Shown piece after piece: positions 1 to 64,000 of a DNA stretch of 64,000 nt. Origin of the DNA: Gemmatimonadales bacterium (GTDB lineage: Bacteria; Gemmatimonadota; Gemmatimonadetes; Gemmatimonadales; GWC2-71-9); the NCBI GenBank assembly GCA_050183815.1, contig JBFXAY010000015.1, forward strand, positions 6,437 through 70,436, written 5' to 3'. The translations under genes and the position numbers were made by a program. Below the pieces are notes generated by a model, which did no database searches, was not told where the DNA came from, and saw only the letters and a list, made by a program, of their open reading frames with translations. Every line of letters starts with the position of its first letter. Positions within the stretch are counted from its first letter, which is position 1.

Positions 1-1
1 C

Positions 2-151
2 CGCACCGTGATCGCCACCGCAACCGCGCCGGTGTACGCCGAGGCCCTGGAGTTCGCCATCGAGCCGGAAGCGACCGAGGATCAGGCCGTGCTGGTGCTG
101 CGATGGGAGGCCACGGCAGTGCGAATCCCGCTGGCCGCCCAATCTCGCTGA
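2..151 (+). CDS. Partial CDS (C-terminus), possibly DUF2911-like
   Basis: Frame 2 is open from the window edge: ...YAEALEFAIEPEATEDQAVLVLRWEATAVRIPLAAQSR, TGA at 149-151. The 'EFAI...LVLRWE.T.V.IP' pattern resembles DUF2911 C-termini. Confidence 0.5.
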   Translation, partial: RTVIATATAPVYAEALEFAIEPEATEDQAVLVLRWEATAVRIPLAAQSR

Positions 152-289
152 GTGTCGAGAATACGGTGGGGCAAAATCCAAGAGAAGTAGCCGGGACGGT
201 CCAGGTCCGGCGGTAGAATCCCGCAGTTGCAGCGTCTGAAAATCCTTCCCGACGTCCGAGAGCGGCTACCCGATATTCGCTGTTTTCGC

Positions 290-485
290 GAACCATACCC
301 GACTGGATATGGTTCTGATATCGCTTTATATGATATGAGGTTATCACAAGGTTAACTACTGCACATGCAAATGGAGTAGTACCTAATACCAATACTTGCA
401 ACACATTGCATTTACTTTACATAATACAACACTATAACAGGTCAAGACGGTCCCGGCCGAAAAACAAGCCCAACTTATGCAAAGG
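290..485 (+). promoter_or_regulatory. AT-rich promoter region of the 532-6632 operon
   Basis: Only strongly AT-rich tract in the window. TTGCAA (396-401), 18 nt spacer, CATAAT (420-425). Inverted repeats GAACCATA/TATGGTTC (290-297/308-315) and ACTACT/AGTAGT (355-360/375-380). TTGCA repeated 10 bp apart (396, 406). Confidence 0.55.
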
Positions 486-531
486 AAAGCGGGCTGATCG
501 CCAATAATGACGACACCAGCAGGACGAATGC

Positions 532-3474
532 ATGTCTCAGCCAGCCGGAAAATCGGCCGAAAAAGGCGAGAAAGCGGCAGCCCGACCCGGGCGGCCCAGT
601 CGCACCCCGCGCTCGATCCGAGCCCGGGTAGCAACCGCCGTTGCCATTGCCGTGGCGGCCATGGTACTGGTCTCCCTGGCCGTGGCCGGGCGAACGGCGC
701 TCGCCTTCCGGAATCTCGAGCGACGCCAGTATGCGGGGCTCGCGGCTGAGTCCAAGCTCCGGCTTGATCGATTGATCGAGCGGGACCGGGCCCGGATGAT
801 GGAGGTCGGGTTCAACGACGTCCTGTACGCCTACGCAGCCGGTGCCGCGACCGACACGGCGTCGCTGTCGGCCTTCATCGGCCGGTTCACCCTGCAGTTC
901 GGTGACCGGTTCGTCGGCGCCTACGACCTGTCCGGCCGGCGGCTTCTCGGCTGGCGTGCCGCGGGCGCCGAGCCGCTCGAGCAGGTCGCCGCGGCCAACC
1001 CCTTCTTCCGGATTCTCGACAACCGCGAGCCCGCGGCCGGGATCGTCCAGCAGGGCAGCAATCTCTACTGGGTCGCCGGCGCCCCGATCCTGCCGGCCAA
1101 CTATACCGATCAGAATCAGCCGATTCGCGGCTATCTCGTCGTCGCCCAGCCGTTCGTTCCCGGGATGATCGCTCCCGCCCTGGTCGAACGGGCCGGGCGG
1201 CTCGAGCTGATGGCGACCGCACCCGGCGCCTCGCCGTTCGTGACCCGGGTCGACCGCGCCTCGTCGGCCGACAGCAGCCGGATCACCTATACGGTGGCCG
1301 ACATCTTCGCCCAGCAGACGACGCTGGCCACGGCCACCGTCAGCCGGGCCGAGTTCCGCGGCGCCGAGCAGCGGATCCAGCTGATCGTGCTCCTCGGCAT
1401 CGTCGTGCTCTCTGCCCTCGGCTGGGCGGGGTACCGGACCGCCCGGGGCTGGTTCGTCGATCCGATGGAGGCGTTGGCCCGGTCGCTCGCGCCGGCGCAG
1501 GCGGGACAGACGCCCGGCCTCGTCACGCCGGTGTCCGCCGCCGCCGAATGGATGACGGTCACCGGCGCGGTCAACCGCCTGATCTCCAACGCGCGGAGCG
1601 GCAGCGAGCGGTTCGAGCGGCTCACCGCGGCCGGACGCGACGGGCTGTTCGAGCGCGACCTGGGGTCCGGCGACTGGCTCGTGAACGGCCGATTTCGCAC
1701 CCTGGCCGGACTGGGCGAGAGCGATCGCGTCTCGCTCGCCACCCTGCAGCAGCGGCTCGACCCCGCGGCGAGCGAGTTTCTCCAGTGGCTCGGCGCGCCG
1801 CTCCCGGTCCCGGCCAGTGCCTCGATCGAGACCCGGCTCCGGCGTCCCGACAGCGGCGACTGGCTGCCGGTCGAACTCGTGGCGGAGGTCGGCACCGACG
1901 CCAACGGCGTCCCGGCCCGGGTGGTCGGCCGGCTGGCACCGATCGACGATGTGCGCGCCGCGGCCGAGTCGGCGGCGGCGAGTGCGGCGGCCCGGCAGGA
2001 GGAGCGCCGGGAAATGGGCGCCTTCCTCGGGGCGATTGCCCGGACGCTGCCGCCTGCGGCCGATGGGCGAGGCCCGGGGGAGTATCTGGGCTTCATCGGC
2101 GCCGGCCTTCGCGGAACGCTGACCGCGGAACCCGCTCCGTTCGATCTCTACTCGTTGCTCCAGCGGCTGGCCGCCTCGGCCGCCGACGCGGAGATCACGA
2201 TCGTTCCCGGCGTCCCGGAGCGGGTGACCGGTGACCGCCGCCTCCTCGAGGCCGCGGTGGCGGCGCTGCTGCCCCTCTCGACCGGGAGCCGGATCGGGTT
2301 GCGAGTCGACCAGCCCGAACGGCACCGGCCGGAGCTGCTCCGGTTCACCGTCGAGGAGCGGGCCGACGAGGTCGACGCCGCCCGCGCCGACCGCATCAAC
2401 CGAGCGCTCACCACCGGCCAGGCCGACGGTGAGTTGCTGGTGGAATGCCGGGCCGCGCACCATCTCGCGGCGGCGCTGGGCGGTGCGGCGGGTCTCGAGC
2501 GCGATCGGGCGCTGCTCCGGCTCTGGGTGTCCGCGGTGCTTCCGGGCGCCGCGATTCCCGGTGCTGCGGTCGAGGAGACCGCTGCGACCCCGGCCTGGGA
2601 CGAGCCGACGACGTTCGAACTCGACGGCGACCCAACCGTGCCCGCCGAACCGGCGACCTTCAAGGCGCGGCCGTCGCGGCCCGAGCCGGCCGTCGAACTC
2701 GTGGCCGACGCCACCGTCACCATCAATTTCGACGACCCGGTCGCCGCAGCACCGCCGGTCGGGACCGCCTTCAGGACCCGGTTGCTGGACGGCGCGGCCG
2801 ACGCGCGGGACGCGGTCCGGGCGGCCCTCGGTGACGTCCCCGGCTGTCTCGGCGAGATCCGCCGGGCGCTCCACGCCGGCGCATCGCGGGCCGCGGTCGC
2901 CTCGGCCGAGACGATCACCCGCCTGGCCCAGGCCATCGACGCCACGCCGTTGCGCACTGCGGCGGCCGATCTGATCGACAGCCTCGACAATCAGTACGCC
3001 GAATCGGTGACCGACCAGGTGACCAACCTCGAAGGCGCCTGGACGGCGGTGGAGGTTGCGCTCGCCGAGATCGAATCCCGGCTGCCCCCGATGCCGGCGC
3101 TGCCGGCGCCGGCTGTCGCTCCTCCCGCGGCCGAACCCGCGATCGACCCGGCAACGCTGAGCCAGCTCTCCGCGTCGCTCGGGTCGGGACTGGGCGGCCA
3201 GCTGCTGACGCTGTTTCTGACCGAGGCGCCGCTCCGGCTCGAGGCCGTCGAGCAGGCGGCCCGGGCAAGTGACTGGCAGACGGTCCGGGCCACGGCCCGC
3301 GACCTCAAGGGCATGTGTGCCCTGGTCGGGGCGGGCCCGCTGGCCGCCTCGTGCGAGAGGATGGCCGCCGTGGACGGACCGACCGAATGGACCGCCTTGC
3401 TCGCCCTCCGGTCGGAGTGGGAGCGGGTGCAACACGTACTCGAGGGACTGATGGGCGCCAGAACGGTCGCCTAA
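532..3474 (+). CDS. Membrane sensor pseudo-histidine kinase: TM-CHASE4-like-TM-HAMP-PAS-degenerate HisKA/HATPase-2x His-less Hpt
   Basis: Two hydrophobic TM segments flank a periplasmic domain. PAS start 'ERFERL...DGLFERDL'. H-box remnant FLGAIARTL (canonical FLATMSHEI). 'VTGDRRLL' HATPase entry with no N, G1 or G2 boxes. C-terminal Hpt 'ARDLKGMCALVGA..LA..C'. Confidence 0.75.
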   Translation: MSQPAGKSAEKGEKAAARPGRPSRTPRSIRARVATAVAIAVAAMVLVSLAVAGRTALAFRNLERRQYAGLAAESKLRLDRLIERDRARMMEVGFNDVLYAYAAGAATDTASLSAFIGRFTLQFGDRFVGAYDLSGRRLLGWRAAGAEPLEQVAAANPFFRILDNREPAAGIVQQGSNLYWVAGAPILPANYTDQNQPIRGYLVVAQPFVPGMIAPALVERAGRLELMATAPGASPFVTRVDRASSADSSRITYTVADIFAQQTTLATATVSRAEFRGAEQRIQLIVLLGIVVLSALGWAGYRTARGWFVDPMEALARSLAPAQAGQTPGLVTPVSAAAEWMTVTGAVNRLISNARSGSERFERLTAAGRDGLFERDLGSGDWLVNGRFRTLAGLGESDRVSLATLQQRLDPAASEFLQWLGAPLPVPASASIETRLRRPDSGDWLPVELVAEVGTDANGVPARVVGRLAPIDDVRAAAESAAASAAARQEERREMGAFLGAIARTLPPAADGRGPGEYLGFIGAGLRGTLTAEPAPFDLYSLLQRLAASAADAEITIVPGVPERVTGDRRLLEAAVAALLPLSTGSRIGLRVDQPERHRPELLRFTVEERADEVDAARADRINRALTTGQADGELLVECRAAHHLAAALGGAAGLERDRALLRLWVSAVLPGAAIPGAAVEETAATPAWDEPTTFELDGDPTVPAEPATFKARPSRPEPAVELVADATVTINFDDPVAAAPPVGTAFRTRLLDGAADARDAVRAALGDVPGCLGEIRRALHAGASRAAVASAETITRLAQAIDATPLRTAAADLIDSLDNQYAESVTDQVTNLEGAWTAVEVALAEIESRLPPMPALPAPAVAPPAAEPAIDPATLSQLSASLGSGLGGQLLTLFLTEAPLRLEAVEQAARASDWQTVRATARDLKGMCALVGAGPLAASCERMAAVDGPTEWTALLALRSEWERVQHVLEGLMGARTVA

Positions 3475-3491
3475 CGCCGAGGAAGAAGCCA

Positions 3492-6400
3492 ATGACCGAT
3501 ACCGAACGCGAATTCTCCTCCGCCTCCGACCAGGCCGGCCGCGGCCGCAGCCCCGGGGTGGCCGACTATCTCGTTGCGATGAGCCATGAGCTTCGGGCTC
3601 CGCTCAACGCGATCATCGGGATGTCGGGACTGCTCCTCGAGGACGAGCTGGAGCCGAAGCAGCGCCAGTACGTCAAGAGCCTGCACGGCGCGGGGGAGAG
3701 TCTCTCGGCGATCATCAACGACGTCCTCGACCTCGCCCGGACGGCCGGCAGCCGCCTGGTCATCGAACCGATCGCCTTCGACCTCAAGTCGACGATCGAG
3801 GAGACGGCCAGCGCCCTCTCGCCGCGGGCCGCCGAGCGCGGACTCACGCTGCGGGTCGACTGGCGGCCCGAACTGCCGCGGCAGGTGGTCGGCGATCCGG
3901 GCCGGACCCGCCAGGTCCTCGGCAACCTCGTCGGTCACGCGGTCAACGCGATGAGCCAGGGCGAAGTGGTCATCCGGGTACAGCCCGACGGTGACCGTGA
4001 CGGAACCGCCTCGATCCGTTTCGTGGTCGAGGACACCGGCATCGGCATCTCGCCGGCCCGGCTCGAACGGATCTTCCAGGACTATATCCCGGTCGACGCG
4101 TCGCCCTACCGCTCCTTCGGCGTCACGGGGCTCGGCCTCCGGCTCTCCGCTGAGCTGGTGCGGCTCATGGGCGGCCAGATCGGCGCCGAGAGCAACGCCG
4201 GCCAGGGCACCCGGCTCTGGTTCTCGCTCCCGATGGCGGCGGCCGAGGCGCCCAGCGTCACGGTGCGCGAGCCGGCGGTAGGCGGTCGGATGCTGATCGT
4301 CGAGGCCGATCCGTCGAGCCGGAGCCGGATGTCCGATCAGGTGGAATCGGTCGGCTGGTCGGTCGACTTCTGCGACGATCTCGAAGGTCTCGTCGAGGAA
4401 CTGCGCGAGGCCGAGGCCGTCGGCGACGGCTATCAGGTCTGCTGCTTCTCCCACTACGCCGTGCGGCCGGTGCACCTCGACCTGGCCACCCGGCTCAAGG
4501 CGGATCCGTCCCTGGGCCGGATCTCGCTCGTGATGATCACCGCCGTCGGCAGTCCGGGCGACGGGAAGAAGCTCTGGCACGCCGGCTTCGCTGCGTACCT
4601 CCGGAAGCCGGTCTCCTCCGAGGAGTTCAGCGAGACCCTCGCGGCGCTCCAGCAGGTGGACCATCAGGGCCGGGGCCCCATGCTGATCACCCGCCACTCG
4701 CTGGCCGAGGCCCGGAACGCCCAGACGTTCGAGACCGAAGGCATCGACGAGATGCTGGCCAGTCTCACCGCCCCGGAGCCGTTGCCGGCGCCGGATGCGG
4801 AGGTCGTGGCCGCGGCACCGGAGCCGATCGCGGAAACCGAGGCTCCGGCGAGCGACGACGCGCTGGAAAATTGGCTGGCGTCATTGCCGGCCCCCGAGGG
4901 ATCGGGACCGGCCGAAGGGCTGGACGCCGCCGAGGAGGTTGTCGGCAACGCGACGGACGACATCGCGGTACCGGCGGCTCAGGCCGACGAGCCGTCGCTC
5001 GGGTTCGAGGAACCGGCGCTGACCGCGGACCCGGACGGGCCGGCCGTCGTCGAGGCGCCGGTCGTCCTGGAACAGCCGGTCGCACCGATGACGCCGGATA
5101 CCGCGGATGAGACCCCGGTGGTTGCGTTGCCGCTGTTCGCCGGGGCACCGGAGGCGCCCCGGGCCGGGCCGGCGGCGGACGAATCCACCGACGAGGAGGC
5201 GCCGGTCTTCCTTCATGTCGACGTACCCGAGGAACCGATGTCCGCCGCGGCCGAGCCGACGCTCGAGGTCGCGGTCGACGTCGATCTCGATCTCGACGCT
5301 GCCGCGGCAATCGAACCGGAGGACGAGGGTCCGGTGGCCGGACTCGTGGCACCCGGCGCGAGCCTCACCGACGGGCCCGACGCGGACGTTACACCGGTCC
5401 CGCAGCTCGACGTGCCCGAATGGGAGGACGCCACGCCGGTCGACGCCGTCGACGGATTGATCACCCCCGACATCGATTCGGATCGCGACGCGGTCGTCGA
5501 GCCGTTCGATGTGGCCGGCATCGGCGATCCGATCTTCCCGGTGGAGACCGAGGAATCGGCAGCCGAACCCGCGACCGCCGGCGCCCCGGCGCCGGAAGCG
5601 GAACCGGCCGCGGCGTTCGATCTTCACCTGGACGACGTCGCCGCCGACGACCGCGAGGCGGCTCCGACGCCGATCGAGGCCATTGCCGAAATCGACCCGG
5701 CGGCCGAGGCGCCGGCGATCTCCCTCGGCACCGACGACCTGGCCATCGAGTCGTCGCCCGATTCGCCGGTGCTCGAACCGACCGTCGACGGCAGCGCCCT
5801 CGGCCTGCTGGCCGACACGCCGGACCTCGAGCCCCAGCCCGACGGCGGCGACGACGGCCTTGGCCTGATGTCGACGGGGGACTTCGTGTCCGCCGAACCG
5901 GTGGGGGCGGGCGCTGCGGTGCCGGACACCGGCCACCTGGACGTCGTCGGCTTCGCGATCGTGGACCAGCTCTCGCACGGTGGCGGGTTCTTCACCCAGT
6001 ACACCGTGGCGTCGTTCGCGCGGGATACGCCGGCATTGATCGCCGGCCTCGCGAGCAAGGCCGCCCGGGCCGACCGCGACCGGAGCCGGGCGGATCTCGA
6101 AGCGGTGACGGCGGCCGCGCAATCGGTCGGTGCCGCGCGCCTCGAGGCACTGGCCCAGCATGCCCTGGCGGAGGTGGCCGAGGGGCGGACGGAGTTCAGC
6201 GGCGTCCTCGGCGCGATGGAGGCCGCGTTCCTCGAGGCCCGGGCCGCGCTCGAGCGCTCGGCCCCGGCGGGCCTCCCGGCCGATCAACCGGCCGTGGGGA
6301 CGGCGTTCGCGGACCAGTTGTCGCCGGCGAACGACGGGCCGGCCCGGATGCTGGCGCTCAAACTGGTCGACTCGTTCACCGTCGAGGCACCTGCGCGGGT

Positions 6401-6632
6401 GGCCGACCTCAAGTCGGCGGTCACTGCGGGCGAGGCGGACGGGGCGCAGCGGGTGGCCCAGACCCTCAAGGGGATGTGCGGTCTGATCGGCGCCGAGCCG
6501 CTGGCCAAGCTCTGCGCTCTCGTCGAGGCTGACGCGCGGCTCAAGCGAGTGAACCTGGCCGAGCGGTATCTCGGCCCGATCGAACTCGAACTGGGCCGGG
6601 TCCAGCAGGGGCTGGCACGCGCTCGCGGCTGA
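3492..6632 (+). CDS. Cytoplasmic atypical hybrid kinase: HisKA-HATPase-pseudoREC-acidic disordered linker-2x His-less Hpt
   Basis: H-box MSHELRAPLNAIIG intact. N-box NLVGHA, G1 DTGIG, G2 FGVTGLGL. REC fold (LIVEAD...CCFSH...ITA...YLRKP) lacks the phospho-Asp. Hpt 'AQTLKGMCGLIGA'. ATG 3492 follows GAGGAAG. Confidence 0.8.
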   Translation: MTDTEREFSSASDQAGRGRSPGVADYLVAMSHELRAPLNAIIGMSGLLLEDELEPKQRQYVKSLHGAGESLSAIINDVLDLARTAGSRLVIEPIAFDLKSTIEETASALSPRAAERGLTLRVDWRPELPRQVVGDPGRTRQVLGNLVGHAVNAMSQGEVVIRVQPDGDRDGTASIRFVVEDTGIGISPARLERIFQDYIPVDASPYRSFGVTGLGLRLSAELVRLMGGQIGAESNAGQGTRLWFSLPMAAAEAPSVTVREPAVGGRMLIVEADPSSRSRMSDQVESVGWSVDFCDDLEGLVEELREAEAVGDGYQVCCFSHYAVRPVHLDLATRLKADPSLGRISLVMITAVGSPGDGKKLWHAGFAAYLRKPVSSEEFSETLAALQQVDHQGRGPMLITRHSLAEARNAQTFETEGIDEMLASLTAPEPLPAPDAEVVAAAPEPIAETEAPASDDALENWLASLPAPEGSGPAEGLDAAEEVVGNATDDIAVPAAQADEPSLGFEEPALTADPDGPAVVEAPVVLEQPVAPMTPDTADETPVVALPLFAGAPEAPRAGPAADESTDEEAPVFLHVDVPEEPMSAAAEPTLEVAVDVDLDLDAAAAIEPEDEGPVAGLVAPGASLTDGPDADVTPVPQLDVPEWEDATPVDAVDGLITPDIDSDRDAVVEPFDVAGIGDPIFPVETEESAAEPATAGAPAPEAEPAAAFDLHLDDVAADDREAAPTPIEAIAEIDPAAEAPAISLGTDDLAIESSPDSPVLEPTVDGSALGLLADTPDLEPQPDGGDDGLGLMSTGDFVSAEPVGAGAAVPDTGHLDVVGFAIVDQLSHGGGFFTQYTVASFARDTPALIAGLASKAARADRDRSRADLEAVTAAAQSVGAARLEALAQHALAEVAEGRTEFSGVLGAMEAAFLEARAALERSAPAGLPADQPAVGTAFADQLSPANDGPARMLALKLVDSFTVEAPARVADLKSAVTAGEADGAQRVAQTLKGMCGLIGAEPLAKLCALVEADARLKRVNLAERYLGPIELELGRVQQGLARARG

Positions 6633-6650
6633 ACCGCGGATACCGCAGCA

Positions 6651-6689
6651 GGAGAGCGGGGGCGGCCGAGCGGGTCGCCCCCGCTCTTC
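6651..6689 (+). terminator. Strong GC hairpin, probable terminator
   Basis: 17-bp stem GGAGAGCGGGGGCGGCC/GGTCGCCCCCGCTCTTC with two G-U pairs and a 5-nt loop, just after the stop at 6632. The U-tract is weak. Confidence 0.6.
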
Positions 6690-6821
6690 GTTGGCGGCCG
6701 GCGGGACCTCGAGCCGTCGCGTTCCCTTCCGGGCGGTGGGTCCTCTAGCCGCCACCGCCGGGCGGCTTTAGGGTTCGGGATGATCGGGACGCCGATCACA
6801 TCCTTTCCCGGAGCCACCGCC

Positions 6822-9800
6822 ATGCCATTCCCGACCGTCCGGCTGCTCCCGGCCGCGGCCGTTCTCGTTCTGGTCGCCACGCCGGCAGCCGCCCAGCGTC
6901 GTACGGCCCGACCCGCCGCTCCACCCGCCCTCGATCCCGCCTGGCTCGACGGGCTCACCTGGCGGAACGTCGGCCCCTTCCGCGGCGGCCGGGCTACGAC
7001 CATCACCGGCGTGCCGGGCCAGCCCATGGTCTACTACTTCGGCGCCACCGGCGGCGGGATCTGGAAGACCGACGATGCCGGTGCGACCTGGAAGCCGATC
7101 GCCGATGGCCAGCTGCGGATGGGGTCCGTCGGCTCCATCGCCGTGGCGGCCGGCGATCCGGCCGTGATCTACGCCGGCACGGGCGAAGCTCCGGTCCGCG
7201 GCGTGTCGTCGTCGTTCGGCGACGGGATGTACAAGTCCACCGACGCCGGGAAGACCTGGCGTCACACCGGGCTCGCCGGCTCGCGGACGATTTCCCGCGT
7301 CCTGGTTCACCCCCGGAACGCCGATCTGGTCTACGTCGCGGCCCAGGGCAGCCGGTGGGGCCCCAGCGCCGAACGGGGCGTCTATCGATCCACCAACGGG
7401 GGATCGGACTGGAAACTCGTTCTGAGTGGCGATTCGCTCACCGGACCGGCGGACCTCGCCATGGATCCCTCGAACCCCCGGATCCTCTACGCCGCGATGT
7501 GGGACGCGCAGCGCACCCCCTGGTTCGCCCGCAGTGGCGGACCCGGCAGCGGGATCTGGAAGTCGGTCGACGGCGGCGACTCCTGGACCCGGCTGACCCG
7601 CGGCCTGCCCGCGCTGATGGGCAAGATCGGTCTGGCGGTGTCGGCGGCGGATCCGAACCGGATCTGGGCCATCGTCGAAGCGGACGCGGGCGGCCTCTAC
7701 CGCTCCGACGATGCCGGCGCCAGCTGGACGCTCGTCAACGGTGACCGGGTGCTTCACGCCCGCGCCTGGTACTACATGCGGGTGACCGCCGACCCGGCCA
7801 ATCGCGACCTCGTGTACGTGATCAACGCCCCGGTGCTCAAATCGATCGACGGCGGGAAGAGCTTCACCGAGCTGGCCGATCCCCACGGCGACAACCATGA
7901 CGTCTGGATCAATCCGGCCAACCCCGCCAATCTCGCCAAGGCCGACGATGGGGGCGGCGTGGTCTCGTTCAACGGCGGCGTTACCTGGTCCAGCCAGATG
8001 AACCAGCCGACCGCGCAGTTCTACCGCGTCAGCGTGGACGACCGCTACCCGTACTGGCTCTACAGCGGCCAGCAGGACAACTCCTCCGTGGCCATCCCGA
8101 GCGCGGTCACCGGACCGGGCATCGGGAACGATGCCTTCCGCGACGCCGGCGGCTGCGAGAGTGCCCATGTGGCGTTCGATCCGGCTGATCCCCGCTACCT
8201 CTACGCCAACTGCTACGGCGGAATCATCACGGAGTACGACCGGGACCTGGGCCAGGCCCGCAACGTGATGGCCTATCCGTTTCTCGGCCTCGGGGAACCG
8301 AGCGACAAGATGAAGTACCGTTGGAACTGGTCGAGCCCGATCATCACCTCGCCCCACGATCGGAAGGTGATCTACCACGGCGGGAACGTGCTGTTCCGGT
8401 CGAACGACCGGGGCCAGAGCTGGACCGCCGTGAGTCCCGACCTGACCCGCAACGACAGGAGCCGGCAGGGTCCCGGCGGCGGCCCGATCACCAACGAAGG
8501 CGCCGGCGGCGAGGTCTACAACACGATCTATTACGTGGCGGAATCGCCGGTGCAACAGGGTGTGCTGTGGGTGGGTACCGACGACGGTCTGGTGCAGCTG
8601 ACCCGGGACGGCGGCCGGACCTGGGCCAACGTGACCCCGGCCGGGCTGGCCGAGAGCCTGATCAACATGGTCGAGCCCTCGACCCGGAGCGCGGGTACGG
8701 CATTGATCGCCGTGAGCCGCTACAAGTGGAACGACAACACCCCACTCGTCTTCCGCACCACCGACTTCGGCGCCACCTGGACCCCGTTCACCGCGGGGTT
8801 GCCCGCCGGGGAAATCGTTCGCGTGGTCCGGGAAGACCCCGAGCGGGAAGGGCTCCTCTACGCGGGAACCGAAACGGGCTTCTGGGTTTCGAGCGGCGGC
8901 GGCCCCTGGCAGCGGCTCCAGCTCAACCTGCCCCACGTTCCGATCACCGACATCCGGGTCCATCACGGCGACCTCGTGATCGCGACCGAAGGCCGGGCCT
9001 TCTGGATTCTCGACGACATCACGCCGGTTCGGGATCTGGCCGGCGGATCCGCCAACAGTCCGGTCCTGTTCCCGATCCGCACCGCGGTTCGCACTTTCCT
9101 GGGCTCGAACGCGCCGCCGCCTCCCGGCATGGGGCGCAACGCTCCGCAGGGGGCGATCATTTCGTTCCGGATCGCGGACACGAGCGCCGTGGCCCGGCTC
9201 GAGATGCTCGACGGCACCGGCAAAGCGGTCCGGACCTATGCGTCCGATGCCAAGCCGCCGGCGGGCCGCCTCGCGATCCGGTCCGGATTCAACCGCATGG
9301 TCTGGGACCTCCGCGGCGAAGGTCCCACCCGCGTCGAGGGACTCGGCCCCGCCGGCGGCGGCGCGAGCGGGTACCGGCTGGCGCCTGGCCGCTACCAGGC
9401 CCGCCTCACCACCGGCGACGCCGTGCTCACGCAGAGCTTCGAGGTCGTCGCCGATCCGCGCACCCGCCCCGCGCCGGCCGCCGTGGCCGAGCAGCAGCGG
9501 GCCCTCGGTCAGGTGTGGGGGCGGGTCGATGAGATCAACCGGCGCGCCAATCAGCTCCGCTCGGTCCGGCAGCAGGTCAAGGCGCTCGTCGAGCGGGTGG
9601 CCGCCCGGGCGGACGCCGACACCATTCGGACCACCGCGGAGCATCTCACGGCCGCGATCGACTCGGTCGAATTGCTCATCATCAATCCCCGGATCAAGAC
9701 CTTCCAGGACGTCATCAACTTCCGGAACGGGTTGAGCGATCAGTACCAGGACCTCGCCGGCGCGATCGACGGCACCGACGAGCCGGTCACGGCCGGGATG

Positions 9801-9953
9801 CGGGAGCGGCTCGCCGACCTCGACGGCATGTGGCGGGAGCAGGTCGCCCGGATCGACCGGATTCTGGGCGCCGAGCTCGGCGCGTTCAACGCACTCGTGA
9901 GGGGACGGGACGTCCCCGCCATCATTCTTCCGGAAAGAGGCGCCACGCCATGA
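6822..9953 (+). CDS. Secreted VPS10/sortilin-like BNR-repeat glycosyl hydrolase-like protein
   Basis: Signal peptide, 'WRNVGPFRGGR', many S/T-x-D-x-G-x-T/S-W Asp-box repeats, C-terminal coiled coil. Confidence 0.85.
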   Translation: MPFPTVRLLPAAAVLVLVATPAAAQRRTARPAAPPALDPAWLDGLTWRNVGPFRGGRATTITGVPGQPMVYYFGATGGGIWKTDDAGATWKPIADGQLRMGSVGSIAVAAGDPAVIYAGTGEAPVRGVSSSFGDGMYKSTDAGKTWRHTGLAGSRTISRVLVHPRNADLVYVAAQGSRWGPSAERGVYRSTNGGSDWKLVLSGDSLTGPADLAMDPSNPRILYAAMWDAQRTPWFARSGGPGSGIWKSVDGGDSWTRLTRGLPALMGKIGLAVSAADPNRIWAIVEADAGGLYRSDDAGASWTLVNGDRVLHARAWYYMRVTADPANRDLVYVINAPVLKSIDGGKSFTELADPHGDNHDVWINPANPANLAKADDGGGVVSFNGGVTWSSQMNQPTAQFYRVSVDDRYPYWLYSGQQDNSSVAIPSAVTGPGIGNDAFRDAGGCESAHVAFDPADPRYLYANCYGGIITEYDRDLGQARNVMAYPFLGLGEPSDKMKYRWNWSSPIITSPHDRKVIYHGGNVLFRSNDRGQSWTAVSPDLTRNDRSRQGPGGGPITNEGAGGEVYNTIYYVAESPVQQGVLWVGTDDGLVQLTRDGGRTWANVTPAGLAESLINMVEPSTRSAGTALIAVSRYKWNDNTPLVFRTTDFGATWTPFTAGLPAGEIVRVVREDPEREGLLYAGTETGFWVSSGGGPWQRLQLNLPHVPITDIRVHHGDLVIATEGRAFWILDDITPVRDLAGGSANSPVLFPIRTAVRTFLGSNAPPPPGMGRNAPQGAIISFRIADTSAVARLEMLDGTGKAVRTYASDAKPPAGRLAIRSGFNRMVWDLRGEGPTRVEGLGPAGGGASGYRLAPGRYQARLTTGDAVLTQSFEVVADPRTRPAPAAVAEQQRALGQVWGRVDEINRRANQLRSVRQQVKALVERVAARADADTIRTTAEHLTAAIDSVELLIINPRIKTFQDVINFRNGLSDQYQDLAGAIDGTDEPVTAGMRERLADLDGMWREQVARIDRILGAELGAFNALVRGRDVPAIILPERGATP

Positions 9954-10120
9954 TGAACCGCGGTGCTGTGGCCCGGGCGGGGATCTCGTTCGGTACCGCC
10001 CTCGCCATTACCATTTCGTGGTCGGCCAACAAGTCGGTGCTGTGGGCCATCGTCCACGGGATCTTCTCGTGGGTGTACGTGATCTATTTCGTCCTGCGGT
10101 ACGGGAGCCCGGGTTCGTGA
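9950..10120 (+). CDS. Small (56 aa) two-TM membrane protein
   Basis: MMNRGAVARAGISFGTALAITISWSANKSVLWAIVHGIFSWVYVIYFVLRYG. ATGA and GTGA overlaps with both neighbours. Confidence 0.75.
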   Translation: MMNRGAVARAGISFGTALAITISWSANKSVLWAIVHGIFSWVYVIYFVLRYGSPGS

Positions 10121-10938
10121 CCGGTTCACTGGAGATGCCCTTCGGCAACGCCGACGTTGCCACCCACTACGACGAGATTCTGGTGCCGCGGCTGTTCGCC
10201 CCGTGGGCCGAGACACTCGTGGCCCGGTTGGCCCCGGCCCCGGGTATCCGGGCGCTCGACGTGGGCACCGGACCAGGAACCGCCGCCCGCGCGCTGGCCC
10301 GGGTCCTCGGGGCCGAGGGACGGGTGGCCGGATGCGATCTGTCGGCCTCGATGATCGCGCGGGCCGAGGGGCACGCGCCGGAGCCGGGAGCGGCGCCGAT
10401 CGCGTATACGGTTGCTCCCGCGGCACCCCTGCCGTATCCGAGCGGAGCGTTCCGGGCCGTCACCTGTCAGCAGGCGCTCCAGTTCCTGCCCGATGCGCTG
10501 GCAGCGCTGGCCGAAATGCACCGGGTCCTCGAGCCCGGCGGCCGCCTGGCCGTCAGTGTCTGGCAGGCGGGTAGCGCGTGCGCGCCGTTTCACGCGATCC
10601 AGCGCGCCCTCCAGGACGCGGGGCAACCCGGGCTCGCCGAGTTGATGCGGCTGCCGTTTCCGCACTGGTCGGGAGAAGACCTGGGGGCCCGGGTCCGGGA
10701 GGCCGGGTTCGGCTACGTCCAGGTGCACGAGGAGCGTCACGACCTGGTGCTGCCGGGCGGCATTCCCGAGGCGATCGGCATGATGATGGCCACACCGGTC
10801 GGGCCGATGGTCGCCGCCCTGCCCGAGACCGACCGGCTGGCCATTCTGGCCTCGGCGGAACGGGCCTTCGCGCCGCTGGCGATGAACGGCGTCGTCCGGG
10901 GCCCGATGACGTCCTGGATTCTGATCGCGGCGGCCTGA
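10117..10938 (+). CDS. Class I SAM-dependent methyltransferase (UbiE-like)
   Basis: LDVGTGPG motif I, 'CDLS..MI', 'LPYP...F..V.CQQ.LQF', 'RVLEPGGRL'. Start is GTG 10117 or ATG 10135. Confidence 0.85.
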   Translation: MTGSLEMPFGNADVATHYDEILVPRLFAPWAETLVARLAPAPGIRALDVGTGPGTAARALARVLGAEGRVAGCDLSASMIARAEGHAPEPGAAPIAYTVAPAAPLPYPSGAFRAVTCQQALQFLPDALAALAEMHRVLEPGGRLAVSVWQAGSACAPFHAIQRALQDAGQPGLAELMRLPFPHWSGEDLGARVREAGFGYVQVHEERHDLVLPGGIPEAIGMMMATPVGPMVAALPETDRLAILASAERAFAPLAMNGVVRGPMTSWILIAAA

Positions 10939-10943
10939 GCCTG

Positions 10944-11510
10944 ATGCGACGCATCGCGGTGATCGCCGGGACGGCGGAGTTGCCGACGCCCGAGGAGCAG
11001 GCGGCCGCCTTTCACCTCGGCCGGCTGCTCGGAGAGAACTCGCTCACGCTGGTCTTCGACGGATCCACCGAGGGCGTGATCGCCACGGTAGCCGACACCT
11101 GCCTCCAGCACGGTGGCCGGCTGGTCGGGATCGTTGTTCCCGGCGCGGCGGGGCGCCCCGATCTGACGGAACGCCGGGAGGCGGATTCTCCTGACGCGGC
11201 CAGAGCCCAGACCGTCGAACTGGTCGATGCCTGGATCGGCCTGCCGCATGGGGTCGGTTCCCTGGACGACGCGTTTGCCGTCTGGGACTGGCCCGGCCTC
11301 CGCCATTCCGAGCAGCCGCTCGGCCTGCTCGACAGCGGCGGCTATTACTCCGGTTTGCTCAAGACGGCGTCAGACGACGGGGTGGACCGGTTCGTTCGCG
11401 AGTCGCAGCGCGGGCGGCTGGTCCTTTCCACCAGCGCCGAGGATCTGCTGCGCCGGCTGGCCGACTACCGGCCGCCGGAAACCCGCCGCGACGCCCCATA
11501 CGAGGACTGA
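10944..11510 (+). CDS. LOG family (TIGR00730-like) protein, divergent
   Basis: 'RIAVIAG...LGRLL...LVFDG..G', 'DAWIGLPHGVGSLDD' (canonical PGGxGTxxE), 'H..QPLGLLD..GYY..L'. Confidence 0.7.
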   Translation: MRRIAVIAGTAELPTPEEQAAAFHLGRLLGENSLTLVFDGSTEGVIATVADTCLQHGGRLVGIVVPGAAGRPDLTERREADSPDAARAQTVELVDAWIGLPHGVGSLDDAFAVWDWPGLRHSEQPLGLLDSGGYYSGLLKTASDDGVDRFVRESQRGRLVLSTSAEDLLRRLADYRPPETRRDAPYED

Positions 11511-11513
11511 GCC

Positions 11514-12236
11514 ATGTTGTCACTGGTACTCGCCGCCGCCCTGGCGGCCCAGGACCCCGGGCCGGCCTACCAGGCCGTGTTTCTCCGGGCGGCCCCCGGA
11601 CACCTGCTGGAGCTGATCGACCTGCTCAACAGCCGGATGCCCGTCTATCAGGCGGCCGGGGAAGCCCGCCCCGTCCTGATGCGGCATTCGCAGGGCGACC
11701 AATGGGACCTCCTCCTGCTCGCGCCGATCGGCAGCCTCGAGCGGCATTTCGGCGCCGAGCGGCAGGCGCGGTGGAGCGACGCCGTCCGGCGGCTCGGCTT
11801 CGATGACGCGGCCTTCGAGCGGCGGCGCGACGAGTGGGTGGCCTGGCAGGAGGAGCTCTATGTGGCTGGTCCGCCGGTGGCGGAGCTGGAGGCCGCGGCG
11901 GCGCGCTCCGGCTATTTCCATCTCGAGATTTTCCAGGCGCTGGCCGGGAAGCGCGACTCGCTGCTGCGGGAACGCCGGATGGAAAACGACTTCCTGGTCC
12001 GGACGGGCAAGGCGCCGAATTTCATCTTCACGAAACTCACCGGCTCCGCGTGGGACTCGTTCACCATCGGCTTCTACCGGGACCTGCAGCACTATGCCGA
12101 GCCGAGCCGGTTGTCGGCGGAGGAGGAGAACCAGGCCGCCGTGGCCGCGGGATTCGCATCGCGCAATCACATCGGCGCGTATCTCCGCCGGTTCCTCGCG
12201 GGGCACCACGACACGCTCGGCGGTGTCGTCCGGTGA
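11514..12236 (+). CDS. Secreted hypothetical protein with two similar alpha/beta (NIPSNAP-like) halves
   Basis: Short signal peptide MLSLVLAAALAAQ. Repeated 'F..A.PG/AGK...LL' and 'G..WD' motifs. Confidence 0.6.
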   Translation: MLSLVLAAALAAQDPGPAYQAVFLRAAPGHLLELIDLLNSRMPVYQAAGEARPVLMRHSQGDQWDLLLLAPIGSLERHFGAERQARWSDAVRRLGFDDAAFERRRDEWVAWQEELYVAGPPVAELEAAAARSGYFHLEIFQALAGKRDSLLRERRMENDFLVRTGKAPNFIFTKLTGSAWDSFTIGFYRDLQHYAEPSRLSAEEENQAAVAAGFASRNHIGAYLRRFLAGHHDTLGGVVR

Positions 12237-12793
12237 GAATCGTCGAATCGGTCGCGGTGCTGTTCGGCATCGTGGCCGTGTGGTTCAACGCCCGCCAGAA
12301 CGTTCTCGGCTGGGTGACCGGACTGGTGAACGTGCTCCTCTTCACGGGCATCTTCTACCAGTCGCGGCTCTATGCGCTGATGGCGCTGCAGGTGGTGTTT
12401 GCCGCGATTTCCCTCTATGGATGGTATCAGTGGCTCCGCGGCGGCGCGGATCGGAGCGGCCGCTCGGTTGCCCGGACGCCGGCGCGGATCGGCCTCGCGC
12501 TGGCCGCCGGAACCATCGCGGCCGCCGCGGGCCTTGGCTGGGCGCTGGCCCGGTTCACCCCGGATCAGCAGCCGTATCTCGACGCCGGCATCTCGGTCGT
12601 CGCGATGGCGGGGCAGTGGATGATGGCGCGGAAGTACTACGAGACGTGGTGGATCTGGATCGCCGTGAACCTCGTGGCGGTGCCGTTCTTTCTGCTGCAG
12701 AGCGCCTGGCCCACGGCCCTGCAGTACACCGTCTACCTGGTGCTGGCCGTCGGCGGCCTCAGGCAGTGGCGCCGGTCACTGGACGGCGCCTGA
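12233..12793 (+). CDS. pnuC: Nicotinamide riboside transporter PnuC family
   Basis: 'LYA...LQ...ISLYGWYQW', 'PYLDA', 'QWMMARKYYETWWIWIAVN'. GTGA overlap with the upstream gene. Confidence 0.85.
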   Translation: MRIVESVAVLFGIVAVWFNARQNVLGWVTGLVNVLLFTGIFYQSRLYALMALQVVFAAISLYGWYQWLRGGADRSGRSVARTPARIGLALAAGTIAAAAGLGWALARFTPDQQPYLDAGISVVAMAGQWMMARKYYETWWIWIAVNLVAVPFFLLQSAWPTALQYTVYLVLAVGGLRQWRRSLDGA

Positions 12794-14107
12794 CCCTCCC
12801 GCTCGCGCCGCGACGCGCGAGCGCCAGAGGTAGACCGGTACCCCCAGCGCCAGCAGCAGCGCCCCCCGCACGGCATTGCCCGGATTCGACCACACCGACC
12901 CGACCACGACGTAGGCCGCGGCACCGACGAACAGCGTCACCGTGAGCGGGAACGCCGGGCAGCGAAACCCGGCCGTTTCGGGCTCGCGCCGGCGAAGCAC
13001 GATCAGCGCCAATCCGGTCGAGCCGAAAAAGATCCAGTCCGCGAACACCACGTAGTCGAGCAGCTGGCCGTAGGCGTTGGTCAGCAGCAGTGCCGTGGCC
13101 CAGACGCCCTGGAAAAGGAGAGCCCCCACCGGCGTCCGGTACCGCGGGTGGAGCCGGGCAAACCAGTCGAAGAAAAGGCCGTCGCGGGACATCGCCTGGT
13201 AGACCCGGGGGGCGCTCAGGATCGTGAGCCCGAGGAACCCGAAGGTCGACGCCACGATGCCCGCGCTGATGAAGCGGCTTCCGGCCGCGCCGAGAAAGGC
13301 CGACATCGTTTCGGCGGCGGGGGCGCTGCTGGCCGCAAGCCCGGCGGGGCCGAGGGCGCGGAGGTAGGCCGCGTTGGTGAGCAGATACGCCGTGACGACG
13401 ATCAGCACGCCGAGAATGATGGCGCGGGGCAGATCGCGCTTCGGTGCGACGAACTCCTCGGCGATGTTGTTGGTCTGCTGCCAGCCGCCGTACGAGAAGA
13501 GCACCGGCACCAGGGCGGCCGCGATGGCGAGCCAGAGGTTGGCCGGCGCGGCCACCTCGGCCGCGGCGGCCACGGCGGGTGGGGTGGAGCCGAGGAGCGC
13601 CACCCCGACCAGACCGGCGATCGCCGCCAGTTTGAGGACCGTGAACACGTTCTGGACCCAGGCCCCCCAGGTGACGCCGACCACGTTGATGAGGGTCAGC
13701 ACCGCCACCGCCCCGACCGCCAGCGGCCGAATCGCCGCGGTGGGCAAGCCGAGCAGGGCCACCAGGTAGCTCGCGAAGGTGAACGCCACCGCCGCGATCG
13801 CACCGGTCGCGATGATGAGCAGGAGGCCCCAGGCATCGAGGAACCCGGCAAGAGGGCCGAAGGCAGCGCGGAGGTAGGCGTACTGGCCGCCGGCGGCGGG
13901 CATCCGCTGGCCCAGCTCCGCGAAAATGAAGGCGCCGGCGATCGCCACGACCGCGCCGAGGGCCCAGACCCCCATCGTCAGCCCGGCCGTGCCGACCCGC
14001 TGGGCAACGATCGGCGGGTTGAGGAAAATCCCCGACCCGATGATGCCCCCGATCACCGCCATGGTGCCGCTGAAGAGGCCAAGCCGCCGGGCGTAGCTGG
14101 TCGTCAT
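12776..14107 (-). CDS. APC family amino acid permease (LAT/SteT-like)
   Basis: 'IIGSGIF', 'AELG..P..GG.Y.YL', 'FSYGGW', 'EE...PKRDLPRAI', about 12 TMs. Confidence 0.9.
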   Translation of the reverse strand: MTTSYARRLGLFSGTMAVIGGIIGSGIFLNPPIVAQRVGTAGLTMGVWALGAVVAIAGAFIFAELGQRMPAAGGQYAYLRAAFGPLAGFLDAWGLLLIIATGAIAAVAFTFASYLVALLGLPTAAIRPLAVGAVAVLTLINVVGVTWGAWVQNVFTVLKLAAIAGLVGVALLGSTPPAVAAAAEVAAPANLWLAIAAALVPVLFSYGGWQQTNNIAEEFVAPKRDLPRAIILGVLIVVTAYLLTNAAYLRALGPAGLAASSAPAAETMSAFLGAAGSRFISAGIVASTFGFLGLTILSAPRVYQAMSRDGLFFDWFARLHPRYRTPVGALLFQGVWATALLLTNAYGQLLDYVVFADWIFFGSTGLALIVLRRREPETAGFRCPAFPLTVTLFVGAAAYVVVGSVWSNPGNAVRGALLLALGVPVYLWRSRVAARAGGSGAVQ

Positions 14108-14291
14108 GCAGGATCCGGTTCGGGGTGGAACCTAACTTCGCTCTGAGCCCGCCCCGGCGCGAGCCTCAAGCGCCGTGCGAACAGGCCGATGCTACTAGCT
14201 GTGGCCCCTGAGGCCGCCGTACTCGGAGGCTCGGCATCGTGCAGTGCGTTGAAGGCGCGGCGGGGAGCGTTGGCCGCTCCGGGACCGCGAA

Positions 14292-16940
14292 GTGAGCGTT
14301 CCGATCGCCGCGGGCCTGATGGCCCTGATCGTGGCAGGATGGTGGCTTCGGACCCGGGTCGTCGAACCCGCCCGCGCCATCCGGGTGGCACTCCGCCGCC
14401 GAACCGAGGGGGACCATTCGGCCCGGTCATCGGTGACCGCCGGACCCCTGGAACCGGTCGGGGCCGCCGTCAACGACTTCTTCGCCACCCTCGACCTGGC
14501 CGAGCGAGACCGGGACCAGGCCCAGAAGGCCCTGGCCGTGCAGGAGCGGCTGGCCCGCGAGAGCGAGGAGCGCTGGCAACTCGCCCTCCAGGCGAACAAC
14601 GACGGGATCTGGGACTGGAATCTCGAGACCAACGCGGTCTGGTTCTCGCCGCGCTGGAAGGAACTCGTCGGGCACACCGACGAGACCCTGCCGCACGCCT
14701 TCGAAAGCTGGCGTGACAACGTCCATCCGGACGATCTCCAGGACACGCTCCGGATGGTGCAGGAGTTTCTCGACGGGAGCCGCCGGACCTACGACCCGAT
14801 CTTCCGGATGCGGCACCGCCGGGGCCATTGGGTCTGGATCCTGGCGCGGGGGGTGAAGCTCGAGCGGGACGGCCGCCCGGTTCGAATGGTCGGGTCGCAC
14901 TCCGACGTGACCGATCGCCGGCTCACCGAGCAACGCCTGCTCGAGAACGAAAGCCGGCTCCGCAACGTCCTCGACACGACCACCGACGCCATCCTCCAGC
15001 TCGACGGTGAGCGGTTCGTGAGCTACCTCAATCCGGCCTGGCGCGCCCTGACCGGTCTGCCGACCGTCACCTACCTCGGCCAGCGACTCGACGAAGTGTT
15101 CGTGCCCGAGGATCGGGGCGCGTTTGCGCGACTGGTGGATGCCCTCTACGAAGGCGACGAGCCCGCCGCCACCGCCGAGCTGCGCATCGAGACCCGGCCC
15201 CGGGGCGCCCGCTGGTTCGAGTTGCGGATGCGGCGGGCCAAGGGGAACGACGGTAACGTGGTCGGCATCACCGGGTCCCTCCGCGACGTGCACGACGCCA
15301 AGGAAACCACGGTGGCGCTACGGCTGGCGAAGGATGCCGCCGAATCGGCCGCCCGCGCCAAGGGCGATTTCCTGGCCACCATGAGCCACGAGATCCGGAC
15401 GCCGATGAACGGCGTGCTCGGCATGATCAGCCTCCTCCGGGATACCTCACTCTCCAACGAGCAGCGGGAGTTCGTCGACACGGCCCGGCAGTCGGCCGAA
15501 GTGCTCCTCACGATCATCAACGACATCCTCGATCTCTCGAAGATCGAAGCGGGCCAGCTCCGGCTCGACAACGTGACCTTCGATCTCCAGGGCGTGGTCG
15601 GTGAGGTCGGCGATCTGCTCGCGCCCCAGGCCCGACAGAAGGGAATCCAACTCGCGGTCGACTACCCCGTCGGCGCGCCGACCCTGTTCCGAGGCGATCC
15701 GAACCGGCTCCGGCAGGTACTGTTCAACCTTGCCGGAAACGCGGTCAAGTTCACTGAGGAGGGTCACGTCATGCTGGCGGTCCGGGTCCGCGCCCGGGGC
15801 GACCGGGCCGGCCTCCGGATCGAGGTCCGCGATACCGGCATCGGAATCGACCCCGAGGACGTCAGCCGCCTGTTCACCAGCTTCACGCAGGCAGATCCGT
15901 CGACGACCCGCCGCTTCGGCGGCACCGGACTCGGCCTGGCGATCAGTCGGCAACTCGTGGAGCTGATGCTCGGACGCATCGGCGTGGAAAGCGAGGTCGG
16001 CAAAGGATCGACGTTCTGGATCGAACTGGAACTGGACACCGGTGCCACGACGTCCGAGGATGCCGACGTAGCCGCCGACCTGTCCGGCATCCGGATTCTG
16101 GTGATCGACGATTCCCAGATCGACCGTTGGGTCATCGCCGAGCAGCTGCGGCCGCTGTCCGCCACCGTCGTCCTTGTCGATTCATACGACGAAGCGATGG
16201 TGGCGATCCGCCGCGCCGCGGACTACGAGCCCTTCGACATCGTTCTCGCCGATTCGTTCCTTCCCGACGGCCGCGGTGAAGACCTGGCGCAGCGGGTGTT
16301 CGCCGAAGGTCTCCATCCGGTGGCTCACTGGATCCTCGTCTCCGGGGCGGTCCGCCCGGGCTATACCCAGGACATCGAGCGCGCCGGGTTCGCCGGCTAC
16401 CTCGCCAAACCGATTCGGGGCAACGTGCTTCGGAAAATGGTGGCCGAGTTGGCCGCTCGCCGGGGCGCCACCAGTTCAACGACCTTCCTGACCCGGGGCC
16501 TGCTCACCGAAACCACCGGCCCGCGGAAGCTGGCGCCGGTCGCAGGCTGGACGGCCAAGGTCCTGCTGGTCGAGGACAATCCGGTCAACCAGGTCGTGGC
16601 GGACCGGATGCTCCGAAAGCTCGGCTGCCAGGTGGACGTCGCGAGCAACGGTTCGGAAGCCGTCGAGCGGGTGACCGCCACCCGCTACGACCTGGTGTTC
16701 ATGGACTGCCAGATGCCGATCATGGACGGCTACGAGGCCACCCGGTCGATCCGGAGGACGGAGGACCGCGATCACCGCCTTCCCATCGTGGCCATGACGG
16801 CCAACGCCATGGAAGGCGACCGGGAGCGGTGCCTGGACAACGGCATGGACGACTACATCAGCAAACCGGTCGATCCGGAAGCCGTGATCCGCGCTCTCGA
16901 GCAGTGGGCCGCTCGGCCGGTGGAGCCCGCCGGCGCCTGA
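14292..16940 (+). CDS. Intact hybrid sensor histidine kinase TM-HAMP-PAS-PAS-HisKA-HATPase-REC-REC
   Basis: FLATMSHEIRTPMNG, NLAGNAVKFT, DTGIG, FGGTGLGL. REC1 'VIDDS...VLAD', REC2 'VEDN...FMDCQMP...MTA...SKP'. Confidence 0.93.
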   Translation: MSVPIAAGLMALIVAGWWLRTRVVEPARAIRVALRRRTEGDHSARSSVTAGPLEPVGAAVNDFFATLDLAERDRDQAQKALAVQERLARESEERWQLALQANNDGIWDWNLETNAVWFSPRWKELVGHTDETLPHAFESWRDNVHPDDLQDTLRMVQEFLDGSRRTYDPIFRMRHRRGHWVWILARGVKLERDGRPVRMVGSHSDVTDRRLTEQRLLENESRLRNVLDTTTDAILQLDGERFVSYLNPAWRALTGLPTVTYLGQRLDEVFVPEDRGAFARLVDALYEGDEPAATAELRIETRPRGARWFELRMRRAKGNDGNVVGITGSLRDVHDAKETTVALRLAKDAAESAARAKGDFLATMSHEIRTPMNGVLGMISLLRDTSLSNEQREFVDTARQSAEVLLTIINDILDLSKIEAGQLRLDNVTFDLQGVVGEVGDLLAPQARQKGIQLAVDYPVGAPTLFRGDPNRLRQVLFNLAGNAVKFTEEGHVMLAVRVRARGDRAGLRIEVRDTGIGIDPEDVSRLFTSFTQADPSTTRRFGGTGLGLAISRQLVELMLGRIGVESEVGKGSTFWIELELDTGATTSEDADVAADLSGIRILVIDDSQIDRWVIAEQLRPLSATVVLVDSYDEAMVAIRRAADYEPFDIVLADSFLPDGRGEDLAQRVFAEGLHPVAHWILVSGAVRPGYTQDIERAGFAGYLAKPIRGNVLRKMVAELAARRGATSSTTFLTRGLLTETTGPRKLAPVAGWTAKVLLVEDNPVNQVVADRMLRKLGCQVDVASNGSEAVERVTATRYDLVFMDCQMPIMDGYEATRSIRRTEDRDHRLPIVAMTANAMEGDRERCLDNGMDDYISKPVDPEAVIRALEQWAARPVEPAGA

Positions 16941-17062
16941 TCCACCAGCCGGCCGTCCTTCCTCGGCCGTCATTCTCCCGCGTCGGCTGCTGGCCGCGGG
17001 CCCCGTTCCTCGGTACAATCAGAGATTCCCCAGCACCACCGCACGCGCACCGGGAGTCTCCG

Positions 17063-18409
17063 ATGGACCCGTTGGAGCGTCTCTCCCAGACCGAGCTGGC
17101 CCGATTCGAGGCGCGCACCGCCGCGTCCGGGCAGTGGTATCGCCGAGCCGCCGAGGTCATGCCCGGGGGTGACACCCGGACAGGCACCTACCATCTCCCC
17201 TTTCCGCTGTTCATTGCCGAGGGCCAGGGAGCCCGGGTCCGGGACGCCGACGGCAACGAGTACCTCGACTTCCTGAACAACTTCACCTCGCTGCTTCACG
17301 GACACGCCCATCCGGCGATCCTGGCGGCGCTGGAGGAACAGGCCCGCCGCGGAACCGTGCACGGATCGGCCAATCCGCTCCAGGTCCGGCTGGCCGAAAC
17401 GATCCGGAGCCGGGTGCCCTCGGTTGAGCGGCTCCGGTTCTGCAATTCGGGCACCGAGGCCACGCTGTTCGCGCTCCGGGCGGCCAAGGCGGCCACCGGC
17501 AAGTCCCGTATCATGAAAATGGCGGGCGGCTATCACGGGTCGCACGACCAGGTGGCGGTCGCGATGGCGCCGCCCTACGGCACCGGTGCCACCCTCGGCC
17601 TCTCGCCGGGCGCGTTGGCCGAGGTGACGCTCGGACGGTTCAATGATCTCGACTACACCGCGGATCTCATCCGGCGAAACCGGGACGCATTGGCCGCGGT
17701 CATCGTCGAGCCGATGATGGGTTCGGGCGGCGCGCTGCCCGCGGATCCGGCCTTTCTGCGAGGACTCCGGGAAGTGACCGCCGATTCCGGCGTGCTCCTG
17801 ATCCTCGATGAGATCATCACGTTCCGGCTCGGGTTCGGCGGCCTCCAGGAGACCCTCGGCATCCGGCCGGACCTGACCACGTTCGGCAAGATCATCGGCG
17901 GCGGCCTGCCGGTTGGTGCGTTCGGCGGACGGGCCGACGTGATGGCCAGCTACGACCCAACTCGGCCGGGGACCATCACCCACTCCGGCACCTACAACGG
18001 CAACGCCGCCACCATGGCGGCCGGGCTCGCCGCGCTCGAACAGTATCCGCGCGCGGAGGTCGCCCGCCTCAACGGACTCGGCGACCGGCTTCGCGCCGGG
18101 ATGCTCGCCGCCATCGACGAGGCCGGCGTTCCGGCCACGGTCACCGGGTACGGATCGGTCCTCCAGGTGCACTTCGCCGCCGGACCGCTCCGCACCGTGG
18201 CCGATACCGATGGCGCCGACCGCCGGCTCGGCAAGCTGCTCCATCTCGCCCAGCTGAACCGGGGCGTCTTCGCGGCCGCCCGCCAGATGTACGTTCTCTC
18301 GACCCCGATGTCGGAACGCGAAGTCGACGACTGCCTCGGCCGCTTTGCCGACGCCCTCGGCACCATGGCGCGCGCGGGAGCCTCCCGACCTACGTCGGTC
18401 GCCACCTGA
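17063..18409 (+). CDS. Class III PLP aminotransferase (glutamate-1-semialdehyde aminomutase-like)
   Basis: 'NSGTEA', 'GGYHG', 'DEIIT.R', 'TFGKIIGGG.PVGAFGG', 'HSGTYNGN'. TACAAT -10-like box upstream. Confidence 0.88.
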   Translation: MDPLERLSQTELARFEARTAASGQWYRRAAEVMPGGDTRTGTYHLPFPLFIAEGQGARVRDADGNEYLDFLNNFTSLLHGHAHPAILAALEEQARRGTVHGSANPLQVRLAETIRSRVPSVERLRFCNSGTEATLFALRAAKAATGKSRIMKMAGGYHGSHDQVAVAMAPPYGTGATLGLSPGALAEVTLGRFNDLDYTADLIRRNRDALAAVIVEPMMGSGGALPADPAFLRGLREVTADSGVLLILDEIITFRLGFGGLQETLGIRPDLTTFGKIIGGGLPVGAFGGRADVMASYDPTRPGTITHSGTYNGNAATMAAGLAALEQYPRAEVARLNGLGDRLRAGMLAAIDEAGVPATVTGYGSVLQVHFAAGPLRTVADTDGADRRLGKLLHLAQLNRGVFAAARQMYVLSTPMSEREVDDCLGRFADALGTMARAGASRPTSVAT

Positions 18410-18461
18410 CCCCGCGGCGGCGCCGCGCGGCCCATCCGTCCCTCACACCGCCTCGACATCG

Positions 18462-19439
18462 ATGACCCGCACCCTCCGATCGCTGACGCTCCTGCTGGTG
18501 GGCCTGGCCGCCTGCAATCCGCAACCGCCGGCCCCGCCGCCCGCGGATCTCGGCCGGGAAATCGCCGGCCTGCTCGACGGACTCTCGGCCCGCAGTTCGC
18601 TGTTTGCCCGGCACGGTCCCAGCGGCGATACCGTGGCGGTGCGGGCCGATCAGCCGATGAACACGCTGAGCGTCATCAAGATCCCCGTCATGATCCGGGT
18701 CGTCCGCGACGTCGAGGCCGGCCGCCTTCGGCTGGCGGATCGTCACAACCTCCGCCCGGAGGAGCTCAGGCGGGGAAGCGGGCTGCTCCAGACCTTCGAT
18801 CCGGGGCTGAGCGTCACGGTCCGGGATCTCGTCGTGCAGATGATCATCACGAGCGACAACACCGCCACCGATATCCTCATCGGGCTCGTCGGCCTCGACC
18901 GGGTCAACGCGATGCTCGACACCCTCGGGTTCAAGACGACCCGGCTCCGGATGACCACCGGGGCCCTTTTTCGCGAAGTCTGGATCCGCGCCGACCCGGC
19001 CAACCGGACGATGACGGACCGCGAGGTATTCGACCGCGGCTTCCCGGGTGACTCCGGCGCAGGTGCGCGGAGCTTTGCCCTCGAGGGTGACTCGACCAGT
19101 TGGCTCGGCGTGACCAGTGCCCGCGAGATGGTGACGATGCTCGAGGGCATTCTCGCCAACCGCTACGCCTCGGCCGATCACAGCCGGATGATGGTCGACA
19201 TTCTCTCCCGCCAGTTCTACGCCTCCCGGCTCCCGCAACGGGTGCAGTGGCAGGGCGTCGGCGTCGCCCACAAAACCGGCGACTGGCCGCCGCTGGCCGG
19301 CAACGACGTCGGGATCCTGTTCTATTCCGGCGGTCCCACGGTGGTCGCGGTCTTCACCGGACAGAACACCGGCGACTTCACCGAACTCGAGGCGACCGAG
19401 GGACGGATCGCCGAACGCCTTGTCAAGGAGTGGAAGTGA
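18462..19439 (+). CDS. Lipoprotein serine hydrolase, class A beta-lactamase/PBP-A fold
   Basis: Lipobox LAAC. SVIK, SDN and KTG motifs. Confidence 0.85.
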   Translation: MTRTLRSLTLLLVGLAACNPQPPAPPPADLGREIAGLLDGLSARSSLFARHGPSGDTVAVRADQPMNTLSVIKIPVMIRVVRDVEAGRLRLADRHNLRPEELRRGSGLLQTFDPGLSVTVRDLVVQMIITSDNTATDILIGLVGLDRVNAMLDTLGFKTTRLRMTTGALFREVWIRADPANRTMTDREVFDRGFPGDSGAGARSFALEGDSTSWLGVTSAREMVTMLEGILANRYASADHSRMMVDILSRQFYASRLPQRVQWQGVGVAHKTGDWPPLAGNDVGILFYSGGPTVVAVFTGQNTGDFTELEATEGRIAERLVKEWK

Positions 19440-22400
19440 TGCCGCGCCGAACCTGTTCGACGGTCGCAATCCTCGGGCTGCTCGCCGGCGCCGCGACGGC
19501 GCAGGAGCGCCCCGCCCAACCCGCCTGGGACGTGACCCAGCCCCGGGGGACCACCCGGCACATCACGTTCTCCACCACCGAGGGCACCTGGATGTCGTCC
19601 GACCAGAGCCCCGACGGCCAGTGGCTCGTCTTCGACCTCCTCGGCCACATCCATCGAGTGCCGGCCGCGGGTGGCCCGGCCCAGGTGCTGACCCAGGGGA
19701 GCGGCATCGCGATCAATACTCACCCGAGGATCTCGCCGGACGGGAAGACCATCGCCTTCGTGTCCGACCGGAAAGGTCAGAACAACCTCTGGCTGATGGA
19801 TGCCGACGGGTCGAACCCGCGGGCCGTCTTCACCGACAACAACGTCCGCGTCGCGATGCCGGCGTGGTCGCCGGACGGGCAGTACATCTACGTCACCCGG
19901 CAAAGCGTCGGGGGTGGACCGGGCGGGCAGAACGGGATCTGGATGTATCATCGCGACGGCGGCAGCGGCGTCGAAGTGATCTCGTCCCGCAACCAGTCCG
20001 GGGCGACCTGGCCGTCACCGTCGGCGGACGGACGCTATCTGTACTTCCAGGTGTCCGCCGGCTCCTGGCAGCCTGGCTACGGCGGTCGCCCGGATTTCCC
20101 GAGCGGTTCGGCCCAGGTCCGCCGCCTGGACCTTCAGTCCGGCGAAGTGACCGCGGTGTCGTTCGGCGAACAGTCGCAACAGGTCCAGACGTCGAGCGGC
20201 GGCATGGCGGCGCCGGAGGTATCGCCCGACGGCAAGTGGCTCGCGTTCGTTCGGCGGATTCCCGACGGCACCATCTCCTGGCGCGGCCACCGATTCGGCC
20301 CCCGCACCGCACTCTGGGTCCGGGAACTCGACACCGGCTCGGAACGGCTGGTGATGGATCCGGTCGAGCAGGACATGGTGGAAGGCGGCAAGGTCCTGCG
20401 CCCGTTCCCGGGGTACTCCTGGAGCCGTGACGGTCGCTCGCTGGTCGTCACCCAGGGCGGTCTGCTCCGCCGGGTGGATGCGGCGAGCGGGGCCGTCTCC
20501 ACCATCGCGTTCACCGCCACGGTGGACCGCACCATTTCGGAACTCGCCAATACCCAGAGCCGGATCGCCGACGCGCCGTTCACCTCCCACTTCACCCGCT
20601 GGCAAAGCGCCTCCCCCGACGGCCGGCGGCTCTTGTTCCAGGCCATCGGCCGGATCTGGATCATGGATTTGCCCGGCGGGACGCCGCGCCGGCTGACCGA
20701 CGCCGGCTTCGAGCCCTTCGAGTACGCCCCCGCCTGGAGCCCGGACGGTCAGTCGATCGCCTTCACCGGCTGGGTGGATTCGATCGGCGGGCACCTCTAC
20801 CGGGTGGCGGCCGGTGGCGGAACCCCTCGCCGGCTCACCACCGAGGCGGGCGAATTCACCAATCCGGTGTGGAAGCCCGACGGCTCGGAGATCGTCGTCT
20901 CCCGAGGGGCCGGCGAGAGCCGGCACGGCCGGGGAATCGTCTGGAACTCCTACTGGGACCTGGTGCGAGTGCCGGCGGCGGGCGGGCCGGCCACGTTCGT
21001 CGTCCGGGTCTCCGCCACGCCGGACGGGACCTCGGGGAGTGCCTTCAACAACGTCCGCAATCAGATCGTCCGGGCAAGTTGGGGTCCGGACGGGCGGATC
21101 TTCTATCCGCAGCTCAGCGTCGGACCGGGCGGACTCGAAGCCACCTTCTACTCGATCCGACCCGACGGCCTCGACCGGCGAGCGCACTTCACCTTCCCGT
21201 TCGCCGACGAGATCGTCACCTCGCCGGACGGGAAGTGGATCGCCTTCCAGGAATCGGACAACGTCTACGTCACACCGTTCCCGTATGCGGGCACCGGCGG
21301 GTCGGCCGTTCGGATCGAGCAAGCCCGGGCCCGCCTCCCCACGACGAAACTGAGCCGGGAGGGCGGCCTGTTCCCGCGCTGGCGCGACGACGCCACGATC
21401 GAGTTCGGGAGCGGCAACCGGTACTACCGATACTCGGTGGATACCAGGCGGGGCGACACCACCGACATTCGGCTCGAGGTGCCGCGGGACATCCCGAGCG
21501 GCACCGCGGCGTTCACCAACGCGCGGATCGTGACCCTCGCCGATCGCCGGGTGGTGAACGGTACGGTCGTGGTAACCGGCAGCCGGATCACCTGCGTGGG
21601 CCGCTGCTCGGTGCCGCGCGGCGCCCGCGTTTTCAACGCGTCCGGCAAGACCATCATTCCGGGCTTCATCGACGTCCACTCCCACAACTACCGGGAGCAT
21701 CGCGGCATCATCCCCCAGCGCAACACCGAGGGCGCGATCTTCCTGAGCTACGGGATCACCAGCACCATGGACCCCTCGATGTGGTCCCAGAATCTCTTCC
21801 CCACCGCGGAAATGGTGGATGCGGGCGTGCTGGTCGGGCCCCGGGTCTTCACCACCGGCGACCCGCTCTATTCCGGCGACGGCTCGCGCCAGGAGGTGTT
21901 CAACTCCTACGCGGACGCGGAGGCCGGAATCCGGAAACTGGCCAACTGGGGAGCGGTGTCGCTCAAGCAGTATCTCCAGCCCCGCCGCGACCAGCGCCAG
22001 TGGGTCACCGACGTGGCCCGGAAGGTCGGGCTCCAGGTCACCGCCGAGAACAACGATCTCGAATACACTCTTGGCATGATCATGGACGGGCACACCGGGT
22101 TCGAGCACCCGATGAGCTACACGCCCCTTTATGCCGACTTCACCACGTTCCTCGGCAAGGCCCAGGCCACCTATTCGCCAACGTTCATGGTCGGCGGCCC
22201 GGGGCCGTGGAACGAGGAGTACTGGTACCAGGAATCCGAAGTGTGGAAGGACACCAAGACTCGCCGGTTCATGCCCTGGCTCCAGTTCATTCCCCAGAGC
22301 CGGGAACGGATGCTCCGGCCGGTCACCGACTACAGCTACCCGTGGATCGCCCTCGGCCTGGGCGACATCATCGCCGCCGGCGGCTTCGGAGCGATCGGCG

Positions 22401-22753
22401 CCCACGGCCAGCACAACGGGCTCGGGTCTCACTGGGAGGTCTGGATGGCCGCGTCAGCGCTCGGACCGATGGGCGCCCTCGAGGTGGCCAGTCGCCACGG
22501 CGCCCGGTTCATCGGCCGGGAGCAGGATCTTGGCTCGATCGAGGTCGGCAAGCTGGCCGACTTCATGGTGCTCAACGCCAATCCGCTCGTGGACATCCGG
22601 AACACGGCCGATATCCAGTTCGTGGTCAAGGGTGGCGTGGTGTACGACGACGACACGCTCGACGAAGTCTGGCCGCGCCAGCGGAAGTACGGCACCGGTC
22701 ATTGGGTCATTCCCGACGCGCTCCGGTCCGATGACCGGCCGATCCGGCCATGA
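19439..22753 (+). CDS. Secreted PD40/TolB-repeat amidohydrolase
   Basis: Signal peptide, 'EGTWMS.D.SPDG...FDLLG', many SPDG repeats, 'PGFIDVHSH', 'GSIEVGKLAD'. Confidence 0.88.
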   Translation: MPRRTCSTVAILGLLAGAATAQERPAQPAWDVTQPRGTTRHITFSTTEGTWMSSDQSPDGQWLVFDLLGHIHRVPAAGGPAQVLTQGSGIAINTHPRISPDGKTIAFVSDRKGQNNLWLMDADGSNPRAVFTDNNVRVAMPAWSPDGQYIYVTRQSVGGGPGGQNGIWMYHRDGGSGVEVISSRNQSGATWPSPSADGRYLYFQVSAGSWQPGYGGRPDFPSGSAQVRRLDLQSGEVTAVSFGEQSQQVQTSSGGMAAPEVSPDGKWLAFVRRIPDGTISWRGHRFGPRTALWVRELDTGSERLVMDPVEQDMVEGGKVLRPFPGYSWSRDGRSLVVTQGGLLRRVDAASGAVSTIAFTATVDRTISELANTQSRIADAPFTSHFTRWQSASPDGRRLLFQAIGRIWIMDLPGGTPRRLTDAGFEPFEYAPAWSPDGQSIAFTGWVDSIGGHLYRVAAGGGTPRRLTTEAGEFTNPVWKPDGSEIVVSRGAGESRHGRGIVWNSYWDLVRVPAAGGPATFVVRVSATPDGTSGSAFNNVRNQIVRASWGPDGRIFYPQLSVGPGGLEATFYSIRPDGLDRRAHFTFPFADEIVTSPDGKWIAFQESDNVYVTPFPYAGTGGSAVRIEQARARLPTTKLSREGGLFPRWRDDATIEFGSGNRYYRYSVDTRRGDTTDIRLEVPRDIPSGTAAFTNARIVTLADRRVVNGTVVVTGSRITCVGRCSVPRGARVFNASGKTIIPGFIDVHSHNYREHRGIIPQRNTEGAIFLSYGITSTMDPSMWSQNLFPTAEMVDAGVLVGPRVFTTGDPLYSGDGSRQEVFNSYADAEAGIRKLANWGAVSLKQYLQPRRDQRQWVTDVARKVGLQVTAENNDLEYTLGMIMDGHTGFEHPMSYTPLYADFTTFLGKAQATYSPTFMVGGPGPWNEEYWYQESEVWKDTKTRRFMPWLQFIPQSRERMLRPVTDYSYPWIALGLGDIIAAGGFGAIGAHGQHNGLGSHWEVWMAASALGPMGALEVASRHGARFIGREQDLGSIEVGKLADFMVLNANPLVDIRNTADIQFVVKGGVVYDDDTLDEVWPRQRKYGTGHWVIPDALRSDDRPIRP

Positions 22754-24855
22754 AGCGGACGGCGACGCGGATCGCGGCGCTGGCGGCGACGGCCGCGGGC
22801 CTCGCCACCGCGACCGCGGTCGCCCAGCCGGAGATCATCCGGACCGAGCACGGCGTGCCGCACGTCTACGCCGCGAATTTCCGGGAGGCGGGCTACGGCC
22901 TGGCCTGGGTCCAGATGGAAGACTACGGCCCCCGGGTGGCGGACGGACTCGTCGTGGGCCGCGGCGGCCTGGGCCGCCTGTACGGGCGCGACAGCATGGA
23001 GACGGACTTTACCCGCCGGGCGGTGCACGGGTTCGCTGCCGAGCGGTGGTTGACCCTCAAGGTTCGGACCCGGGAGGTGTATCAGGGATTCGCCGAGGGT
23101 GTGAACGAATACGTCCGGCGCCATCCCGATCGGTTCCCGGTTGGCACGCCGACCGATTTCACGGGCTGGGACGTCCTGGCCCGCGAGATCGGTACCCCGG
23201 CCATCGGCGCGGCGCGGTGGCTTGTTGCCCGGGAGACCGGCCAGCGGGCGCCGACGCCGCGAAACGACGTCGACGTCGACGGACCGGACGACGGGTCCAA
23301 CGCCTGGGCCCTCGCACCCAGCCGAACCCGATCGCGCCACGCGATCCTGCTCCGCAATCCGCATCTCGACTGGGGCGCCGGCTATTACGAAGCGCACGTC
23401 GTCGTACCCGGCCAGCTCGACTTCTACGGGGACTACCGAATCGGCGGGCCGTTCGGCGTCATCGGCGGCTTCAACCGCGATCTCGGCTGGGCCACGACCA
23501 ACAACAGCGTCGACAACGATGAGGTCTACCGCGTCCGGGTCGCACCGGGAACGGTGGACGCGATTCTCCTCGACGGCCGGCCGGTTCCGCTCACCCGGCG
23601 GGCCATCACCGTCGACTATCGGGCCGGTGACGGCTGGAGTACCGAGACCCGAGAGGTCTGGGACTCACCCATCGGCCCGGTCGTCGAGCGAACCGACAGC
23701 GTGGTCTACATCCTCCGGGATGCGGCGGCCGGCGAACCGCGTGGCGGCGAGCAGTTCCTGGCCATGATGATGGCCGGCTCGTACGACGAGTGGCGCGCCG
23801 CGCTCGCGATGCAGGCCCGCTCGAGCTCCAACCTGACCTACGCCGACCGGGCCGGGAACGTCTTCTACATCTGGAACGGCACGCTGCCCTCCCTGCCCCA
23901 TCCGCCCACCGGCGACACCGCCTCCACGCCGGTGGCGCGAACGGACGAGGTCTGGTCCCAGCTGGTGCCCCTCGACTCGATGCCGCAGGTGCGCAACCCG
24001 CCGGGCGGCTATGTCCAGAACGAGAACTCGTCGCCGCATTTCACCAATCTCAACGCGGTCCTCGATCCGGCCTCGCTGCCCCCGAACGCCGAAGCACCGA
24101 GTCTGAGCCTCCGGAGCCAGCTTTCGCTCGAGTTGATCGGGAAGCCGGGACCGCGGCTGTCGCTGGAGGACGTGATCCGGCTCAAACACAGCTACCGGAT
24201 GCTGCTGGCGGACCGCGTCAAGGCCGATCTCCTCGCGGCGGCGGCGGCCACCCCGTCGGGATCGTCGGCCGAGGGCGCCGAGATCCTGCGTGCCTGGGAT
24301 AACACGGCGGCGCCGGAGGCTCGCGGCGCGGTGCTGTTCGAGATGTGGTGGCGGCTCTATGCGGCGCGGCTGGCGGAACCGTTCGCGGTGCCGTGGTCCT
24401 TTGCCGAGCCGACGACGACCCCGCGCGGACTGGCGGACCCAGCCCGCGCGGCAGCCGCCCTCGCCCAGGCGGTGGATTCGGTCCGGCGGCGATTCGGTGC
24501 GGCCGACGTGCCCTGGGGCGAGGTGCATCGGGTCCGGTTCGGATCGGTGGACGCTCCGGTCGGCGGCTGCCACGGCAATCTCGGCTGCTTCCGGGTGCTC
24601 TGGTTCCGGGACGAGCCGGACGGCAAATGGGCCGTACAGGGCGGCGACGGTTGGATCCTGGCGGTCGAGTTCGGCCCGGTTCCGCGCGCCTACTCGGTGC
24701 TCGCCTACGGCGAGAGCAACGACCCTGCGGCCCGCTGGCACGACGACCAAGCGGCGATGTTCGCCCGCGGGGAGCTCAAGCCGGTGGCCTACACGCGGGC
24801 GGACGTCGAGCGGGTCGCGATCGCGCGGTACCGGGCGGGCAGCGGCGCGCCCTGA
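22750..24855 (+). CDS. Penicillin acylase family Ntn-hydrolase
   Basis: 'HGVPHVYA', 'GSNAWA' (Ser nucleophile), 'NPHL.W', 'QNENSSP', 'WGEVHR'. Confidence 0.9.
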   Translation: MKRTATRIAALAATAAGLATATAVAQPEIIRTEHGVPHVYAANFREAGYGLAWVQMEDYGPRVADGLVVGRGGLGRLYGRDSMETDFTRRAVHGFAAERWLTLKVRTREVYQGFAEGVNEYVRRHPDRFPVGTPTDFTGWDVLAREIGTPAIGAARWLVARETGQRAPTPRNDVDVDGPDDGSNAWALAPSRTRSRHAILLRNPHLDWGAGYYEAHVVVPGQLDFYGDYRIGGPFGVIGGFNRDLGWATTNNSVDNDEVYRVRVAPGTVDAILLDGRPVPLTRRAITVDYRAGDGWSTETREVWDSPIGPVVERTDSVVYILRDAAAGEPRGGEQFLAMMMAGSYDEWRAALAMQARSSSNLTYADRAGNVFYIWNGTLPSLPHPPTGDTASTPVARTDEVWSQLVPLDSMPQVRNPPGGYVQNENSSPHFTNLNAVLDPASLPPNAEAPSLSLRSQLSLELIGKPGPRLSLEDVIRLKHSYRMLLADRVKADLLAAAAATPSGSSAEGAEILRAWDNTAAPEARGAVLFEMWWRLYAARLAEPFAVPWSFAEPTTTPRGLADPARAAAALAQAVDSVRRRFGAADVPWGEVHRVRFGSVDAPVGGCHGNLGCFRVLWFRDEPDGKWAVQGGDGWILAVEFGPVPRAYSVLAYGESNDPAARWHDDQAAMFARGELKPVAYTRADVERVAIARYRAGSGAP

Positions 24856-26106
24856 TCAGCGGGGGCGGTCGACGACGATCTGACCCGCCTTCATCACCCA
24901 CCGCACCCCGCGCACGACGGCCCCGATATCGGTCAGCGGATCCCCGCTGACCGCGGCAATATCCGCCAGATAACCGGGCGCGAGGCGCCCCAACTCCCGT
25001 CCCCGCCCCAGCAATTCGGCTGGAATCGTCGTGGCAGTGGCCAAGGCCTCCGCCGGCGTCATGCCCGCCCGGACGAACCACTCGAGTTCTCTGGTGTTTT
25101 CCCCGAAGCCCGTAAATACGGCGTCGGACCCCATCCCGATGCGCACGCCTGCGGCGTGCGCCCGCCGCGCCGTTTCCAGATTCCGCGCCACGAACTCCCG
25201 GAGCGCTCGGTCGTTCTCCTCGGTATAGCCGAATTCTTCGCGGTGGTCCGCATAGTAGCGGTTGTGGTCGATGGTGGAGACGTACACGGTGCCGCGCCGG
25301 GCCATCTCCGCGAGCGTTGCGTCGTCGAGGTCCACGGGGTGTTCCACCGACTCCGCCCCCGCCAGTACCGCGTCCCGCGCGGCGATCGGGCCGTAGGAGT
25401 GCACCGTCACCGGCTTGCCCCGGGCATGGGCCGCGTCGATGGCCCAGCGAAGTTCGGCGGCCGAGAACGTTGGGCTGCCGGAGAGGTCGTCCGCGCTGCC
25501 GGTCGAGGCGAAAATCTTGATCAGGTCCGCGCCACCGTCGAGCTGGTCGTTCACCGCCTTCACGATCGACGCCGAGTCGTGTCCCACCGAGCCGCACGAT
25601 GTCCGGCCGGGCCGCATGCCGAGTCCGCAGCCGGCGGCCACGATCCGGGGGCCGGTTACGTACCCCGAGTCGATCAGGTCGCGGAGCAGGACCGCCATCC
25701 GGTCGCGGGAGTGGAGATCCCGCATCGTCGTGACCCCGGACTCCAGCGCTCGCCGGAGGTTCTCCTGGGCCAGAACCAGGAGGGTCGGCGCCGGGCGCTG
25801 GCCGAGTTGCTGCCAAGGCCTGGTTCCGGGTTTTTCGTCCCAGAAGTACGTAGCGTGCACGTGGAGGTCGATCAGACCCGGAATGGCGGTGAGCCCGCGG
25901 AGATCGGTGGTCGGCACGCCGGCTTTCGGGGTGCCGCTTTCGATCCGGACGATCCGGTTGCCGTCGACGTAAACCACGGCGCGGTCCACGATCCCGCTCT
26001 CCGTCAGGGCCGCCTTGAACCAGAGGGCCCGCCCCTGCCCGGCAACCGGCCCGGGAGCAGCCGCCATCACGCCGAGCAGGGCGGCCAGCCGCGCGAGGGT
26101 TGTCAT
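24856..26106 (-). CDS. Metal-dependent amidohydrolase (Xaa-Pro dipeptidase-like)
   Basis: 'PGLIDLHVH', 'GVTT.RD', 'GADLIK', 'VHSYG', 'SVEH', 'GSDA'. Confidence 0.88.
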   Translation of the reverse strand: MTTLARLAALLGVMAAAPGPVAGQGRALWFKAALTESGIVDRAVVYVDGNRIVRIESGTPKAGVPTTDLRGLTAIPGLIDLHVHATYFWDEKPGTRPWQQLGQRPAPTLLVLAQENLRRALESGVTTMRDLHSRDRMAVLLRDLIDSGYVTGPRIVAAGCGLGMRPGRTSCGSVGHDSASIVKAVNDQLDGGADLIKIFASTGSADDLSGSPTFSAAELRWAIDAAHARGKPVTVHSYGPIAARDAVLAGAESVEHPVDLDDATLAEMARRGTVYVSTIDHNRYYADHREEFGYTEENDRALREFVARNLETARRAHAAGVRIGMGSDAVFTGFGENTRELEWFVRAGMTPAEALATATTIPAELLGRGRELGRLAPGYLADIAAVSGDPLTDIGAVVRGVRWVMKAGQIVVDRPR

Positions 26107-26183
26107 GGGTTCCGCTTTGAAGAGGTTCGGCGTAGCCTACCGGGAGAGGGGTTCCACCGCCAGACGTCAGCCGGAGGACATCG

Positions 26184-26464
26184 ATGTCGCGGGCCTTTGT
26201 GAAGGAAGACAGCGACGGGGCCGCGCCTCGGTACCCCCTGCCGCCGCGGGACGACCCGGGGTTCCCCCTCGCCGCCGCGCAGGCGCTGCTGACCGGTGCG
26301 AACAACGGCGACACCGCGAGCGCCGAGGACGCCACGGGCCACCCGTGGGGCGGCTGGCGGCCGAGGTCAGACAATTGCATGCCGAGGCAGTCGACCGCGG
26401 GGACGACCGCGCCGAAGTGCTGGCCGCCCGATTCCTGCGAGCCGCCGGCGAAGCAGTCGACTGA
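26184..26464 (+). pseudogene. Small MSRAFVKED protein interrupted by a frameshift near 26347-26350 (pseudogene or assembly error)
   Basis: ATG follows GGAGGA. Frame 0 gives MSRAFVKED...GHPWG, and the -1 frame continues with plausible RLAAEVRQLHAEAVDRGDDRAEVLAARFLRAAGEAVD*. Confidence 0.6.
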
Positions 26465-26480
26465 CCATCGCGCTTCGGCA

Positions 26481-29348
26481 ATGCTCCTTGCCCTTTTGAT
26501 CCTTCAAACGGCCGCCGCCGAGTCCCGGCCGATCGCTCCGATTCCGGAGCCGGGCGTGGTCGACGGCTGGGCGACCACCCTGGCGGGCCAGGCGTTCGAC
26601 TATCACTCGGCCCGGCCGGCAGTGCGGACCTCGCTCCTGATCCGCTCGCTCGACAGTACCGCCGGCGCACGATGGCGGACCGCTCCGGCGAGGGTCGGGA
26701 CTGCAGGGGCAGGGTTCGCCTTCCTGGCCGCGATGGATGTCGCTGATCCGGGTCAACCTCCGGTCGAATTTCACCTGCTCGTGAATGGCCGCCACCGGCT
26801 CCACATCCCGCAGCCCACCGATACGACCGACTGGTCGCTCCGGGGCGAGGACGGCGTTCGCCTGTCGTTCCACCGGCTCATGGTGGACAAGTTCGGCGAC
26901 GTCCACGGCCGCTTCATCCTCACGGTGCCCGAATCGCTCATCCGGCGCGACCGGCCCGTCGACATCGAAGTCCATGGGATGACGGCGGGCCGGATGAGTT
27001 GGTTCATCCTCTACCTGTCCTCGATGGCGCCGTCGGTGACCGTGGCGGCGGAACAAGCGCTCCTCAACAGCCCGGTCGGGCCGCGACAGTCGTTTCGGCT
27101 CGATGTCTGGAATCCCTGGGCGCCGCTCGACTTCAGGGCTGGGTTCCCGGGGCGTGCCGACACGTTGCTCGGGGCGCCCACCGGCGCCGCCACCTTCCGC
27201 CTGGGCATCGCTCCGGTCACTCGCTCGGCGACGGGCCGGCTCCAGATCACGGCGGCCGGCCGCCTCGCCCGCTTCCCCGCGATTCGCCTCGAGCCCGTCG
27301 TGCCGCGCGAGTTCCACCTGATCAACCACGCCCACCTCGACATCGGCTACACCGCGACCCAGGAGGAAGTGCTCACCCGCACCTGGGCGGGCTACGACTC
27401 GGCGATCGCCATCGCCGGGCGGACCCGTGACTATCCGGATGAGGCCCGGTTTCGTTACGACGTCGAAGGCCTCTGGCCGCTCGATGAGCTGCTGGAGCGT
27501 GATCCGGCTCGCGCCGCCCGGGTGCTGAACGCCGTCCGCCGCGGCGACCTCTCGCTCAATGCGACCTACGCCAACCTGATGATGGGTCTCGCGACCGCTC
27601 GGGAACTGGACGAGATGCTGGCCTTCGGGCGCCGGCTTCGGGCCGAGGGGTTCCCGCTCAGCACCGCGATCTTGAGCGACGTGCCGGGGGCGCCGGCGGC
27701 GGTGATCCCCGCGCTGGCCAAGGACGGGATTCGCTGGTTCTCCACCGGACCCAATTACCAGCCGGCGCTGCCGATGTCTGGCGACCGGATCGGGTACACG
27801 ATCGAAGCGTTGGGCGACAAGCCCTTCTGGTGGGTGAGCCTCGACGGGCGGGACAGTGTTCTGGTGATGATGGCCGGCCGCGGGTATTCGTGGATGCATG
27901 TATTCCCGGCCGGACGGATCCGGATGGAGGATGCCGCCGCCCTCACGGACTACGCGGCCCGCCTCATGGAGACGGGATACCCGTCACCCGTGGTCCAGTT
28001 GCGGATCGCCCACGGGGGTGACAACGGTACCCCGGACGCGCACCTGCCGGACGAGGTGCGGCGCTGGAACGAGGTGTTCGCCTCGCCGCGGCTCGTCATC
28101 AGCACCCTGCCCCGAATGTTCGCCCGGTACGAGGCCGTCACCCCGGATATCGCGCGGCGGCGCGGCGACTTCACGGGCTACTGGGAAGACGGGGCGATGA
28201 GCACGGCCCGGGAAGAGGTGCTGGTCCGCCGCGCTTCCGCCCGGCTCGAAGCGGCCATTGCCCAGGCCGGGCGGGTGGGTGCCGCGCTCGATTCCGCCGC
28301 GGTGCGCCGCGCGTGGAAGGAGATACTTCTCTGGCGCGAGCACACCTGGGGCGCGGATCGGAGCATCAGCGACCCCGATGCGCCGGACGTCGTGGCCCAA
28401 TGGCGGTGGAAGCAGCGCCGGGCGGTGCTGGCGGATTCGCTCACCTGGGCGCTCTGGCGATCGGCCGGCGGCATCGCGACTGGTCCGACGCCGAGCGGCG
28501 GGGCGGCCGTCGGGAACCCGAATGCGGCACCGGCTCCGTCGGGCCTGTCGCCGGTGGCCGCGGCTGGCGATTCCCTGTCGAACGGTGCGGTTACCGTGCG
28601 GATCGACGGTCGTACCGGGGCCATTCGGAGCCTGCGCTGGGAAGGTCGGGAGTTGGCGGACCCGGCCCGGGGCGGTCTGGCCTGGCTCCGCTACCTCGCC
28701 GGGCGCGACACCAGCCGCGCGGTCTCGGCGGTGGTCAGGTCCGTTTCGGTGGAACGCACGAGCCCGGCGAGCGCCGCGATCCGGATCGTCGCCGACGCGC
28801 CGGGGATCCGGTCGGTCGTGCAGACCATTTCGCTCGAGGCGGGCACGCCGCATGTGACCGTCGAAACGACGATCGACAAGCTGCCGGTGCGGGAGAAGGA
28901 GTCGGTCCATCTGGGCTTCGCCTTCGCCGTGCCCGACCCTGTGGTCCGGCTGGATCCCGGCGGCCTCCTGATGCGAGCCGACGCCGATCAGCTCGCGGCT
29001 GCCAACCGCAATCTGCTCTCAGCCGCGAGTCTGGTGGACGTCTCGGGTGCGGGCGTCGGCGTCACCATCGCGACGCCAGACGCCCCGCTCTGGCAGCGGG
29101 GCGGCCTGACCGCGGAAGCGTTCAAGCAGGCGGACAACACCGAAAGGTGGCTCAGCAATACCCTCCCGGGCGGCGTCATGGTCGCCGATCTGATGAACAA
29201 CTACTGGCACACCAACTTCAAGGCCGACCAGGACGGACCAGTGACCTTCCGGTTCGTGATCCGGCCGCACGGCCCGTTCGATCCGGCCGAGGCTTCCGCC
29301 TTTGCAGCGTCGATCCGGCGCCAGACCGCGCTGGCCGAACCCAGGTAG
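26481..29348 (+). CDS. Secreted glycoside hydrolase family 38-like (alpha-mannosidase) protein
   Basis: Signal MLLALLILQTAAA. 'NHAHLDIGY', 'SDVPG', 'GDN', 'YWEDG', 'EHTWG', 'MNNYW.TNF'. Confidence 0.8.
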   Translation: MLLALLILQTAAAESRPIAPIPEPGVVDGWATTLAGQAFDYHSARPAVRTSLLIRSLDSTAGARWRTAPARVGTAGAGFAFLAAMDVADPGQPPVEFHLLVNGRHRLHIPQPTDTTDWSLRGEDGVRLSFHRLMVDKFGDVHGRFILTVPESLIRRDRPVDIEVHGMTAGRMSWFILYLSSMAPSVTVAAEQALLNSPVGPRQSFRLDVWNPWAPLDFRAGFPGRADTLLGAPTGAATFRLGIAPVTRSATGRLQITAAGRLARFPAIRLEPVVPREFHLINHAHLDIGYTATQEEVLTRTWAGYDSAIAIAGRTRDYPDEARFRYDVEGLWPLDELLERDPARAARVLNAVRRGDLSLNATYANLMMGLATARELDEMLAFGRRLRAEGFPLSTAILSDVPGAPAAVIPALAKDGIRWFSTGPNYQPALPMSGDRIGYTIEALGDKPFWWVSLDGRDSVLVMMAGRGYSWMHVFPAGRIRMEDAAALTDYAARLMETGYPSPVVQLRIAHGGDNGTPDAHLPDEVRRWNEVFASPRLVISTLPRMFARYEAVTPDIARRRGDFTGYWEDGAMSTAREEVLVRRASARLEAAIAQAGRVGAALDSAAVRRAWKEILLWREHTWGADRSISDPDAPDVVAQWRWKQRRAVLADSLTWALWRSAGGIATGPTPSGGAAVGNPNAAPAPSGLSPVAAAGDSLSNGAVTVRIDGRTGAIRSLRWEGRELADPARGGLAWLRYLAGRDTSRAVSAVVRSVSVERTSPASAAIRIVADAPGIRSVVQTISLEAGTPHVTVETTIDKLPVREKESVHLGFAFAVPDPVVRLDPGGLLMRADADQLAAANRNLLSAASLVDVSGAGVGVTIATPDAPLWQRGGLTAEAFKQADNTERWLSNTLPGGVMVADLMNNYWHTNFKADQDGPVTFRFVIRPHGPFDPAEASAFAASIRRQTALAEPR

Positions 29349-29456
29349 GCCGCCGCTTCGCTCGGCCTGCGTCTCGAACGCAACGATCGGCCCGACCCTA
29401 CTCCCCTGAAGGACCGCGGCTCGGTAGAATAGAAACATCCTCCCCCCAGGATCGCC

Positions 29457-31244
29457 GTGACCCTCGCTCGGAAATCCCAGCAGCAATACGACGCCATCGT
29501 GGTCGGCTCCGGAGCCGGCGGCGGCATGGCCGCGTTCCAGTTGGCCGTCAACGGCCTCAAGGTCCTGCTACTCGAGGCCGGGCGGAACTACGACCCAGTT
29601 CGAGAGACGCCGATGTTCCAACTTCCCAAGGACGCCCCGCTCCGCGGCGACAGCTACCCGGACAAGCCGTTCGGCTTCTACGACGCCACGGTGGACGGCG
29701 GCTGGCGGGTCCCCGGCGAGCCCTACACGACCGCACCCGGTTCCGACTTCATGTGGTGGCGGGCCCGGATGCTCGGCGGCCGGACCAATCACTGGGGCCG
29801 GATTTCCCCCCGGATGGGCCCCTATGACTTCAAGCCCCGGTCCCGGGACGGCCTCGGCATCGACTGGCCGCTCACCTACGACGAACTCGAGCCCTACTAC
29901 GACAAGACCGAGGCGCTGATCGGGGTGTACGCCCACTCCGAGGGACTCGAGAACACGCCGGTGTCCCGAAACGGCACCCAGCTGCCGCCGCCCAAGCCGC
30001 GCGCCTTCGAACTGCTCACCCAGAAATACTGCCAGCCGCTCGGCATCCCCGTCATCCCGGCGCCAATCGCGGTCCTGACGCAGCGGCAGGACGCCGATCG
30101 CTGGCCCGCCAAGCTGTTCCCCGGTAACCCGCTGGCGCAACGCGTGGTCCGGGAGTCGATGCTGTCCCGCCAGGCCTGCTTCTATGCCACGGAGTGCGGC
30201 CGAGGGTGCTCGATCAAGGCGAACTTCCAGTCGACCACCGTGCTGTTGCCGCCGGCGCTGGCCACCGGGAACCTGACCATCATTCCGAACGCGATGGTCC
30301 GCGAGGTCACCGTCGACAGCCGGGGCAAGGCCACCGGGGTCAGCTACGTCGACAAAGACACCAAGGCGGATGTTCAAGCGCGGGGCCGGATCGTGGTCCT
30401 CGCGGCCAGCGCCTGCGAAACCGCCCGGATCATGCTCAACTCGAAGTCGGCGCTGTTCCCGAACGGCATCGCCAACGGCACCGGGCTCGTCGGCCGCTAC
30501 CTGATGGATACGGTGGGTGCGGGCATCGGCGGGCAGATCCCGATGATGGAGAATCTCCCGCCCCACAACGACGAAGGCACCACCCGGCTCCACCTGTACA
30601 TGCCGTGGTGGCTCTATCAGCAGCAGGCGGCCGGCAAGATGGACTTTGCCCGCGGCTACCACGTGGAGTTCGGCGGCGGCCGCGGGATGCCCGGCCCCGG
30701 CATCTTCTGGGGCCTCGAGAATTACACCGACGGCGCCTACGGCAAGAAGTTCAAGGAGGAGGCCCGGCGCTACTACGGCTCCTTCGTCTGGTTCGACGGC
30801 CGGGGCGAGATGATCCCGAACGACGACTCGTACTGCGAACTCGATCCGGACACCAAGGACCAGTGGGGCATCCCGGTCCTCCGGTTCCACTGGAAGTGGA
30901 GTTCCCACGAACTCAACCAGGCGGCCCACATGGTCAAGACCTTCGCCCAGATCATCGAATCGATGGGCGGCAAGGTCGGCGGCAAGGTGGAGACCGACGG
31001 CAGCAAGGTGATCGCCAAGGGCGGCCAGATCATCCACGAGGTCGGCACCGTCCGAATGGGTGACGACCCGAAGACCTCGGTGCTGAACGCCAACTGTCAG
31101 AGCTGGGAGGTGAACAACCTCTTCGTGACGGACGGGGCACCGTTCGTGTCCAACGCCGACAAGAACCCGACCATCAGCATTCTGGCGCTCGCCTGGCGTA
31201 CCTGTGACCACATTCTGGCCGAGATGAAACGGGGGAACGTCTGA
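29457..31244 (+). CDS. GMC family oxidoreductase (FAD subunit)
   Basis: 'YDAIVVGSGAGGG', 'LGGRTNHWG', C-x3-C-x3-C (CFYATECGRGC region), 'HEVGT.RMG', 'NPT.S'. Confidence 0.92.
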   Translation: MTLARKSQQQYDAIVVGSGAGGGMAAFQLAVNGLKVLLLEAGRNYDPVRETPMFQLPKDAPLRGDSYPDKPFGFYDATVDGGWRVPGEPYTTAPGSDFMWWRARMLGGRTNHWGRISPRMGPYDFKPRSRDGLGIDWPLTYDELEPYYDKTEALIGVYAHSEGLENTPVSRNGTQLPPPKPRAFELLTQKYCQPLGIPVIPAPIAVLTQRQDADRWPAKLFPGNPLAQRVVRESMLSRQACFYATECGRGCSIKANFQSTTVLLPPALATGNLTIIPNAMVREVTVDSRGKATGVSYVDKDTKADVQARGRIVVLAASACETARIMLNSKSALFPNGIANGTGLVGRYLMDTVGAGIGGQIPMMENLPPHNDEGTTRLHLYMPWWLYQQQAAGKMDFARGYHVEFGGGRGMPGPGIFWGLENYTDGAYGKKFKEEARRYYGSFVWFDGRGEMIPNDDSYCELDPDTKDQWGIPVLRFHWKWSSHELNQAAHMVKTFAQIIESMGGKVGGKVETDGSKVIAKGGQIIHEVGTVRMGDDPKTSVLNANCQSWEVNNLFVTDGAPFVSNADKNPTISILALAWRTCDHILAEMKRGNV

Positions 31245-31879
31245 TGGATCGCCGCGACCTGCTCAAGACCCTCGGCGCTTCGGCTGCGCTCCCGATTCTG
31301 GCCCAGACCGGCTGCGCCAAGCCGGAAGAAGCTCCCGTCGTGGTCCAGGGCCCCGAGTGGAAAGGACCCGCGGGCACCCCGTCGGACCCGGATCTCGTCA
31401 AACCGAAGGTCACCTGGGACAAGGTCCTCACGCCGGCCGAACTCGTCACCCTCGGCGCGTTGTGCGACGTGATCATTCCGGCGGACGACAAGAGCCCGGC
31501 CGCGAGTGCGGTCGGCGTGCCGGACTACATCAACGAGTGGGTCAGCGCGCCCTACGACTACCAGAAGAACACCCTGCCCAAGGTCCGCGCCGGCCTGACC
31601 TGGATGGATACCGAATCGGGCAAGCGGTTCAAGAAGCCGTTCGCGGAGCTGGCGGACGAACAGAAGACCGCCATCTGCGACGACATCTGCTATCTCCCGA
31701 AGGCCAAGCCCGCGTTCAAGACTGCGGCTGAGTTCTTCGACCTGATCCGGGACCTGAGTGCCACCGCGTTCTACACGACGCGGGAGGGCATGCAGGACAT
31801 CCAGTACATCGGCAACATGGCGCAGCCGAAGTTCGATGGGCCGCCGCCCGAGGTCCTCAAGCACCTGGGGCTGGCGTGA
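31244..31879 (+). CDS. Gluconate 2-dehydrogenase subunit 3 family protein (Tat-exported)
   Basis: 'MDRRDLLK' twin-Arg, 'IIP.D..SP.A...GVPDYI', 'FYTT.EG..DIQYIGN'. Confidence 0.88.
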   Translation: MDRRDLLKTLGASAALPILAQTGCAKPEEAPVVVQGPEWKGPAGTPSDPDLVKPKVTWDKVLTPAELVTLGALCDVIIPADDKSPAASAVGVPDYINEWVSAPYDYQKNTLPKVRAGLTWMDTESGKRFKKPFAELADEQKTAICDDICYLPKAKPAFKTAAEFFDLIRDLSATAFYTTREGMQDIQYIGNMAQPKFDGPPPEVLKHLGLA

Positions 31880-32442
31880 CGAACCCGTTGATCGCCTCTA
31901 TTGAGGCGGAATACCGCCGCTACCGGGTCATGGCCGAGGCGGCGCTTGATCAGGTCGCCGAGGAACAACTCGGGCTGGCGGGGCCGGCGGGGGGCAATTC
32001 CCTCGCAACCATCTGCTGGCACATGTCGGGCAATCTCGAGTCCCGGTTCACCGATTTCCTCACCACCGACGGCGAGAAGCCCTGGCGGCACCGCGAGGAG
32101 GAGTTCGCGCCGCGGCCGGTGCCCAGGGTGGAGTTGCAGGCAAAGTGGGCCCGCGGCTGGGACGTGTTGTTCGACACGCTGGCCACGCTGACCGACGACG
32201 CTCTCTTCGCCACCGTGACCATCCGGGGCCAGTCCCTGACGGTGCACGAAGCGCTCCATCGGTCCCTGGCCCACGCGTCGTATCACGTCGGCCAGATCGT
32301 CTATCTGGCGCATTCGTATTGCGGCGACCGGTGGCGCTATCTCAGTATCCCACCGGGTGGTTCCGCCGCCTACAACGAGAACCCGACGCTGGAAAAGCCC
32401 CGCGAGTACGCCCGGACCATCACCGGTACGGCGCCGTCCTGA
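31876..32442 (+). CDS. DUF1572/DinB family protein
   Basis: 'NS.A....HMSGNL.SRFTDFLTTDGEKPWR.R..EF', 'H..YHVGQIV'. Confidence 0.85.
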   Translation: MTNPLIASIEAEYRRYRVMAEAALDQVAEEQLGLAGPAGGNSLATICWHMSGNLESRFTDFLTTDGEKPWRHREEEFAPRPVPRVELQAKWARGWDVLFDTLATLTDDALFATVTIRGQSLTVHEALHRSLAHASYHVGQIVYLAHSYCGDRWRYLSIPPGGSAAYNENPTLEKPREYARTITGTAPS

Positions 32443-32453
32443 GGTCACACCCG

Positions 32454-33425
32454 ATGAAAAGACTGCTCCGCGTCGTTGGCGTGGTGCTCCTCGTGCTGGT
32501 GGTCGGCGGTGGGCTGTTTGTCGCGTCCCGCCAGCACCTCACGTTCGACGCGCCCTTCCCGGACGTGGCCGCCTCCACGGACTCGGCGGTCACCGCCCGG
32601 GGGCACTACATCGTTCGCGGATTGGCTCCCTGCGCCTCGTGCCACGGCGATCCGGCCCAGCGGGCAGCCTACGAGGCGGGCGAGGACATCCCGTTGATCG
32701 GCGGCGCGGTGTTCGACATCCCGCCCGGGCGGTTCTACACCAGGAACCTGACCCCCGATCAGGAGACCGGACTTGGCAACGTGTCCGACCAGGCGATCGC
32801 TCGAGCTCTGCGATATGGCGTGGGTCACGACGGACGGGCGCTGCTGCCGTTCATGGAGATGCAGGGTCTTTCCGACGACGATCTCGTGGCGGTGGTCTCC
32901 TATCTCAGGGCGCAGGCCCCGGTGCGGAACGAGGTCCCGCCGCATCGCTACACCCTGATCGGCAAGATCGTCCGCGCCACCGTTCTGGCCAACCCGGTCG
33001 GCCCGGCCTCAACCCCACCGACCCACGCCCCCCGCGGTGCAACCGTCGAGAACGGCCGCTACTTGGCGGAGTCCGTGGCGCTGTGTTGGGCCTGTCACAC
33101 CGAACGGTCCGAGTTCACCGGTGCCCTCACCGGACCCCGGTACGCCGGCGCGAGCAAATTCACCGAGGCAAACGATCCCGGTCATGTGTGGGCACCGGCG
33201 AACATTACGAGCGACAAGGAAACCGGACGCCTGGGGATCTGGACAGAGGATCAGTTCGTGGGGCGGTTCCGGACGGGGCTCGTGATTCCCAAGTCACCGA
33301 TGCCGTGGGGGGCGTACAGCCGCCTGGACGAAGACGACCTGCGAGCGATCTACCGGTATCTCAAGACGGTTCCGGCCGTGACGAACGACCCGGGCCCGCC
33401 GGTGACCGAGGTTGGCCGGCCCTGA
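32454..33425 (+). CDS. Membrane-anchored diheme cytochrome c
   Basis: N-terminal TM, CASCH and CWACH, 'NLTPD.ETGLG' repeated, distal 'PMPW'. Confidence 0.9.
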   Translation: MKRLLRVVGVVLLVLVVGGGLFVASRQHLTFDAPFPDVAASTDSAVTARGHYIVRGLAPCASCHGDPAQRAAYEAGEDIPLIGGAVFDIPPGRFYTRNLTPDQETGLGNVSDQAIARALRYGVGHDGRALLPFMEMQGLSDDDLVAVVSYLRAQAPVRNEVPPHRYTLIGKIVRATVLANPVGPASTPPTHAPRGATVENGRYLAESVALCWACHTERSEFTGALTGPRYAGASKFTEANDPGHVWAPANITSDKETGRLGIWTEDQFVGRFRTGLVIPKSPMPWGAYSRLDEDDLRAIYRYLKTVPAVTNDPGPPVTEVGRP

Positions 33426-33483
33426 CTCCGGGTCAGGCAAGCGGCGTCGCCGCTCGGTCCCCGCGTCCCGCTATATTTGTGCG

Positions 33484-33672
33484 ATGGACCACCAGCAGCC
33501 CACGCGGCCGATCGTCCACCGGGCCTCGAGTCACGCCGAGGCCGCGGCTTGGGACATTGAGCAGCAGGTCGCCATGACGCCGGAGGAGCGCCAGCAGGTG
33601 GCTCGTGTCCTCAAGGCCCGAGCGTACCCCGGGGTCAACAAGGACGTCCGCGAGTGCCACCGCGCCGGGTAG
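33484..33672 (+). CDS. Small hypothetical protein (62 aa), putative antitoxin or partner of the downstream nucleotidyltransferase
   Basis: MDHQQPTRPIVHRASSHAEAAAWDIEQQVAMTPEERQQ. TATATT -10-like box a few nt before ATG and no RBS. Overlaps the next gene. Confidence 0.65.
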   Translation: MDHQQPTRPIVHRASSHAEAAAWDIEQQVAMTPEERQQVARVLKARAYPGVNKDVRECHRAG

Positions 33673-34145
33673 CCCCAGCGCATTTCTCGCCCGACACCCG
33701 GGCATTCATCGAGTTGCTCGGGCGCCACGGCGTCCGGTTCGTGATCGCCGGCGGCGAGGCCGTGATCTTTCACGGACACGCTCGGCTGACCGGGGACGTC
33801 GATTTCTTCTTCGATCGGGATCCCCGCAATACTCGCAGGCTCTTCGCGGCCCTCAGGGAGTTCTGGGGTGGTGAGGCCCCGGGCATAGCCTCCGCAGCCG
33901 ACTTGGAGCAGGCCGGCCTTGTCCTGCAGTATGGCGTTCCGCCGAACCGGATTGATCTCCTCAACGACATCGATGGCGTGTCATTTGGCGAAGCCTGGGC
34001 CGGGCGGGTCGAGGCCGTCACCGCGGGGGACTCGGGCGATGTAGCTCTCCCCTACCTTGGCCGGACAGAGTTGATCCGGAACAAGGAAGCATCGGGGCGG
34101 CCGAGGGATCTGGACGACCTCTCCTATTTGCGAAGGCAGGGCTGA
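33654..34145 (+). CDS. Pol-beta-superfamily nucleotidyltransferase (DUF6036/AbiEii-like)
   Basis: 'FVIAGGEAVIFHGHARLTGDVD', 'RIDLL', 'LI.NK.ASGRPRDL.D'. Confidence 0.8.
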   Translation: MPPRRVAPAHFSPDTRAFIELLGRHGVRFVIAGGEAVIFHGHARLTGDVDFFFDRDPRNTRRLFAALREFWGGEAPGIASAADLEQAGLVLQYGVPPNRIDLLNDIDGVSFGEAWAGRVEAVTAGDSGDVALPYLGRTELIRNKEASGRPRDLDDLSYLRRQG

Positions 34146-34173
34146 TCCTGCCCCGCGTGGCCGGGGAGCGGGA

Positions 34174-34206
34174 GTTGGCCGGTCGCGATCGCATCGACCG
34201 CCCAAC
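34174..34206. terminator. Hairpin between convergent genes
   Basis: GTTGGCCGGTCG...CGACCGCCCAAC, a 12-bp stem with one mismatch. Confidence 0.45.
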
Positions 34207-34214
34207 GCCCCCGC

Positions 34215-34541
34215 CTAAGCGCCACGATCAGCCAACCCAACATGCCGGGCAACGAGTGCCTCGAGTTCGCCGACCGTCCGGACACGCTCCCAATCCTGTA
34301 ATGGCGGATTGATCCGGAATCGCCACCGCAGAGCCGGGATCAGTTCCATGGCGTAATCGTCGCCGTCGATTCGCAGATCTTCAACCAGCAGGGCAGTCCG
34401 CACGATGGAGCCGACAGGGACGTCGGTTACCTCACTCAAGCTGCGAAGGACTTCCTCTCGAACCCCCTCGATTGTTGAAATCGAGCGGTCCGGCTTGACG
34501 CCGAGGGCAGTCCGAAGCCAATACGGGAGCGAGAATCTCAT
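34215..34541 (-). CDS. Acyl-carrier-protein-like small protein (DUF1493-like), no phosphopantetheine Ser
   Basis: 'LVEDLRIDGDDYAMELI..L..RF.I', 'TVGEL'. ACP fold pattern with GDD where ACPs have DSL. Start ATG 34541 is inferred. Confidence 0.6.
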   Translation of the reverse strand: MRFSLPYWLRTALGVKPDRSISTIEGVREEVLRSLSEVTDVPVGSIVRTALLVEDLRIDGDDYAMELIPALRWRFRINPPLQDWERVRTVGELEALVARHVGLADRGA

Positions 34542-34594
34542 CGGCCCACGTTTCCAATCTCCGCCGCGCCCAGGCCTCGTCGCCCTCGTCTTGT

Positions 34595-34620
34595 TAATGT
34601 AGCTACCTGACGCTACATTA
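34595..34620 (+). promoter_or_regulatory. Palindromic operator/promoter of the phd-vapC operon
   Basis: TAATGTAGC-N8-GCTACATTA perfect inverted repeat overlapping TACATT (-10-like), 6 nt before ATG 34626. Confidence 0.7.
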
Positions 34621-34625
34621 TCAAC

Positions 34626-34913
34626 ATGAGAGCAGTTGGCGTCCGAGACCTCAAGAACCGCCTCAGCGAATACCTCCGGGCGGTCAAGGCCGGCGAGCGG
34701 ATTCTCGTGACCGATCGAGGGCAGGTCATCGCCGAGTTGCGGCAGCCGAGCCTGGAGGGAGAACCGGGCGGGCTCCCCCCCGCTCTGGTCCGCCTGGTGC
34801 GGGAGCACGGGGCCATCGGCCTTCCCAACGACCCGGGCGCCTATCCGGAACTCGAACGCCGGACGCCGGACGGTACGGCAACGCGCACGGTGGACGAACT
34901 GCGCGGCGCGTGA
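34626..34913 (+). CDS. Type II TA Phd/YefM family antitoxin
   Basis: 'VGVRDLKNRLSEYLRAVKAGERILVTDRG..IAEL.'. Confidence 0.9.
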   Translation: MRAVGVRDLKNRLSEYLRAVKAGERILVTDRGQVIAELRQPSLEGEPGGLPPALVRLVREHGAIGLPNDPGAYPELERRTPDGTATRTVDELRGA

Positions 34914-35347
34914 TCCTCTACGCCGAAACGAGCGCGGTCCTGGCCTGGTTGCTGGGTGAGTCGACCGGGCAGTCGGTTCGCGCCGGCCTCGCCGGGGCCG
35001 CCGCCGTCTTCACGTCGCAACTGACGTTGGCCGAGTGTGAGCGGGCCCTGGCGCGGCTGGCGGCGTCGAGGCATCTCGACTCGACCGCCTTGGTCGTCCT
35101 GCGCGAAACGCTGGGGCGGGCCGCGGCGCATTGGATCCGACTGGAGATCTCCTCCACAGTACTCGGACGGTGTGGCGAGCCCTTTCCGGTCGAACCGGTT
35201 CGGACCCTCGACGCCATTCATCTCGCCACCGCGCTCGAACTCCGCGCCGCGGAACCGCGCCTCGTGGTCCTGAGCCTCGATGAACGGGTCCGCCGCAACG
35301 CCTCGGCCATGGGACTGGTGATCCAGCCGGCGGCCGGCCCTGCCTAA
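34910..35347 (+). CDS. vapC: Type II TA VapC (PIN domain) toxin
   Basis: 'ILYAETSA', 'S.LT..E', 'RTLDAIHLATA', 'SLD.R'. GTGA overlap with the antitoxin. Confidence 0.88.
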   Translation: MILYAETSAVLAWLLGESTGQSVRAGLAGAAAVFTSQLTLAECERALARLAASRHLDSTALVVLRETLGRAAAHWIRLEISSTVLGRCGEPFPVEPVRTLDAIHLATALELRAAEPRLVVLSLDERVRRNASAMGLVIQPAAGPA

Positions 35348-36069
35348 CGACGGGAACCCGCCCCGGGGAGCGCAGCCAGTACCCGCCGGACTCGATCCGG
35401 ATCCGGACGCGACTCGCAGCCAAACCCCTCCACCGCCGCATTCCGCAGGACCCCCGCCAGATGAATCTCCGCCACTCGCGTCTCCGCAACGAGACGGGCG
35501 ACATGGACACCTTGCACGCCGCCCCCGGCCAGCACGACCGGCGACCCCGCCGCTTCCTCCACCAGCCGGCGGATCGCCGCCCGTCCCTGATCCGCCGTCG
35601 GCGCCCCGCCGGACGTCAGGATCCGGCTGACGCCGAGTTCGCGGAGGGTCGCCATCGCACTGAGCGAGTTGGGGATCGCATCGAACGCGCGGTGGAACGT
35701 GAACGGGACGCCACCCGCCCGCTCCACGAGCAGCCGGGTCGCCCCGACATCCACGCCGCCCTTCGGGCCGAGCAACCCGGCCACGACGCCGGCCGCCCCC
35801 GCCCCAACGGCCAGTTCGACATCGCGGGCCATCACCGCCAGTTCGCTCTCGTCCGCCACGAACGGCCCCGGCCGCGACCGGATCATCACGAACACCGGAA
35901 TCGCCACCGCGGCCCGCACCGCCTCGAGCAGCCCGAGACTCGGCGTGAGCCCGCCCACCTCGAGCGCCTGGCAAAGCTCGAGCCGGTCGGCACCGGCCTC
36001 GGCCGCAAGTCGCGCGGCGGTCACGGAGTCGACGGCAACCTCGACCAGGGGTCGGCCCGACGTTAGCAT
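35344..36069 (-). CDS. cutC: Copper homeostasis protein CutC
   Basis: 'GADRLELC..L..GGLTPS', 'VMIR.R.G.F', 'TFHRAFD', 'RILTSGG'. Confidence 0.92.
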   Translation of the reverse strand: MLTSGRPLVEVAVDSVTAARLAAEAGADRLELCQALEVGGLTPSLGLLEAVRAAVAIPVFVMIRSRPGPFVADESELAVMARDVELAVGAGAAGVVAGLLGPKGGVDVGATRLLVERAGGVPFTFHRAFDAIPNSLSAMATLRELGVSRILTSGGAPTADQGRAAIRRLVEEAAGSPVVLAGGGVQGVHVARLVAETRVAEIHLAGVLRNAAVEGFGCESRPDPDRVRRVLAALPGAGSRR

Positions 36070-36200
36070 TCGTTACCTCGATTGACTTGAGACGAGGAGC
36101 GCTCCGCATTCCGGCGCGCGCCGAACACAAGGCAGTCTCCACCCGAAAGCAACCCAGCCGGCCCCTCAGCCGGAAGACTTCGAGCGGGAGGCGTGATCGC

Positions 36201-36584
36201 ATGACCGAGGAAACCAAACGCGGCCCGGGCGGCACCCCCGGCGGCACCGGCGAATTCCTGCTGGGCCTCGCCCTCGTGATCGGCGGCGGCTATCTGGTGA
36301 TGAACCAGGTGACCGTCACCAGCGGCTTCTGGTCCTTCTACGGCTACAACGCGTTCGGCTTCTCGCTGATTCCGCTGCTGATCGGCATCGCGGTGCTGTT
36401 CTTCAACGGCCGCTCGCCGATCGGCTGGTTGCTGACGCTCGGGGGCGCGCTGATCATCTTCCTCGGCGTGATCACCAACCTGCGCGTCTTCTTCCAGCCC
36501 ACGAGCCTCTTCAACACGCTCCTCATGCTCGGAGGTCTCGCGGCCGGCATCGGCTTGATCGCGCGGTCGATCCGGACCCACTGA
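36201..36584 (+). CDS. Conserved-looking 4-TM membrane protein
   Basis: 'GGTPGG.GEF.LG', four hydrophobic segments, GGAGG upstream. Confidence 0.75.
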   Translation: MTEETKRGPGGTPGGTGEFLLGLALVIGGGYLVMNQVTVTSGFWSFYGYNAFGFSLIPLLIGIAVLFFNGRSPIGWLLTLGGALIIFLGVITNLRVFFQPTSLFNTLLMLGGLAAGIGLIARSIRTH

Positions 36585-36594
36585 CCGGCCGCGC

Positions 36595-37068
36595 ATGCGC
36601 GCCCTCCACGAAGTCGTGACCCGCACTCGCGGCACCCGGCAGGGGGGTGCCGTGTTCGCCGGCACCCGGGTCTCGGTCAAACAGCTGATCGACCACCTCG
36701 ACCGGGGTGGCACCGTGGCCGACTTCCTCGCCCGATACCCCCAACTGGACGCCGACCAGGTGGCGCAGGCCCTGGCCCTGGGCCTCGAAGCCCTGGTGGC
36801 CCGGGTTCCCGTCGACCCGTTGCCGGCGCAGGCCTCCCTCCTGCCCCGCACCGACAAGCGTGGCGTGATTCTCAATCCCGAGGAGCTGACGGCGGCCTTG
36901 GTGGTGGGCCGCAAGGTCCGCTGCCCCGCCTGCCGCGACCTCGTCTTCGAACGCTGGCCGGAGGGCTGGAACGCCCACGCCGCCCGCCGCTGCCGCGGCC
37001 TCCGCGACGCCGGGGCCGGCGCTCGGCAGGCGGAGTTCAAGCGGCGCTTCGAGCACCTGTTCCGATAG
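36595..37068 (+). CDS. DUF433-domain protein fused to a C-terminal CxxC...H...C domain
   Basis: 'GG.VF.GTRV.V..L.D.L..G.TV.DFL..YPQL' is DUF433. 'CPAC...WNAH....C' follows. Confidence 0.75.
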   Translation: MRALHEVVTRTRGTRQGGAVFAGTRVSVKQLIDHLDRGGTVADFLARYPQLDADQVAQALALGLEALVARVPVDPLPAQASLLPRTDKRGVILNPEELTAALVVGRKVRCPACRDLVFERWPEGWNAHAARRCRGLRDAGAGARQAEFKRRFEHLFR

Positions 37069-37284
37069 CCGAGAGGTCGGCGAGGGCATGGGGCGCTGAC
37101 CCGGCCGGAGTTCGGCATCAGGGGACCCCGACAACGTGCGGACTTTCCGGCCCACGCCGTCTCCCCAGCCCGGCCGGACGGCGGCCGACCGCAGGGTCGA
37201 ACCAGTCCCGGGGCCGGAATTGCCCCCGGGGCCGACGTTGCCCCCGAGGCCGGCTTCCGCCACGATTCCCTGAGCCGCACTGGA

Positions 37285-39066
37285 GTGGTATTGCCGATGT
37301 TGGTCCCGCCGGTCCTCCCGGCCCTGTCCGCGCTGCTGGCCGTCGCCGGGATCCAGAATCCCGACGCGTTCAAGCGGGCCCTTTCGGCCGACACGACCGA
37401 AGTGGGCCGGGCGGCCAGGCGGGCCCAGGAGAACTTCGAACGGGACCGCCGGCTCCGGCTCCCGGCGAGCTACGGCTCGAGCGGGCGCTGCGACGAACGG
37501 ATCGGCCGGTTCTGCTACTGGTACGACGACGGCGACACCACCCTCCCGGCCGATCCACCCAGCGTCAAGGACGCCCGTCGCGACCTCATCGCCGTCCTCG
37601 GCGGGGCCGCCGCGCGGCAACCGGAGCACGACTGGCTTACGGGACAGCACGTCCGCTACCTCGTCGAACAGGACCTGCTCGACGCCGGGGTCACCACCGC
37701 CCGGGGTTGCCGCGCCACCCCGTGGTGGTGCGCCGCACTCGAGGGATACGCAACTCACGCAGCCGGCCGCTACGCCGCCGCCGACTCGGCCTTCGACCGA
37801 GCCCTGGCCCTGGCACCCGAGCCCATTCGCTGTGCCTGGCTCGATTGGTCAGTCGTCCTCGACGAGCGCCTGGCGGGCCGGGTGGAAGAGGGGTCGTGCG
37901 CCGAACGAGTGGCGCTGGCCGACACGGTCTTCTGGCTCGGCCAGCCGCTGCTGTCCCGGCCCGGCAACGACCTTCGCACCGAGTATCTCTCCCGCCGGGT
38001 CGTCGCCCTCCTGCGATCCACCGCCCGCACCGCGTACGGCACCCCCTGGGGCGACGACATGGAGGAGCTGCTCCTGCGCTACGGCTGGTCGACGCGCTAC
38101 TCCGTCGCCGGCAACACCGCTCGGGCCCTTGAAGGCCCGTCGGTCATCGGACATCAGCGGTCGCCGGCGTTCCAGTTTCTCCCGGTGACCCGCGCGGACA
38201 CGGGGCTCGAGGCCTGGGAGTGGACCTTCAAACCGGAGCGCCCTCGCTCCCGGTATGCGCCGCCCTACGCCGACGAATTCCTCGCGACCACGCACTATCA
38301 GGTGGCCCGATTCCCCCGCGGCGACACGACGCTCGTGGCGGCCGCCCTGGGCGCCACCCTCGCGGACCCTGGCTTCCGCGGCCGGCCGCTCGACCAGGCG
38401 CTCGCGGTGAGTACCGGCTCGGCCCGCACCGTGATCACCCGGCGCGATTCGACCCGGACCCCCGGCGCCTTCCTGCTGGCCGTTCCACCATCGGCCGCCC
38501 GGTCGGGACAGCCGGCGGCGGCGGCCGGCGGCGGCACCCCGCCCTCCGCAGCGGAGCCCGGGGCCCCTCTCCTCGTGAGCCTCGAAACCAACCCCCACGG
38601 GATCCGTCGGTTCCTGAGAGCCCGAACCCTGGTGGCCCCCATCGACCGCACCACGCCGCTGGTGCTCTCCGACCCGCTCCTGTTCCAGGCGGCCGACGAG
38701 TTGCCCCGTTCGCTCGACGAGGCGGTCCCGCGGATGCTGGCAACCGACCGCGTCTCCCGGAGGGCGCCGGTCGGCGTCTACTGGGAAACGGCCGGAGCTG
38801 CGGGGGACTCCGTCTCGGTGTCCATCGCCCTCGTACCGTTTCAGCGGGGCCTCCTCGGCCGGATCGGCCAGGGGCTGAGCCTGGTCGGCCGCCGGGCGCC
38901 GCTCACGCTGGAGTGGCAAGCCGGCGCCGCCGGAGAGCGGATTACCGGCCGGGCTCTGGAGCTCGACCTTCGCCGTTTGAAGAACGGGCGCTATCGTCTG
39001 GTCATCGAACTCACCGGGCCGGCAGGATCGGCCACCAGTGAACGCACCATCGAACTCGTACCCTGA
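37285..39066 (+). CDS. Secreted hypothetical protein, Cys-rich N-terminus, GWxTD-like central motif
   Basis: Signal peptide, 'CDERIGRFCYW', 'TEYLSRR....PWGDD...LLRYGW', Ig-like C-terminus 'GRYRL.IE'. Start is 37285 or 37297. Confidence 0.6.
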   Translation: MVLPMLVPPVLPALSALLAVAGIQNPDAFKRALSADTTEVGRAARRAQENFERDRRLRLPASYGSSGRCDERIGRFCYWYDDGDTTLPADPPSVKDARRDLIAVLGGAAARQPEHDWLTGQHVRYLVEQDLLDAGVTTARGCRATPWWCAALEGYATHAAGRYAAADSAFDRALALAPEPIRCAWLDWSVVLDERLAGRVEEGSCAERVALADTVFWLGQPLLSRPGNDLRTEYLSRRVVALLRSTARTAYGTPWGDDMEELLLRYGWSTRYSVAGNTARALEGPSVIGHQRSPAFQFLPVTRADTGLEAWEWTFKPERPRSRYAPPYADEFLATTHYQVARFPRGDTTLVAAALGATLADPGFRGRPLDQALAVSTGSARTVITRRDSTRTPGAFLLAVPPSAARSGQPAAAAGGGTPPSAAEPGAPLLVSLETNPHGIRRFLRARTLVAPIDRTTPLVLSDPLLFQAADELPRSLDEAVPRMLATDRVSRRAPVGVYWETAGAAGDSVSVSIALVPFQRGLLGRIGQGLSLVGRRAPLTLEWQAGAAGERITGRALELDLRRLKNGRYRLVIELTGPAGSATSERTIELVP

Positions 39067-39076
39067 GGTTGGACCT

Positions 39077-41923
39077 GTGAAGATCTCGTTTTCCGGACTG
39101 ACGGCGCTCCTCCTGACGACTCCCATGGCCGCCCAGGGACCCTCCCCGGCCCGGGAGCCGGCCGCGGCCCCGGTGGCCCAGGCCGACACGATGCCGCTCG
39201 ACCCGGCCGTCATCACCGGAAGCTTTCCGAACGGGCTCCGGTACTACATCCGGAAGAACGACCGGCCCAAGGCACGGGCGGAACTCCGTCTGGTGGTGAA
39301 CGCCGGCTCGGTGCTCGAGGACGACGACCAGCTGGGCCTGGCCCACTTCGTCGAGCACATGGCCTTCAACGGCACCGCGCGGTTCGCCAAGCAGTCGCTG
39401 GTGGACTACATCGAGGGCATCGGCATGCGCTTCGGCGCGGATCTGAACGCCAGCACGTCCTTTGACGAGACGATCTACCAGCTCCTCGTCCCGACCGACA
39501 GCACCCATCTCCTCGAGCGCGGTTTCGACATTCTCGAGGACTGGTCCCACGGCATCAGCTTCGACACCGCCGAGGTCCGCAAGGAACGCGGCGTGGTGAT
39601 CGAGGAGTGGCGGCTCGGCCAGGGCGCCTCGAACCGGATGTTCGAGAAGCAGATGCCGGTGCTCTTCCGCGGCTCCCGGTACAAGGACCGCCTCCCGATC
39701 GGCACCAAGCAGTCGCTCGAGACCTTCGATCCCGCGGCGCTGACTCGCTACTACCGGGACTGGTATCGCCCCGATCTGATGGCGGTCATCGCGGTGGGCG
39801 ATTTCGACGTCGAGCAGGTGCGGCGGCTGATCTCCGACCGCTTCAGCCGGCTCCGCCCGGCCACGGCGGCCCCCCGGCAGCGGGTGGCGTACCGCATCCC
39901 CGCGCGCGACTCCACCGCCGCGGCGATCGCCACCGACAAGGAAGCCACCGGCACCCAGGTCGGCATCTACTATCTCCGTCCGGACCAGGGCGACCTGACC
40001 GTCACCGCCTACCGGGCTTCGCTGGTGGAGCAACTCTACAGCCAGATGCTCAACCAGCGGCTCTACGAACTCTCGCAGCAGCCCAACCCGCCGTTCATCG
40101 GCGCCGGCGGCGGTGGGGGCAGCTTCATCCGGGGCACTGATGCCTTCTCGCTCGGCGCCGCGGTAGCCGACACCGGGATCCTGCGCGGGTTCGAGGCGGT
40201 CGTGACCGAGGTCGAACGGGTGGACCGGCACGGGTTCACGCCGGCCGAGTTCGACCGCACGAAGCGTGACTTTCTCCGGAGTTACGAACAGGCGTACGCC
40301 GAGCGGGACAAGACCGAGTCGGGGAGCTATGTCGAGCAGTACATCCGGCATTTCCTCACCCGGGAGCCCTCGCCGGGGATCGAGTACGAGTATCAGTTGA
40401 CCCAGCGGCTCCTGCCGACCATCACGCTGGCCGAAGTGAACGCGGCCGCGCGGAACTGGCTCGCGGTCCGCGATCGGATCCTCCTGGTCAACGCCCCGGA
40501 CAAGGTGGCGTCCCGGATTCCGGGCGAGAAGCAGCTTCTTGGCGTGTTCGACCTGGTCAAGCGGGCCGACGTGGCCGCCTACGCGGAAACCGTTTCGGAA
40601 GCGCCGCTCGTTGCCGCCGATCTCCAGCCCCGGCCGCCGGTGTCCGAGACCACCGATCCGAATCTCGGAATCACGACCTGGGTCCTGCCGAACGGGGTCC
40701 GGGTCATCGCCAAGCCGACCGACTTCAAGGCCGACGAGGTGCTGCTGTCGGCCACGAGCCCCGGCGGCTCCTCGGTCGAGCCGGACAGCCTGTTCCTCGC
40801 CGCGGTGTTTTCCTCTCAGGCCGTGGCCCTGGGCGGTGCCGGCGACTTTTCGGCGGTCGAACTGCAGAAGAAGCTGGCGGGCAAGGCGGTGTTCGTGAGC
40901 CCGTTCGTCGGCAGCTATCAGGAGGGATTCCGCGGGCAAGCGTCGCCCAAGGATCTGGAGACGCTGTTCCAGCTCGTCTATCTCAACTTCACCGCCCCGC
41001 GGCGCGATCCCGAGGCATTCGCCGCGTTCCGGACGAATATCCGCGCGGCACTGGCCAACCGGAGCGCCAGTCCGGACGTAGCGTTCCGCGACACTCTGTC
41101 GGTGACGCTCACCCAGCACCACCCGCGCAACCAGCCGGTGTCCACCGCGACGATCGATTCGCTCGATCTCGACCGGGCGCTCGCGGTCTATCGCGACCGG
41201 TTTGCCGACGCGAGCGATTTCACCTTCGTGCTGGTCGGCGCGTTCTCCCTCGACAGCCTGAAGCCCCTGGTGGCGCGCTATCTCGGCAACCTGCCCGCCA
41301 CCCGTCGGGGCGAGTCGTGGAAAGACGTCGGGATCCGCAATCCGCGCGGCATCGTCGAACGGGAGGTCCGCCGCGGGGTCGAGCCCAAGAGCCGGACCGA
41401 ACTCGTCTTCAACGGCGAGTTCCCGTATTCCCGGGCCGAGCGGTTCGTCCTGCGGAGCATGGCCGACATTCTCGACATCAAGCTCCGCGAGTCGCTCCGG
41501 GAAGATCTGGGCGGGACCTACGGCGTGTCGGTGAGCCCGTCGCCCACCCGGATTCCCCGGGAGGAGTACACCCTGTCGATTCGATTCGAGTCGGCCCCCG
41601 ACCGGGTGGATCAACTCGTCGCGGCGGTGTTCGCCCAGGTGGACACCCTGGCCACCCGCGGACCGGAGGACAAGGACCTGGCCAAGATCCGGGAAACGGT
41701 GATCCGCGGCCGGGAAACCGACCTCCGCGAAAACGGCTTCTGGCTCGGGCAACTCGCCGGCTACGCCGTCAACGACGAGGACCCCGCCGGCATCGTCAAA
41801 CTGGACGATCTGCTGCCGCTCCTGACCCGGGAGCGGATCCGGGACGCCGCGGCTCGCTACCTCGACCGGAAGAACTACATTCGGGTCACCCTGATGCCCG
41901 AACGCTCCACTCAACCGGACTGA
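39077..41923 (+). CDS. M16 family zinc peptidase (PqqL-like)
   Basis: Inverted zinc motif HFVEH, 'NGLRYYIR.N..P', 'KERGVV.EEW', second-half 'LRE.LRE..GGTY'. Confidence 0.92.
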   Translation: MKISFSGLTALLLTTPMAAQGPSPAREPAAAPVAQADTMPLDPAVITGSFPNGLRYYIRKNDRPKARAELRLVVNAGSVLEDDDQLGLAHFVEHMAFNGTARFAKQSLVDYIEGIGMRFGADLNASTSFDETIYQLLVPTDSTHLLERGFDILEDWSHGISFDTAEVRKERGVVIEEWRLGQGASNRMFEKQMPVLFRGSRYKDRLPIGTKQSLETFDPAALTRYYRDWYRPDLMAVIAVGDFDVEQVRRLISDRFSRLRPATAAPRQRVAYRIPARDSTAAAIATDKEATGTQVGIYYLRPDQGDLTVTAYRASLVEQLYSQMLNQRLYELSQQPNPPFIGAGGGGGSFIRGTDAFSLGAAVADTGILRGFEAVVTEVERVDRHGFTPAEFDRTKRDFLRSYEQAYAERDKTESGSYVEQYIRHFLTREPSPGIEYEYQLTQRLLPTITLAEVNAAARNWLAVRDRILLVNAPDKVASRIPGEKQLLGVFDLVKRADVAAYAETVSEAPLVAADLQPRPPVSETTDPNLGITTWVLPNGVRVIAKPTDFKADEVLLSATSPGGSSVEPDSLFLAAVFSSQAVALGGAGDFSAVELQKKLAGKAVFVSPFVGSYQEGFRGQASPKDLETLFQLVYLNFTAPRRDPEAFAAFRTNIRAALANRSASPDVAFRDTLSVTLTQHHPRNQPVSTATIDSLDLDRALAVYRDRFADASDFTFVLVGAFSLDSLKPLVARYLGNLPATRRGESWKDVGIRNPRGIVEREVRRGVEPKSRTELVFNGEFPYSRAERFVLRSMADILDIKLRESLREDLGGTYGVSVSPSPTRIPREEYTLSIRFESAPDRVDQLVAAVFAQVDTLATRGPEDKDLAKIRETVIRGRETDLRENGFWLGQLAGYAVNDEDPAGIVKLDDLLPLLTRERIRDAAARYLDRKNYIRVTLMPERSTQPD

Positions 41924-41927
41924 CGCC

Positions 41928-43334
41928 ATGCGCCGAGCCGCTGCGGTTCTCGGGTTGATCGCCCTGATACCGGTCACCGCGGCGGCCCAGCTCGCGGCGG
42001 ACACGGCGGCGCGGATCGACCAGGTCTTCGCGCGGTTCAACCACACCGACACGCCGGGCTGCGTCGTCGGGATCGATCGCGGCGGCAGTCCGCTGTACCG
42101 CCGCGCCTACGGCATGGCGGACCTGCAGGCGGGCAGCCCGCTCACGGTCGAGTCCGTCGGTGAGTCCGGGTCCGTCGCGAAGCAGTTCACCGCCGGGGCC
42201 GTCGTCCTGCTGGCGCTCGAGGGCCGGCTCGATCTCGACGATCCGGTCCGGAAGCACATCCCCGAGCTCCCCGACTACGGCGCGCCGGTCACGATCCGCA
42301 TGCTCCTCCACCACACGAGCGGCGTCCGCGACATGTGGACCCTGTTCGCGCTGGCGGGCCGCCCCTCGGGCTCGGTGCTCTACACCATGCCGGAGGCCCT
42401 GGCGATGGTGTACCGGCAGCGGGAGCTCAACTTCCCGCCCAACTCGGAATACCTCTACAGCAACTCGGGCTTTCTGCTCCTGGCCGAGATTGTGCGCCGG
42501 GTCTCCGGCCAGCCACTCGCGGCCTTCTCTCAAGCGCGTTTCTTCCAGCCACTCGGCATGAATTCCACCCAGTGGCGCGACGACTGGAACCGGATCGTAC
42601 CCCGGCGGGCCACCGCGTACGAGGCCGATTCGGCCGCGGGCTACCGGACGGCCATGCCGTACATGGACGTGTACGGTGCGGGCGGGCTGCTGACCACCGT
42701 GGACGATCTGCTCCGCTGGAACCGGCACCTGGACCACCCCACGATCGGCGGCCGGCCCTGGGCCGACACCCTCGCGGCGCGGGGCCGGCTCAACGACGGC
42801 AAGGAAATCGGCTACGGGTTTGGACTCGCGGTGTCGAGTTATCAGGGCACCGCCGAGGTCTCCCATAGCGGCGCCACGGGTGGTTACCGGACCTTCCTCG
42901 CCCGCTGGCCGGAGCGGCGGCTTTCCCTCGCGATGCTGTGCAACGTCGCCACCGCGGCCACGGAGGCCCTCGGCCACGAGGTGGCCGATGTCTTCATGGG
43001 GGCGGCACCGGCCCGGGAGTCGGCAGCAACCCGGCCGGCCCGGGTCGCCGAGGTGCGCCAGCCGCCGACGCCGGCCGACCTGGCAAGCTATGCCGGGACC
43101 TACTACAGCCCGGAACTCGACGTGACGTACCGGGTTGCCGCCTCCGATTCGGGGCTGACGGTCGTCGTCGGCCCGAACGAGCCTCGGCCCCTGCGGGCAG
43201 CCGGCGTCGACCGGTTCACCGGCGGATCCGGCTTCGAGTTCCAATGGACTCGTCAGGGATCCAACCGCCTCACGGGATTCCTGCTCTCCGCCGGCAGGGT
43301 CCGCAACCTTCGCTTCGAAAGACGGAGTCAATGA
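41928..43334 (+). CDS. Secreted serine hydrolase (AmpC/D-aminopeptidase-like)
   Basis: SVAK, 'LLHHTSG', YSN and HSG motifs. C-terminal 'YAGTYYS.EL' domain. Confidence 0.88.
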   Translation: MRRAAAVLGLIALIPVTAAAQLAADTAARIDQVFARFNHTDTPGCVVGIDRGGSPLYRRAYGMADLQAGSPLTVESVGESGSVAKQFTAGAVVLLALEGRLDLDDPVRKHIPELPDYGAPVTIRMLLHHTSGVRDMWTLFALAGRPSGSVLYTMPEALAMVYRQRELNFPPNSEYLYSNSGFLLLAEIVRRVSGQPLAAFSQARFFQPLGMNSTQWRDDWNRIVPRRATAYEADSAAGYRTAMPYMDVYGAGGLLTTVDDLLRWNRHLDHPTIGGRPWADTLAARGRLNDGKEIGYGFGLAVSSYQGTAEVSHSGATGGYRTFLARWPERRLSLAMLCNVATAATEALGHEVADVFMGAAPARESAATRPARVAEVRQPPTPADLASYAGTYYSPELDVTYRVAASDSGLTVVVGPNEPRPLRAAGVDRFTGGSGFEFQWTRQGSNRLTGFLLSAGRVRNLRFERRSQ

Positions 43335-43855
43335 GTCCCCGCTACGACCGCCCCGGTACCGACGAGTACGCCCCCTACTACGAGACCTACGTCGGCAAGA
43401 TCGGCGACGACCTTTTCGGCACGCTGGCCGCGCAGATCGCCGACCTGATGGTAACCCTCCGGCCCGTGCCGGACGACCGCGCCAACACCGGCTACGCGCC
43501 CGGCAAGTGGTCGATCAAGGAAGTGATGGGCCACATCGCCGACACCGAGCGGGTCATGGCCTACCGGGCCATGGCCTTCGCGCGGGGCGACCAGACGCCG
43601 CTGCCGTCGTTCGACGAGAACGCATGGACGCCCGCCGGCCGCTTCAACGAGCGGAGCCTCGGCAGCCTGATCGACGAATGGGTGGCGGTCCGGAGCGGCA
43701 CGATCACCATGCTCAACGGGCTGCCCCAGGACGCGGTCACCAACCGGGGAACCGCGAGCGGCAAGACGGTGTCGGTCCGCGGCCTGGCCTACATCATCGC
43801 CGGGCATACGGCCCACCATCTGCAGATCATCAAAGACCGGTATCTCGGCTCGTGA
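43331..43855 (+). CDS. DinB family protein
   Basis: 'YAPGKWSIKEV.GH..DTER', 'IAGH..HH'. Confidence 0.88.
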   Translation: MSPRYDRPGTDEYAPYYETYVGKIGDDLFGTLAAQIADLMVTLRPVPDDRANTGYAPGKWSIKEVMGHIADTERVMAYRAMAFARGDQTPLPSFDENAWTPAGRFNERSLGSLIDEWVAVRSGTITMLNGLPQDAVTNRGTASGKTVSVRGLAYIIAGHTAHHLQIIKDRYLGS

Positions 43856-44931
43856 GCCGCTCGGTGGATCGCCGCTCCTTCGTCGGCGCCCTCGCGGCCG
43901 TACCGCTGGCCGGCCGGTTGGCCCGAACCGCCAGGCGGTCGGCGGGGCAGACGGGGCCCGACCGGCTCGTGATCGACGCGATGGGCGAACTCCGCTTCGA
44001 GTATCCGCCGGAACTGATCCGGGCCATGATCGACAGCGGCCTGGACGCCATCACGGTCACCCTCTGCGATCCCAAGCCCGAGGGCGACGAAGCCCTCGTG
44101 CTGGCGCTGGACTCGCTCCTCGCCCACGATCGCTTCATCGCAGCAAACCCGGAGCTCTTGCTCCGGGGCACCCGCGCCGACGACATCGAGCTGGCCCGCC
44201 GGACCGGACGACTGGCCGTGTTCTATCTCTATCAGAACACCGTCCAGTTCGGCACCGACCTCGACCGGATCGACCTGTTTCACCGGCTGGGGCTCCGGAG
44301 CTGCCAGCTGACCTACAACACCCGCAACCACGTCGGCGTCGGCTGCTGGGAAGAGGGCGGGCTCACCGACTTCGGGCGCGAAACCGTCGAGCGGATGAAC
44401 GCGCGCCGGATGCTGGTCGACCTGTCGCACGCGAACCTGACTACCATGGCGGACGCCATCGCCGCCTCACGGGCACCCGTCATCATCTCCCATACGGCCT
44501 GCATGGCCGTATACCGGAACCGGCGGAACACCTCCGATGAGGTGCTCCGCCGACTGGCCGACCGGGGTGGCGTCGTCGGCATCTGCCAGATGCGGCCGTT
44601 TCTCACCTCGAAGAAGACCGACAACCTCGCTGCCTATTTCGACCACCTGCTGCACGCGATCCAGGTCGCGGGCGCCGAGCACGTCGCCATCGGCAGCGAT
44701 CGGGACCACCGCGTGATCGAACTCACGCCCGAGTACCTGGCCGAACTCAAGCGAGAAGAGGGCAGCCAGGTCCAGGACAACGAGCTGCCCTATTTCATCG
44801 CCGAACTCAATGGTCCGCGCCGGATGGAAGTGGTCTGGGACGGACTGGTCCAACGGGGCCTCCCCGAGCGGGAAGTCGAGCTGGTGATGGGCGGGAACGT
44901 GCGGCGGCTCTACCGTGAGGTGATCGGCTGA
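43852..44931 (+). CDS. Tat-exported M19 membrane dipeptidase-like protein, divergent metal site
   Basis: 'DRRSFV', 'QLTYN', 'DLSH', 'ISHT', 'IGSD'. The HxD motif and bridging Glu are absent. Confidence 0.8.
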   Translation: MSRSVDRRSFVGALAAVPLAGRLARTARRSAGQTGPDRLVIDAMGELRFEYPPELIRAMIDSGLDAITVTLCDPKPEGDEALVLALDSLLAHDRFIAANPELLLRGTRADDIELARRTGRLAVFYLYQNTVQFGTDLDRIDLFHRLGLRSCQLTYNTRNHVGVGCWEEGGLTDFGRETVERMNARRMLVDLSHANLTTMADAIAASRAPVIISHTACMAVYRNRRNTSDEVLRRLADRGGVVGICQMRPFLTSKKTDNLAAYFDHLLHAIQVAGAEHVAIGSDRDHRVIELTPEYLAELKREEGSQVQDNELPYFIAELNGPRRMEVVWDGLVQRGLPEREVELVMGGNVRRLYREVIG

Positions 44932-44950
44932 CGCGCGAACGACGGAGCTC

Positions 44951-45499
44951 ATGATGCCCCACATCCGGTTGCCTGACGGTGTCCCCGGAATCGGCGGTCC
45001 GATGCAGGCCTACCCCGAGACCGCCGGGCACCTCCGCGGCCTGGCGAACGCCCTGTTGCAGACGTCCGTTTCGCTCACGCCCGGCGAGCGGGAAACCATC
45101 GCGGCCGCCGTCTCGGCCGGCAACGAGTGCGTCTTCTGCGCCCGGTCGCACGCCGCCGTCGCTCGCCGCCATCTCGGCGAGCAGGGTGAACTGGTCGACC
45201 GGGTTCTTGCGGGAGATCCATCGGCCCCGATCAGCCCGAGACTCCGAGCGCTGCTGGCGATTGCCGCCAAGGTCCGGGTCGACGGCCGTTCCGTGACCGC
45301 CGAGGACGTTCAGCGGGCGCGCGAGGCCGGCGCCGACGACCGGGCCATCCACGATACCGTCCTCATCGCCGCCGCGTTCTGCATGTACAACCGGTACGTC
45401 GATGGCCTTGGCACCTGGGCCCCGGATGACGCCGGGATGTATACCCAGATGGGCGCCCGCCTGGCCGAGCATGGTTACCTGCCGATGAGTTCGTCCTGA
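44951..45499 (+). CDS. AhpD/CMD-like peroxidase-related protein
   Basis: 'ERE.IA..VS..N.CVFC..SH', 'FCMYNRYVDGL'. Confidence 0.88.
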   Translation: MMPHIRLPDGVPGIGGPMQAYPETAGHLRGLANALLQTSVSLTPGERETIAAAVSAGNECVFCARSHAAVARRHLGEQGELVDRVLAGDPSAPISPRLRALLAIAAKVRVDGRSVTAEDVQRAREAGADDRAIHDTVLIAAAFCMYNRYVDGLGTWAPDDAGMYTQMGARLAEHGYLPMSSS

Positions 45500-45587
45500 C
45501 GCGGCGGCCCGGCGGCCAGCCTTGCGGAACCGGATTGCCGAACGAGGTTTCCTGAGAGCAAACCCCTCCACCGCCCGAGGACTCCAG

Positions 45588-46676
45588 ATGCAGCCGTTGA
45601 CCTCCCGCCGCCAGTTCGTCGCCGCAGGCCTCGCCCTGAGCGGTTCCCTCGCCATTCCGGATCTGGGCCGCACCCTCTTCGGGAAGCCGCTCCGGATTCT
45701 CTTCCTCGGCGGCACCGGCTTCATCGGCCCCCACATGGTGCGACAGGCGATGTATCGGGGACACGCAATCACTCTGTTCAACCGGGGCCGCACGGCGCCC
45801 GGACTCTTCCCCGGTGCCGAGACCCTCATCGGCGATCGCGACGGCAAACTCGACGCACTCAAGGGACGCGAGTGGGACGTCGTGGTCGACAACAGCGGTT
45901 ACGTCCCGCGCCATGTCCGCGACACCGCGGCGCTGCTCAAGGGCAAGGTTGGCCGTTATCTCTTCATTTCGACCGGCTCGGTCTATGATTTCGACCAGCC
46001 CTCGATCGACGAGGACGGCAAGCTGCTCACGATTCGCGATCCGAAGAGTGAGGACGTCGAGAAGTACTACGGCGAGCTCAAGATCCTCTGCGAAGAAGCG
46101 GTCCGGGAATCCTACGGTTCGGCGGCCACGATCCTCCGCCTCCACGTGGTGGCGGGACCGGGCGATCCGACCGATCGCTACACCTACTGGCCGGTCCGCA
46201 TCGCGGCCGGCGGCGAAGTCCTGGCGCCCGGCGACCCGACTGATCCGATCCAGTACATCGACGTTCGGGATCTGGCCGAGTTCGTCAGCCGGATCGCTGA
46301 GGAAGCCATTCCAGGCACGTTCAATGTCGCCGGACCGTCCTACGGAGCGGTGAGCACGGCGGAACTGCTGTACGCCATCCGGGGCGCCTTCAGCAGCCGG
46401 GTGTCGTTCACCTGGGTAGCGGCGGCCACGCTGGCCGAGCAGAAGATCGGCTTCCCGCTCGTCTACGGCAGCACCGGGCCGGCTCGCGGTGCCTCCCGGG
46501 TCAGCGCTGCCAGGGCAATCGCTGCCGGGCTCACCTTCCGGCCGATGGCGGTCACGGCGCGGGAGACGTTCGACTGGTTCCGCGCCGAGCCGGCGGAGCG
46601 ACAGGCCAAGCTCGCGCTCAACCTGGACCGCGACGCCAAGTTGCTGGCTTCACGGAAGTCGGGCGAGGATCGCTGA
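45588..46676 (+). CDS. NAD-dependent epimerase/dehydratase (extended SDR) with Tat-like leader
   Basis: 'SRRQF', 'LGGTGFIG', 'FNRG', 'YGELK'. Confidence 0.85.
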   Translation: MQPLTSRRQFVAAGLALSGSLAIPDLGRTLFGKPLRILFLGGTGFIGPHMVRQAMYRGHAITLFNRGRTAPGLFPGAETLIGDRDGKLDALKGREWDVVVDNSGYVPRHVRDTAALLKGKVGRYLFISTGSVYDFDQPSIDEDGKLLTIRDPKSEDVEKYYGELKILCEEAVRESYGSAATILRLHVVAGPGDPTDRYTYWPVRIAAGGEVLAPGDPTDPIQYIDVRDLAEFVSRIAEEAIPGTFNVAGPSYGAVSTAELLYAIRGAFSSRVSFTWVAAATLAEQKIGFPLVYGSTGPARGASRVSAARAIAAGLTFRPMAVTARETFDWFRAEPAERQAKLALNLDRDAKLLASRKSGEDR

Positions 46677-46678
46677 GC

Positions 46679-47890
46679 TTGGGCATCGAGCTCCTGGCGG
46701 GCCTGCTCTTCTGCTCCCTGGCCCCAGTGCCGACGGTGCAACCCGGCTTCGCCGTCATCGCCACGCCGACCCGCGACACGGTATTGGCCGGCCCCGGATC
46801 GGTCGAATTCATCGTCGCGGACGGTCACATCGGCCGCGCCTCGTCTCGCACCATCTACGGCCAGCGGGTCCGGATCGAGCGCACGCTCACGCCGGGATCC
46901 GCCGGAATGACCGAGGCCGTCCTGGTACCTTGGGACATGGCCCCGGACTGCACTCCGGTGCCGTGGTCCGCCACGGCGCGCTGGGCTCAGATCGGTCGCC
47001 GCGCCGTCTTCTACGGTCAGCTCCGGCCGCGCGACCAGTGGCTTGACTCGGTACCCACCGTGGATGTGTTCGGCGCGCATCTCAAGCCCTACCCGGAAGG
47101 GTTTCGAGAGGACCTGTCCGCCGGGGAAATTCTCACGGTCGATGAATTCGCCGAGCTGTTGGAACGCCTTCCGCCCGCGAACGGCGAGGAACGGGATGGG
47201 AGCGCCGCCTTCCGGCGGCTTTCCGAGTGGCTCGACGCCAACCCGGGCGTTCGCGGGAGAGAGCCGGCCGCGGGCCTCGCCCGGATGGTCCGGTTCCGGG
47301 CAAGGGCCGAGCGAATCCGGGCGATTGAACCGGCCGTCGCCGGGACCTATCGGTTCACCGTCACGGTCACCGGCGCACCTCCCCTGTCCTTCTATGCTCG
47401 AACGGTGGATCGTCCCACCGGGGAATACGGCCGGGATCGCAGCTCGATCGGGGATCGCGCCGCCGACGCTCTGATCGAAGGCTACAGCCTGCTCACCGGC
47501 GTGGCGGATCGGGTCGAGGAGCTTCCGACCGATCGCACCAACCGCAGTCCGGACCGGGAGGGCTACCTGAACGTCCTGCTACCAGCCGAGGGCGGGACCG
47601 GTCAGGGAACCAGAACCGGCGGGAGCGCCGGTTTCGGCCTGCTTCGAGCATCCCGCCCGTCCGACTCGCTCTTCGTTCGGCTCGCCCGGGATTTCCGGTT
47701 CGAGAGCCGGCTCGGCCGAGCCGGCGAGTTCCGCATCGGGCCGGGCAACGACGTCTCGTTCAGCGAGGAAGTCGACCTCGGGGCCGGCCGCACGCTGAGA
47801 ATCGAGGCTGTCCGGATCTCCCTCCGAACGATTCCCTGGGTCAGATCCGGGGGGATTGCCCCAGGTGAAGTCATCCCGCCGGAACCCTAG
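46679..47890 (+). CDS. Hypothetical protein, probably secreted
   Basis: 403-aa ORF fills the gap, with a TTG start and hydrophobic N-terminus. No family recognised. Confidence 0.5.
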   Translation: MGIELLAGLLFCSLAPVPTVQPGFAVIATPTRDTVLAGPGSVEFIVADGHIGRASSRTIYGQRVRIERTLTPGSAGMTEAVLVPWDMAPDCTPVPWSATARWAQIGRRAVFYGQLRPRDQWLDSVPTVDVFGAHLKPYPEGFREDLSAGEILTVDEFAELLERLPPANGEERDGSAAFRRLSEWLDANPGVRGREPAAGLARMVRFRARAERIRAIEPAVAGTYRFTVTVTGAPPLSFYARTVDRPTGEYGRDRSSIGDRAADALIEGYSLLTGVADRVEELPTDRTNRSPDREGYLNVLLPAEGGTGQGTRTGGSAGFGLLRASRPSDSLFVRLARDFRFESRLGRAGEFRIGPGNDVSFSEEVDLGAGRTLRIEAVRISLRTIPWVRSGGIAPGEVIPPEP

Positions 47891-48324
47891 CGATTCTCGT
47901 AGACGAAACTCGTCAACTGCTCGATGGTCTCGCGTTGGTCGTTCACTTGATAGGCGAGCAGGTCGCCGATCGTGACGATCCCCACGACTCGCTGGCCGTC
48001 CAGCACCGGCAGGTGCCGAACCCGGTTCCGGGTCATCGCCGCCGCGCACTCCTCGAGCGACGCGTCGGGGCCGCACCCGATCACCTCCGTCGTCATCACG
48101 TTGCCGATGGGCAGGTGATCCGCCTGGAGGCCCTTCCCGACGACTCGTCGCATCAGATCCCGTTCGGTGAACATGCCCACCAGCTCGCCCTGGTCGCTCA
48201 GCACCACCACGCCTCCGATCCGGGCCTCGTTCATGATCTGGACCGCGGCAAGGACCGAGTCGGACGGCGACACCGCGTGAACCTGCTCACCCTTGCGACG
48301 AAGGATTTCGGCGACCGTAGCCAT
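47887..48324 (-). CDS. CBS-pair domain protein
   Basis: 'MATVAEIL..KG', 'GMFTERDL', 'RHLPV', 'IGDL'. AGGAGG RBS. Confidence 0.9.
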   Translation of the reverse strand: MATVAEILRRKGEQVHAVSPSDSVLAAVQIMNEARIGGVVVLSDQGELVGMFTERDLMRRVVGKGLQADHLPIGNVMTTEVIGCGPDASLEECAAAMTRNRVRHLPVLDGQRVVGIVTIGDLLAYQVNDQRETIEQLTSFVYENR

Positions 48325-48514
48325 GGGAACCTCCTGGCATCTGTGTGGAAGGGGGACCCTTCCAACATGGGAACGGACCGAACTTCCCGCCAGCAGGGAG
48401 GCCGGCGGTGTCCGGATTCCGCCCAGCGCCGGCCCGTCGGCAACCAGCCGATTGCTTCGTAAAATTGAGCGGCTGTCGCGCATTGGTCTCACGAACCCGC
48501 TCCTGAGCCCCTGG

Positions 48515-49072
48515 ATGACCGATCAGCCGCTCCGACACCTCGCCGACCCCCCTGCGGACCTCGTCCGCCGGGCCCGACTGGGATCGGCGGAGGCCCTCGC
48601 GGGGCTCTACACCGTCTACGCCAACCAGGTCTTCGGCACCGCCTTCCGGATTCTCGGCAACCGGGCCGACGCCGAGGACGTGCTTCAGGACGTCTTCGTC
48701 GGCCTCCCGGAGGCGCTCGCTTCCTACCGGGAACAGGGCCGGCTCGATGCCTGGCTCCGCCGGGTCGCGGCGCGGACGGCGCTGATGCGCCAGCGCCAGG
48801 ATCGAACCGGCGCCTCGTTCGACGAGGGATTCGACCTGCCGACCCGCGAGATCCCGGGCGCCGGGATCGTCGAGCGCCTCGCCGTAGCCGACGCCCTCGG
48901 CCGGATGCCGGAAGGGCTCCGCCAGGTGTTCCTCCTCAAGGAGATCGAAGGGTTCAGTCACGCTGAGATCGGTGCCCTGCTCGGGATCAGCGCCGGCGCC
49001 TCGGGCGTCCGGCTCCATCGCGCCTGGATCATGATCCACTCGCTGCTGGGCACCGCGGAGAAACCGTCATGA
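48515..49072 (+). CDS. ECF RNA polymerase sigma factor
   Basis: 'DAEDVLQDVF', 'AWL.R.A', 'EG.SH.EI...LGIS...S..RL.RA'. Confidence 0.9.
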   Translation: MTDQPLRHLADPPADLVRRARLGSAEALAGLYTVYANQVFGTAFRILGNRADAEDVLQDVFVGLPEALASYREQGRLDAWLRRVAARTALMRQRQDRTGASFDEGFDLPTREIPGAGIVERLAVADALGRMPEGLRQVFLLKEIEGFSHAEIGALLGISAGASGVRLHRAWIMIHSLLGTAEKPS

Positions 49073-49794
49073 ACCGTCATCCCACCCTGGCCGAACTCGC
49101 GGGCCTCGACGACCTGAGCGCCCGGCGCCGGACCGCCACCAGGAACCATCTGGCCGACTGCCCATCCTGCCGGCAACAACTGGCCTTCACCCGGGACGTG
49201 CGGGCCCACGCGCGCGAAGCAACCGGCGGCGTCCCGGCGCCGGAAAACCTCGGCCGGATCCTGGCCCGGCGCGCCGCGGGCGACCGGGTGATCCTCCCGA
49301 CCGAATTGCCGGCCGCACCCGGACGCCGCCGAAGGGCCGTCCCGCTGGCCGTGGCGGCCTTGCTGCTCGTCACGGCCGTGATCGCCGCCCAGTTCATCCG
49401 TGGCCGCGGCCGGGAACCGGCGCCCGCATCGCCGACGATACCGGCGGAGACAGCCCCGCCGGCAGTCGGCATCTCCATCGTTCCCGCCGGCGGCGCGGCC
49501 GACGTCCGAATCGACGGCGCGGCCGACCTGCAGGTCGAGGTGCTCCTCCACGACGGGGCGGAACTCGCGGTCCGGGGCACCGGTGTCGCCGCCCAGGCAC
49601 GGTTCCGGACCGCGGCCGGCGGCATCGCCGTGTCCGAGGTTCGGGGCGGCGTTGTGGAACTCCGGATTCCCCGCGGAGTTCGGAGCCGCCTCTTCGTCAA
49701 CGGCCGGCTCGAGCTGACGGCAGACGGCCGTTCCCTCCGGATCGAACGGAACGGCGCGATCCGTGACCGCGTCGTCCTCAAGCCGGGCAGCTGA
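49069..49794 (+). CDS. Zinc-binding anti-sigma factor (zf-HC2), one TM
   Basis: HLADCPSC, central TM, ATGA overlap with the sigma gene. Confidence 0.8.
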   Translation: MNRHPTLAELAGLDDLSARRRTATRNHLADCPSCRQQLAFTRDVRAHAREATGGVPAPENLGRILARRAAGDRVILPTELPAAPGRRRRAVPLAVAALLLVTAVIAAQFIRGRGREPAPASPTIPAETAPPAVGISIVPAGGAADVRIDGAADLQVEVLLHDGAELAVRGTGVAAQARFRTAAGGIAVSEVRGGVVELRIPRGVRSRLFVNGRLELTADGRSLRIERNGAIRDRVVLKPGS

Positions 49795-49797
49795 GCC

Positions 49798-52302
49798 GTG
49801 TACCCGCTCCTGGCCCTGCTTCAAGTCGCGACCGGCGGGATCGAAGGCACGGTGTCGAGCGACGCCGGTGCCGCGATTCGCGGAGCAACCGTCACCATCG
49901 CCACGATCGACCGGACCACCCGCACCGACTCCCTCGGCCGATTCACCGTGGCGGCAGTGCCCGCCGGTACCTGGCAGCTGCGGGTGGCGGCCGCCGGATT
50001 TGAACCGGTCGTCCTCCGGGTCGAGGTCGCCGTCCGGGCCACGGTTCGAGTCGATATCGGGCTCACGCCGAGCGCGGTCGACGCCACTCGTCCGACGCTC
50101 GAAGTCGAGGTCCGCGAACCGGGCGGCGCCCCGATCGACCTGGCCACGGTCGAACTGGACGGCGTGGCTCGCACCGCACTCGGCGGCTCGGCCGTCTTCC
50201 GCGACGTCACGCCCGGTCTCCACTCGGTTCGTGCCCGGCGACTCGGCTACCAGACCCGCGACACGACGATCTCCACTGGTGGCGCGGCCAACCGGGTCAT
50301 CATCCGCCTGGCCCCCCGACCGAGAGATCTGCCGACCCTTGCGGTCTCCGCACCCCGAAAGCTCGCCCCGCCGCCGATCTCGGCGCCGGGCGACCTCTCC
50401 GGCCCGATCACCACCGCCATCACCCGCCTCGGCCGCGAGGAATTGCAGTCCGTACCGCCCACCTTCGAGCCCGACGTGCTCCGGGCCCTGCAGGCCACGA
50501 CCGGGATCGGGGCGGCCAACGACGTCAACGCGCACCTCGCCATCCGCGGCAGCGCCCCGGAGCACACGCTCTACCTGCTCGACGGTGCGCCGGTCCTCGG
50601 TCCCTATCACATGTTCGGCCTGTTCGGCGCCTTCAACCCCGACGCGGTGGACGACGCCCAGATCCTCCGCGGCTCCCTCCCGGCCCGCGTCGGTGGGGCA
50701 CTCGGCTCGGTGGTCAGCCTTCGATCCGCCCGCCCGGAGCGGCTCCGGGTCGTCGGTGGCGCCACCGTGCTGACCTCGCGCATCGCGGTGTCCGCGCCGA
50801 TCGGCGCGGCCGGCTCCAGGCTGCTGGCAGGCCGCCGAACGAATCTCGGCTTCGGCGAAAGCGGCCCCTTCAACCTCGATGTGCCCTACTGGTTCTGGGA
50901 CCTGCAAGGGACGCTGCGCCTGGTCCCTGCTCCGAATCACGAAATCACGGTGAGCACCTACGGATCGGGCGACAAGTTTTCCGAGGACCTCTTCTTCATC
51001 AAGGAAGGCAGCGCCCCGCTCTTCTCCACCTGGCGGAACCGGGTGGCGTCCGCGTCGTGGCGCTGGAGTCCCGCGGCCGGGTGGGGCGGCTCGGTCGGGA
51101 TCTGGACCAGCGGCTATCGCAGCACCCTCGCCCTGGGCGACACGACCCTCCGGGCCGACAGCGCCGCGACCCTCGGCAGCACCCGGCTCACGGGCTTCAC
51201 CGCGGCACTCGGCCGCGAGCTCCCGCAGGGCAGCGTCCGGCTCTCGTTCGACGTAACCGCCAACCGAGCCCGTCTCGTGGGTGATTCCGTCGCTCCGGGG
51301 TACCTCGACGACCGGGTCGACCGGCGTCACACCGAATTCGCCGGATCGATCGAGTGGGAGCACCGGATCGGCGCAGTGTCCCTGGCGCCAGGCCTTCGTA
51401 CCACCAAGTGGAGTGCCGGCAGCGCCTGGAGCGTGGAGCCACGTGTTGCCGCGCGATGGACCAGCCGGGCGGGAGCCACCGTCACCGCCGGCGTGAGCCG
51501 CACGGTCCAGGCGCTGTTTGCGCTCCGGGACGACCGGTTGCCGCTTCTCGGCGTGCCGTTCTGGTCGCTCCCCGATTCGAGTCAGCCGCGCACCGCCGCG
51601 ACGGCCTTCGAGGCGTCCGTGAGCCTGCCGCTCTCGGAGGCCTGGCGGGTCGAGGCCGCCGCCTTCCACCGGCGTCTTTCCGGACTGCCCCGCTGGCGTC
51701 CGAGCGGCAAACGCGACCTGAGCGAGCTCGCCTTCGACGAGGGCACCGCCACCGGTCTCGAAGTTCACGTCAGTCGCCGGACGGGCCGGCTCACGGGCTG
51801 GGCGACCTACACGCCGCTCGTCGCCACCTTCCGGCCCGCGGCCGGCGGCAGCTATCGCCCGCTGTGGGATCGTCGTCACACCTTCGACGCCGTGGCCCAG
51901 CTGAAGCTCGGCGCCTGGGGCCTCGTGTCCCATCGGGTGGCGTTCGCCACCGGCCAGCCGTTCTGGGTCGAGCAGGGCACGTTCACCGGCGCCGAATTCG
52001 ATCCTCAGACCGGTACCGCCCGAGCCCGAAGCGACGCCAGCTTTCCGATCTGGTCCCAGACCCAGGGAACTCTTCCGTACTACTTCCGCGCCGACCTCAC
52101 GGCGAGGGCTGCGTGGTCGTGGAGCGGCCTGCGGATCGCGCCATTCGCCGGCGTGATCAATCTCACCGGCCGCCGGAACGTGACCGGCTACCGCGCCCAG
52201 CCGGGCGGGCTGGCCGGAACCATCGAATACCTGCCCCGCCGCCAGCTCCCGAGGGTTCCCGTGCTCGGCATCGATTTCTCCATCGGCCGGGCGGCCCCGT
52301 GA
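49798..52302 (+). CDS. TonB-dependent receptor with two carboxypeptidase-regulatory-like N-terminal domains
   Basis: 'TDS.GRF', plug 'EPDVLR.LQ...G...IRG.....LLDG', 'EPR' and 'WDRRH' barrel motifs. Confidence 0.85.
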   Translation: MYPLLALLQVATGGIEGTVSSDAGAAIRGATVTIATIDRTTRTDSLGRFTVAAVPAGTWQLRVAAAGFEPVVLRVEVAVRATVRVDIGLTPSAVDATRPTLEVEVREPGGAPIDLATVELDGVARTALGGSAVFRDVTPGLHSVRARRLGYQTRDTTISTGGAANRVIIRLAPRPRDLPTLAVSAPRKLAPPPISAPGDLSGPITTAITRLGREELQSVPPTFEPDVLRALQATTGIGAANDVNAHLAIRGSAPEHTLYLLDGAPVLGPYHMFGLFGAFNPDAVDDAQILRGSLPARVGGALGSVVSLRSARPERLRVVGGATVLTSRIAVSAPIGAAGSRLLAGRRTNLGFGESGPFNLDVPYWFWDLQGTLRLVPAPNHEITVSTYGSGDKFSEDLFFIKEGSAPLFSTWRNRVASASWRWSPAAGWGGSVGIWTSGYRSTLALGDTTLRADSAATLGSTRLTGFTAALGRELPQGSVRLSFDVTANRARLVGDSVAPGYLDDRVDRRHTEFAGSIEWEHRIGAVSLAPGLRTTKWSAGSAWSVEPRVAARWTSRAGATVTAGVSRTVQALFALRDDRLPLLGVPFWSLPDSSQPRTAATAFEASVSLPLSEAWRVEAAAFHRRLSGLPRWRPSGKRDLSELAFDEGTATGLEVHVSRRTGRLTGWATYTPLVATFRPAAGGSYRPLWDRRHTFDAVAQLKLGAWGLVSHRVAFATGQPFWVEQGTFTGAEFDPQTGTARARSDASFPIWSQTQGTLPYYFRADLTARAAWSWSGLRIAPFAGVINLTGRRNVTGYRAQPGGLAGTIEYLPRRQLPRVPVLGIDFSIGRAAP

Positions 52303-53075
52303 TCAGCCGCCGACACCTCGGCGCGCTCGGCGCGGTTCTGCTTGCCATTGCCTGCGGTGAGCCGGCCGCGCCGAGCTTCCCGAACTTGTCCGACGGCTCC
52401 CTCCACCTCTTCGGTGTCCTGGCCGCGGATTCGGCAACCCATGTCGTCTACGTGAGTCAGACCGACGCCGTCCCGATCCAGCATCTCGAAGGAACTCTTC
52501 ATGAAATCACGGCCGCCGGGGACACGGTTCCCGTCGCGACGGCCACGCCGTTGAGCGGTCGGGGTACCGGGTTCGTCCTTCTGTTCGAGGCTGAGATCCG
52601 TCCCGGGCGGCGCTACCGGATTGTCGTCACCTCCCCGGGGCGCCCGACCGCATCGGTCACGACCACGGTCCCGGGAGACTTCTCGATCGATTCCGTGACC
52701 GCCACCGGGGACCCGCCCGGCACCGCCGGCCTCCGGGCCGTTTGGTCCCCGAGCGCCGACGCGTTCCGCTACATCGTGAATGTCCGGGCCCAGCCGGATT
52801 GCGTCACCAATGCTCCCGTGTGCGAAGACTTCGGCCTCCCTTGGGCCGGAGTCACCGCGACCGCCCGGATCGACACGCTCGTTCCGGCCGAGACGCTCCC
52901 GGCCGACCGGACCCAGGCCGTTGAAGTGGCCGTCTACGCCGTGAACCGCGAGCTGTTCGACTACTTCACCACCGGCGTCGGCGGCACCTTCACCGTCCAG
53001 CCCAGGCAGAACGTGGTCGGCGGCCACGGCGCGGTTGGCGCCTGGGTCCGTCGGACGCGCACGATCTCCCGCTGA
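52299..53075 (+). CDS. Lipoprotein, DUF4249-like partner of the TonB-dependent receptor
   Basis: Lipobox LAIAC, 'PGRRY.I.V', C-terminal 'NVVGG.G.VG'. Confidence 0.7.
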   Translation: MISRRHLGALGAVLLAIACGEPAAPSFPNLSDGSLHLFGVLAADSATHVVYVSQTDAVPIQHLEGTLHEITAAGDTVPVATATPLSGRGTGFVLLFEAEIRPGRRYRIVVTSPGRPTASVTTTVPGDFSIDSVTATGDPPGTAGLRAVWSPSADAFRYIVNVRAQPDCVTNAPVCEDFGLPWAGVTATARIDTLVPAETLPADRTQAVEVAVYAVNRELFDYFTTGVGGTFTVQPRQNVVGGHGAVGAWVRRTRTISR

Positions 53076-53168
53076 ATCGCCCGCAACAGGGCTCCGGAGG
53101 GCAGCGCCAAAGAGGGATTCGGAATATGTTTCCCGGAGACCTCTCCTCTGCAGGATGGCAATCGGACC

Positions 53169-55025
53169 ATGGCTGCACCGACAACCGCTTCCGCCGGTCG
53201 GGTCCCCCGCGAAAACGTCGTCATCCGCTTCGCCGGGGACTCCGGCGACGGGATGCAGATCACCGGCACCGAGTTCGCGGTCGAGACCGCGTTCGCCGGC
53301 AACGACCTCGCGACCTTCCCCGACTACCCCGCCGAAATCCGCGCTCCTGCCGGCACCACCTTCGGGGTGTCCGCGTTCCAGGTGCATTTCGGCGCCACCG
53401 AAGTCCTGACCGCCGGCGACGAACTCGACGCCCTCGTGGCGATGAATCCCGCGGCGCTCAAGGTGAATCTGAAGGACGTCCGGAAGGGCGGCGTCGTGGT
53501 CTGCGACGTCTCCACTTTCAACAGCCGGAACCTCACCAAGGCCGGCTACCAGGTGAATCCGCTCGAGGACCAGACCCTCGACGGCTACCAGGTCCTCCGG
53601 CTCGACGTCACCAAGCTCAACGCCGAGGCGGTCAAGCCGTTCGACTTGTCCGCCAAGGAGTCGGTCCGCTGCCGCAACATGTGGACGCTCGGCCTGATGC
53701 TCTGGATGTACGGCCGGGAACGCTCCCATACGGTCGAATGGCTCAAGCGGAAGTTCGCCAAGCGGCCGGAGATCGCCGACGCCAACGTGGCCGCCCTCAA
53801 TGCAGGCCACGCCTTCGGCGAAACGGCCGAGCTGTCGGCGCCGTCGTACAGCGTGGCCCCGGCCAAGGCCACGCCGGGCACCTATCGCACGGTCACGGGC
53901 ACCGAGGCGCTTTCCTGGGGACTCGTGGCCGGCGCGCAGGCGGCCGCGCTGCCGCGGGTGGTCCTCGCGTCCTATCCGATCACACCGTCCTCGCCGGTGT
54001 TGCACTCCCTGGCGAACCTCAAGCAGTTCGGGATCGTGACGTTCCAGGCCGAGGACGAAATCGCCGCGATGTGTGCCGCGATCGGCGCCTCGTTCGGCGG
54101 CGCCCTCGGCATTACCACGAGTTCCGGGCCGGGCATTGCGCTCAAGACCGAGGCGATCGGCCTCGCGATCATGACCGAGCTGCCGGTCATCGTGATCAAC
54201 AACCAGCGGGGCGGCCCGTCCACCGGTCTCCCGACCAAGACGGAGCAATCGGACCTCTACCAGGCCGTCTACGGCCGCAACGGCGATGCGCCGATGCCGG
54301 TCATTTCGACCGCCACGCCGTCGGACTGCTTCGAGGTGGCGGTGGAGGCGGTTCGGCTGGCCACGAAGTACATGACGCCCGTCATGCTGCTCACCGACGG
54401 GTACCTGGCCAACGCCTCCGAACCGTGGTCCATCCCGGATGTGACCAAACTGCCGTCGTTCCCGGTCAAGTACCACACGGACCCGGAAGGCTTCCAGCCG
54501 TACCTCCGCGACCCGAAGACGCTGGCCCGGATCTGGCCCGTGCCGGGCACCCCGGGACTCGAGCATCGGATCGGCGGGATCGAGAAGGACTTCAACAGCG
54601 GCCACATCTCGTACGACCCGGACAACCACCAGAAGATGACCGACACCCGGGCCGCCAAGGTGGACCGGATCGCCGACGATATCCCCCTCCAGGGCGTGGC
54701 CGTGGGCGAGGATCACGGCAAGATGGCGGTCGTCGGCTGGGGCTCGACCTACGGGCCGATCCACCAGGCGGTCCGGGCGCTGCGCGACGAGGGCCACGCG
54801 GTCTCGCAAATCCACATCCGCTACCTCAAGCCGTTCCCGAAGAACCTGGGCGACCTGCTCAAGCGGTTCGACCGGGTCGTGGTGCCCGAGATGAACAACG
54901 GCCAGCTGGTCACCGTCCTCCGGGCGGAGTACCTCGTCCCGGCCGAGAAACTGACCAAGGTGACCGGCAAGCCCTTCAAGATCTCGGAGCTCACGGCCGA
55001 ACTCCGCAGCCGACTGGAGCGTTAG
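53169..55025 (+). CDS. korA: 2-oxoacid:ferredoxin oxidoreductase alpha subunit (gamma domain fused)
   Basis: 'IRFAGDSGDGMQ', YPITP, 'QAEDE', 'QRGGPSTGLPTK'. Confidence 0.93.
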   Translation: MAAPTTASAGRVPRENVVIRFAGDSGDGMQITGTEFAVETAFAGNDLATFPDYPAEIRAPAGTTFGVSAFQVHFGATEVLTAGDELDALVAMNPAALKVNLKDVRKGGVVVCDVSTFNSRNLTKAGYQVNPLEDQTLDGYQVLRLDVTKLNAEAVKPFDLSAKESVRCRNMWTLGLMLWMYGRERSHTVEWLKRKFAKRPEIADANVAALNAGHAFGETAELSAPSYSVAPAKATPGTYRTVTGTEALSWGLVAGAQAAALPRVVLASYPITPSSPVLHSLANLKQFGIVTFQAEDEIAAMCAAIGASFGGALGITTSSGPGIALKTEAIGLAIMTELPVIVINNQRGGPSTGLPTKTEQSDLYQAVYGRNGDAPMPVISTATPSDCFEVAVEAVRLATKYMTPVMLLTDGYLANASEPWSIPDVTKLPSFPVKYHTDPEGFQPYLRDPKTLARIWPVPGTPGLEHRIGGIEKDFNSGHISYDPDNHQKMTDTRAAKVDRIADDIPLQGVAVGEDHGKMAVVGWGSTYGPIHQAVRALRDEGHAVSQIHIRYLKPFPKNLGDLLKRFDRVVVPEMNNGQLVTVLRAEYLVPAEKLTKVTGKPFKISELTAELRSRLER

Positions 55026-55028
55026 GCA

Positions 55029-56054
55029 ATGACGACCGCAACTCCTCCCGCCCGGAAGCCCTCGGAGTACGAATCGGACCAGGAAGTCCGCTGGTGCCCC
55101 GGCTGCGGCGACTACGCGATTCTCAAAGCAGTGCAGAAGACCTTGGCCGAGATCGGCGCGGAGAAGGAAAACACCGTGTTCGTCTCCGGGATCGGCTGCT
55201 CGTCCCGGTTTCCGTACTACGTCTCGACGTACGGATTCCACACGATCCACGGCCGGGCACCGGCCGTCGCCACCGGGCTCAAGCTGGCGAACCCGAAGCT
55301 CGACGTCTGGCTCGTGACCGGTGACGGCGACGGCCTCTCGATCGGCGGCAACCACCTGCTCCACGTGCTCCGCCGCAACGTGAACCTGCAGATCATGCTG
55401 TTCAACAACGAGATCTACGGGCTCACCAAGGGGCAGTATTCCCCGACCTCGCGGGTGGGCACCCGGTCACCCTCCACGCCGCTCGGCTCGGTGGACATGC
55501 CGCTGAGCCCGACGCTCTTCGCGCTCGGCGCCGGCGCCCGCTTCGTGGCCGTGGCGGTGGACACCCAGCTGGCCCACCTCGTTCAGACGCTCAAGCGGGC
55601 CCACGAGCACCAGGGGACCAGCTTCGTGGAGATCTTCCAGAACTGCGTCGTGTACAACGACGGCGTGTTCGACCAGTTCACCGAAAAAGCGGTGGCGCCG
55701 GACCGGCAGCTGCTGGCCGAGCACGGAAAGCCGCTGATTTTCGGCAAGGAGAAGAACCGGGGCCTCCGGCTCCGCCCGGGTACCTTCGACCTCGAGGTCG
55801 TCACGATCGGCGAGAACGGCGTCACCGAGGCGGACATCCTGGTCCACGACGAGCGAAACCGGACGATGGCAACGCTCCTCGGCTCGCTCCATCCGCCGGA
55901 GTTCCCTCAGGTGATCGGGGTGCTGTACTGCGTCCCGGGGGCGACGTACGAGGACGCGGTCTTTGCCCAGGTGGACCAGGCAGTCAAAGGTCCGGCGCCG
56001 AAGGACCTCAACGCGCTGATGCGGACCGGCCGGACCTGGTCGGTCGCGGGGTGA
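55029..56054 (+). CDS. korB: 2-oxoacid:ferredoxin oxidoreductase beta subunit
   Basis: 'WCPGCGD', 'SGIGCS', 'GDGD...IGGNH', 'YGLTKGQ'. Confidence 0.93.
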   Translation: MTTATPPARKPSEYESDQEVRWCPGCGDYAILKAVQKTLAEIGAEKENTVFVSGIGCSSRFPYYVSTYGFHTIHGRAPAVATGLKLANPKLDVWLVTGDGDGLSIGGNHLLHVLRRNVNLQIMLFNNEIYGLTKGQYSPTSRVGTRSPSTPLGSVDMPLSPTLFALGAGARFVAVAVDTQLAHLVQTLKRAHEHQGTSFVEIFQNCVVYNDGVFDQFTEKAVAPDRQLLAEHGKPLIFGKEKNRGLRLRPGTFDLEVVTIGENGVTEADILVHDERNRTMATLLGSLHPPEFPQVIGVLYCVPGATYEDAVFAQVDQAVKGPAPKDLNALMRTGRTWSVAG

Positions 56055-56287
56055 CGGTCGCGGCGGCGACATACCGGTTTCGGCACGAGGCCGAGTTGGC
56101 TCGTGCCGCGCTGGCGGCGGCCGGAATCGGCGCTGTGGTCGCCGCGGACGATGCCGGCGGGGCGTACGTCGGACTCCAGGGCGGTCTGACCGTGCGCCTG
56201 CTGGTAGCCGCCGAGGATCTCCCCGACGCCCTCGAAGTGCTCCGTGCCGAGGCCGACCCGCAGGATGGCGACGCCGACGGCGGCTGA
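56051..56287 (+). CDS. DUF2007-like small protein
   Basis: 'EAELAR..L..AGI', 'VRLLV..ED...A..VL'. Confidence 0.7.
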   Translation: MTVAAATYRFRHEAELARAALAAAGIGAVVAADDAGGAYVGLQGGLTVRLLVAAEDLPDALEVLRAEADPQDGDADGG

Positions 56288-56292
56288 GCCGG

Positions 56293-58992
56293 TCAGTCCG
56301 CCCGAAGTACCTCGCCCGGGGCGGCCCGGGCCGCTCGATACGCCGGCGCCAGACTGGCCGCCACCGCCACCAGCACCGTCAACACCACGACCACACCGAA
56401 CGTCGCCGGATCGGTAGGCGACACGCCCTCGAGGATCCGGCGCAGGAGCCGCGTCGTGACCAGCGCTAGCGCCACGCCGATCCCGACCCCGGCCCCCACC
56501 TGACGGATTCCCGAACCGAGTGCCAGACGGAGGAGCGTTCCCGGCCGGGCCCCCAACGCCGCCCGGATCCCGAACTCCTGCCGCCGGATGGCCACGGCAT
56601 GCGACACGATGCCGAAGATCCCGATCGCCGACAGCGCCAGGGCCATGAGGCCGAACAGGCCGAGGAGCCGCATCGCGAAGGCCGGCGCCGCGATGGCACC
56701 GGCCACGATCTCGTCCATGGTCCGAACCTCCGAAATCGGCAGGCGCGGATCGAGCCGGCGCACCGCCGCGCGCACCGGGGCGATCAGCGCGGCGGGATCC
56801 CCATCGGTCCGCACCACCAGGCTGAGGCTTCGAAGCACCCGGCCCGGCGCCCTCGCGAATTGTTCGGGCGTCACGTAGAAGGCCGGTTTCACCCGGCTCG
56901 TCAACGTGTTGTGCCGGGCGTCCTCGATCACGCCGACGATCCGGTACGGGGTCGGATTGGCATCGCCGCCGCCGCGGATCACGACCCCCGTCCCGAGCGC
57001 GGTCCGTCCCTCGAGGTATGACTCGACGAACGCCCGGTTCACGACCATCGCGAGCGGCCCGGCGAAGTCGTCGCCCGCGGCCAGGGCGCGGCCCTCGACC
57101 ACCCGGTACTGGAGCGCCGCAAAGGCCCCCGGGCTCACGATCTGCCAGTCCGCCTGGCTGCCCTGGTTCGGTGGCGGGACGTACCCCTCCACCCGCACAC
57201 CCCAGTCGCCCATTTCCGTCGCAAGAGGCAACAGCCGGATGCCACCGGCCGCCTTGACGCCGGGTATCCGGGAGATCTCGCCTTCGAGATTCTGCCAGAA
57301 CCCGGCAACGCTGGCACTGTCCTGATACCAGGTCGACGGCGTGGAGAGCCTCAGCGTCAGCATCCCGTCGGTCGCGAAACCCGGATCGATCGCGAGGAGT
57401 CCGCTGACCGAACGCACCAGAAGACCCGCTCCGGTCACGAGGACCACGGCCAGGGCCACTTCCGTCGTGACGAGAAGTTGGCGCCAGCGAAGCCGCCCGT
57501 GCCCCGCGGTGGCGCTGCGTCCGCCCTCCCGGAACTCCTCCGCCGGCGAGACCCGGGTGGCCTGGAGCGCGGGGAGGAGGCCGGTCAGCACCGCCGTGAG
57601 GGTGGCCACGATCAGGGCCGCGGCCATGAGCGGGACGTCGAGCGAGGCGTCCGCTACCCGGGCCAGCGAGGCCGGGGCGAATCGCTTGATGCCGCTCACG
57701 CCGAGCCAGGCGACCGCGATCCCCAGCAGCCCGCCGGCCACCGAGAGCAGCGCGCTCTCGGCGAACAGCAGGCGCATCAGCCGGGACTGCCCGGCACCGA
57801 GCGCCACCCGGACGGCCAGTTCGCGACGGCGGCGTTCGCCCCGGACCAGGAGCAGTCCGGCCACGTTGGCGCACGCGATCAGCAGCACCATCGCCACCGC
57901 GCCGAGGAGTATCAGGAGCGGCGTCCGGACACCACCGCTGACGAAGTCGACGACGGGAATCACGAACGCCCGAAACTCCCGCTCCGGGGTGAAAATCCCG
58001 TCCCGCACCAACTCGGCCACCCGGTCCCGCAACTGGGCGTTCGCCAGTTCGGGCGTGGCCCCGCGCGCCAGCCGAGCCACGCCGTAGAAGCCGTGACTCC
58101 CGCCGCCGCGGGCCATGGTCGGACCCGGGAGGGCGCCTTCCGCCTCGGCGTCCGTGGCGAGCGGCAGGTAGACGTCGGTGCGGCCGTCCGCGCCGTAATC
58201 GAGCGGGAGCCGGAACTGCGGGGGGAGCACCCCGACGATCGGCACCGACTCGCCGTTGACCTCGAGCGGCTTCCCGAGGACGCTCGCGTCACCCCCGAAG
58301 CGCCGGGACCACAGTTCGTAGCTGACGATCGCCACGCGGGCTCCGCCCGGGCGGTCCTCCGCGTCGGTGAAGCCGCGGCCAAGCCGTGGGGTCACCCCAA
58401 GCGTCGCCAGCAGGTTGTGGTCGATGGAGGCGGAGCGAACCCGCTCCGGCTGGTCGCCGCCGGTAAGGTTCACCGCGCCGTCGGACCAGATGGCCATACC
58501 GGTGAGGGATGGGATTTCCGCCCGCCACGCCTCGTATTCGTCGTAGGAGAGCCAGGTGCGATCGAACGCCCGCCACGCGCTCCAGACCGACACGACGGCG
58601 GCCGGATCCCGGTAGGGGAGCGGCGTCAGCAGTGCCGAGCGCACCACCGCGAACAGCGCGACCGTCGATCCCACCCCGAACGCGAGGGTGAGGAGCACCG
58701 TCGCGGTAAGGCCCTTCTCCCGCCGGAGCGACCGCCCCGCGAACGAGAGGTCCTTGAGCAGCGCATCGAGCCGCCGCCCTTCCCGTTCGTCGCGAACGGC
58801 GTCCGCCACGAGGGCGGTTCCGCCGAAGGCTCGCTCGGCGGCCTTTCTGGCTGTCGCCGGATCGGTACCCTGACGGATCCGGTACTCCGTTTCGAGGTCC
58901 AGATGATGCCGGATTTCTTCCGACAGTTCTCGGTCGGACCGCCGGCCCAGCACGGCGGCCAGCGTTTCCCGGATGCGGTGGAATAGCGGCAC
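56293..58992 (-). CDS. ADOP family duplicated MacB/FtsX-like ABC permease
   Basis: 'L.EEI..HL......G....A...A...FG', 'VLLIACANVA.LLL', 'R.E.A/GIR.ALGA' twice. Confidence 0.92.
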   Translation of the reverse strand: MPLFHRIRETLAAVLGRRSDRELSEEIRHHLDLETEYRIRQGTDPATARKAAERAFGGTALVADAVRDEREGRRLDALLKDLSFAGRSLRREKGLTATVLLTLAFGVGSTVALFAVVRSALLTPLPYRDPAAVVSVWSAWRAFDRTWLSYDEYEAWRAEIPSLTGMAIWSDGAVNLTGGDQPERVRSASIDHNLLATLGVTPRLGRGFTDAEDRPGGARVAIVSYELWSRRFGGDASVLGKPLEVNGESVPIVGVLPPQFRLPLDYGADGRTDVYLPLATDAEAEGALPGPTMARGGGSHGFYGVARLARGATPELANAQLRDRVAELVRDGIFTPEREFRAFVIPVVDFVSGGVRTPLLILLGAVAMVLLIACANVAGLLLVRGERRRRELAVRVALGAGQSRLMRLLFAESALLSVAGGLLGIAVAWLGVSGIKRFAPASLARVADASLDVPLMAAALIVATLTAVLTGLLPALQATRVSPAEEFREGGRSATAGHGRLRWRQLLVTTEVALAVVLVTGAGLLVRSVSGLLAIDPGFATDGMLTLRLSTPSTWYQDSASVAGFWQNLEGEISRIPGVKAAGGIRLLPLATEMGDWGVRVEGYVPPPNQGSQADWQIVSPGAFAALQYRVVEGRALAAGDDFAGPLAMVVNRAFVESYLEGRTALGTGVVIRGGGDANPTPYRIVGVIEDARHNTLTSRVKPAFYVTPEQFARAPGRVLRSLSLVVRTDGDPAALIAPVRAAVRRLDPRLPISEVRTMDEIVAGAIAAPAFAMRLLGLFGLMALALSAIGIFGIVSHAVAIRRQEFGIRAALGARPGTLLRLALGSGIRQVGAGVGIGVALALVTTRLLRRILEGVSPTDPATFGVVVVLTVLVAVAASLAPAYRAARAAPGEVLRAD

Positions 58993-59001
58993 GGGGTCTC
59001 C

Positions 59002-59334
59002 TCAGACGAAGGCGAGGACTCGTTCGACGGCGCCGGCCGACCGCCGCCAGTCCTCGACCGCCGCGCCCAGGGCCCGGCGGCCGGCCGCGGTCAGGTGGTA
59101 ATACCGGGCCCGGCGGTTGTTCTCGCTGGCGCGCCACTCGGCCCGGACGAGCCCTCGCCGTAAGAGGCGCTGGAGTGCGGGATAGAGCGACCCCTGGTTG
59201 ACGTCGAACACGTCACCGGAGATCTGCCGGAGGCGGAAGGAGAGCCCCCACCCGTGGGACGACTCGAGGGTGAGGAGCTTGAGGATCAGCATCTCCAGGG
59301 TGCCCTGGAGGACTTCGGAACGGGGATCGGCCAT
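59002..59334 (-). CDS. PadR family regulator (acidobacterial ADOP-associated type)
   Basis: 'LQGTL.MLILK.L', 'V.QGSLYPAL.RL', 'SENNRRARYY.LT'. Confidence 0.93.
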   Translation of the reverse strand: MADPRSEVLQGTLEMLILKLLTLESSHGWGLSFRLRQISGDVFDVNQGSLYPALQRLLRRGLVRAEWRASENNRRARYYHLTAAGRRALGAAVEDWRRSAGAVERVLAFV

Positions 59335-59361
59335 GCTCCTTTAGACGAGCTAAAGGAGCAT
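59333..59361 (-). promoter_or_regulatory. 12-bp perfect inverted repeat over the padR RBS and start codon
   Basis: ATGCTCCTTTAG-N5-CTAAAGGAGCAT. Confidence 0.7.
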
Positions 59362-59372
59362 TTTGTTGCAAC

Positions 59373-60644
59373 TCAGGCCTTGCCGTCCAGCTTCTCGATC
59401 GTCGCTGCCGACGGCGGCCGGCTGGCCCGGAGCCGCGCCGCCACGGCCTCCACCTGCTTCATGACCCGGAGGAAGTTGCCACCCAGGAACTTCTTTACGT
59501 CGTCGTCACTCCAGCCCCGCCGCAGCAGCTCCGCCGTGAGATAGGGATACCGCGACACGTCGTCGAGACCGATCGGGTGCTGGCCCAGCGAGCCGAAATC
59601 GGCCCCCATCCCGACGTGGTCGATCCCGGCCACCCGGCGGATATGGTCGATGTGGTCCGCCACCTCAGCCAGGGTTGCTTCGTGGGTCTTGAAGTCCTTG
59701 AGCCATTCGCCGAAGGCCCGGGAGGCCGCCTCCGGATCGTTCGGGAATTGCGCCTTGAACTCGCGCTCCTTCTGGAGCACGTTTGCCGCCTCCTTCGCGG
59801 CCACCGGGTTGATGAACCCGGGGAACAGGTTGACCATCACGATGCCGCCGTTGGCCTCGAGCCTGGTCAGAATGCTGTCCGGGACGTTGCGCACGTGGTC
59901 CGCCAGGGCCCGCGCGGAGGAATGACTGAAGATCACCGGCGCTTCCGACACCCGGAGCGCATCGGACATCGTTCCGTCCGACACGTGGGAAATGTCCACC
60001 ATCATGCCGAGCCGGTTCATTTCGCGGACGACTTCCTCGCCGAACCGGGACAGGCCGCCGTGCCGGGCCACGTCGGTGGCCGCGTCCGCCCACGGGGTGG
60101 TCCCGCTGTGAGTCAGCGTCATGTAGCGGACGCCAAGGTCGAAGAACATTCGCAGGGTAGCGAGCGAGTTCTCGATCGCGTGGCCGCCCTCGATCCCGAT
60201 CAGGGACGCGATCTTGCCCGACCGGTGGATCCGCTCGATATCGGCCGCCGTCGTGGCGAACTCGAGCGCCGGCGATCGATCCGACATCCGGCGGATGACG
60301 TCGATCTGCTCCAGGGTGAACTGGGCGGCACCCGCGCCGATGAACGACGACGGCACGTAGGCCGCCCAGAACTGGGCTCCCACGCCACCGGCCTTGAGCC
60401 GCGGGATGTCGGTATCGATCGCCGCCAGCGGGCGATCCGGATCGGTCCGATCGAGGTCGTTGCCGCCGGTCTCTCGGAGGGCCGCCGGCAGGTCGTTATG
60501 GGTGTCGACCATCGGCACGGCGCGGTGGAGCGCGCGGGCCCGGGCCAGCAGGGTCAGCGAGTCGGGGCGCTGGGCGAACCCGGGTGCCGCGATTCCGGCA
60601 CCGAAGACGAGGACCGCGGCGGCGGTCCGCAGGACGGCATTCAT
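59373..60644 (-). CDS. M19 membrane dipeptidase, canonical
   Basis: DTHND, 'IEGGH', 'TLTH', 'DISH', 'FSHS', 'GADF'. Confidence 0.92.
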   Translation of the reverse strand: MNAVLRTAAAVLVFGAGIAAPGFAQRPDSLTLLARARALHRAVPMVDTHNDLPAALRETGGNDLDRTDPDRPLAAIDTDIPRLKAGGVGAQFWAAYVPSSFIGAGAAQFTLEQIDVIRRMSDRSPALEFATTAADIERIHRSGKIASLIGIEGGHAIENSLATLRMFFDLGVRYMTLTHSGTTPWADAATDVARHGGLSRFGEEVVREMNRLGMMVDISHVSDGTMSDALRVSEAPVIFSHSSARALADHVRNVPDSILTRLEANGGIVMVNLFPGFINPVAAKEAANVLQKEREFKAQFPNDPEAASRAFGEWLKDFKTHEATLAEVADHIDHIRRVAGIDHVGMGADFGSLGQHPIGLDDVSRYPYLTAELLRRGWSDDDVKKFLGGNFLRVMKQVEAVAARLRASRPPSAATIEKLDGKA

Positions 60645-60798
60645 TGCTGCTCCGGCGAATCGGGAACGGGACGGAATGGGATACGGTAACCCGGCCAGCC
60701 GAAGGCTGCCAGAGCGGTCGGCCCGGGGCGGGCATCCCGTTCCGTCCCCGGCACGCGGGGTCTATGTTCCGGTTGCCCATCGCCCCCCTTCTCAGGAC

Positions 60799-62400
60799 AT
60801 GATGACGCCTTCATCCCGCCTCTTCGCGAGCCTGACCCTCTGCGCCGCGGCGCTCGCCTGCGCCCCGGCGGCTCAGCAGCCGGTTCCTCAGGGCGGCAAG
60901 CCGACGCTGTTGGTCTTCCTCACGATCGACCAGATGCGGCCGGATTACGTGGACCGGTTCCGCCCGCAGCTGCACGGGGGCCTCGACCGGCTCTTTTCCG
61001 GCGGGGCGGTGTTCACCGACGGCCATCACGATCACGCGATCACCGAGACGGCACCGGGCCATGCGACCACGATGTCCGGCCGGTATCCGCGCAGCACCGG
61101 GATCACCCGGAACATCGCCGGCGTCAACGATCGCAATTCGCCCCTGATCGGGGCGCGCGATCTCGGGGCCTCGCCGTTCCGGTTCCGGGGGACCACGCTC
61201 ACCGACTGGCTCACGGCGGCGGATTCGCGCACCCGGGCGCTGTCGGTCTCGGCCAAGGACCGCGCCGCCATCCTCCCGATCGGCCGCTCGAAACAGCAGG
61301 TCTATTGGTACGCCAACAACGGCCTGTTCACGACCAGCGTCTACTACCGGGATACCCTTCCCGAGTGGGTGACGCAGTTCAATGCGCTCCGGCTGCCGCA
61401 GCGCTACGCGGGCAGGGCCTGGACGACGCTCCTCGCGGATCGTGAATACCCGGACGCGGACAGCGTTCCGTTCGAGACGCTCGACCACAAAGACATCGCC
61501 TTCCCGCACCGGTTCCCGGCCGATTCCGCCGCCGCGGCCGCCGCCGTGCGGTTCACGCCGATGATCGATGAGCTGACTCTCCGGCTCGCCCTCACCGGTC
61601 TCCGGAAGCTCGATCTCGGCCGCGGGCCGGAGATCGACGTGCTCGCGATCTCGCTCTCAGCGACGGACTATGTCGGCCACTTCTTCGGACCGGAGTCCAA
61701 GGAGCAACACGACCAGATTCTCCGGCTCGATCGCGTCCTGGGCGCGTTCTTCGACACCCTCTATACCTTGCGTGACTCGTCCCGGATCGTGGTCGCCCTC
61801 ACCGCGGATCATGGTGTCGGCCTGATTCCGGAGCTGCACGGGCACCGGCGCGTGGCCATGGGACCGGCCATGGCGGCGGCCCGGGCCGCGATCGCGGCGG
61901 CCGGCGGCGACACGACGGCCCTCGACCTGGAAAGCGGAGCGTTCTTCGTGGAGAAGGACCGCCTGGGAGGTCGCGGCCTGACGGTGGACCGGGTGGTCGA
62001 CGCCTTCATGCCCGCGGCTCGCGACATTCCGGGCGTCGCCCGGGTGGAGCGCTACCAGGACCTGGCCACCCACGACACCACGACCGACTACGTGGCCCGC
62101 CGCTGGCTCCACATGTTTCCGGAGGACATGCGGCCGGACGCGGTGGTGACCCTCGCCCCAGGCGACATCTACGATTACCCGATCGTCGCCACCCATGGCT
62201 CGCCCAACCTCTACGATTCGCACGTGCCGATGGTCTTCTACGGGCCGCCCTTCAAGCCCGGGAAATACCCCCGCCCCGTTCGGACGGTGGACATCGCCCC
62301 CACGCTGGCCCGGGTTCTTGGCGTTACCCCCGCGGAGCGGCTCGACGGCCGTCCGCTGACGGAGGCGCTCAAGCCGGTCGCGCCCGGCCCGGGGAACTAG
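60799..62400 (+). CDS. Alkaline phosphatase family lipoprotein (PafA-like)
   Basis: Lipobox ALAC, 'IDQMR.DY', 'T.TAPGHAT' (Thr nucleophile), 'KDR.AI', 'D.VGH', 'ADHG', 'HG'. Confidence 0.88.
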   Translation: MMTPSSRLFASLTLCAAALACAPAAQQPVPQGGKPTLLVFLTIDQMRPDYVDRFRPQLHGGLDRLFSGGAVFTDGHHDHAITETAPGHATTMSGRYPRSTGITRNIAGVNDRNSPLIGARDLGASPFRFRGTTLTDWLTAADSRTRALSVSAKDRAAILPIGRSKQQVYWYANNGLFTTSVYYRDTLPEWVTQFNALRLPQRYAGRAWTTLLADREYPDADSVPFETLDHKDIAFPHRFPADSAAAAAAVRFTPMIDELTLRLALTGLRKLDLGRGPEIDVLAISLSATDYVGHFFGPESKEQHDQILRLDRVLGAFFDTLYTLRDSSRIVVALTADHGVGLIPELHGHRRVAMGPAMAAARAAIAAAGGDTTALDLESGAFFVEKDRLGGRGLTVDRVVDAFMPAARDIPGVARVERYQDLATHDTTTDYVARRWLHMFPEDMRPDAVVTLAPGDIYDYPIVATHGSPNLYDSHVPMVFYGPPFKPGKYPRPVRTVDIAPTLARVLGVTPAERLDGRPLTEALKPVAPGPGN

Positions 62401-63272
62401 CTGAAGAACTGGCGGAGCTCGGCCTCGGTCTCGGCCGGGGCCTCCTCCGCCAGGTAGTGGCCGCAGGGCAGCGCCCGTCCGGTGACTGACCAGGCCCGGT
62501 CGCGCCAGTCGTCGAGCGGCTGGAAGCAGCGCTCCACCACGCCGTGCTCGCCCCAGAGAACCAGCAGCGGCGCGGCAATGCGGCGATGCAGATCGTCTTC
62601 GTCGTGTTCGAGATCGATCGTGGCCGCCGCCCGATAGTCCTCGCACGACGCATGGATCGTGGCGGGATCGCGGAACGCCACCCGGTACTGGCCGAGCGCC
62701 ACGGGATCGAAGGCGGCCAACCCGGCGTGGCGGCTGCCGAGGTGGCGGGTGACGAAAAAGTCCGGGTCGGCCCCGATCAGCTGTTCCGGCAGCGGCGCCG
62801 GTTGAATCAGGAAGAACCAGTGGTAGTACGCTTCGGCGAACACCCGGTCGGTCTTCGCGTACATCGTCCGGGTCGGGACGATGTCGAGCAACGCGAGCCG
62901 GTCGATGCGATCCTCGTGGTCGAGCGCCATCCGATGCGCCACCCGGCCGCCGCGGTCATGTCCGGCGACGCTGAAGCGGCTGAAGCCGAGGGACGTCATG
63001 ACCCGGACCTGATCGGCGGCCATGGCCCGCTTCGAGTAGGCGCTGTGGTCGGGCGGGCCCTCGGGCTTGCTGCTCGCCCCATAGCCGCGCAGGTCGGTTG
63101 CCACGACCGTGAAATCGCGGGCGAGTGCGGGCGCAATCCGGTGCCACATCGCATGGGTCTGGGGATAGCCGTGCAGCAACAGCAGGGGCGGGCCCGAGCC
63201 GCCGATCACGCCTCGAATCACTACGTCGCCGACATCGAACCAGCGGACTTCGAACCCGGGAAAGAGCGTCAT
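62397..63272 (-). CDS. Haloacetate/fluoroacetate dehalogenase-like alpha/beta hydrolase
   Basis: 'HGYPQ', 'GHDRGGRV', 'YYHWFF', 'CEDYRA', 'GHYLAEE'. Confidence 0.85.
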   Translation of the reverse strand: MTLFPGFEVRWFDVGDVVIRGVIGGSGPPLLLLHGYPQTHAMWHRIAPALARDFTVVATDLRGYGASSKPEGPPDHSAYSKRAMAADQVRVMTSLGFSRFSVAGHDRGGRVAHRMALDHEDRIDRLALLDIVPTRTMYAKTDRVFAEAYYHWFFLIQPAPLPEQLIGADPDFFVTRHLGSRHAGLAAFDPVALGQYRVAFRDPATIHASCEDYRAAATIDLEHDEDDLHRRIAAPLLVLWGEHGVVERCFQPLDDWRDRAWSVTGRALPCGHYLAEEAPAETEAELRQFFS

Positions 63273-64000
63273 GCAGAGAGAGCGCGGATCAGGGCCTCGG
63301 TGACCTGGTCGGTGCCGGCATTGCCGCCGAGATCGGGCGTCAGCGCGGTCCTCCGGGCCAGAACGGTTTCGACGGCCCGCTCCACCCGGCGGGCAGCGTC
63401 GGTTTCCCCAAGATGCATCAGCATCATCGCACCCGCCAGCACGGCCGCCACCGGGTTGGCAATTCCCTGGCCCGCGATGTCGGGCGCGGAACCATGAACC
63501 GGCTCGAACATGCTGGGCGCTCGCCGGGTTGGGTCGAGGTTGGCACTCGGCGCGAGGCCGATGCTCCCGGTCACGGCGGCGGCCAGATCAGACAGAATGT
63601 CGCCGAACAGGTTGCTGGCCACCACGACGTCGAATCGGCTTGGCCGGCGGACCAGTTCCATCGCCGCGGCGTCCACCAGCAGCGACGCCGTTCCGATGGT
63701 CGGATGCCGGCTGGCCACCTCCTGGAACACCTCGTCCCAGAGCACCATGCCGAAGCGCTGGGCGTTGCTCTTGGTGATCGAGGTGACGTGGCCGCGGCGG
63801 CCGGCGGCCAGCGTGAAGGCGGCGTCGATGATCCGCCGGCACCCCTCCCGGGTGAAGACGTTCACCTGGGTCGCGACCTCCTGCCCCGAGGCGTCGATCC
63901 CGCGTTCGCCGCGATCGGCGTACTCGCCTTCGGTATTCTCCCGAACGATCAGGAGATCGATCATCCCCGGAGCGGCGAGCGGCGAGGCGATGCCCGGGAA
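63269..64000 (-). CDS. Tartrate/isopropylmalate/isocitrate dehydrogenase family (5' end outside the window)
   Basis: 'RENTEGEY', 'KSNA', 'SNLFGDILSDL', 'FEPVHGSAPDIAG'. Confidence 0.9.
   Translation of the reverse strand, partial: FPGIASPLAAPGMIDLLIVRENTEGEYADRGERGIDASGQEVATQVNVFTREGCRRIIDAAFTLAAGRRGHVTSITKSNAQRFGMVLWDEVFQEVASRHPTIGTASLLVDAAAMELVRRPSRFDVVVASNLFGDILSDLAAAVTGSIGLAPSANLDPTRRAPSMFEPVHGSAPDIAGQGIANPVAAVLAGAMMLMHLGETDAARRVERAVETVLARRTALTPDLGGNAGTDQVTEALIRALSA

Follow-up and report, generated by a model that had tools for sequence, protein, structure and literature searches.

A conserved two-gene operon of Gemmatimonadales that may represent a phosphorelay turned phosphate-free signalling pair

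In the Rcs phosphorelay of enterobacteria, the membrane protein RcsD (YojN) acts together with a hybrid kinase whose gene is close by, and the kinase RcsC is active and retains its receiver intact. DivL, which has a Tyr at the His site, is a single protein with no receiver or Hpt and is not known to share an operon with a second pseudo-kinase. AHP6, a plant pseudo-Hpt, is a competitive inhibitor of the relay; in the papers returned by a literature search, the term 'pseudo-HPt' is used mostly for plants. The kinase fold of DivL, from Caulobacter, is described as repurposed into a binding sensor that controls another kinase (PMC12189002; PMC4211667). RetS of Pseudomonas aeruginosa is a kinase-like hybrid that is reported to regulate GacS by DHp-DHp heterodimerisation (PMC12189002; PMC8498467), while the pseudo-receiver of ShkA from Caulobacter crescentus (PDB 6qrj) is described as docking on the DHp domain until it is freed by c-di-GMP (PMC12632262).

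The gene pair described here lies on the + strand of a 64,000-nt stretch of DNA (the window, to whose positions all coordinates refer) from an uncultured Gemmatimonadales bacterium; all genomes compared are uncultured MAGs. Based on its open reading frame and translation, gene 1 (532..3474, GC3 0.88) encodes a membrane sensor pseudo-kinase of 980 residues, in the order CHASE4-TM-PAS, a shortened His-less DHp, a degenerate CA and two His-less Hpt-like bundles. Gene 2 (3492..6632) translates from ATG 3492 into a soluble pseudo-hybrid kinase of 1046 residues, with a DHp, a CA in which the N-box Asn is His, a pseudo-receiver in which the phospho-Asp is Ser, an acidic disordered linker of 381 residues and again two His-less Hpt-like bundles. 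A preliminary description had started gene 2 at GTG 3315, but ATG 3492 is the more likely start as judged from the orthologues, since gene 2 begins 12-17 nt after the stop of gene 1 in the 15 orthologous loci reached by script. In the window the distance from the TAA is 17 nt, and GAGGAAGAAG lies upstream of the ATG.

The two genes are a conserved operon. Full-length gene 1 is found in 20 of the 21 other genomes of the genus, and in each of these 20 loci its orthologue is directly followed by that of gene 2, so that the pair is adjacent in 20/21 genomes. Both reading frames, given in the preliminary description as intact at about 1000 residues each, show no disruption in any of the 20 loci retrieved from the genus, where three copies of gene 2 are truncated solely by contig ends. 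In the remaining genome, G014, the pair is deleted and the outer Hpt is the sole remnant; the pair is therefore dispensable in that genome. No response regulator or other output gene is encoded near the pair. This and the loss in G014 were counted against a phosphate-free reading.

Pfam, AlphaFold and Foldseek give kinase-relay folds in both genes, with PAS-kinases, RetS, GacS and ShkA among the Foldseek matches. The five substituted codons first noticed by inspection are all in place, R504 (CGG 2041-2043) and R923 (CGC 3298-3300) in gene 1, and H149 (CAC 3936-3938), S320 (TCC 4449-4451) and Q990 (CAG 6459-6461) in gene 2, and phmmer, MAFFT and profile alignments to real kinases put them at catalytic positions. 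The 'full BarA-like architecture' of the preliminary description is a looser fit, since gene 1 is RcsD-like, with no receiver, and gene 2 comes from HK-REC1-REC2-Hpt hybrids. A literature search found no paper on the pair.

A profile of 21 gene 1 orthologues was aligned to real PAS-kinases. The CHASE4-like periplasmic sensor domain (706..1347, residues ~59-272), flanked by TM helices at ~29-55 and ~273-300, has an alpha/beta fold in the AlphaFold model. Its Pfam CHASE4 match is below the cut-off in the window (E 2e-4), and a match at E<=0.01 is present in 21/21 orthologues (best 1.9e-10). With a dN/dS of 0.075, it is the most constrained part of gene 1. The cytoplasmic PAS domain (1627..1944, residues ~366-471), modelled as strands and helices at 371-470, is found as PAS_3 in 15/21 orthologues, and most out-of-genus matches in profile searches with gene 1 came from this part.

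Beyond the PAS domain, the model continues with a hairpin of helices, a CA-like domain of alpha/beta fold and two bundles of four helices. The hairpin, a pseudo-DHp (1945..2121, residues ~472-530) with helices 472-505 and 515-527, lacks about 31 residues that real kinases have there. R504 falls on the H-box His in the profile alignment; this column varies among the orthologues (P5 R4 E3 A3 D2 and one each of N, T, G and L) and is His in 0/21, Pfam HisKA is matched by 0/21, and dN/dS is 0.18. The degenerate CA (2122..2547, residues ~531-672), aligned to the CA domains of real kinases, has Foldseek matches to RetS, GacS and ShkA and a dN/dS of 0.196; HATPase_c is detected in just 3/21 orthologues. 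The profile alignment agrees with the preliminary description that none of the N, G1 and G2 boxes is present.

A short motif, VELVADATVTI..D (2695..2733, residues 722-734), lies within the variable, low-confidence linker 678-743 and is invariant among gene 1 orthologues at L723, V724, A725, D726, V729, I731 and D734, with pLDDT <50 around it. One profile alignment puts it on strand beta1 and the acidic pair of a receiver, of which it may be a remnant. The inner four-helix bundle (2764..3087, residues ~745-852, helices 745-850) is weakly Hpt-like (Pfam Hpt E = 0.0043, below cut-off) and has Glu at the His position, a column that reads E8 Q5 T2 V2 I1 with three gaps and His in 0/21; the bundle is missing from three orthologues (L025-L027). 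The outer Hpt (3148..3471, residues ~873-980; Pfam Hpt 4.8e-13) is present in 21/21 orthologues. R923 aligns with the Hpt His in AAHKLKG of P0192, and its column (G5 N4 E3 D3 T2 A2, one R and one K) is His in 0/21, while the neighbouring G is kept in 20/21 and C in 18/21. The dN/dS is 0.134 for the outer Hpt and 0.13-0.18 for the Hpt-like domains of gene 1.

For gene 2, the AlphaFold model has a DHp, a CA, a receiver fold, a disordered stretch (427-807) and two four-helix bundles. Its family forms one clade on the tree (SH-aLRT 100) and was aligned with MAFFT to 68 ordinary hybrid kinases, the nearest ones, which serve as the outgroup. The DHp (3558..3755, residues ~23-88; Pfam HisKA 7.6e-16) has an H-box His, His32 (3585-3587), kept as first described. 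The His is present in 41/52 family members and 68/68 ordinary hybrid kinases; it is absent from the other 11/52, having been lost at least six times independently on the tree, and is dispensable. The phosphatase motif reads HELRA instead of HExxT/N, and its T/N is lost in 36/37 members (A 35, G 1), so that the DHp is deprived of both catalytic signatures. In the CA (3756..4241, residues ~89-250) the N-box reads NLVGHAVNA, which phmmer aligns to NLVGNAIKF of GacS (7z8n): His149 stands in for the Mg-binding Asn, and an Asn for the Lys. The H149 column is an invariant Asn in the ordinary kinases (68/68), whereas Asn is found in 0/52 members of the gene 2 family (H44 Y7 Q1); the Lys is likewise 68/68 against 0/52. 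The CA keeps G1 (DTGIGI), the lid (YR) and G2 (GVTGLGL), with the G1 Asp in 53/53 members and the G2 glycines retained. The conserved His or Tyr at the Asn site could mean that a nucleotide or metal site is altered and not lost.

These features bear on whether gene 2 has remained an autokinase. The residue at position 149, His here and Tyr or Gln in some members, would then replace Asn as a metal or phosphate ligand, and His32 would be phosphorylated and donate directly to an unlinked response regulator, with the dead receiver and Hpt now regulatory and gene 1 acting as a modulator. This is unlikely. In the Bergerat fold the Mg ligand is this N-box Asn, and its mutation abolishes the activity of EnvZ-type kinases. 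The loss of both Asn and Lys throughout the family argues against such an activity, as do the missing phosphatase T/N and the repeated loss of His with no relaxation of the CA pocket. All 11 members that lack the H-box His keep D181, G183, Y206, R207, G213 and G215 (11/11 each), so autophosphorylation is not the only reason for which the pocket is retained. The gene 2 protein of the window could be an active autokinase, because its H-box His, G1, G2 and lid are intact. Across the family there is next to no variation in the Asp and Gly of G1, the Tyr and Arg of the lid or the glycines of G2; DHp and CA have dN/dS values of 0.058 and 0.051, a constraint like that of an active enzyme, and the active kinases GacS and ShkA are among the nearest solved relatives. 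The pseudo-receiver of ShkA is reported to control an active kinase (10.1101/675454; PMC12632262). The kept residues, the dN/dS near 0.05 and the conserved His or Tyr at the Asn site all count against a phosphate-free reading.

The pseudo-receiver (4284..4661, residues ~265-390) has a (beta-alpha)5 fold in the model, even though its Pfam Response_reg score (18.6 bits) is below the cut-off of 30.2; a match at E<=0.01 is found in 28/37 members. S320 takes the place of the phospho-Asp, and its column is Ser in 53/53 family members as against Asp in 57/68 of the outgroup. The acidic pair is E-A, Thr350 and Lys372 are kept, and neither strand beta3 nor the following loop of the window receiver contains an Asp. 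The best Foldseek match of gene 2 is ShkA, its pseudo-receiver covered. The dN/dS of the gene 2 pseudo-receiver is 0.045. On its 3' side is a conserved helical segment, LITRHSLAEARNAQ...GIDEMLA (4662..4769, residues ~391-426; dN/dS 0.035), with T400, R401, H402, L404, A405 and E406 invariant. In the ordinary hybrid kinases closest to gene 2, the motif ITRHSLAE also joins the two receivers, REC1 and REC2. Gene 2 is a descendant of HK-REC1-REC2-Hpt hybrid kinases in which some 380 residues of acidic disordered tether have taken the place of REC2.

This Ala/Pro-rich linker (4770..5936, residues ~427-815) has pLDDT <50 over 427-807, 381 residues with A 20%, P 14%, D 13%, E 12%, no Lys and a net charge of -89. 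It is present in all gene 2 orthologues with varying length, and its dN/dS of 0.345 makes it the least constrained part of gene 2. PsmA at the Streptomyces polarisome is described as a pseudokinase of hybrid-kinase-like type that carries a receiver and a disordered region and binds DivIVA; the same source reports no autokinase activity for it (PMC12963549). The pair may likewise be a structural scaffold, in which a kinase-like dimer and the acidic region organise an assembly and the periplasmic domain merely anchors or localises it; the tether and the lack of a regulator gene nearby would fit. This is doubtful, since the disordered region is the part of gene 2 under least constraint while in gene 1 constraint is strongest on the CHASE4-like domain, as it would be on a ligand sensor, and a PAS domain is retained between the membrane and the pseudo-kinase.

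The inner four-helix bundle of gene 2 (5937..6266, residues ~816-925, helices 821-923; dN/dS 0.118) has Glu at the His-equivalent position, a hypervariable column that is His in 4/37, and on its own has no Pfam match. The preliminary description was right that the inner domains of both genes lack the His, Glu being found in each, but their likeness to Hpt by sequence is weak. The outer Hpt (6339..6629, residues ~950-1046; Pfam Hpt 1.8e-10, dN/dS 0.070) has Q990 at the His position, in a column that is Q32 P5 and His in 0/37, next to K (37/37), G (35/37) and C (31/37). No Hpt-like domain of either gene has a conserved His, at the acceptor position or elsewhere, or a conserved Asp. The tandem module is homologous and collinear in the two proteins (hhalign probability 99.75%, E 2.6e-27), the inner bundles included, and in a word-based search it is confined to the gene 1/gene 2 family (46/46 matches).

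Purifying selection acts on every degenerate domain: dN/dS is 0.04-0.20 across the 'dead' domains, 0.04-0.35 over every segment of both genes and 0.13-0.22 for the whole of gene 1 (8 pairs, identity >=71%). Identity to the window over the whole protein is 32-51% for gene 1 and 42-56% for gene 2 (60-71% for the gene 2 core). In a published survey the phospho-site is absent from 0.9% of HisKA, 0.9% of Hpt and 2.0% of receiver domains (PMC12632262); at such rates the combined losses are not due to chance. Nor do they reflect recent decay, because the synteny (20/21), the family-wide substitutions, the low dN/dS, the H-box His losses with the CA pocket intact and the common tandem pseudo-Hpt module all speak for age. 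That the genes are decaying, functionless relics of a normal phosphorelay is extremely improbable, even though many catalytic residues are gone and G014 has deleted the pair down to an outer Hpt remnant. Such relics would not have kept both frames intact in 20 loci through this divergence, nor conserved the substitutes themselves (Ser 53/53, Gln 32/37, His/Tyr 51/52), and the relic reading is refuted by the frames, the family-wide substitutions and the low dN/dS.

Intact sites were looked for among the orthologues, with N-box Asn in 0/52, receiver Asp in 0/53 and outer Hpt His in 0/37 and 0/21. Since every refutation test that could be run favoured the preliminary description, the reading as an old, selected pseudo-phosphorelay stands, and the interpretation in that description is partly supported overall. 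The conserved operon is best read, with somewhat better than even confidence, as a phosphorelay turned phosphate-free signalling pair. Because the residues for Mg-ATP and phosphate are nearly all lost, yet the genes are kept by selection, the pair probably signals by protein contacts and not by passage of phosphate. We infer an absence of phosphotransfer, a contact between the two proteins and an output. Gene 1 is an inner-membrane sensor with a periplasmic CHASE4-like domain, a cytoplasmic PAS domain and a pseudo-kinase core. A ligand may alter the contacts of its cytoplasmic modules with gene 2, made by faces that date from the relay (DHp on DHp, or Hpt on receiver), and gene 2 may in turn serve a third component as scaffold or allosteric regulator, in the manner of RetS, DivL, RcsD or PsmA.

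Gene 1 resembles RcsD in layout, with a sensor, a pseudo-kinase, an Hpt and no receiver; RcsD is described as having a pseudo-histidine-kinase domain and a C-terminal Hpt that hands phosphate to RcsB (PMC3762810), which would set this Hpt apart from that of gene 1. ESM Atlas neighbours of the cytoplasmic part of gene 1 include HATPase_c+Hpt+RcsD_ABL clusters (scores 0.83-0.84, a lead only), and gene 1 has no match to Pfam RcsD_ABL or NCBIfam RcsD. Its CHASE4 sensor, PAS domain and pair of His-less Hpt-like bundles also set it apart from RcsD. The kinase cores of RetS and GacS rank with the best matches of gene 2 in both sequence (E 1e-38 and 2e-49, respectively) and fold, and both also match the gene 1 pseudo-kinase in Foldseek. 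In the alignment RetS keeps the N-box Asn and Lys and has degenerate G1 and G2 boxes, the reverse of gene 2; its partner is unlinked, it has no Hpt and no disordered tether, and it is reported still to take part in phosphotransfer and dephosphorylation (PMC12189002), unlike the proposed pair. ShkA, the top Foldseek match (369 columns), has the same DHp-CA followed by a pseudo-receiver, but its kinase is active, its second receiver is functional and its Hpt is a protein apart, whereas gene 2 has no N-box Asn, no REC2 and Hpt-like domains without His. DivL (PDB 4q20) is also among the gene 2 matches. PsmA from Streptomyces venezuelae, of a different phylum and unrelated to the pair at the family level, is described as varying at the H-box His, lacking the D/ExxT/N phosphatase motif, carrying a receiver and a disordered region, and acting by binding (PMC12963549). 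It has no Hpt, no membrane partner and no conservation of the ATP-binding motifs, and the Asp of its receiver, though present, is not required. AHP6, like the inner and outer bundles here, has the Hpt fold without the phospho-His, but it is a single small eukaryotic protein, whereas four such domains are carried here by two bacterial kinase-like proteins.

Codon-position GC, in a window of about 72% GC, indicates that both long genes of the forward strand are real: gene 1 at 532-3474 (980 aa) and gene 2 ending at 6632. The start of gene 2 is more likely ATG 3492, which gives 1046 aa, than the GTG 3315 of the ORF list. This ATG lies 17 nt past the TAA of gene 1 and is preceded by the purine-rich GAGGAAGAAG; in 15 of the 20 orthologous loci, measured by script, a spacer of 12-17 nt separates the gene 1 stop from a similar gene 2 N-terminus, and the remaining five, derived by hand from coordinates, have spacers of 20-40 nt. 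Gene 2 directly follows gene 1 in 20/20 loci, with three gene 2 copies cut by contig ends, so the pair is co-inherited with operon spacing. DNA sequencing runs labelled landfill metagenome (X1, which is possibly the source, and X2) contain the stretch; runs with small shares (X3, X5-X7) were left out of any inference on habitat, and uncovered parts carry no meaning. The RNA-library run X4, labelled wastewater, yields small contigs that are 90-98% alike to parts of both genes, and one piece of 286 bases covers 3239-3524, across the gene 1/gene 2 junction. These contigs belong to a relative and may represent DNA in an RNA library; as a sign that the genes are expressed and co-transcribed they are weak at best. 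Among alternative gene calls in public collections is P0273, whose 609 aa match the C-terminal part of gene 2 without a difference and whose start must fall inside the disordered linker (window 4770-5936), and the ESM Atlas copy of gene 1 begins only at residue 44. Automatic annotation of both genes is unstable.

The product of gene 1 retains the outline of a membrane-bound sensor kinase with few of its sequence signatures. Pfam recognizes only an Hpt domain (890-967) and, below threshold, CHASE4 (PF05228, 21.9 bits against a cut-off of 26.2) between two TM helices; CHASE4 is found in all 21 gene 1 orthologues at E<=0.01, with a best value of 1.9e-10. In the AlphaFold model (mean pLDDT 79.6), two TM helices flank an alpha/beta periplasmic domain, followed by PAS, a helical hairpin, an alpha/beta CA-like domain, a disordered segment (678-743) and two four-helix bundles, and the Foldseek matches are PAS-kinases, RetS, GacS and ShkA. 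There is no receiver domain in gene 1. A profile of the 21 orthologues aligns residues 472-690 with the DHp-CA core found in real PAS-kinases, placing R504 at the H-box His position, with the DHp hairpin shortened by about 31 residues and without preserved N, G1 and G2 motifs; R923 aligns with the His of a real Hpt domain (AAHKLKG in the database protein P0192). The preliminary description, which had gene 1 without N/G1/G2 boxes and with Arg at the H-box and Hpt His positions, agrees with this profile alignment. All three His-equivalent columns of the 21-row alignment are variable, the H-box column included, and hold no His (0/21); Pfam HisKA is found in 0/21 orthologues and HATPase_c is detectable in three. 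The gene 1 core therefore has neither the H-box His, nor the N/G1/G2 motifs, nor the HisKA and HATPase_c matches of a histidine kinase, while the DHp-CA fold and profile homology are kept. The linker is variable and of low confidence, and its only strongly conserved element is VELVADATVTI..D (window 2695-2733). Since this motif falls on receiver strand beta1 and the acidic pair in one profile alignment, we infer that it may be a remnant of a lost receiver, now a short docking motif.

In gene 2 Pfam finds HisKA (29-83), HATPase_c (134-249) and Hpt (958-1039), and the receiver (268-382) stays below threshold at 18.6 bits against a cut-off of 30.2. The model has a DHp, a CA, a receiver fold, two helices, a disordered region (427-807) and two four-helix bundles; Foldseek ranks ShkA first, a protein whose kinase core is itself followed by a pseudo-receiver, and then GacS and RetS. 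The H-box phospho-acceptor, His32, is present in the window, as first described. G1 (DTGIGI) and G2 (GVTGLGL) are present too. The N-box NLVGHAVNA pairs with NLVGNAIKF of GacS in a phmmer search against solved structures, and when MAFFT aligns gene 2 with the 68 ordinary hybrid kinases closest to it (the outgroup), H149 falls on their invariant Asn (68/68), with Asn in the following Lys column. Both the Asn that serves as Mg-ATP ligand and the Lys of a competent kinase are thus missing. The phosphatase motif E/DxxT/N is also absent; the window reads HELRA, and the T/N position is A in 35, G in 1 and T in 1 of 37 sequences. In the receiver, S320 occupies the position of the outgroup Asp, and no Asp occurs at residues 316-328 of the window. 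Residues 265-390 keep the fold in the model with E-A as the acidic pair, and lack the acceptor Asp and the complete acidic pair of a phosphorylatable receiver. The place of REC2 is taken by 381 residues in which Ala, Pro, Asp and Glu abound and Lys is absent, with a net charge of -89.

These substitutions extend across the family of gene 2 relatives (53 sequences including the window, one of them without its N-terminus). The N-box Asn is found in 0/52 members (H 44, Y 7, Q 1) and the Lys likewise in 0/52, against 68/68 in the outgroup for the latter as well; the receiver Asp is found in 0/53 (Ser in all 53) against 57/68. Glu is first of the acidic pair in 52/53 and Ala second in 42/53, and the receiver Thr and Lys/Arg are present in 53/53. 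The G1 Asp is present in 53/53 and the G2 glycines are kept, with the second G1 Gly lost in one clade (8/53). The Asp after Ser320 was considered as a substitute acceptor and rejected: 25 of the 53 sequences have D in this column and 27, the window among them, have H, with no more than two changes on the family tree. Because this column varies between D and H, the function of that position cannot depend on Asp; judged by sequence alone, members with Ser-Asp may use that Asp.

All four Hpt-like domains have the bundle fold in the models, and Pfam Hpt passes for the two outer domains only. Where the His would stand, the outer domains have R923 and Q990 and the inner domains have E793 and E870. 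His occurs in 0/21 sequences in the gene 1 outer and inner domains, in 0/37 in the gene 2 outer domain (Gln 32, Pro 5) and in 4/37 in the gene 2 inner domain; these 21-row and 37-row alignments show no conserved His in any of the four, and the exposed His in HxxKG of a phosphotransfer domain is absent from each. The gene 1 inner bundle reaches an E-value of 0.0043 with Pfam Hpt, below the cut-off, and the gene 2 inner bundle has no Pfam Hpt match; at the level of sequence the inner bundles are weakly Hpt-like and homologous to each other. The earlier claim that the inner domains lack His is correct for the window, while the resemblance to Hpt that it assumed is weak in sequence. The five codons it named (R504, R923, H149, S320 and Q990) read as it said and hold their catalytic positions in the alignments, and the structural check it proposed recovers the DHp, CA, receiver and bundle folds. 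Gene 1 741-974 and gene 2 817-1045, about the last 225 residues of each protein, are collinear (hhalign probability 99.75%, E 2.6e-27, 25% identity), which indicates a tandem pseudo-Hpt module duplicated between the two genes. A word-based search for this module in longer proteins returns only gene 2 family members (46/46). In one subclade (L025, L026 and L027, loci of genomes G005, G006 and G021), gene 1 is about 855-875 aa long, the whole inner bundle being missing and the outer one kept, and in the same subclade Tyr replaces His at the gene 2 N-box position.

The pair is narrowly distributed. Among 41 genomes (the window's and 40 relatives), full-length gene 1 occurs in that of the window and in all but one of the 21 others of its genus (20/21), and in 0/19 genomes outside the genus; in four of these 19 the matches go no further than parts of Hpt or the sensor domain. 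In a phylum-wide sample of 301 genomes, searched with a stricter first look that may have missed weak matches, full-length matches are confined to the genus and occur in all five of its sampled genomes, the window's included; those listed outside the genus are PAS or kinase-core parts, with the N-terminal sensor region in two genomes. This sample includes the unpublished genomes G128 (one PAS-domain match) and G208 (one match), and all genomes of the comparison are MAGs. A gene 1 profile run against 1.84 billion representative proteins finds about 15 full-length relatives and a few shorter partial ones, the rest being multi-PAS kinases. The gene 2 core yields 52 clusters at >=55% identity, all named ones labelled Gemmatimonad, and beyond them ordinary hybrid kinases at <=43%; the family was divided from the outgroup at this gap. 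In a tree of 52 family and 6 of the 68 outgroup rows, with one family row shorter than 380 aa left out, the family forms one clade (SH-aLRT 100), which confirms this division.

Nei-Gojobori dN/dS over whole genes is 0.13-0.22 for gene 1 (eight pairs at >=71% amino acid identity) and 0.135-0.325 for gene 2 (eight closer pairs); a ninth gene 1 pair, the window and locus L013, which are 52% identical and near saturation, gives 0.57. By domain, pooled over six close pairs with the same method, gene 2 has values of 0.058 for DHp, 0.051 for CA, 0.045 for the pseudo-receiver, 0.035 for the following helices, 0.345 for the disordered linker, 0.118 for the inner bundle and 0.070 for the outer Hpt. The corresponding values in gene 1 are 0.075 (periplasmic), 0.128 (PAS), 0.184 (pseudo-DHp), 0.196 (pseudo-CA), 0.222 (linker), 0.177 (inner bundle) and 0.134 (outer Hpt). 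Seven relay-derived domains without their chemistry are therefore all under purifying selection. Decay of a former relay would also leave catalytic positions substituted, but the low dN/dS and the family-wide substitutions exclude recent decay, and as an explanation decay is scarcely credible. The preliminary description had named orthologue conservation, synteny and dN/dS as its check, and adjacency at every locus, shared substitutions and domain values of 0.035-0.345 bear it out.

The H-box His that gene 2 retains in the window is present in 41/52 family members, it has changed at least six times on the family tree, and both of the deepest branches are without it. In the 11 His-less members D181, G183, Y206, R207, G213 and G215 are each kept in 11/11, and their CA domains share 0.80 identity with the family consensus, compared with 0.84 for the His-bearing members. 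Since the CA pocket is equally kept in the His-less members, selection on the CA is not for autophosphorylation alone and perhaps not for it at all. The main rival reading, in which gene 2 has remained an autokinase and uses an unusual metal ligand, can point to His32, G1 and G2 in the window; set against the His-less members it appears unlikely. The replacement of the Asn within His, Tyr and Gln only suggests an altered ligand site rather than a void. A purely structural scaffold is slightly less likely still. Repeated loss of the His with a kept CA pocket predicts a protein that binds a nucleotide or ligand but does not phosphorylate itself.

Among ordinary kinases, gene 2 is most closely related to HK-REC1-REC2-Hpt hybrids, whose REC1 already has T-x-VG..GD...AGFAAYL.KP followed by an ITRHSLAE linker. 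This subfamily (P0055-P0122) is widespread, with ITRHSLAE conserved between REC1 and REC2, and several members have a degenerate REC1: P0061 (EAD) and P0059 (VDPD) both have Thr at the Asp position, and P0060 has Asn there. The ITRHSLAE segment, invariant in gene 2, may by analogy be a latch like the REC1-REC2 linker of ShkA. Deep-branching gene 1 orthologues are more kinase-like in sequence, with HATPase_c recognizable in 3/21 and an N-box-like NA remaining at loci L028, L030 and L031, which fits a stepwise degeneration of a real kinase. G014 (3.1 Mb, 97% complete) is the one same-genus genome without the pair. At the syntenic spot (L046:5005-5823, - strand; G014:C23), directly upstream of BNR, methyltransferase and LOG-like genes, it has a 272-aa open frame in which a DUF4345 membrane domain runs on into the final part of gene 2, starting at the last inner-bundle helix and including the outer pseudo-Hpt (AQTLIGMCGLIGA). 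The last 117 residues are 63% identical to gene 2 of the window, and the frame is either what a deletion left behind or a newly arisen fusion protein.

A neighbourhood scan for an output regulator finds no response regulator adjoining the pair. The upstream neighbours are an amidase, DinB and DUF2911, and the downstream ones a BNR/sortilin-like gene, a methyltransferase and a LOG-like gene. The first of these downstream genes (window 6780-9953) encodes a 1057-aa BNR/Asp-box, sortilin-Vps10-like protein that is 67-81% identical across loci, far above gene 1. It was rejected as a part of the system: it follows gene 2 in 11/20 loci and persists in the pair-less G014, and it is probably unrelated to the pair. 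In another six loci methyltransferase or LOG-like genes follow gene 2 within the fetched stretch. Farther along the window, and not adjacent to the pair, 14253-16940 encodes a hybrid kinase of ordinary appearance (895 aa; two stretches of Pfam PAS_3, PAS/PAS_4, HisKA, HATPase_c and two receivers), which could be an active partner of the pair, and 18258-19439 is a 393-aa ORF with a strong Pfam Beta-lactamase2 match (2.3e-51). A complex prediction for gene 1 470-980 and gene 2 1-430, each with its alignment, scores 0.00 in the absence of control runs and speaks neither for nor against binding. The ESM Atlas matches all score below 0.9 and are leads only.

Taken together, the pair is probably a sensor and a kinase-like partner that signal by contact. 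A periplasmic signal would be passed by conformational change and binding, via surfaces inherited from the relay, and gene 2 would regulate or scaffold a further component. A bolder form of this reading is put forward only tentatively: a complete multi-step phosphorelay would have turned into a phosphate-free allosteric relay, working by binding equilibria alone, with a repurposed CA pocket and a tether-presented module. The DHp, receiver and Hpt docking surfaces would carry the signal by their binding equilibria. The CA pocket, with its adenine-binding Asp, G1, G2 and lid kept and its Mg-binding Asn replaced by a conserved His or Tyr, would be a receptor for a nucleotide, second messenger or metal, and the highly acidic tether of about 380 residues would present the tandem pseudo-Hpt module to the membrane sensor or a further target. 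If true, this would be the first bacterial signalling pathway made wholly of two-component pseudo-domains. Seven degenerate domains in two co-inherited, selected proteins offer a natural test of which surfaces are kept without phosphate chemistry. If the binding prediction holds, a whole phosphorelay can become a binding-only pathway, and domain annotation ('ATP-binding protein') would misdescribe such systems.

Literature searches turned up neither a description of the pair nor a paper that connects Gemmatimonadota with pseudokinases or pseudo-receivers; they returned reviews, single pseudo-kinases or pseudo-receivers, and pseudo-Hpt proteins of plants. Pseudo-histidine kinases, like pseudo-receivers, are recognized but poorly understood, and the known examples are single proteins in otherwise active relays. 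The present analysis adds to the picture of this family that the H-box His was lost repeatedly while the CA pocket stayed, that the two proteins share a tandem module, that gene 2 stems from HK-REC1-REC2-Hpt hybrids, and that G014 has a remnant. In the survey reported in PMC12632262 the phospho-site is missing from 0.9% of HisKA domains, 0.9% of Hpt domains and 2.0% of receivers, and at these rates the co-occurrence in the pair is far from chance. Kinase folds that act by binding have precedents in RetS-GacS and DivL (as presented in PMC12189002) and PsmA (in PMC12963549), the pseudo-receiver in ShkA (in PMC12632262) and the pseudo-kinase domain in RcsD (in PMC3762810). The likeness of gene 1 to RcsD is one of architecture only, since neither RcsD_ABL (PF16359) nor an NCBIfam/Pfam RcsD model matches the window or the 21 orthologues. 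The full BarA-like architecture of the preliminary description is a loose label: a BarA/GacS-type unorthodox kinase has sensor, HK, receiver and Hpt in a single polypeptide with all sites intact, whereas here the parts are split over two genes, gene 1 without a receiver and gene 2 without a sensor, and the NCBIfam BarA model scores 225 bits against a cut-off of 890.
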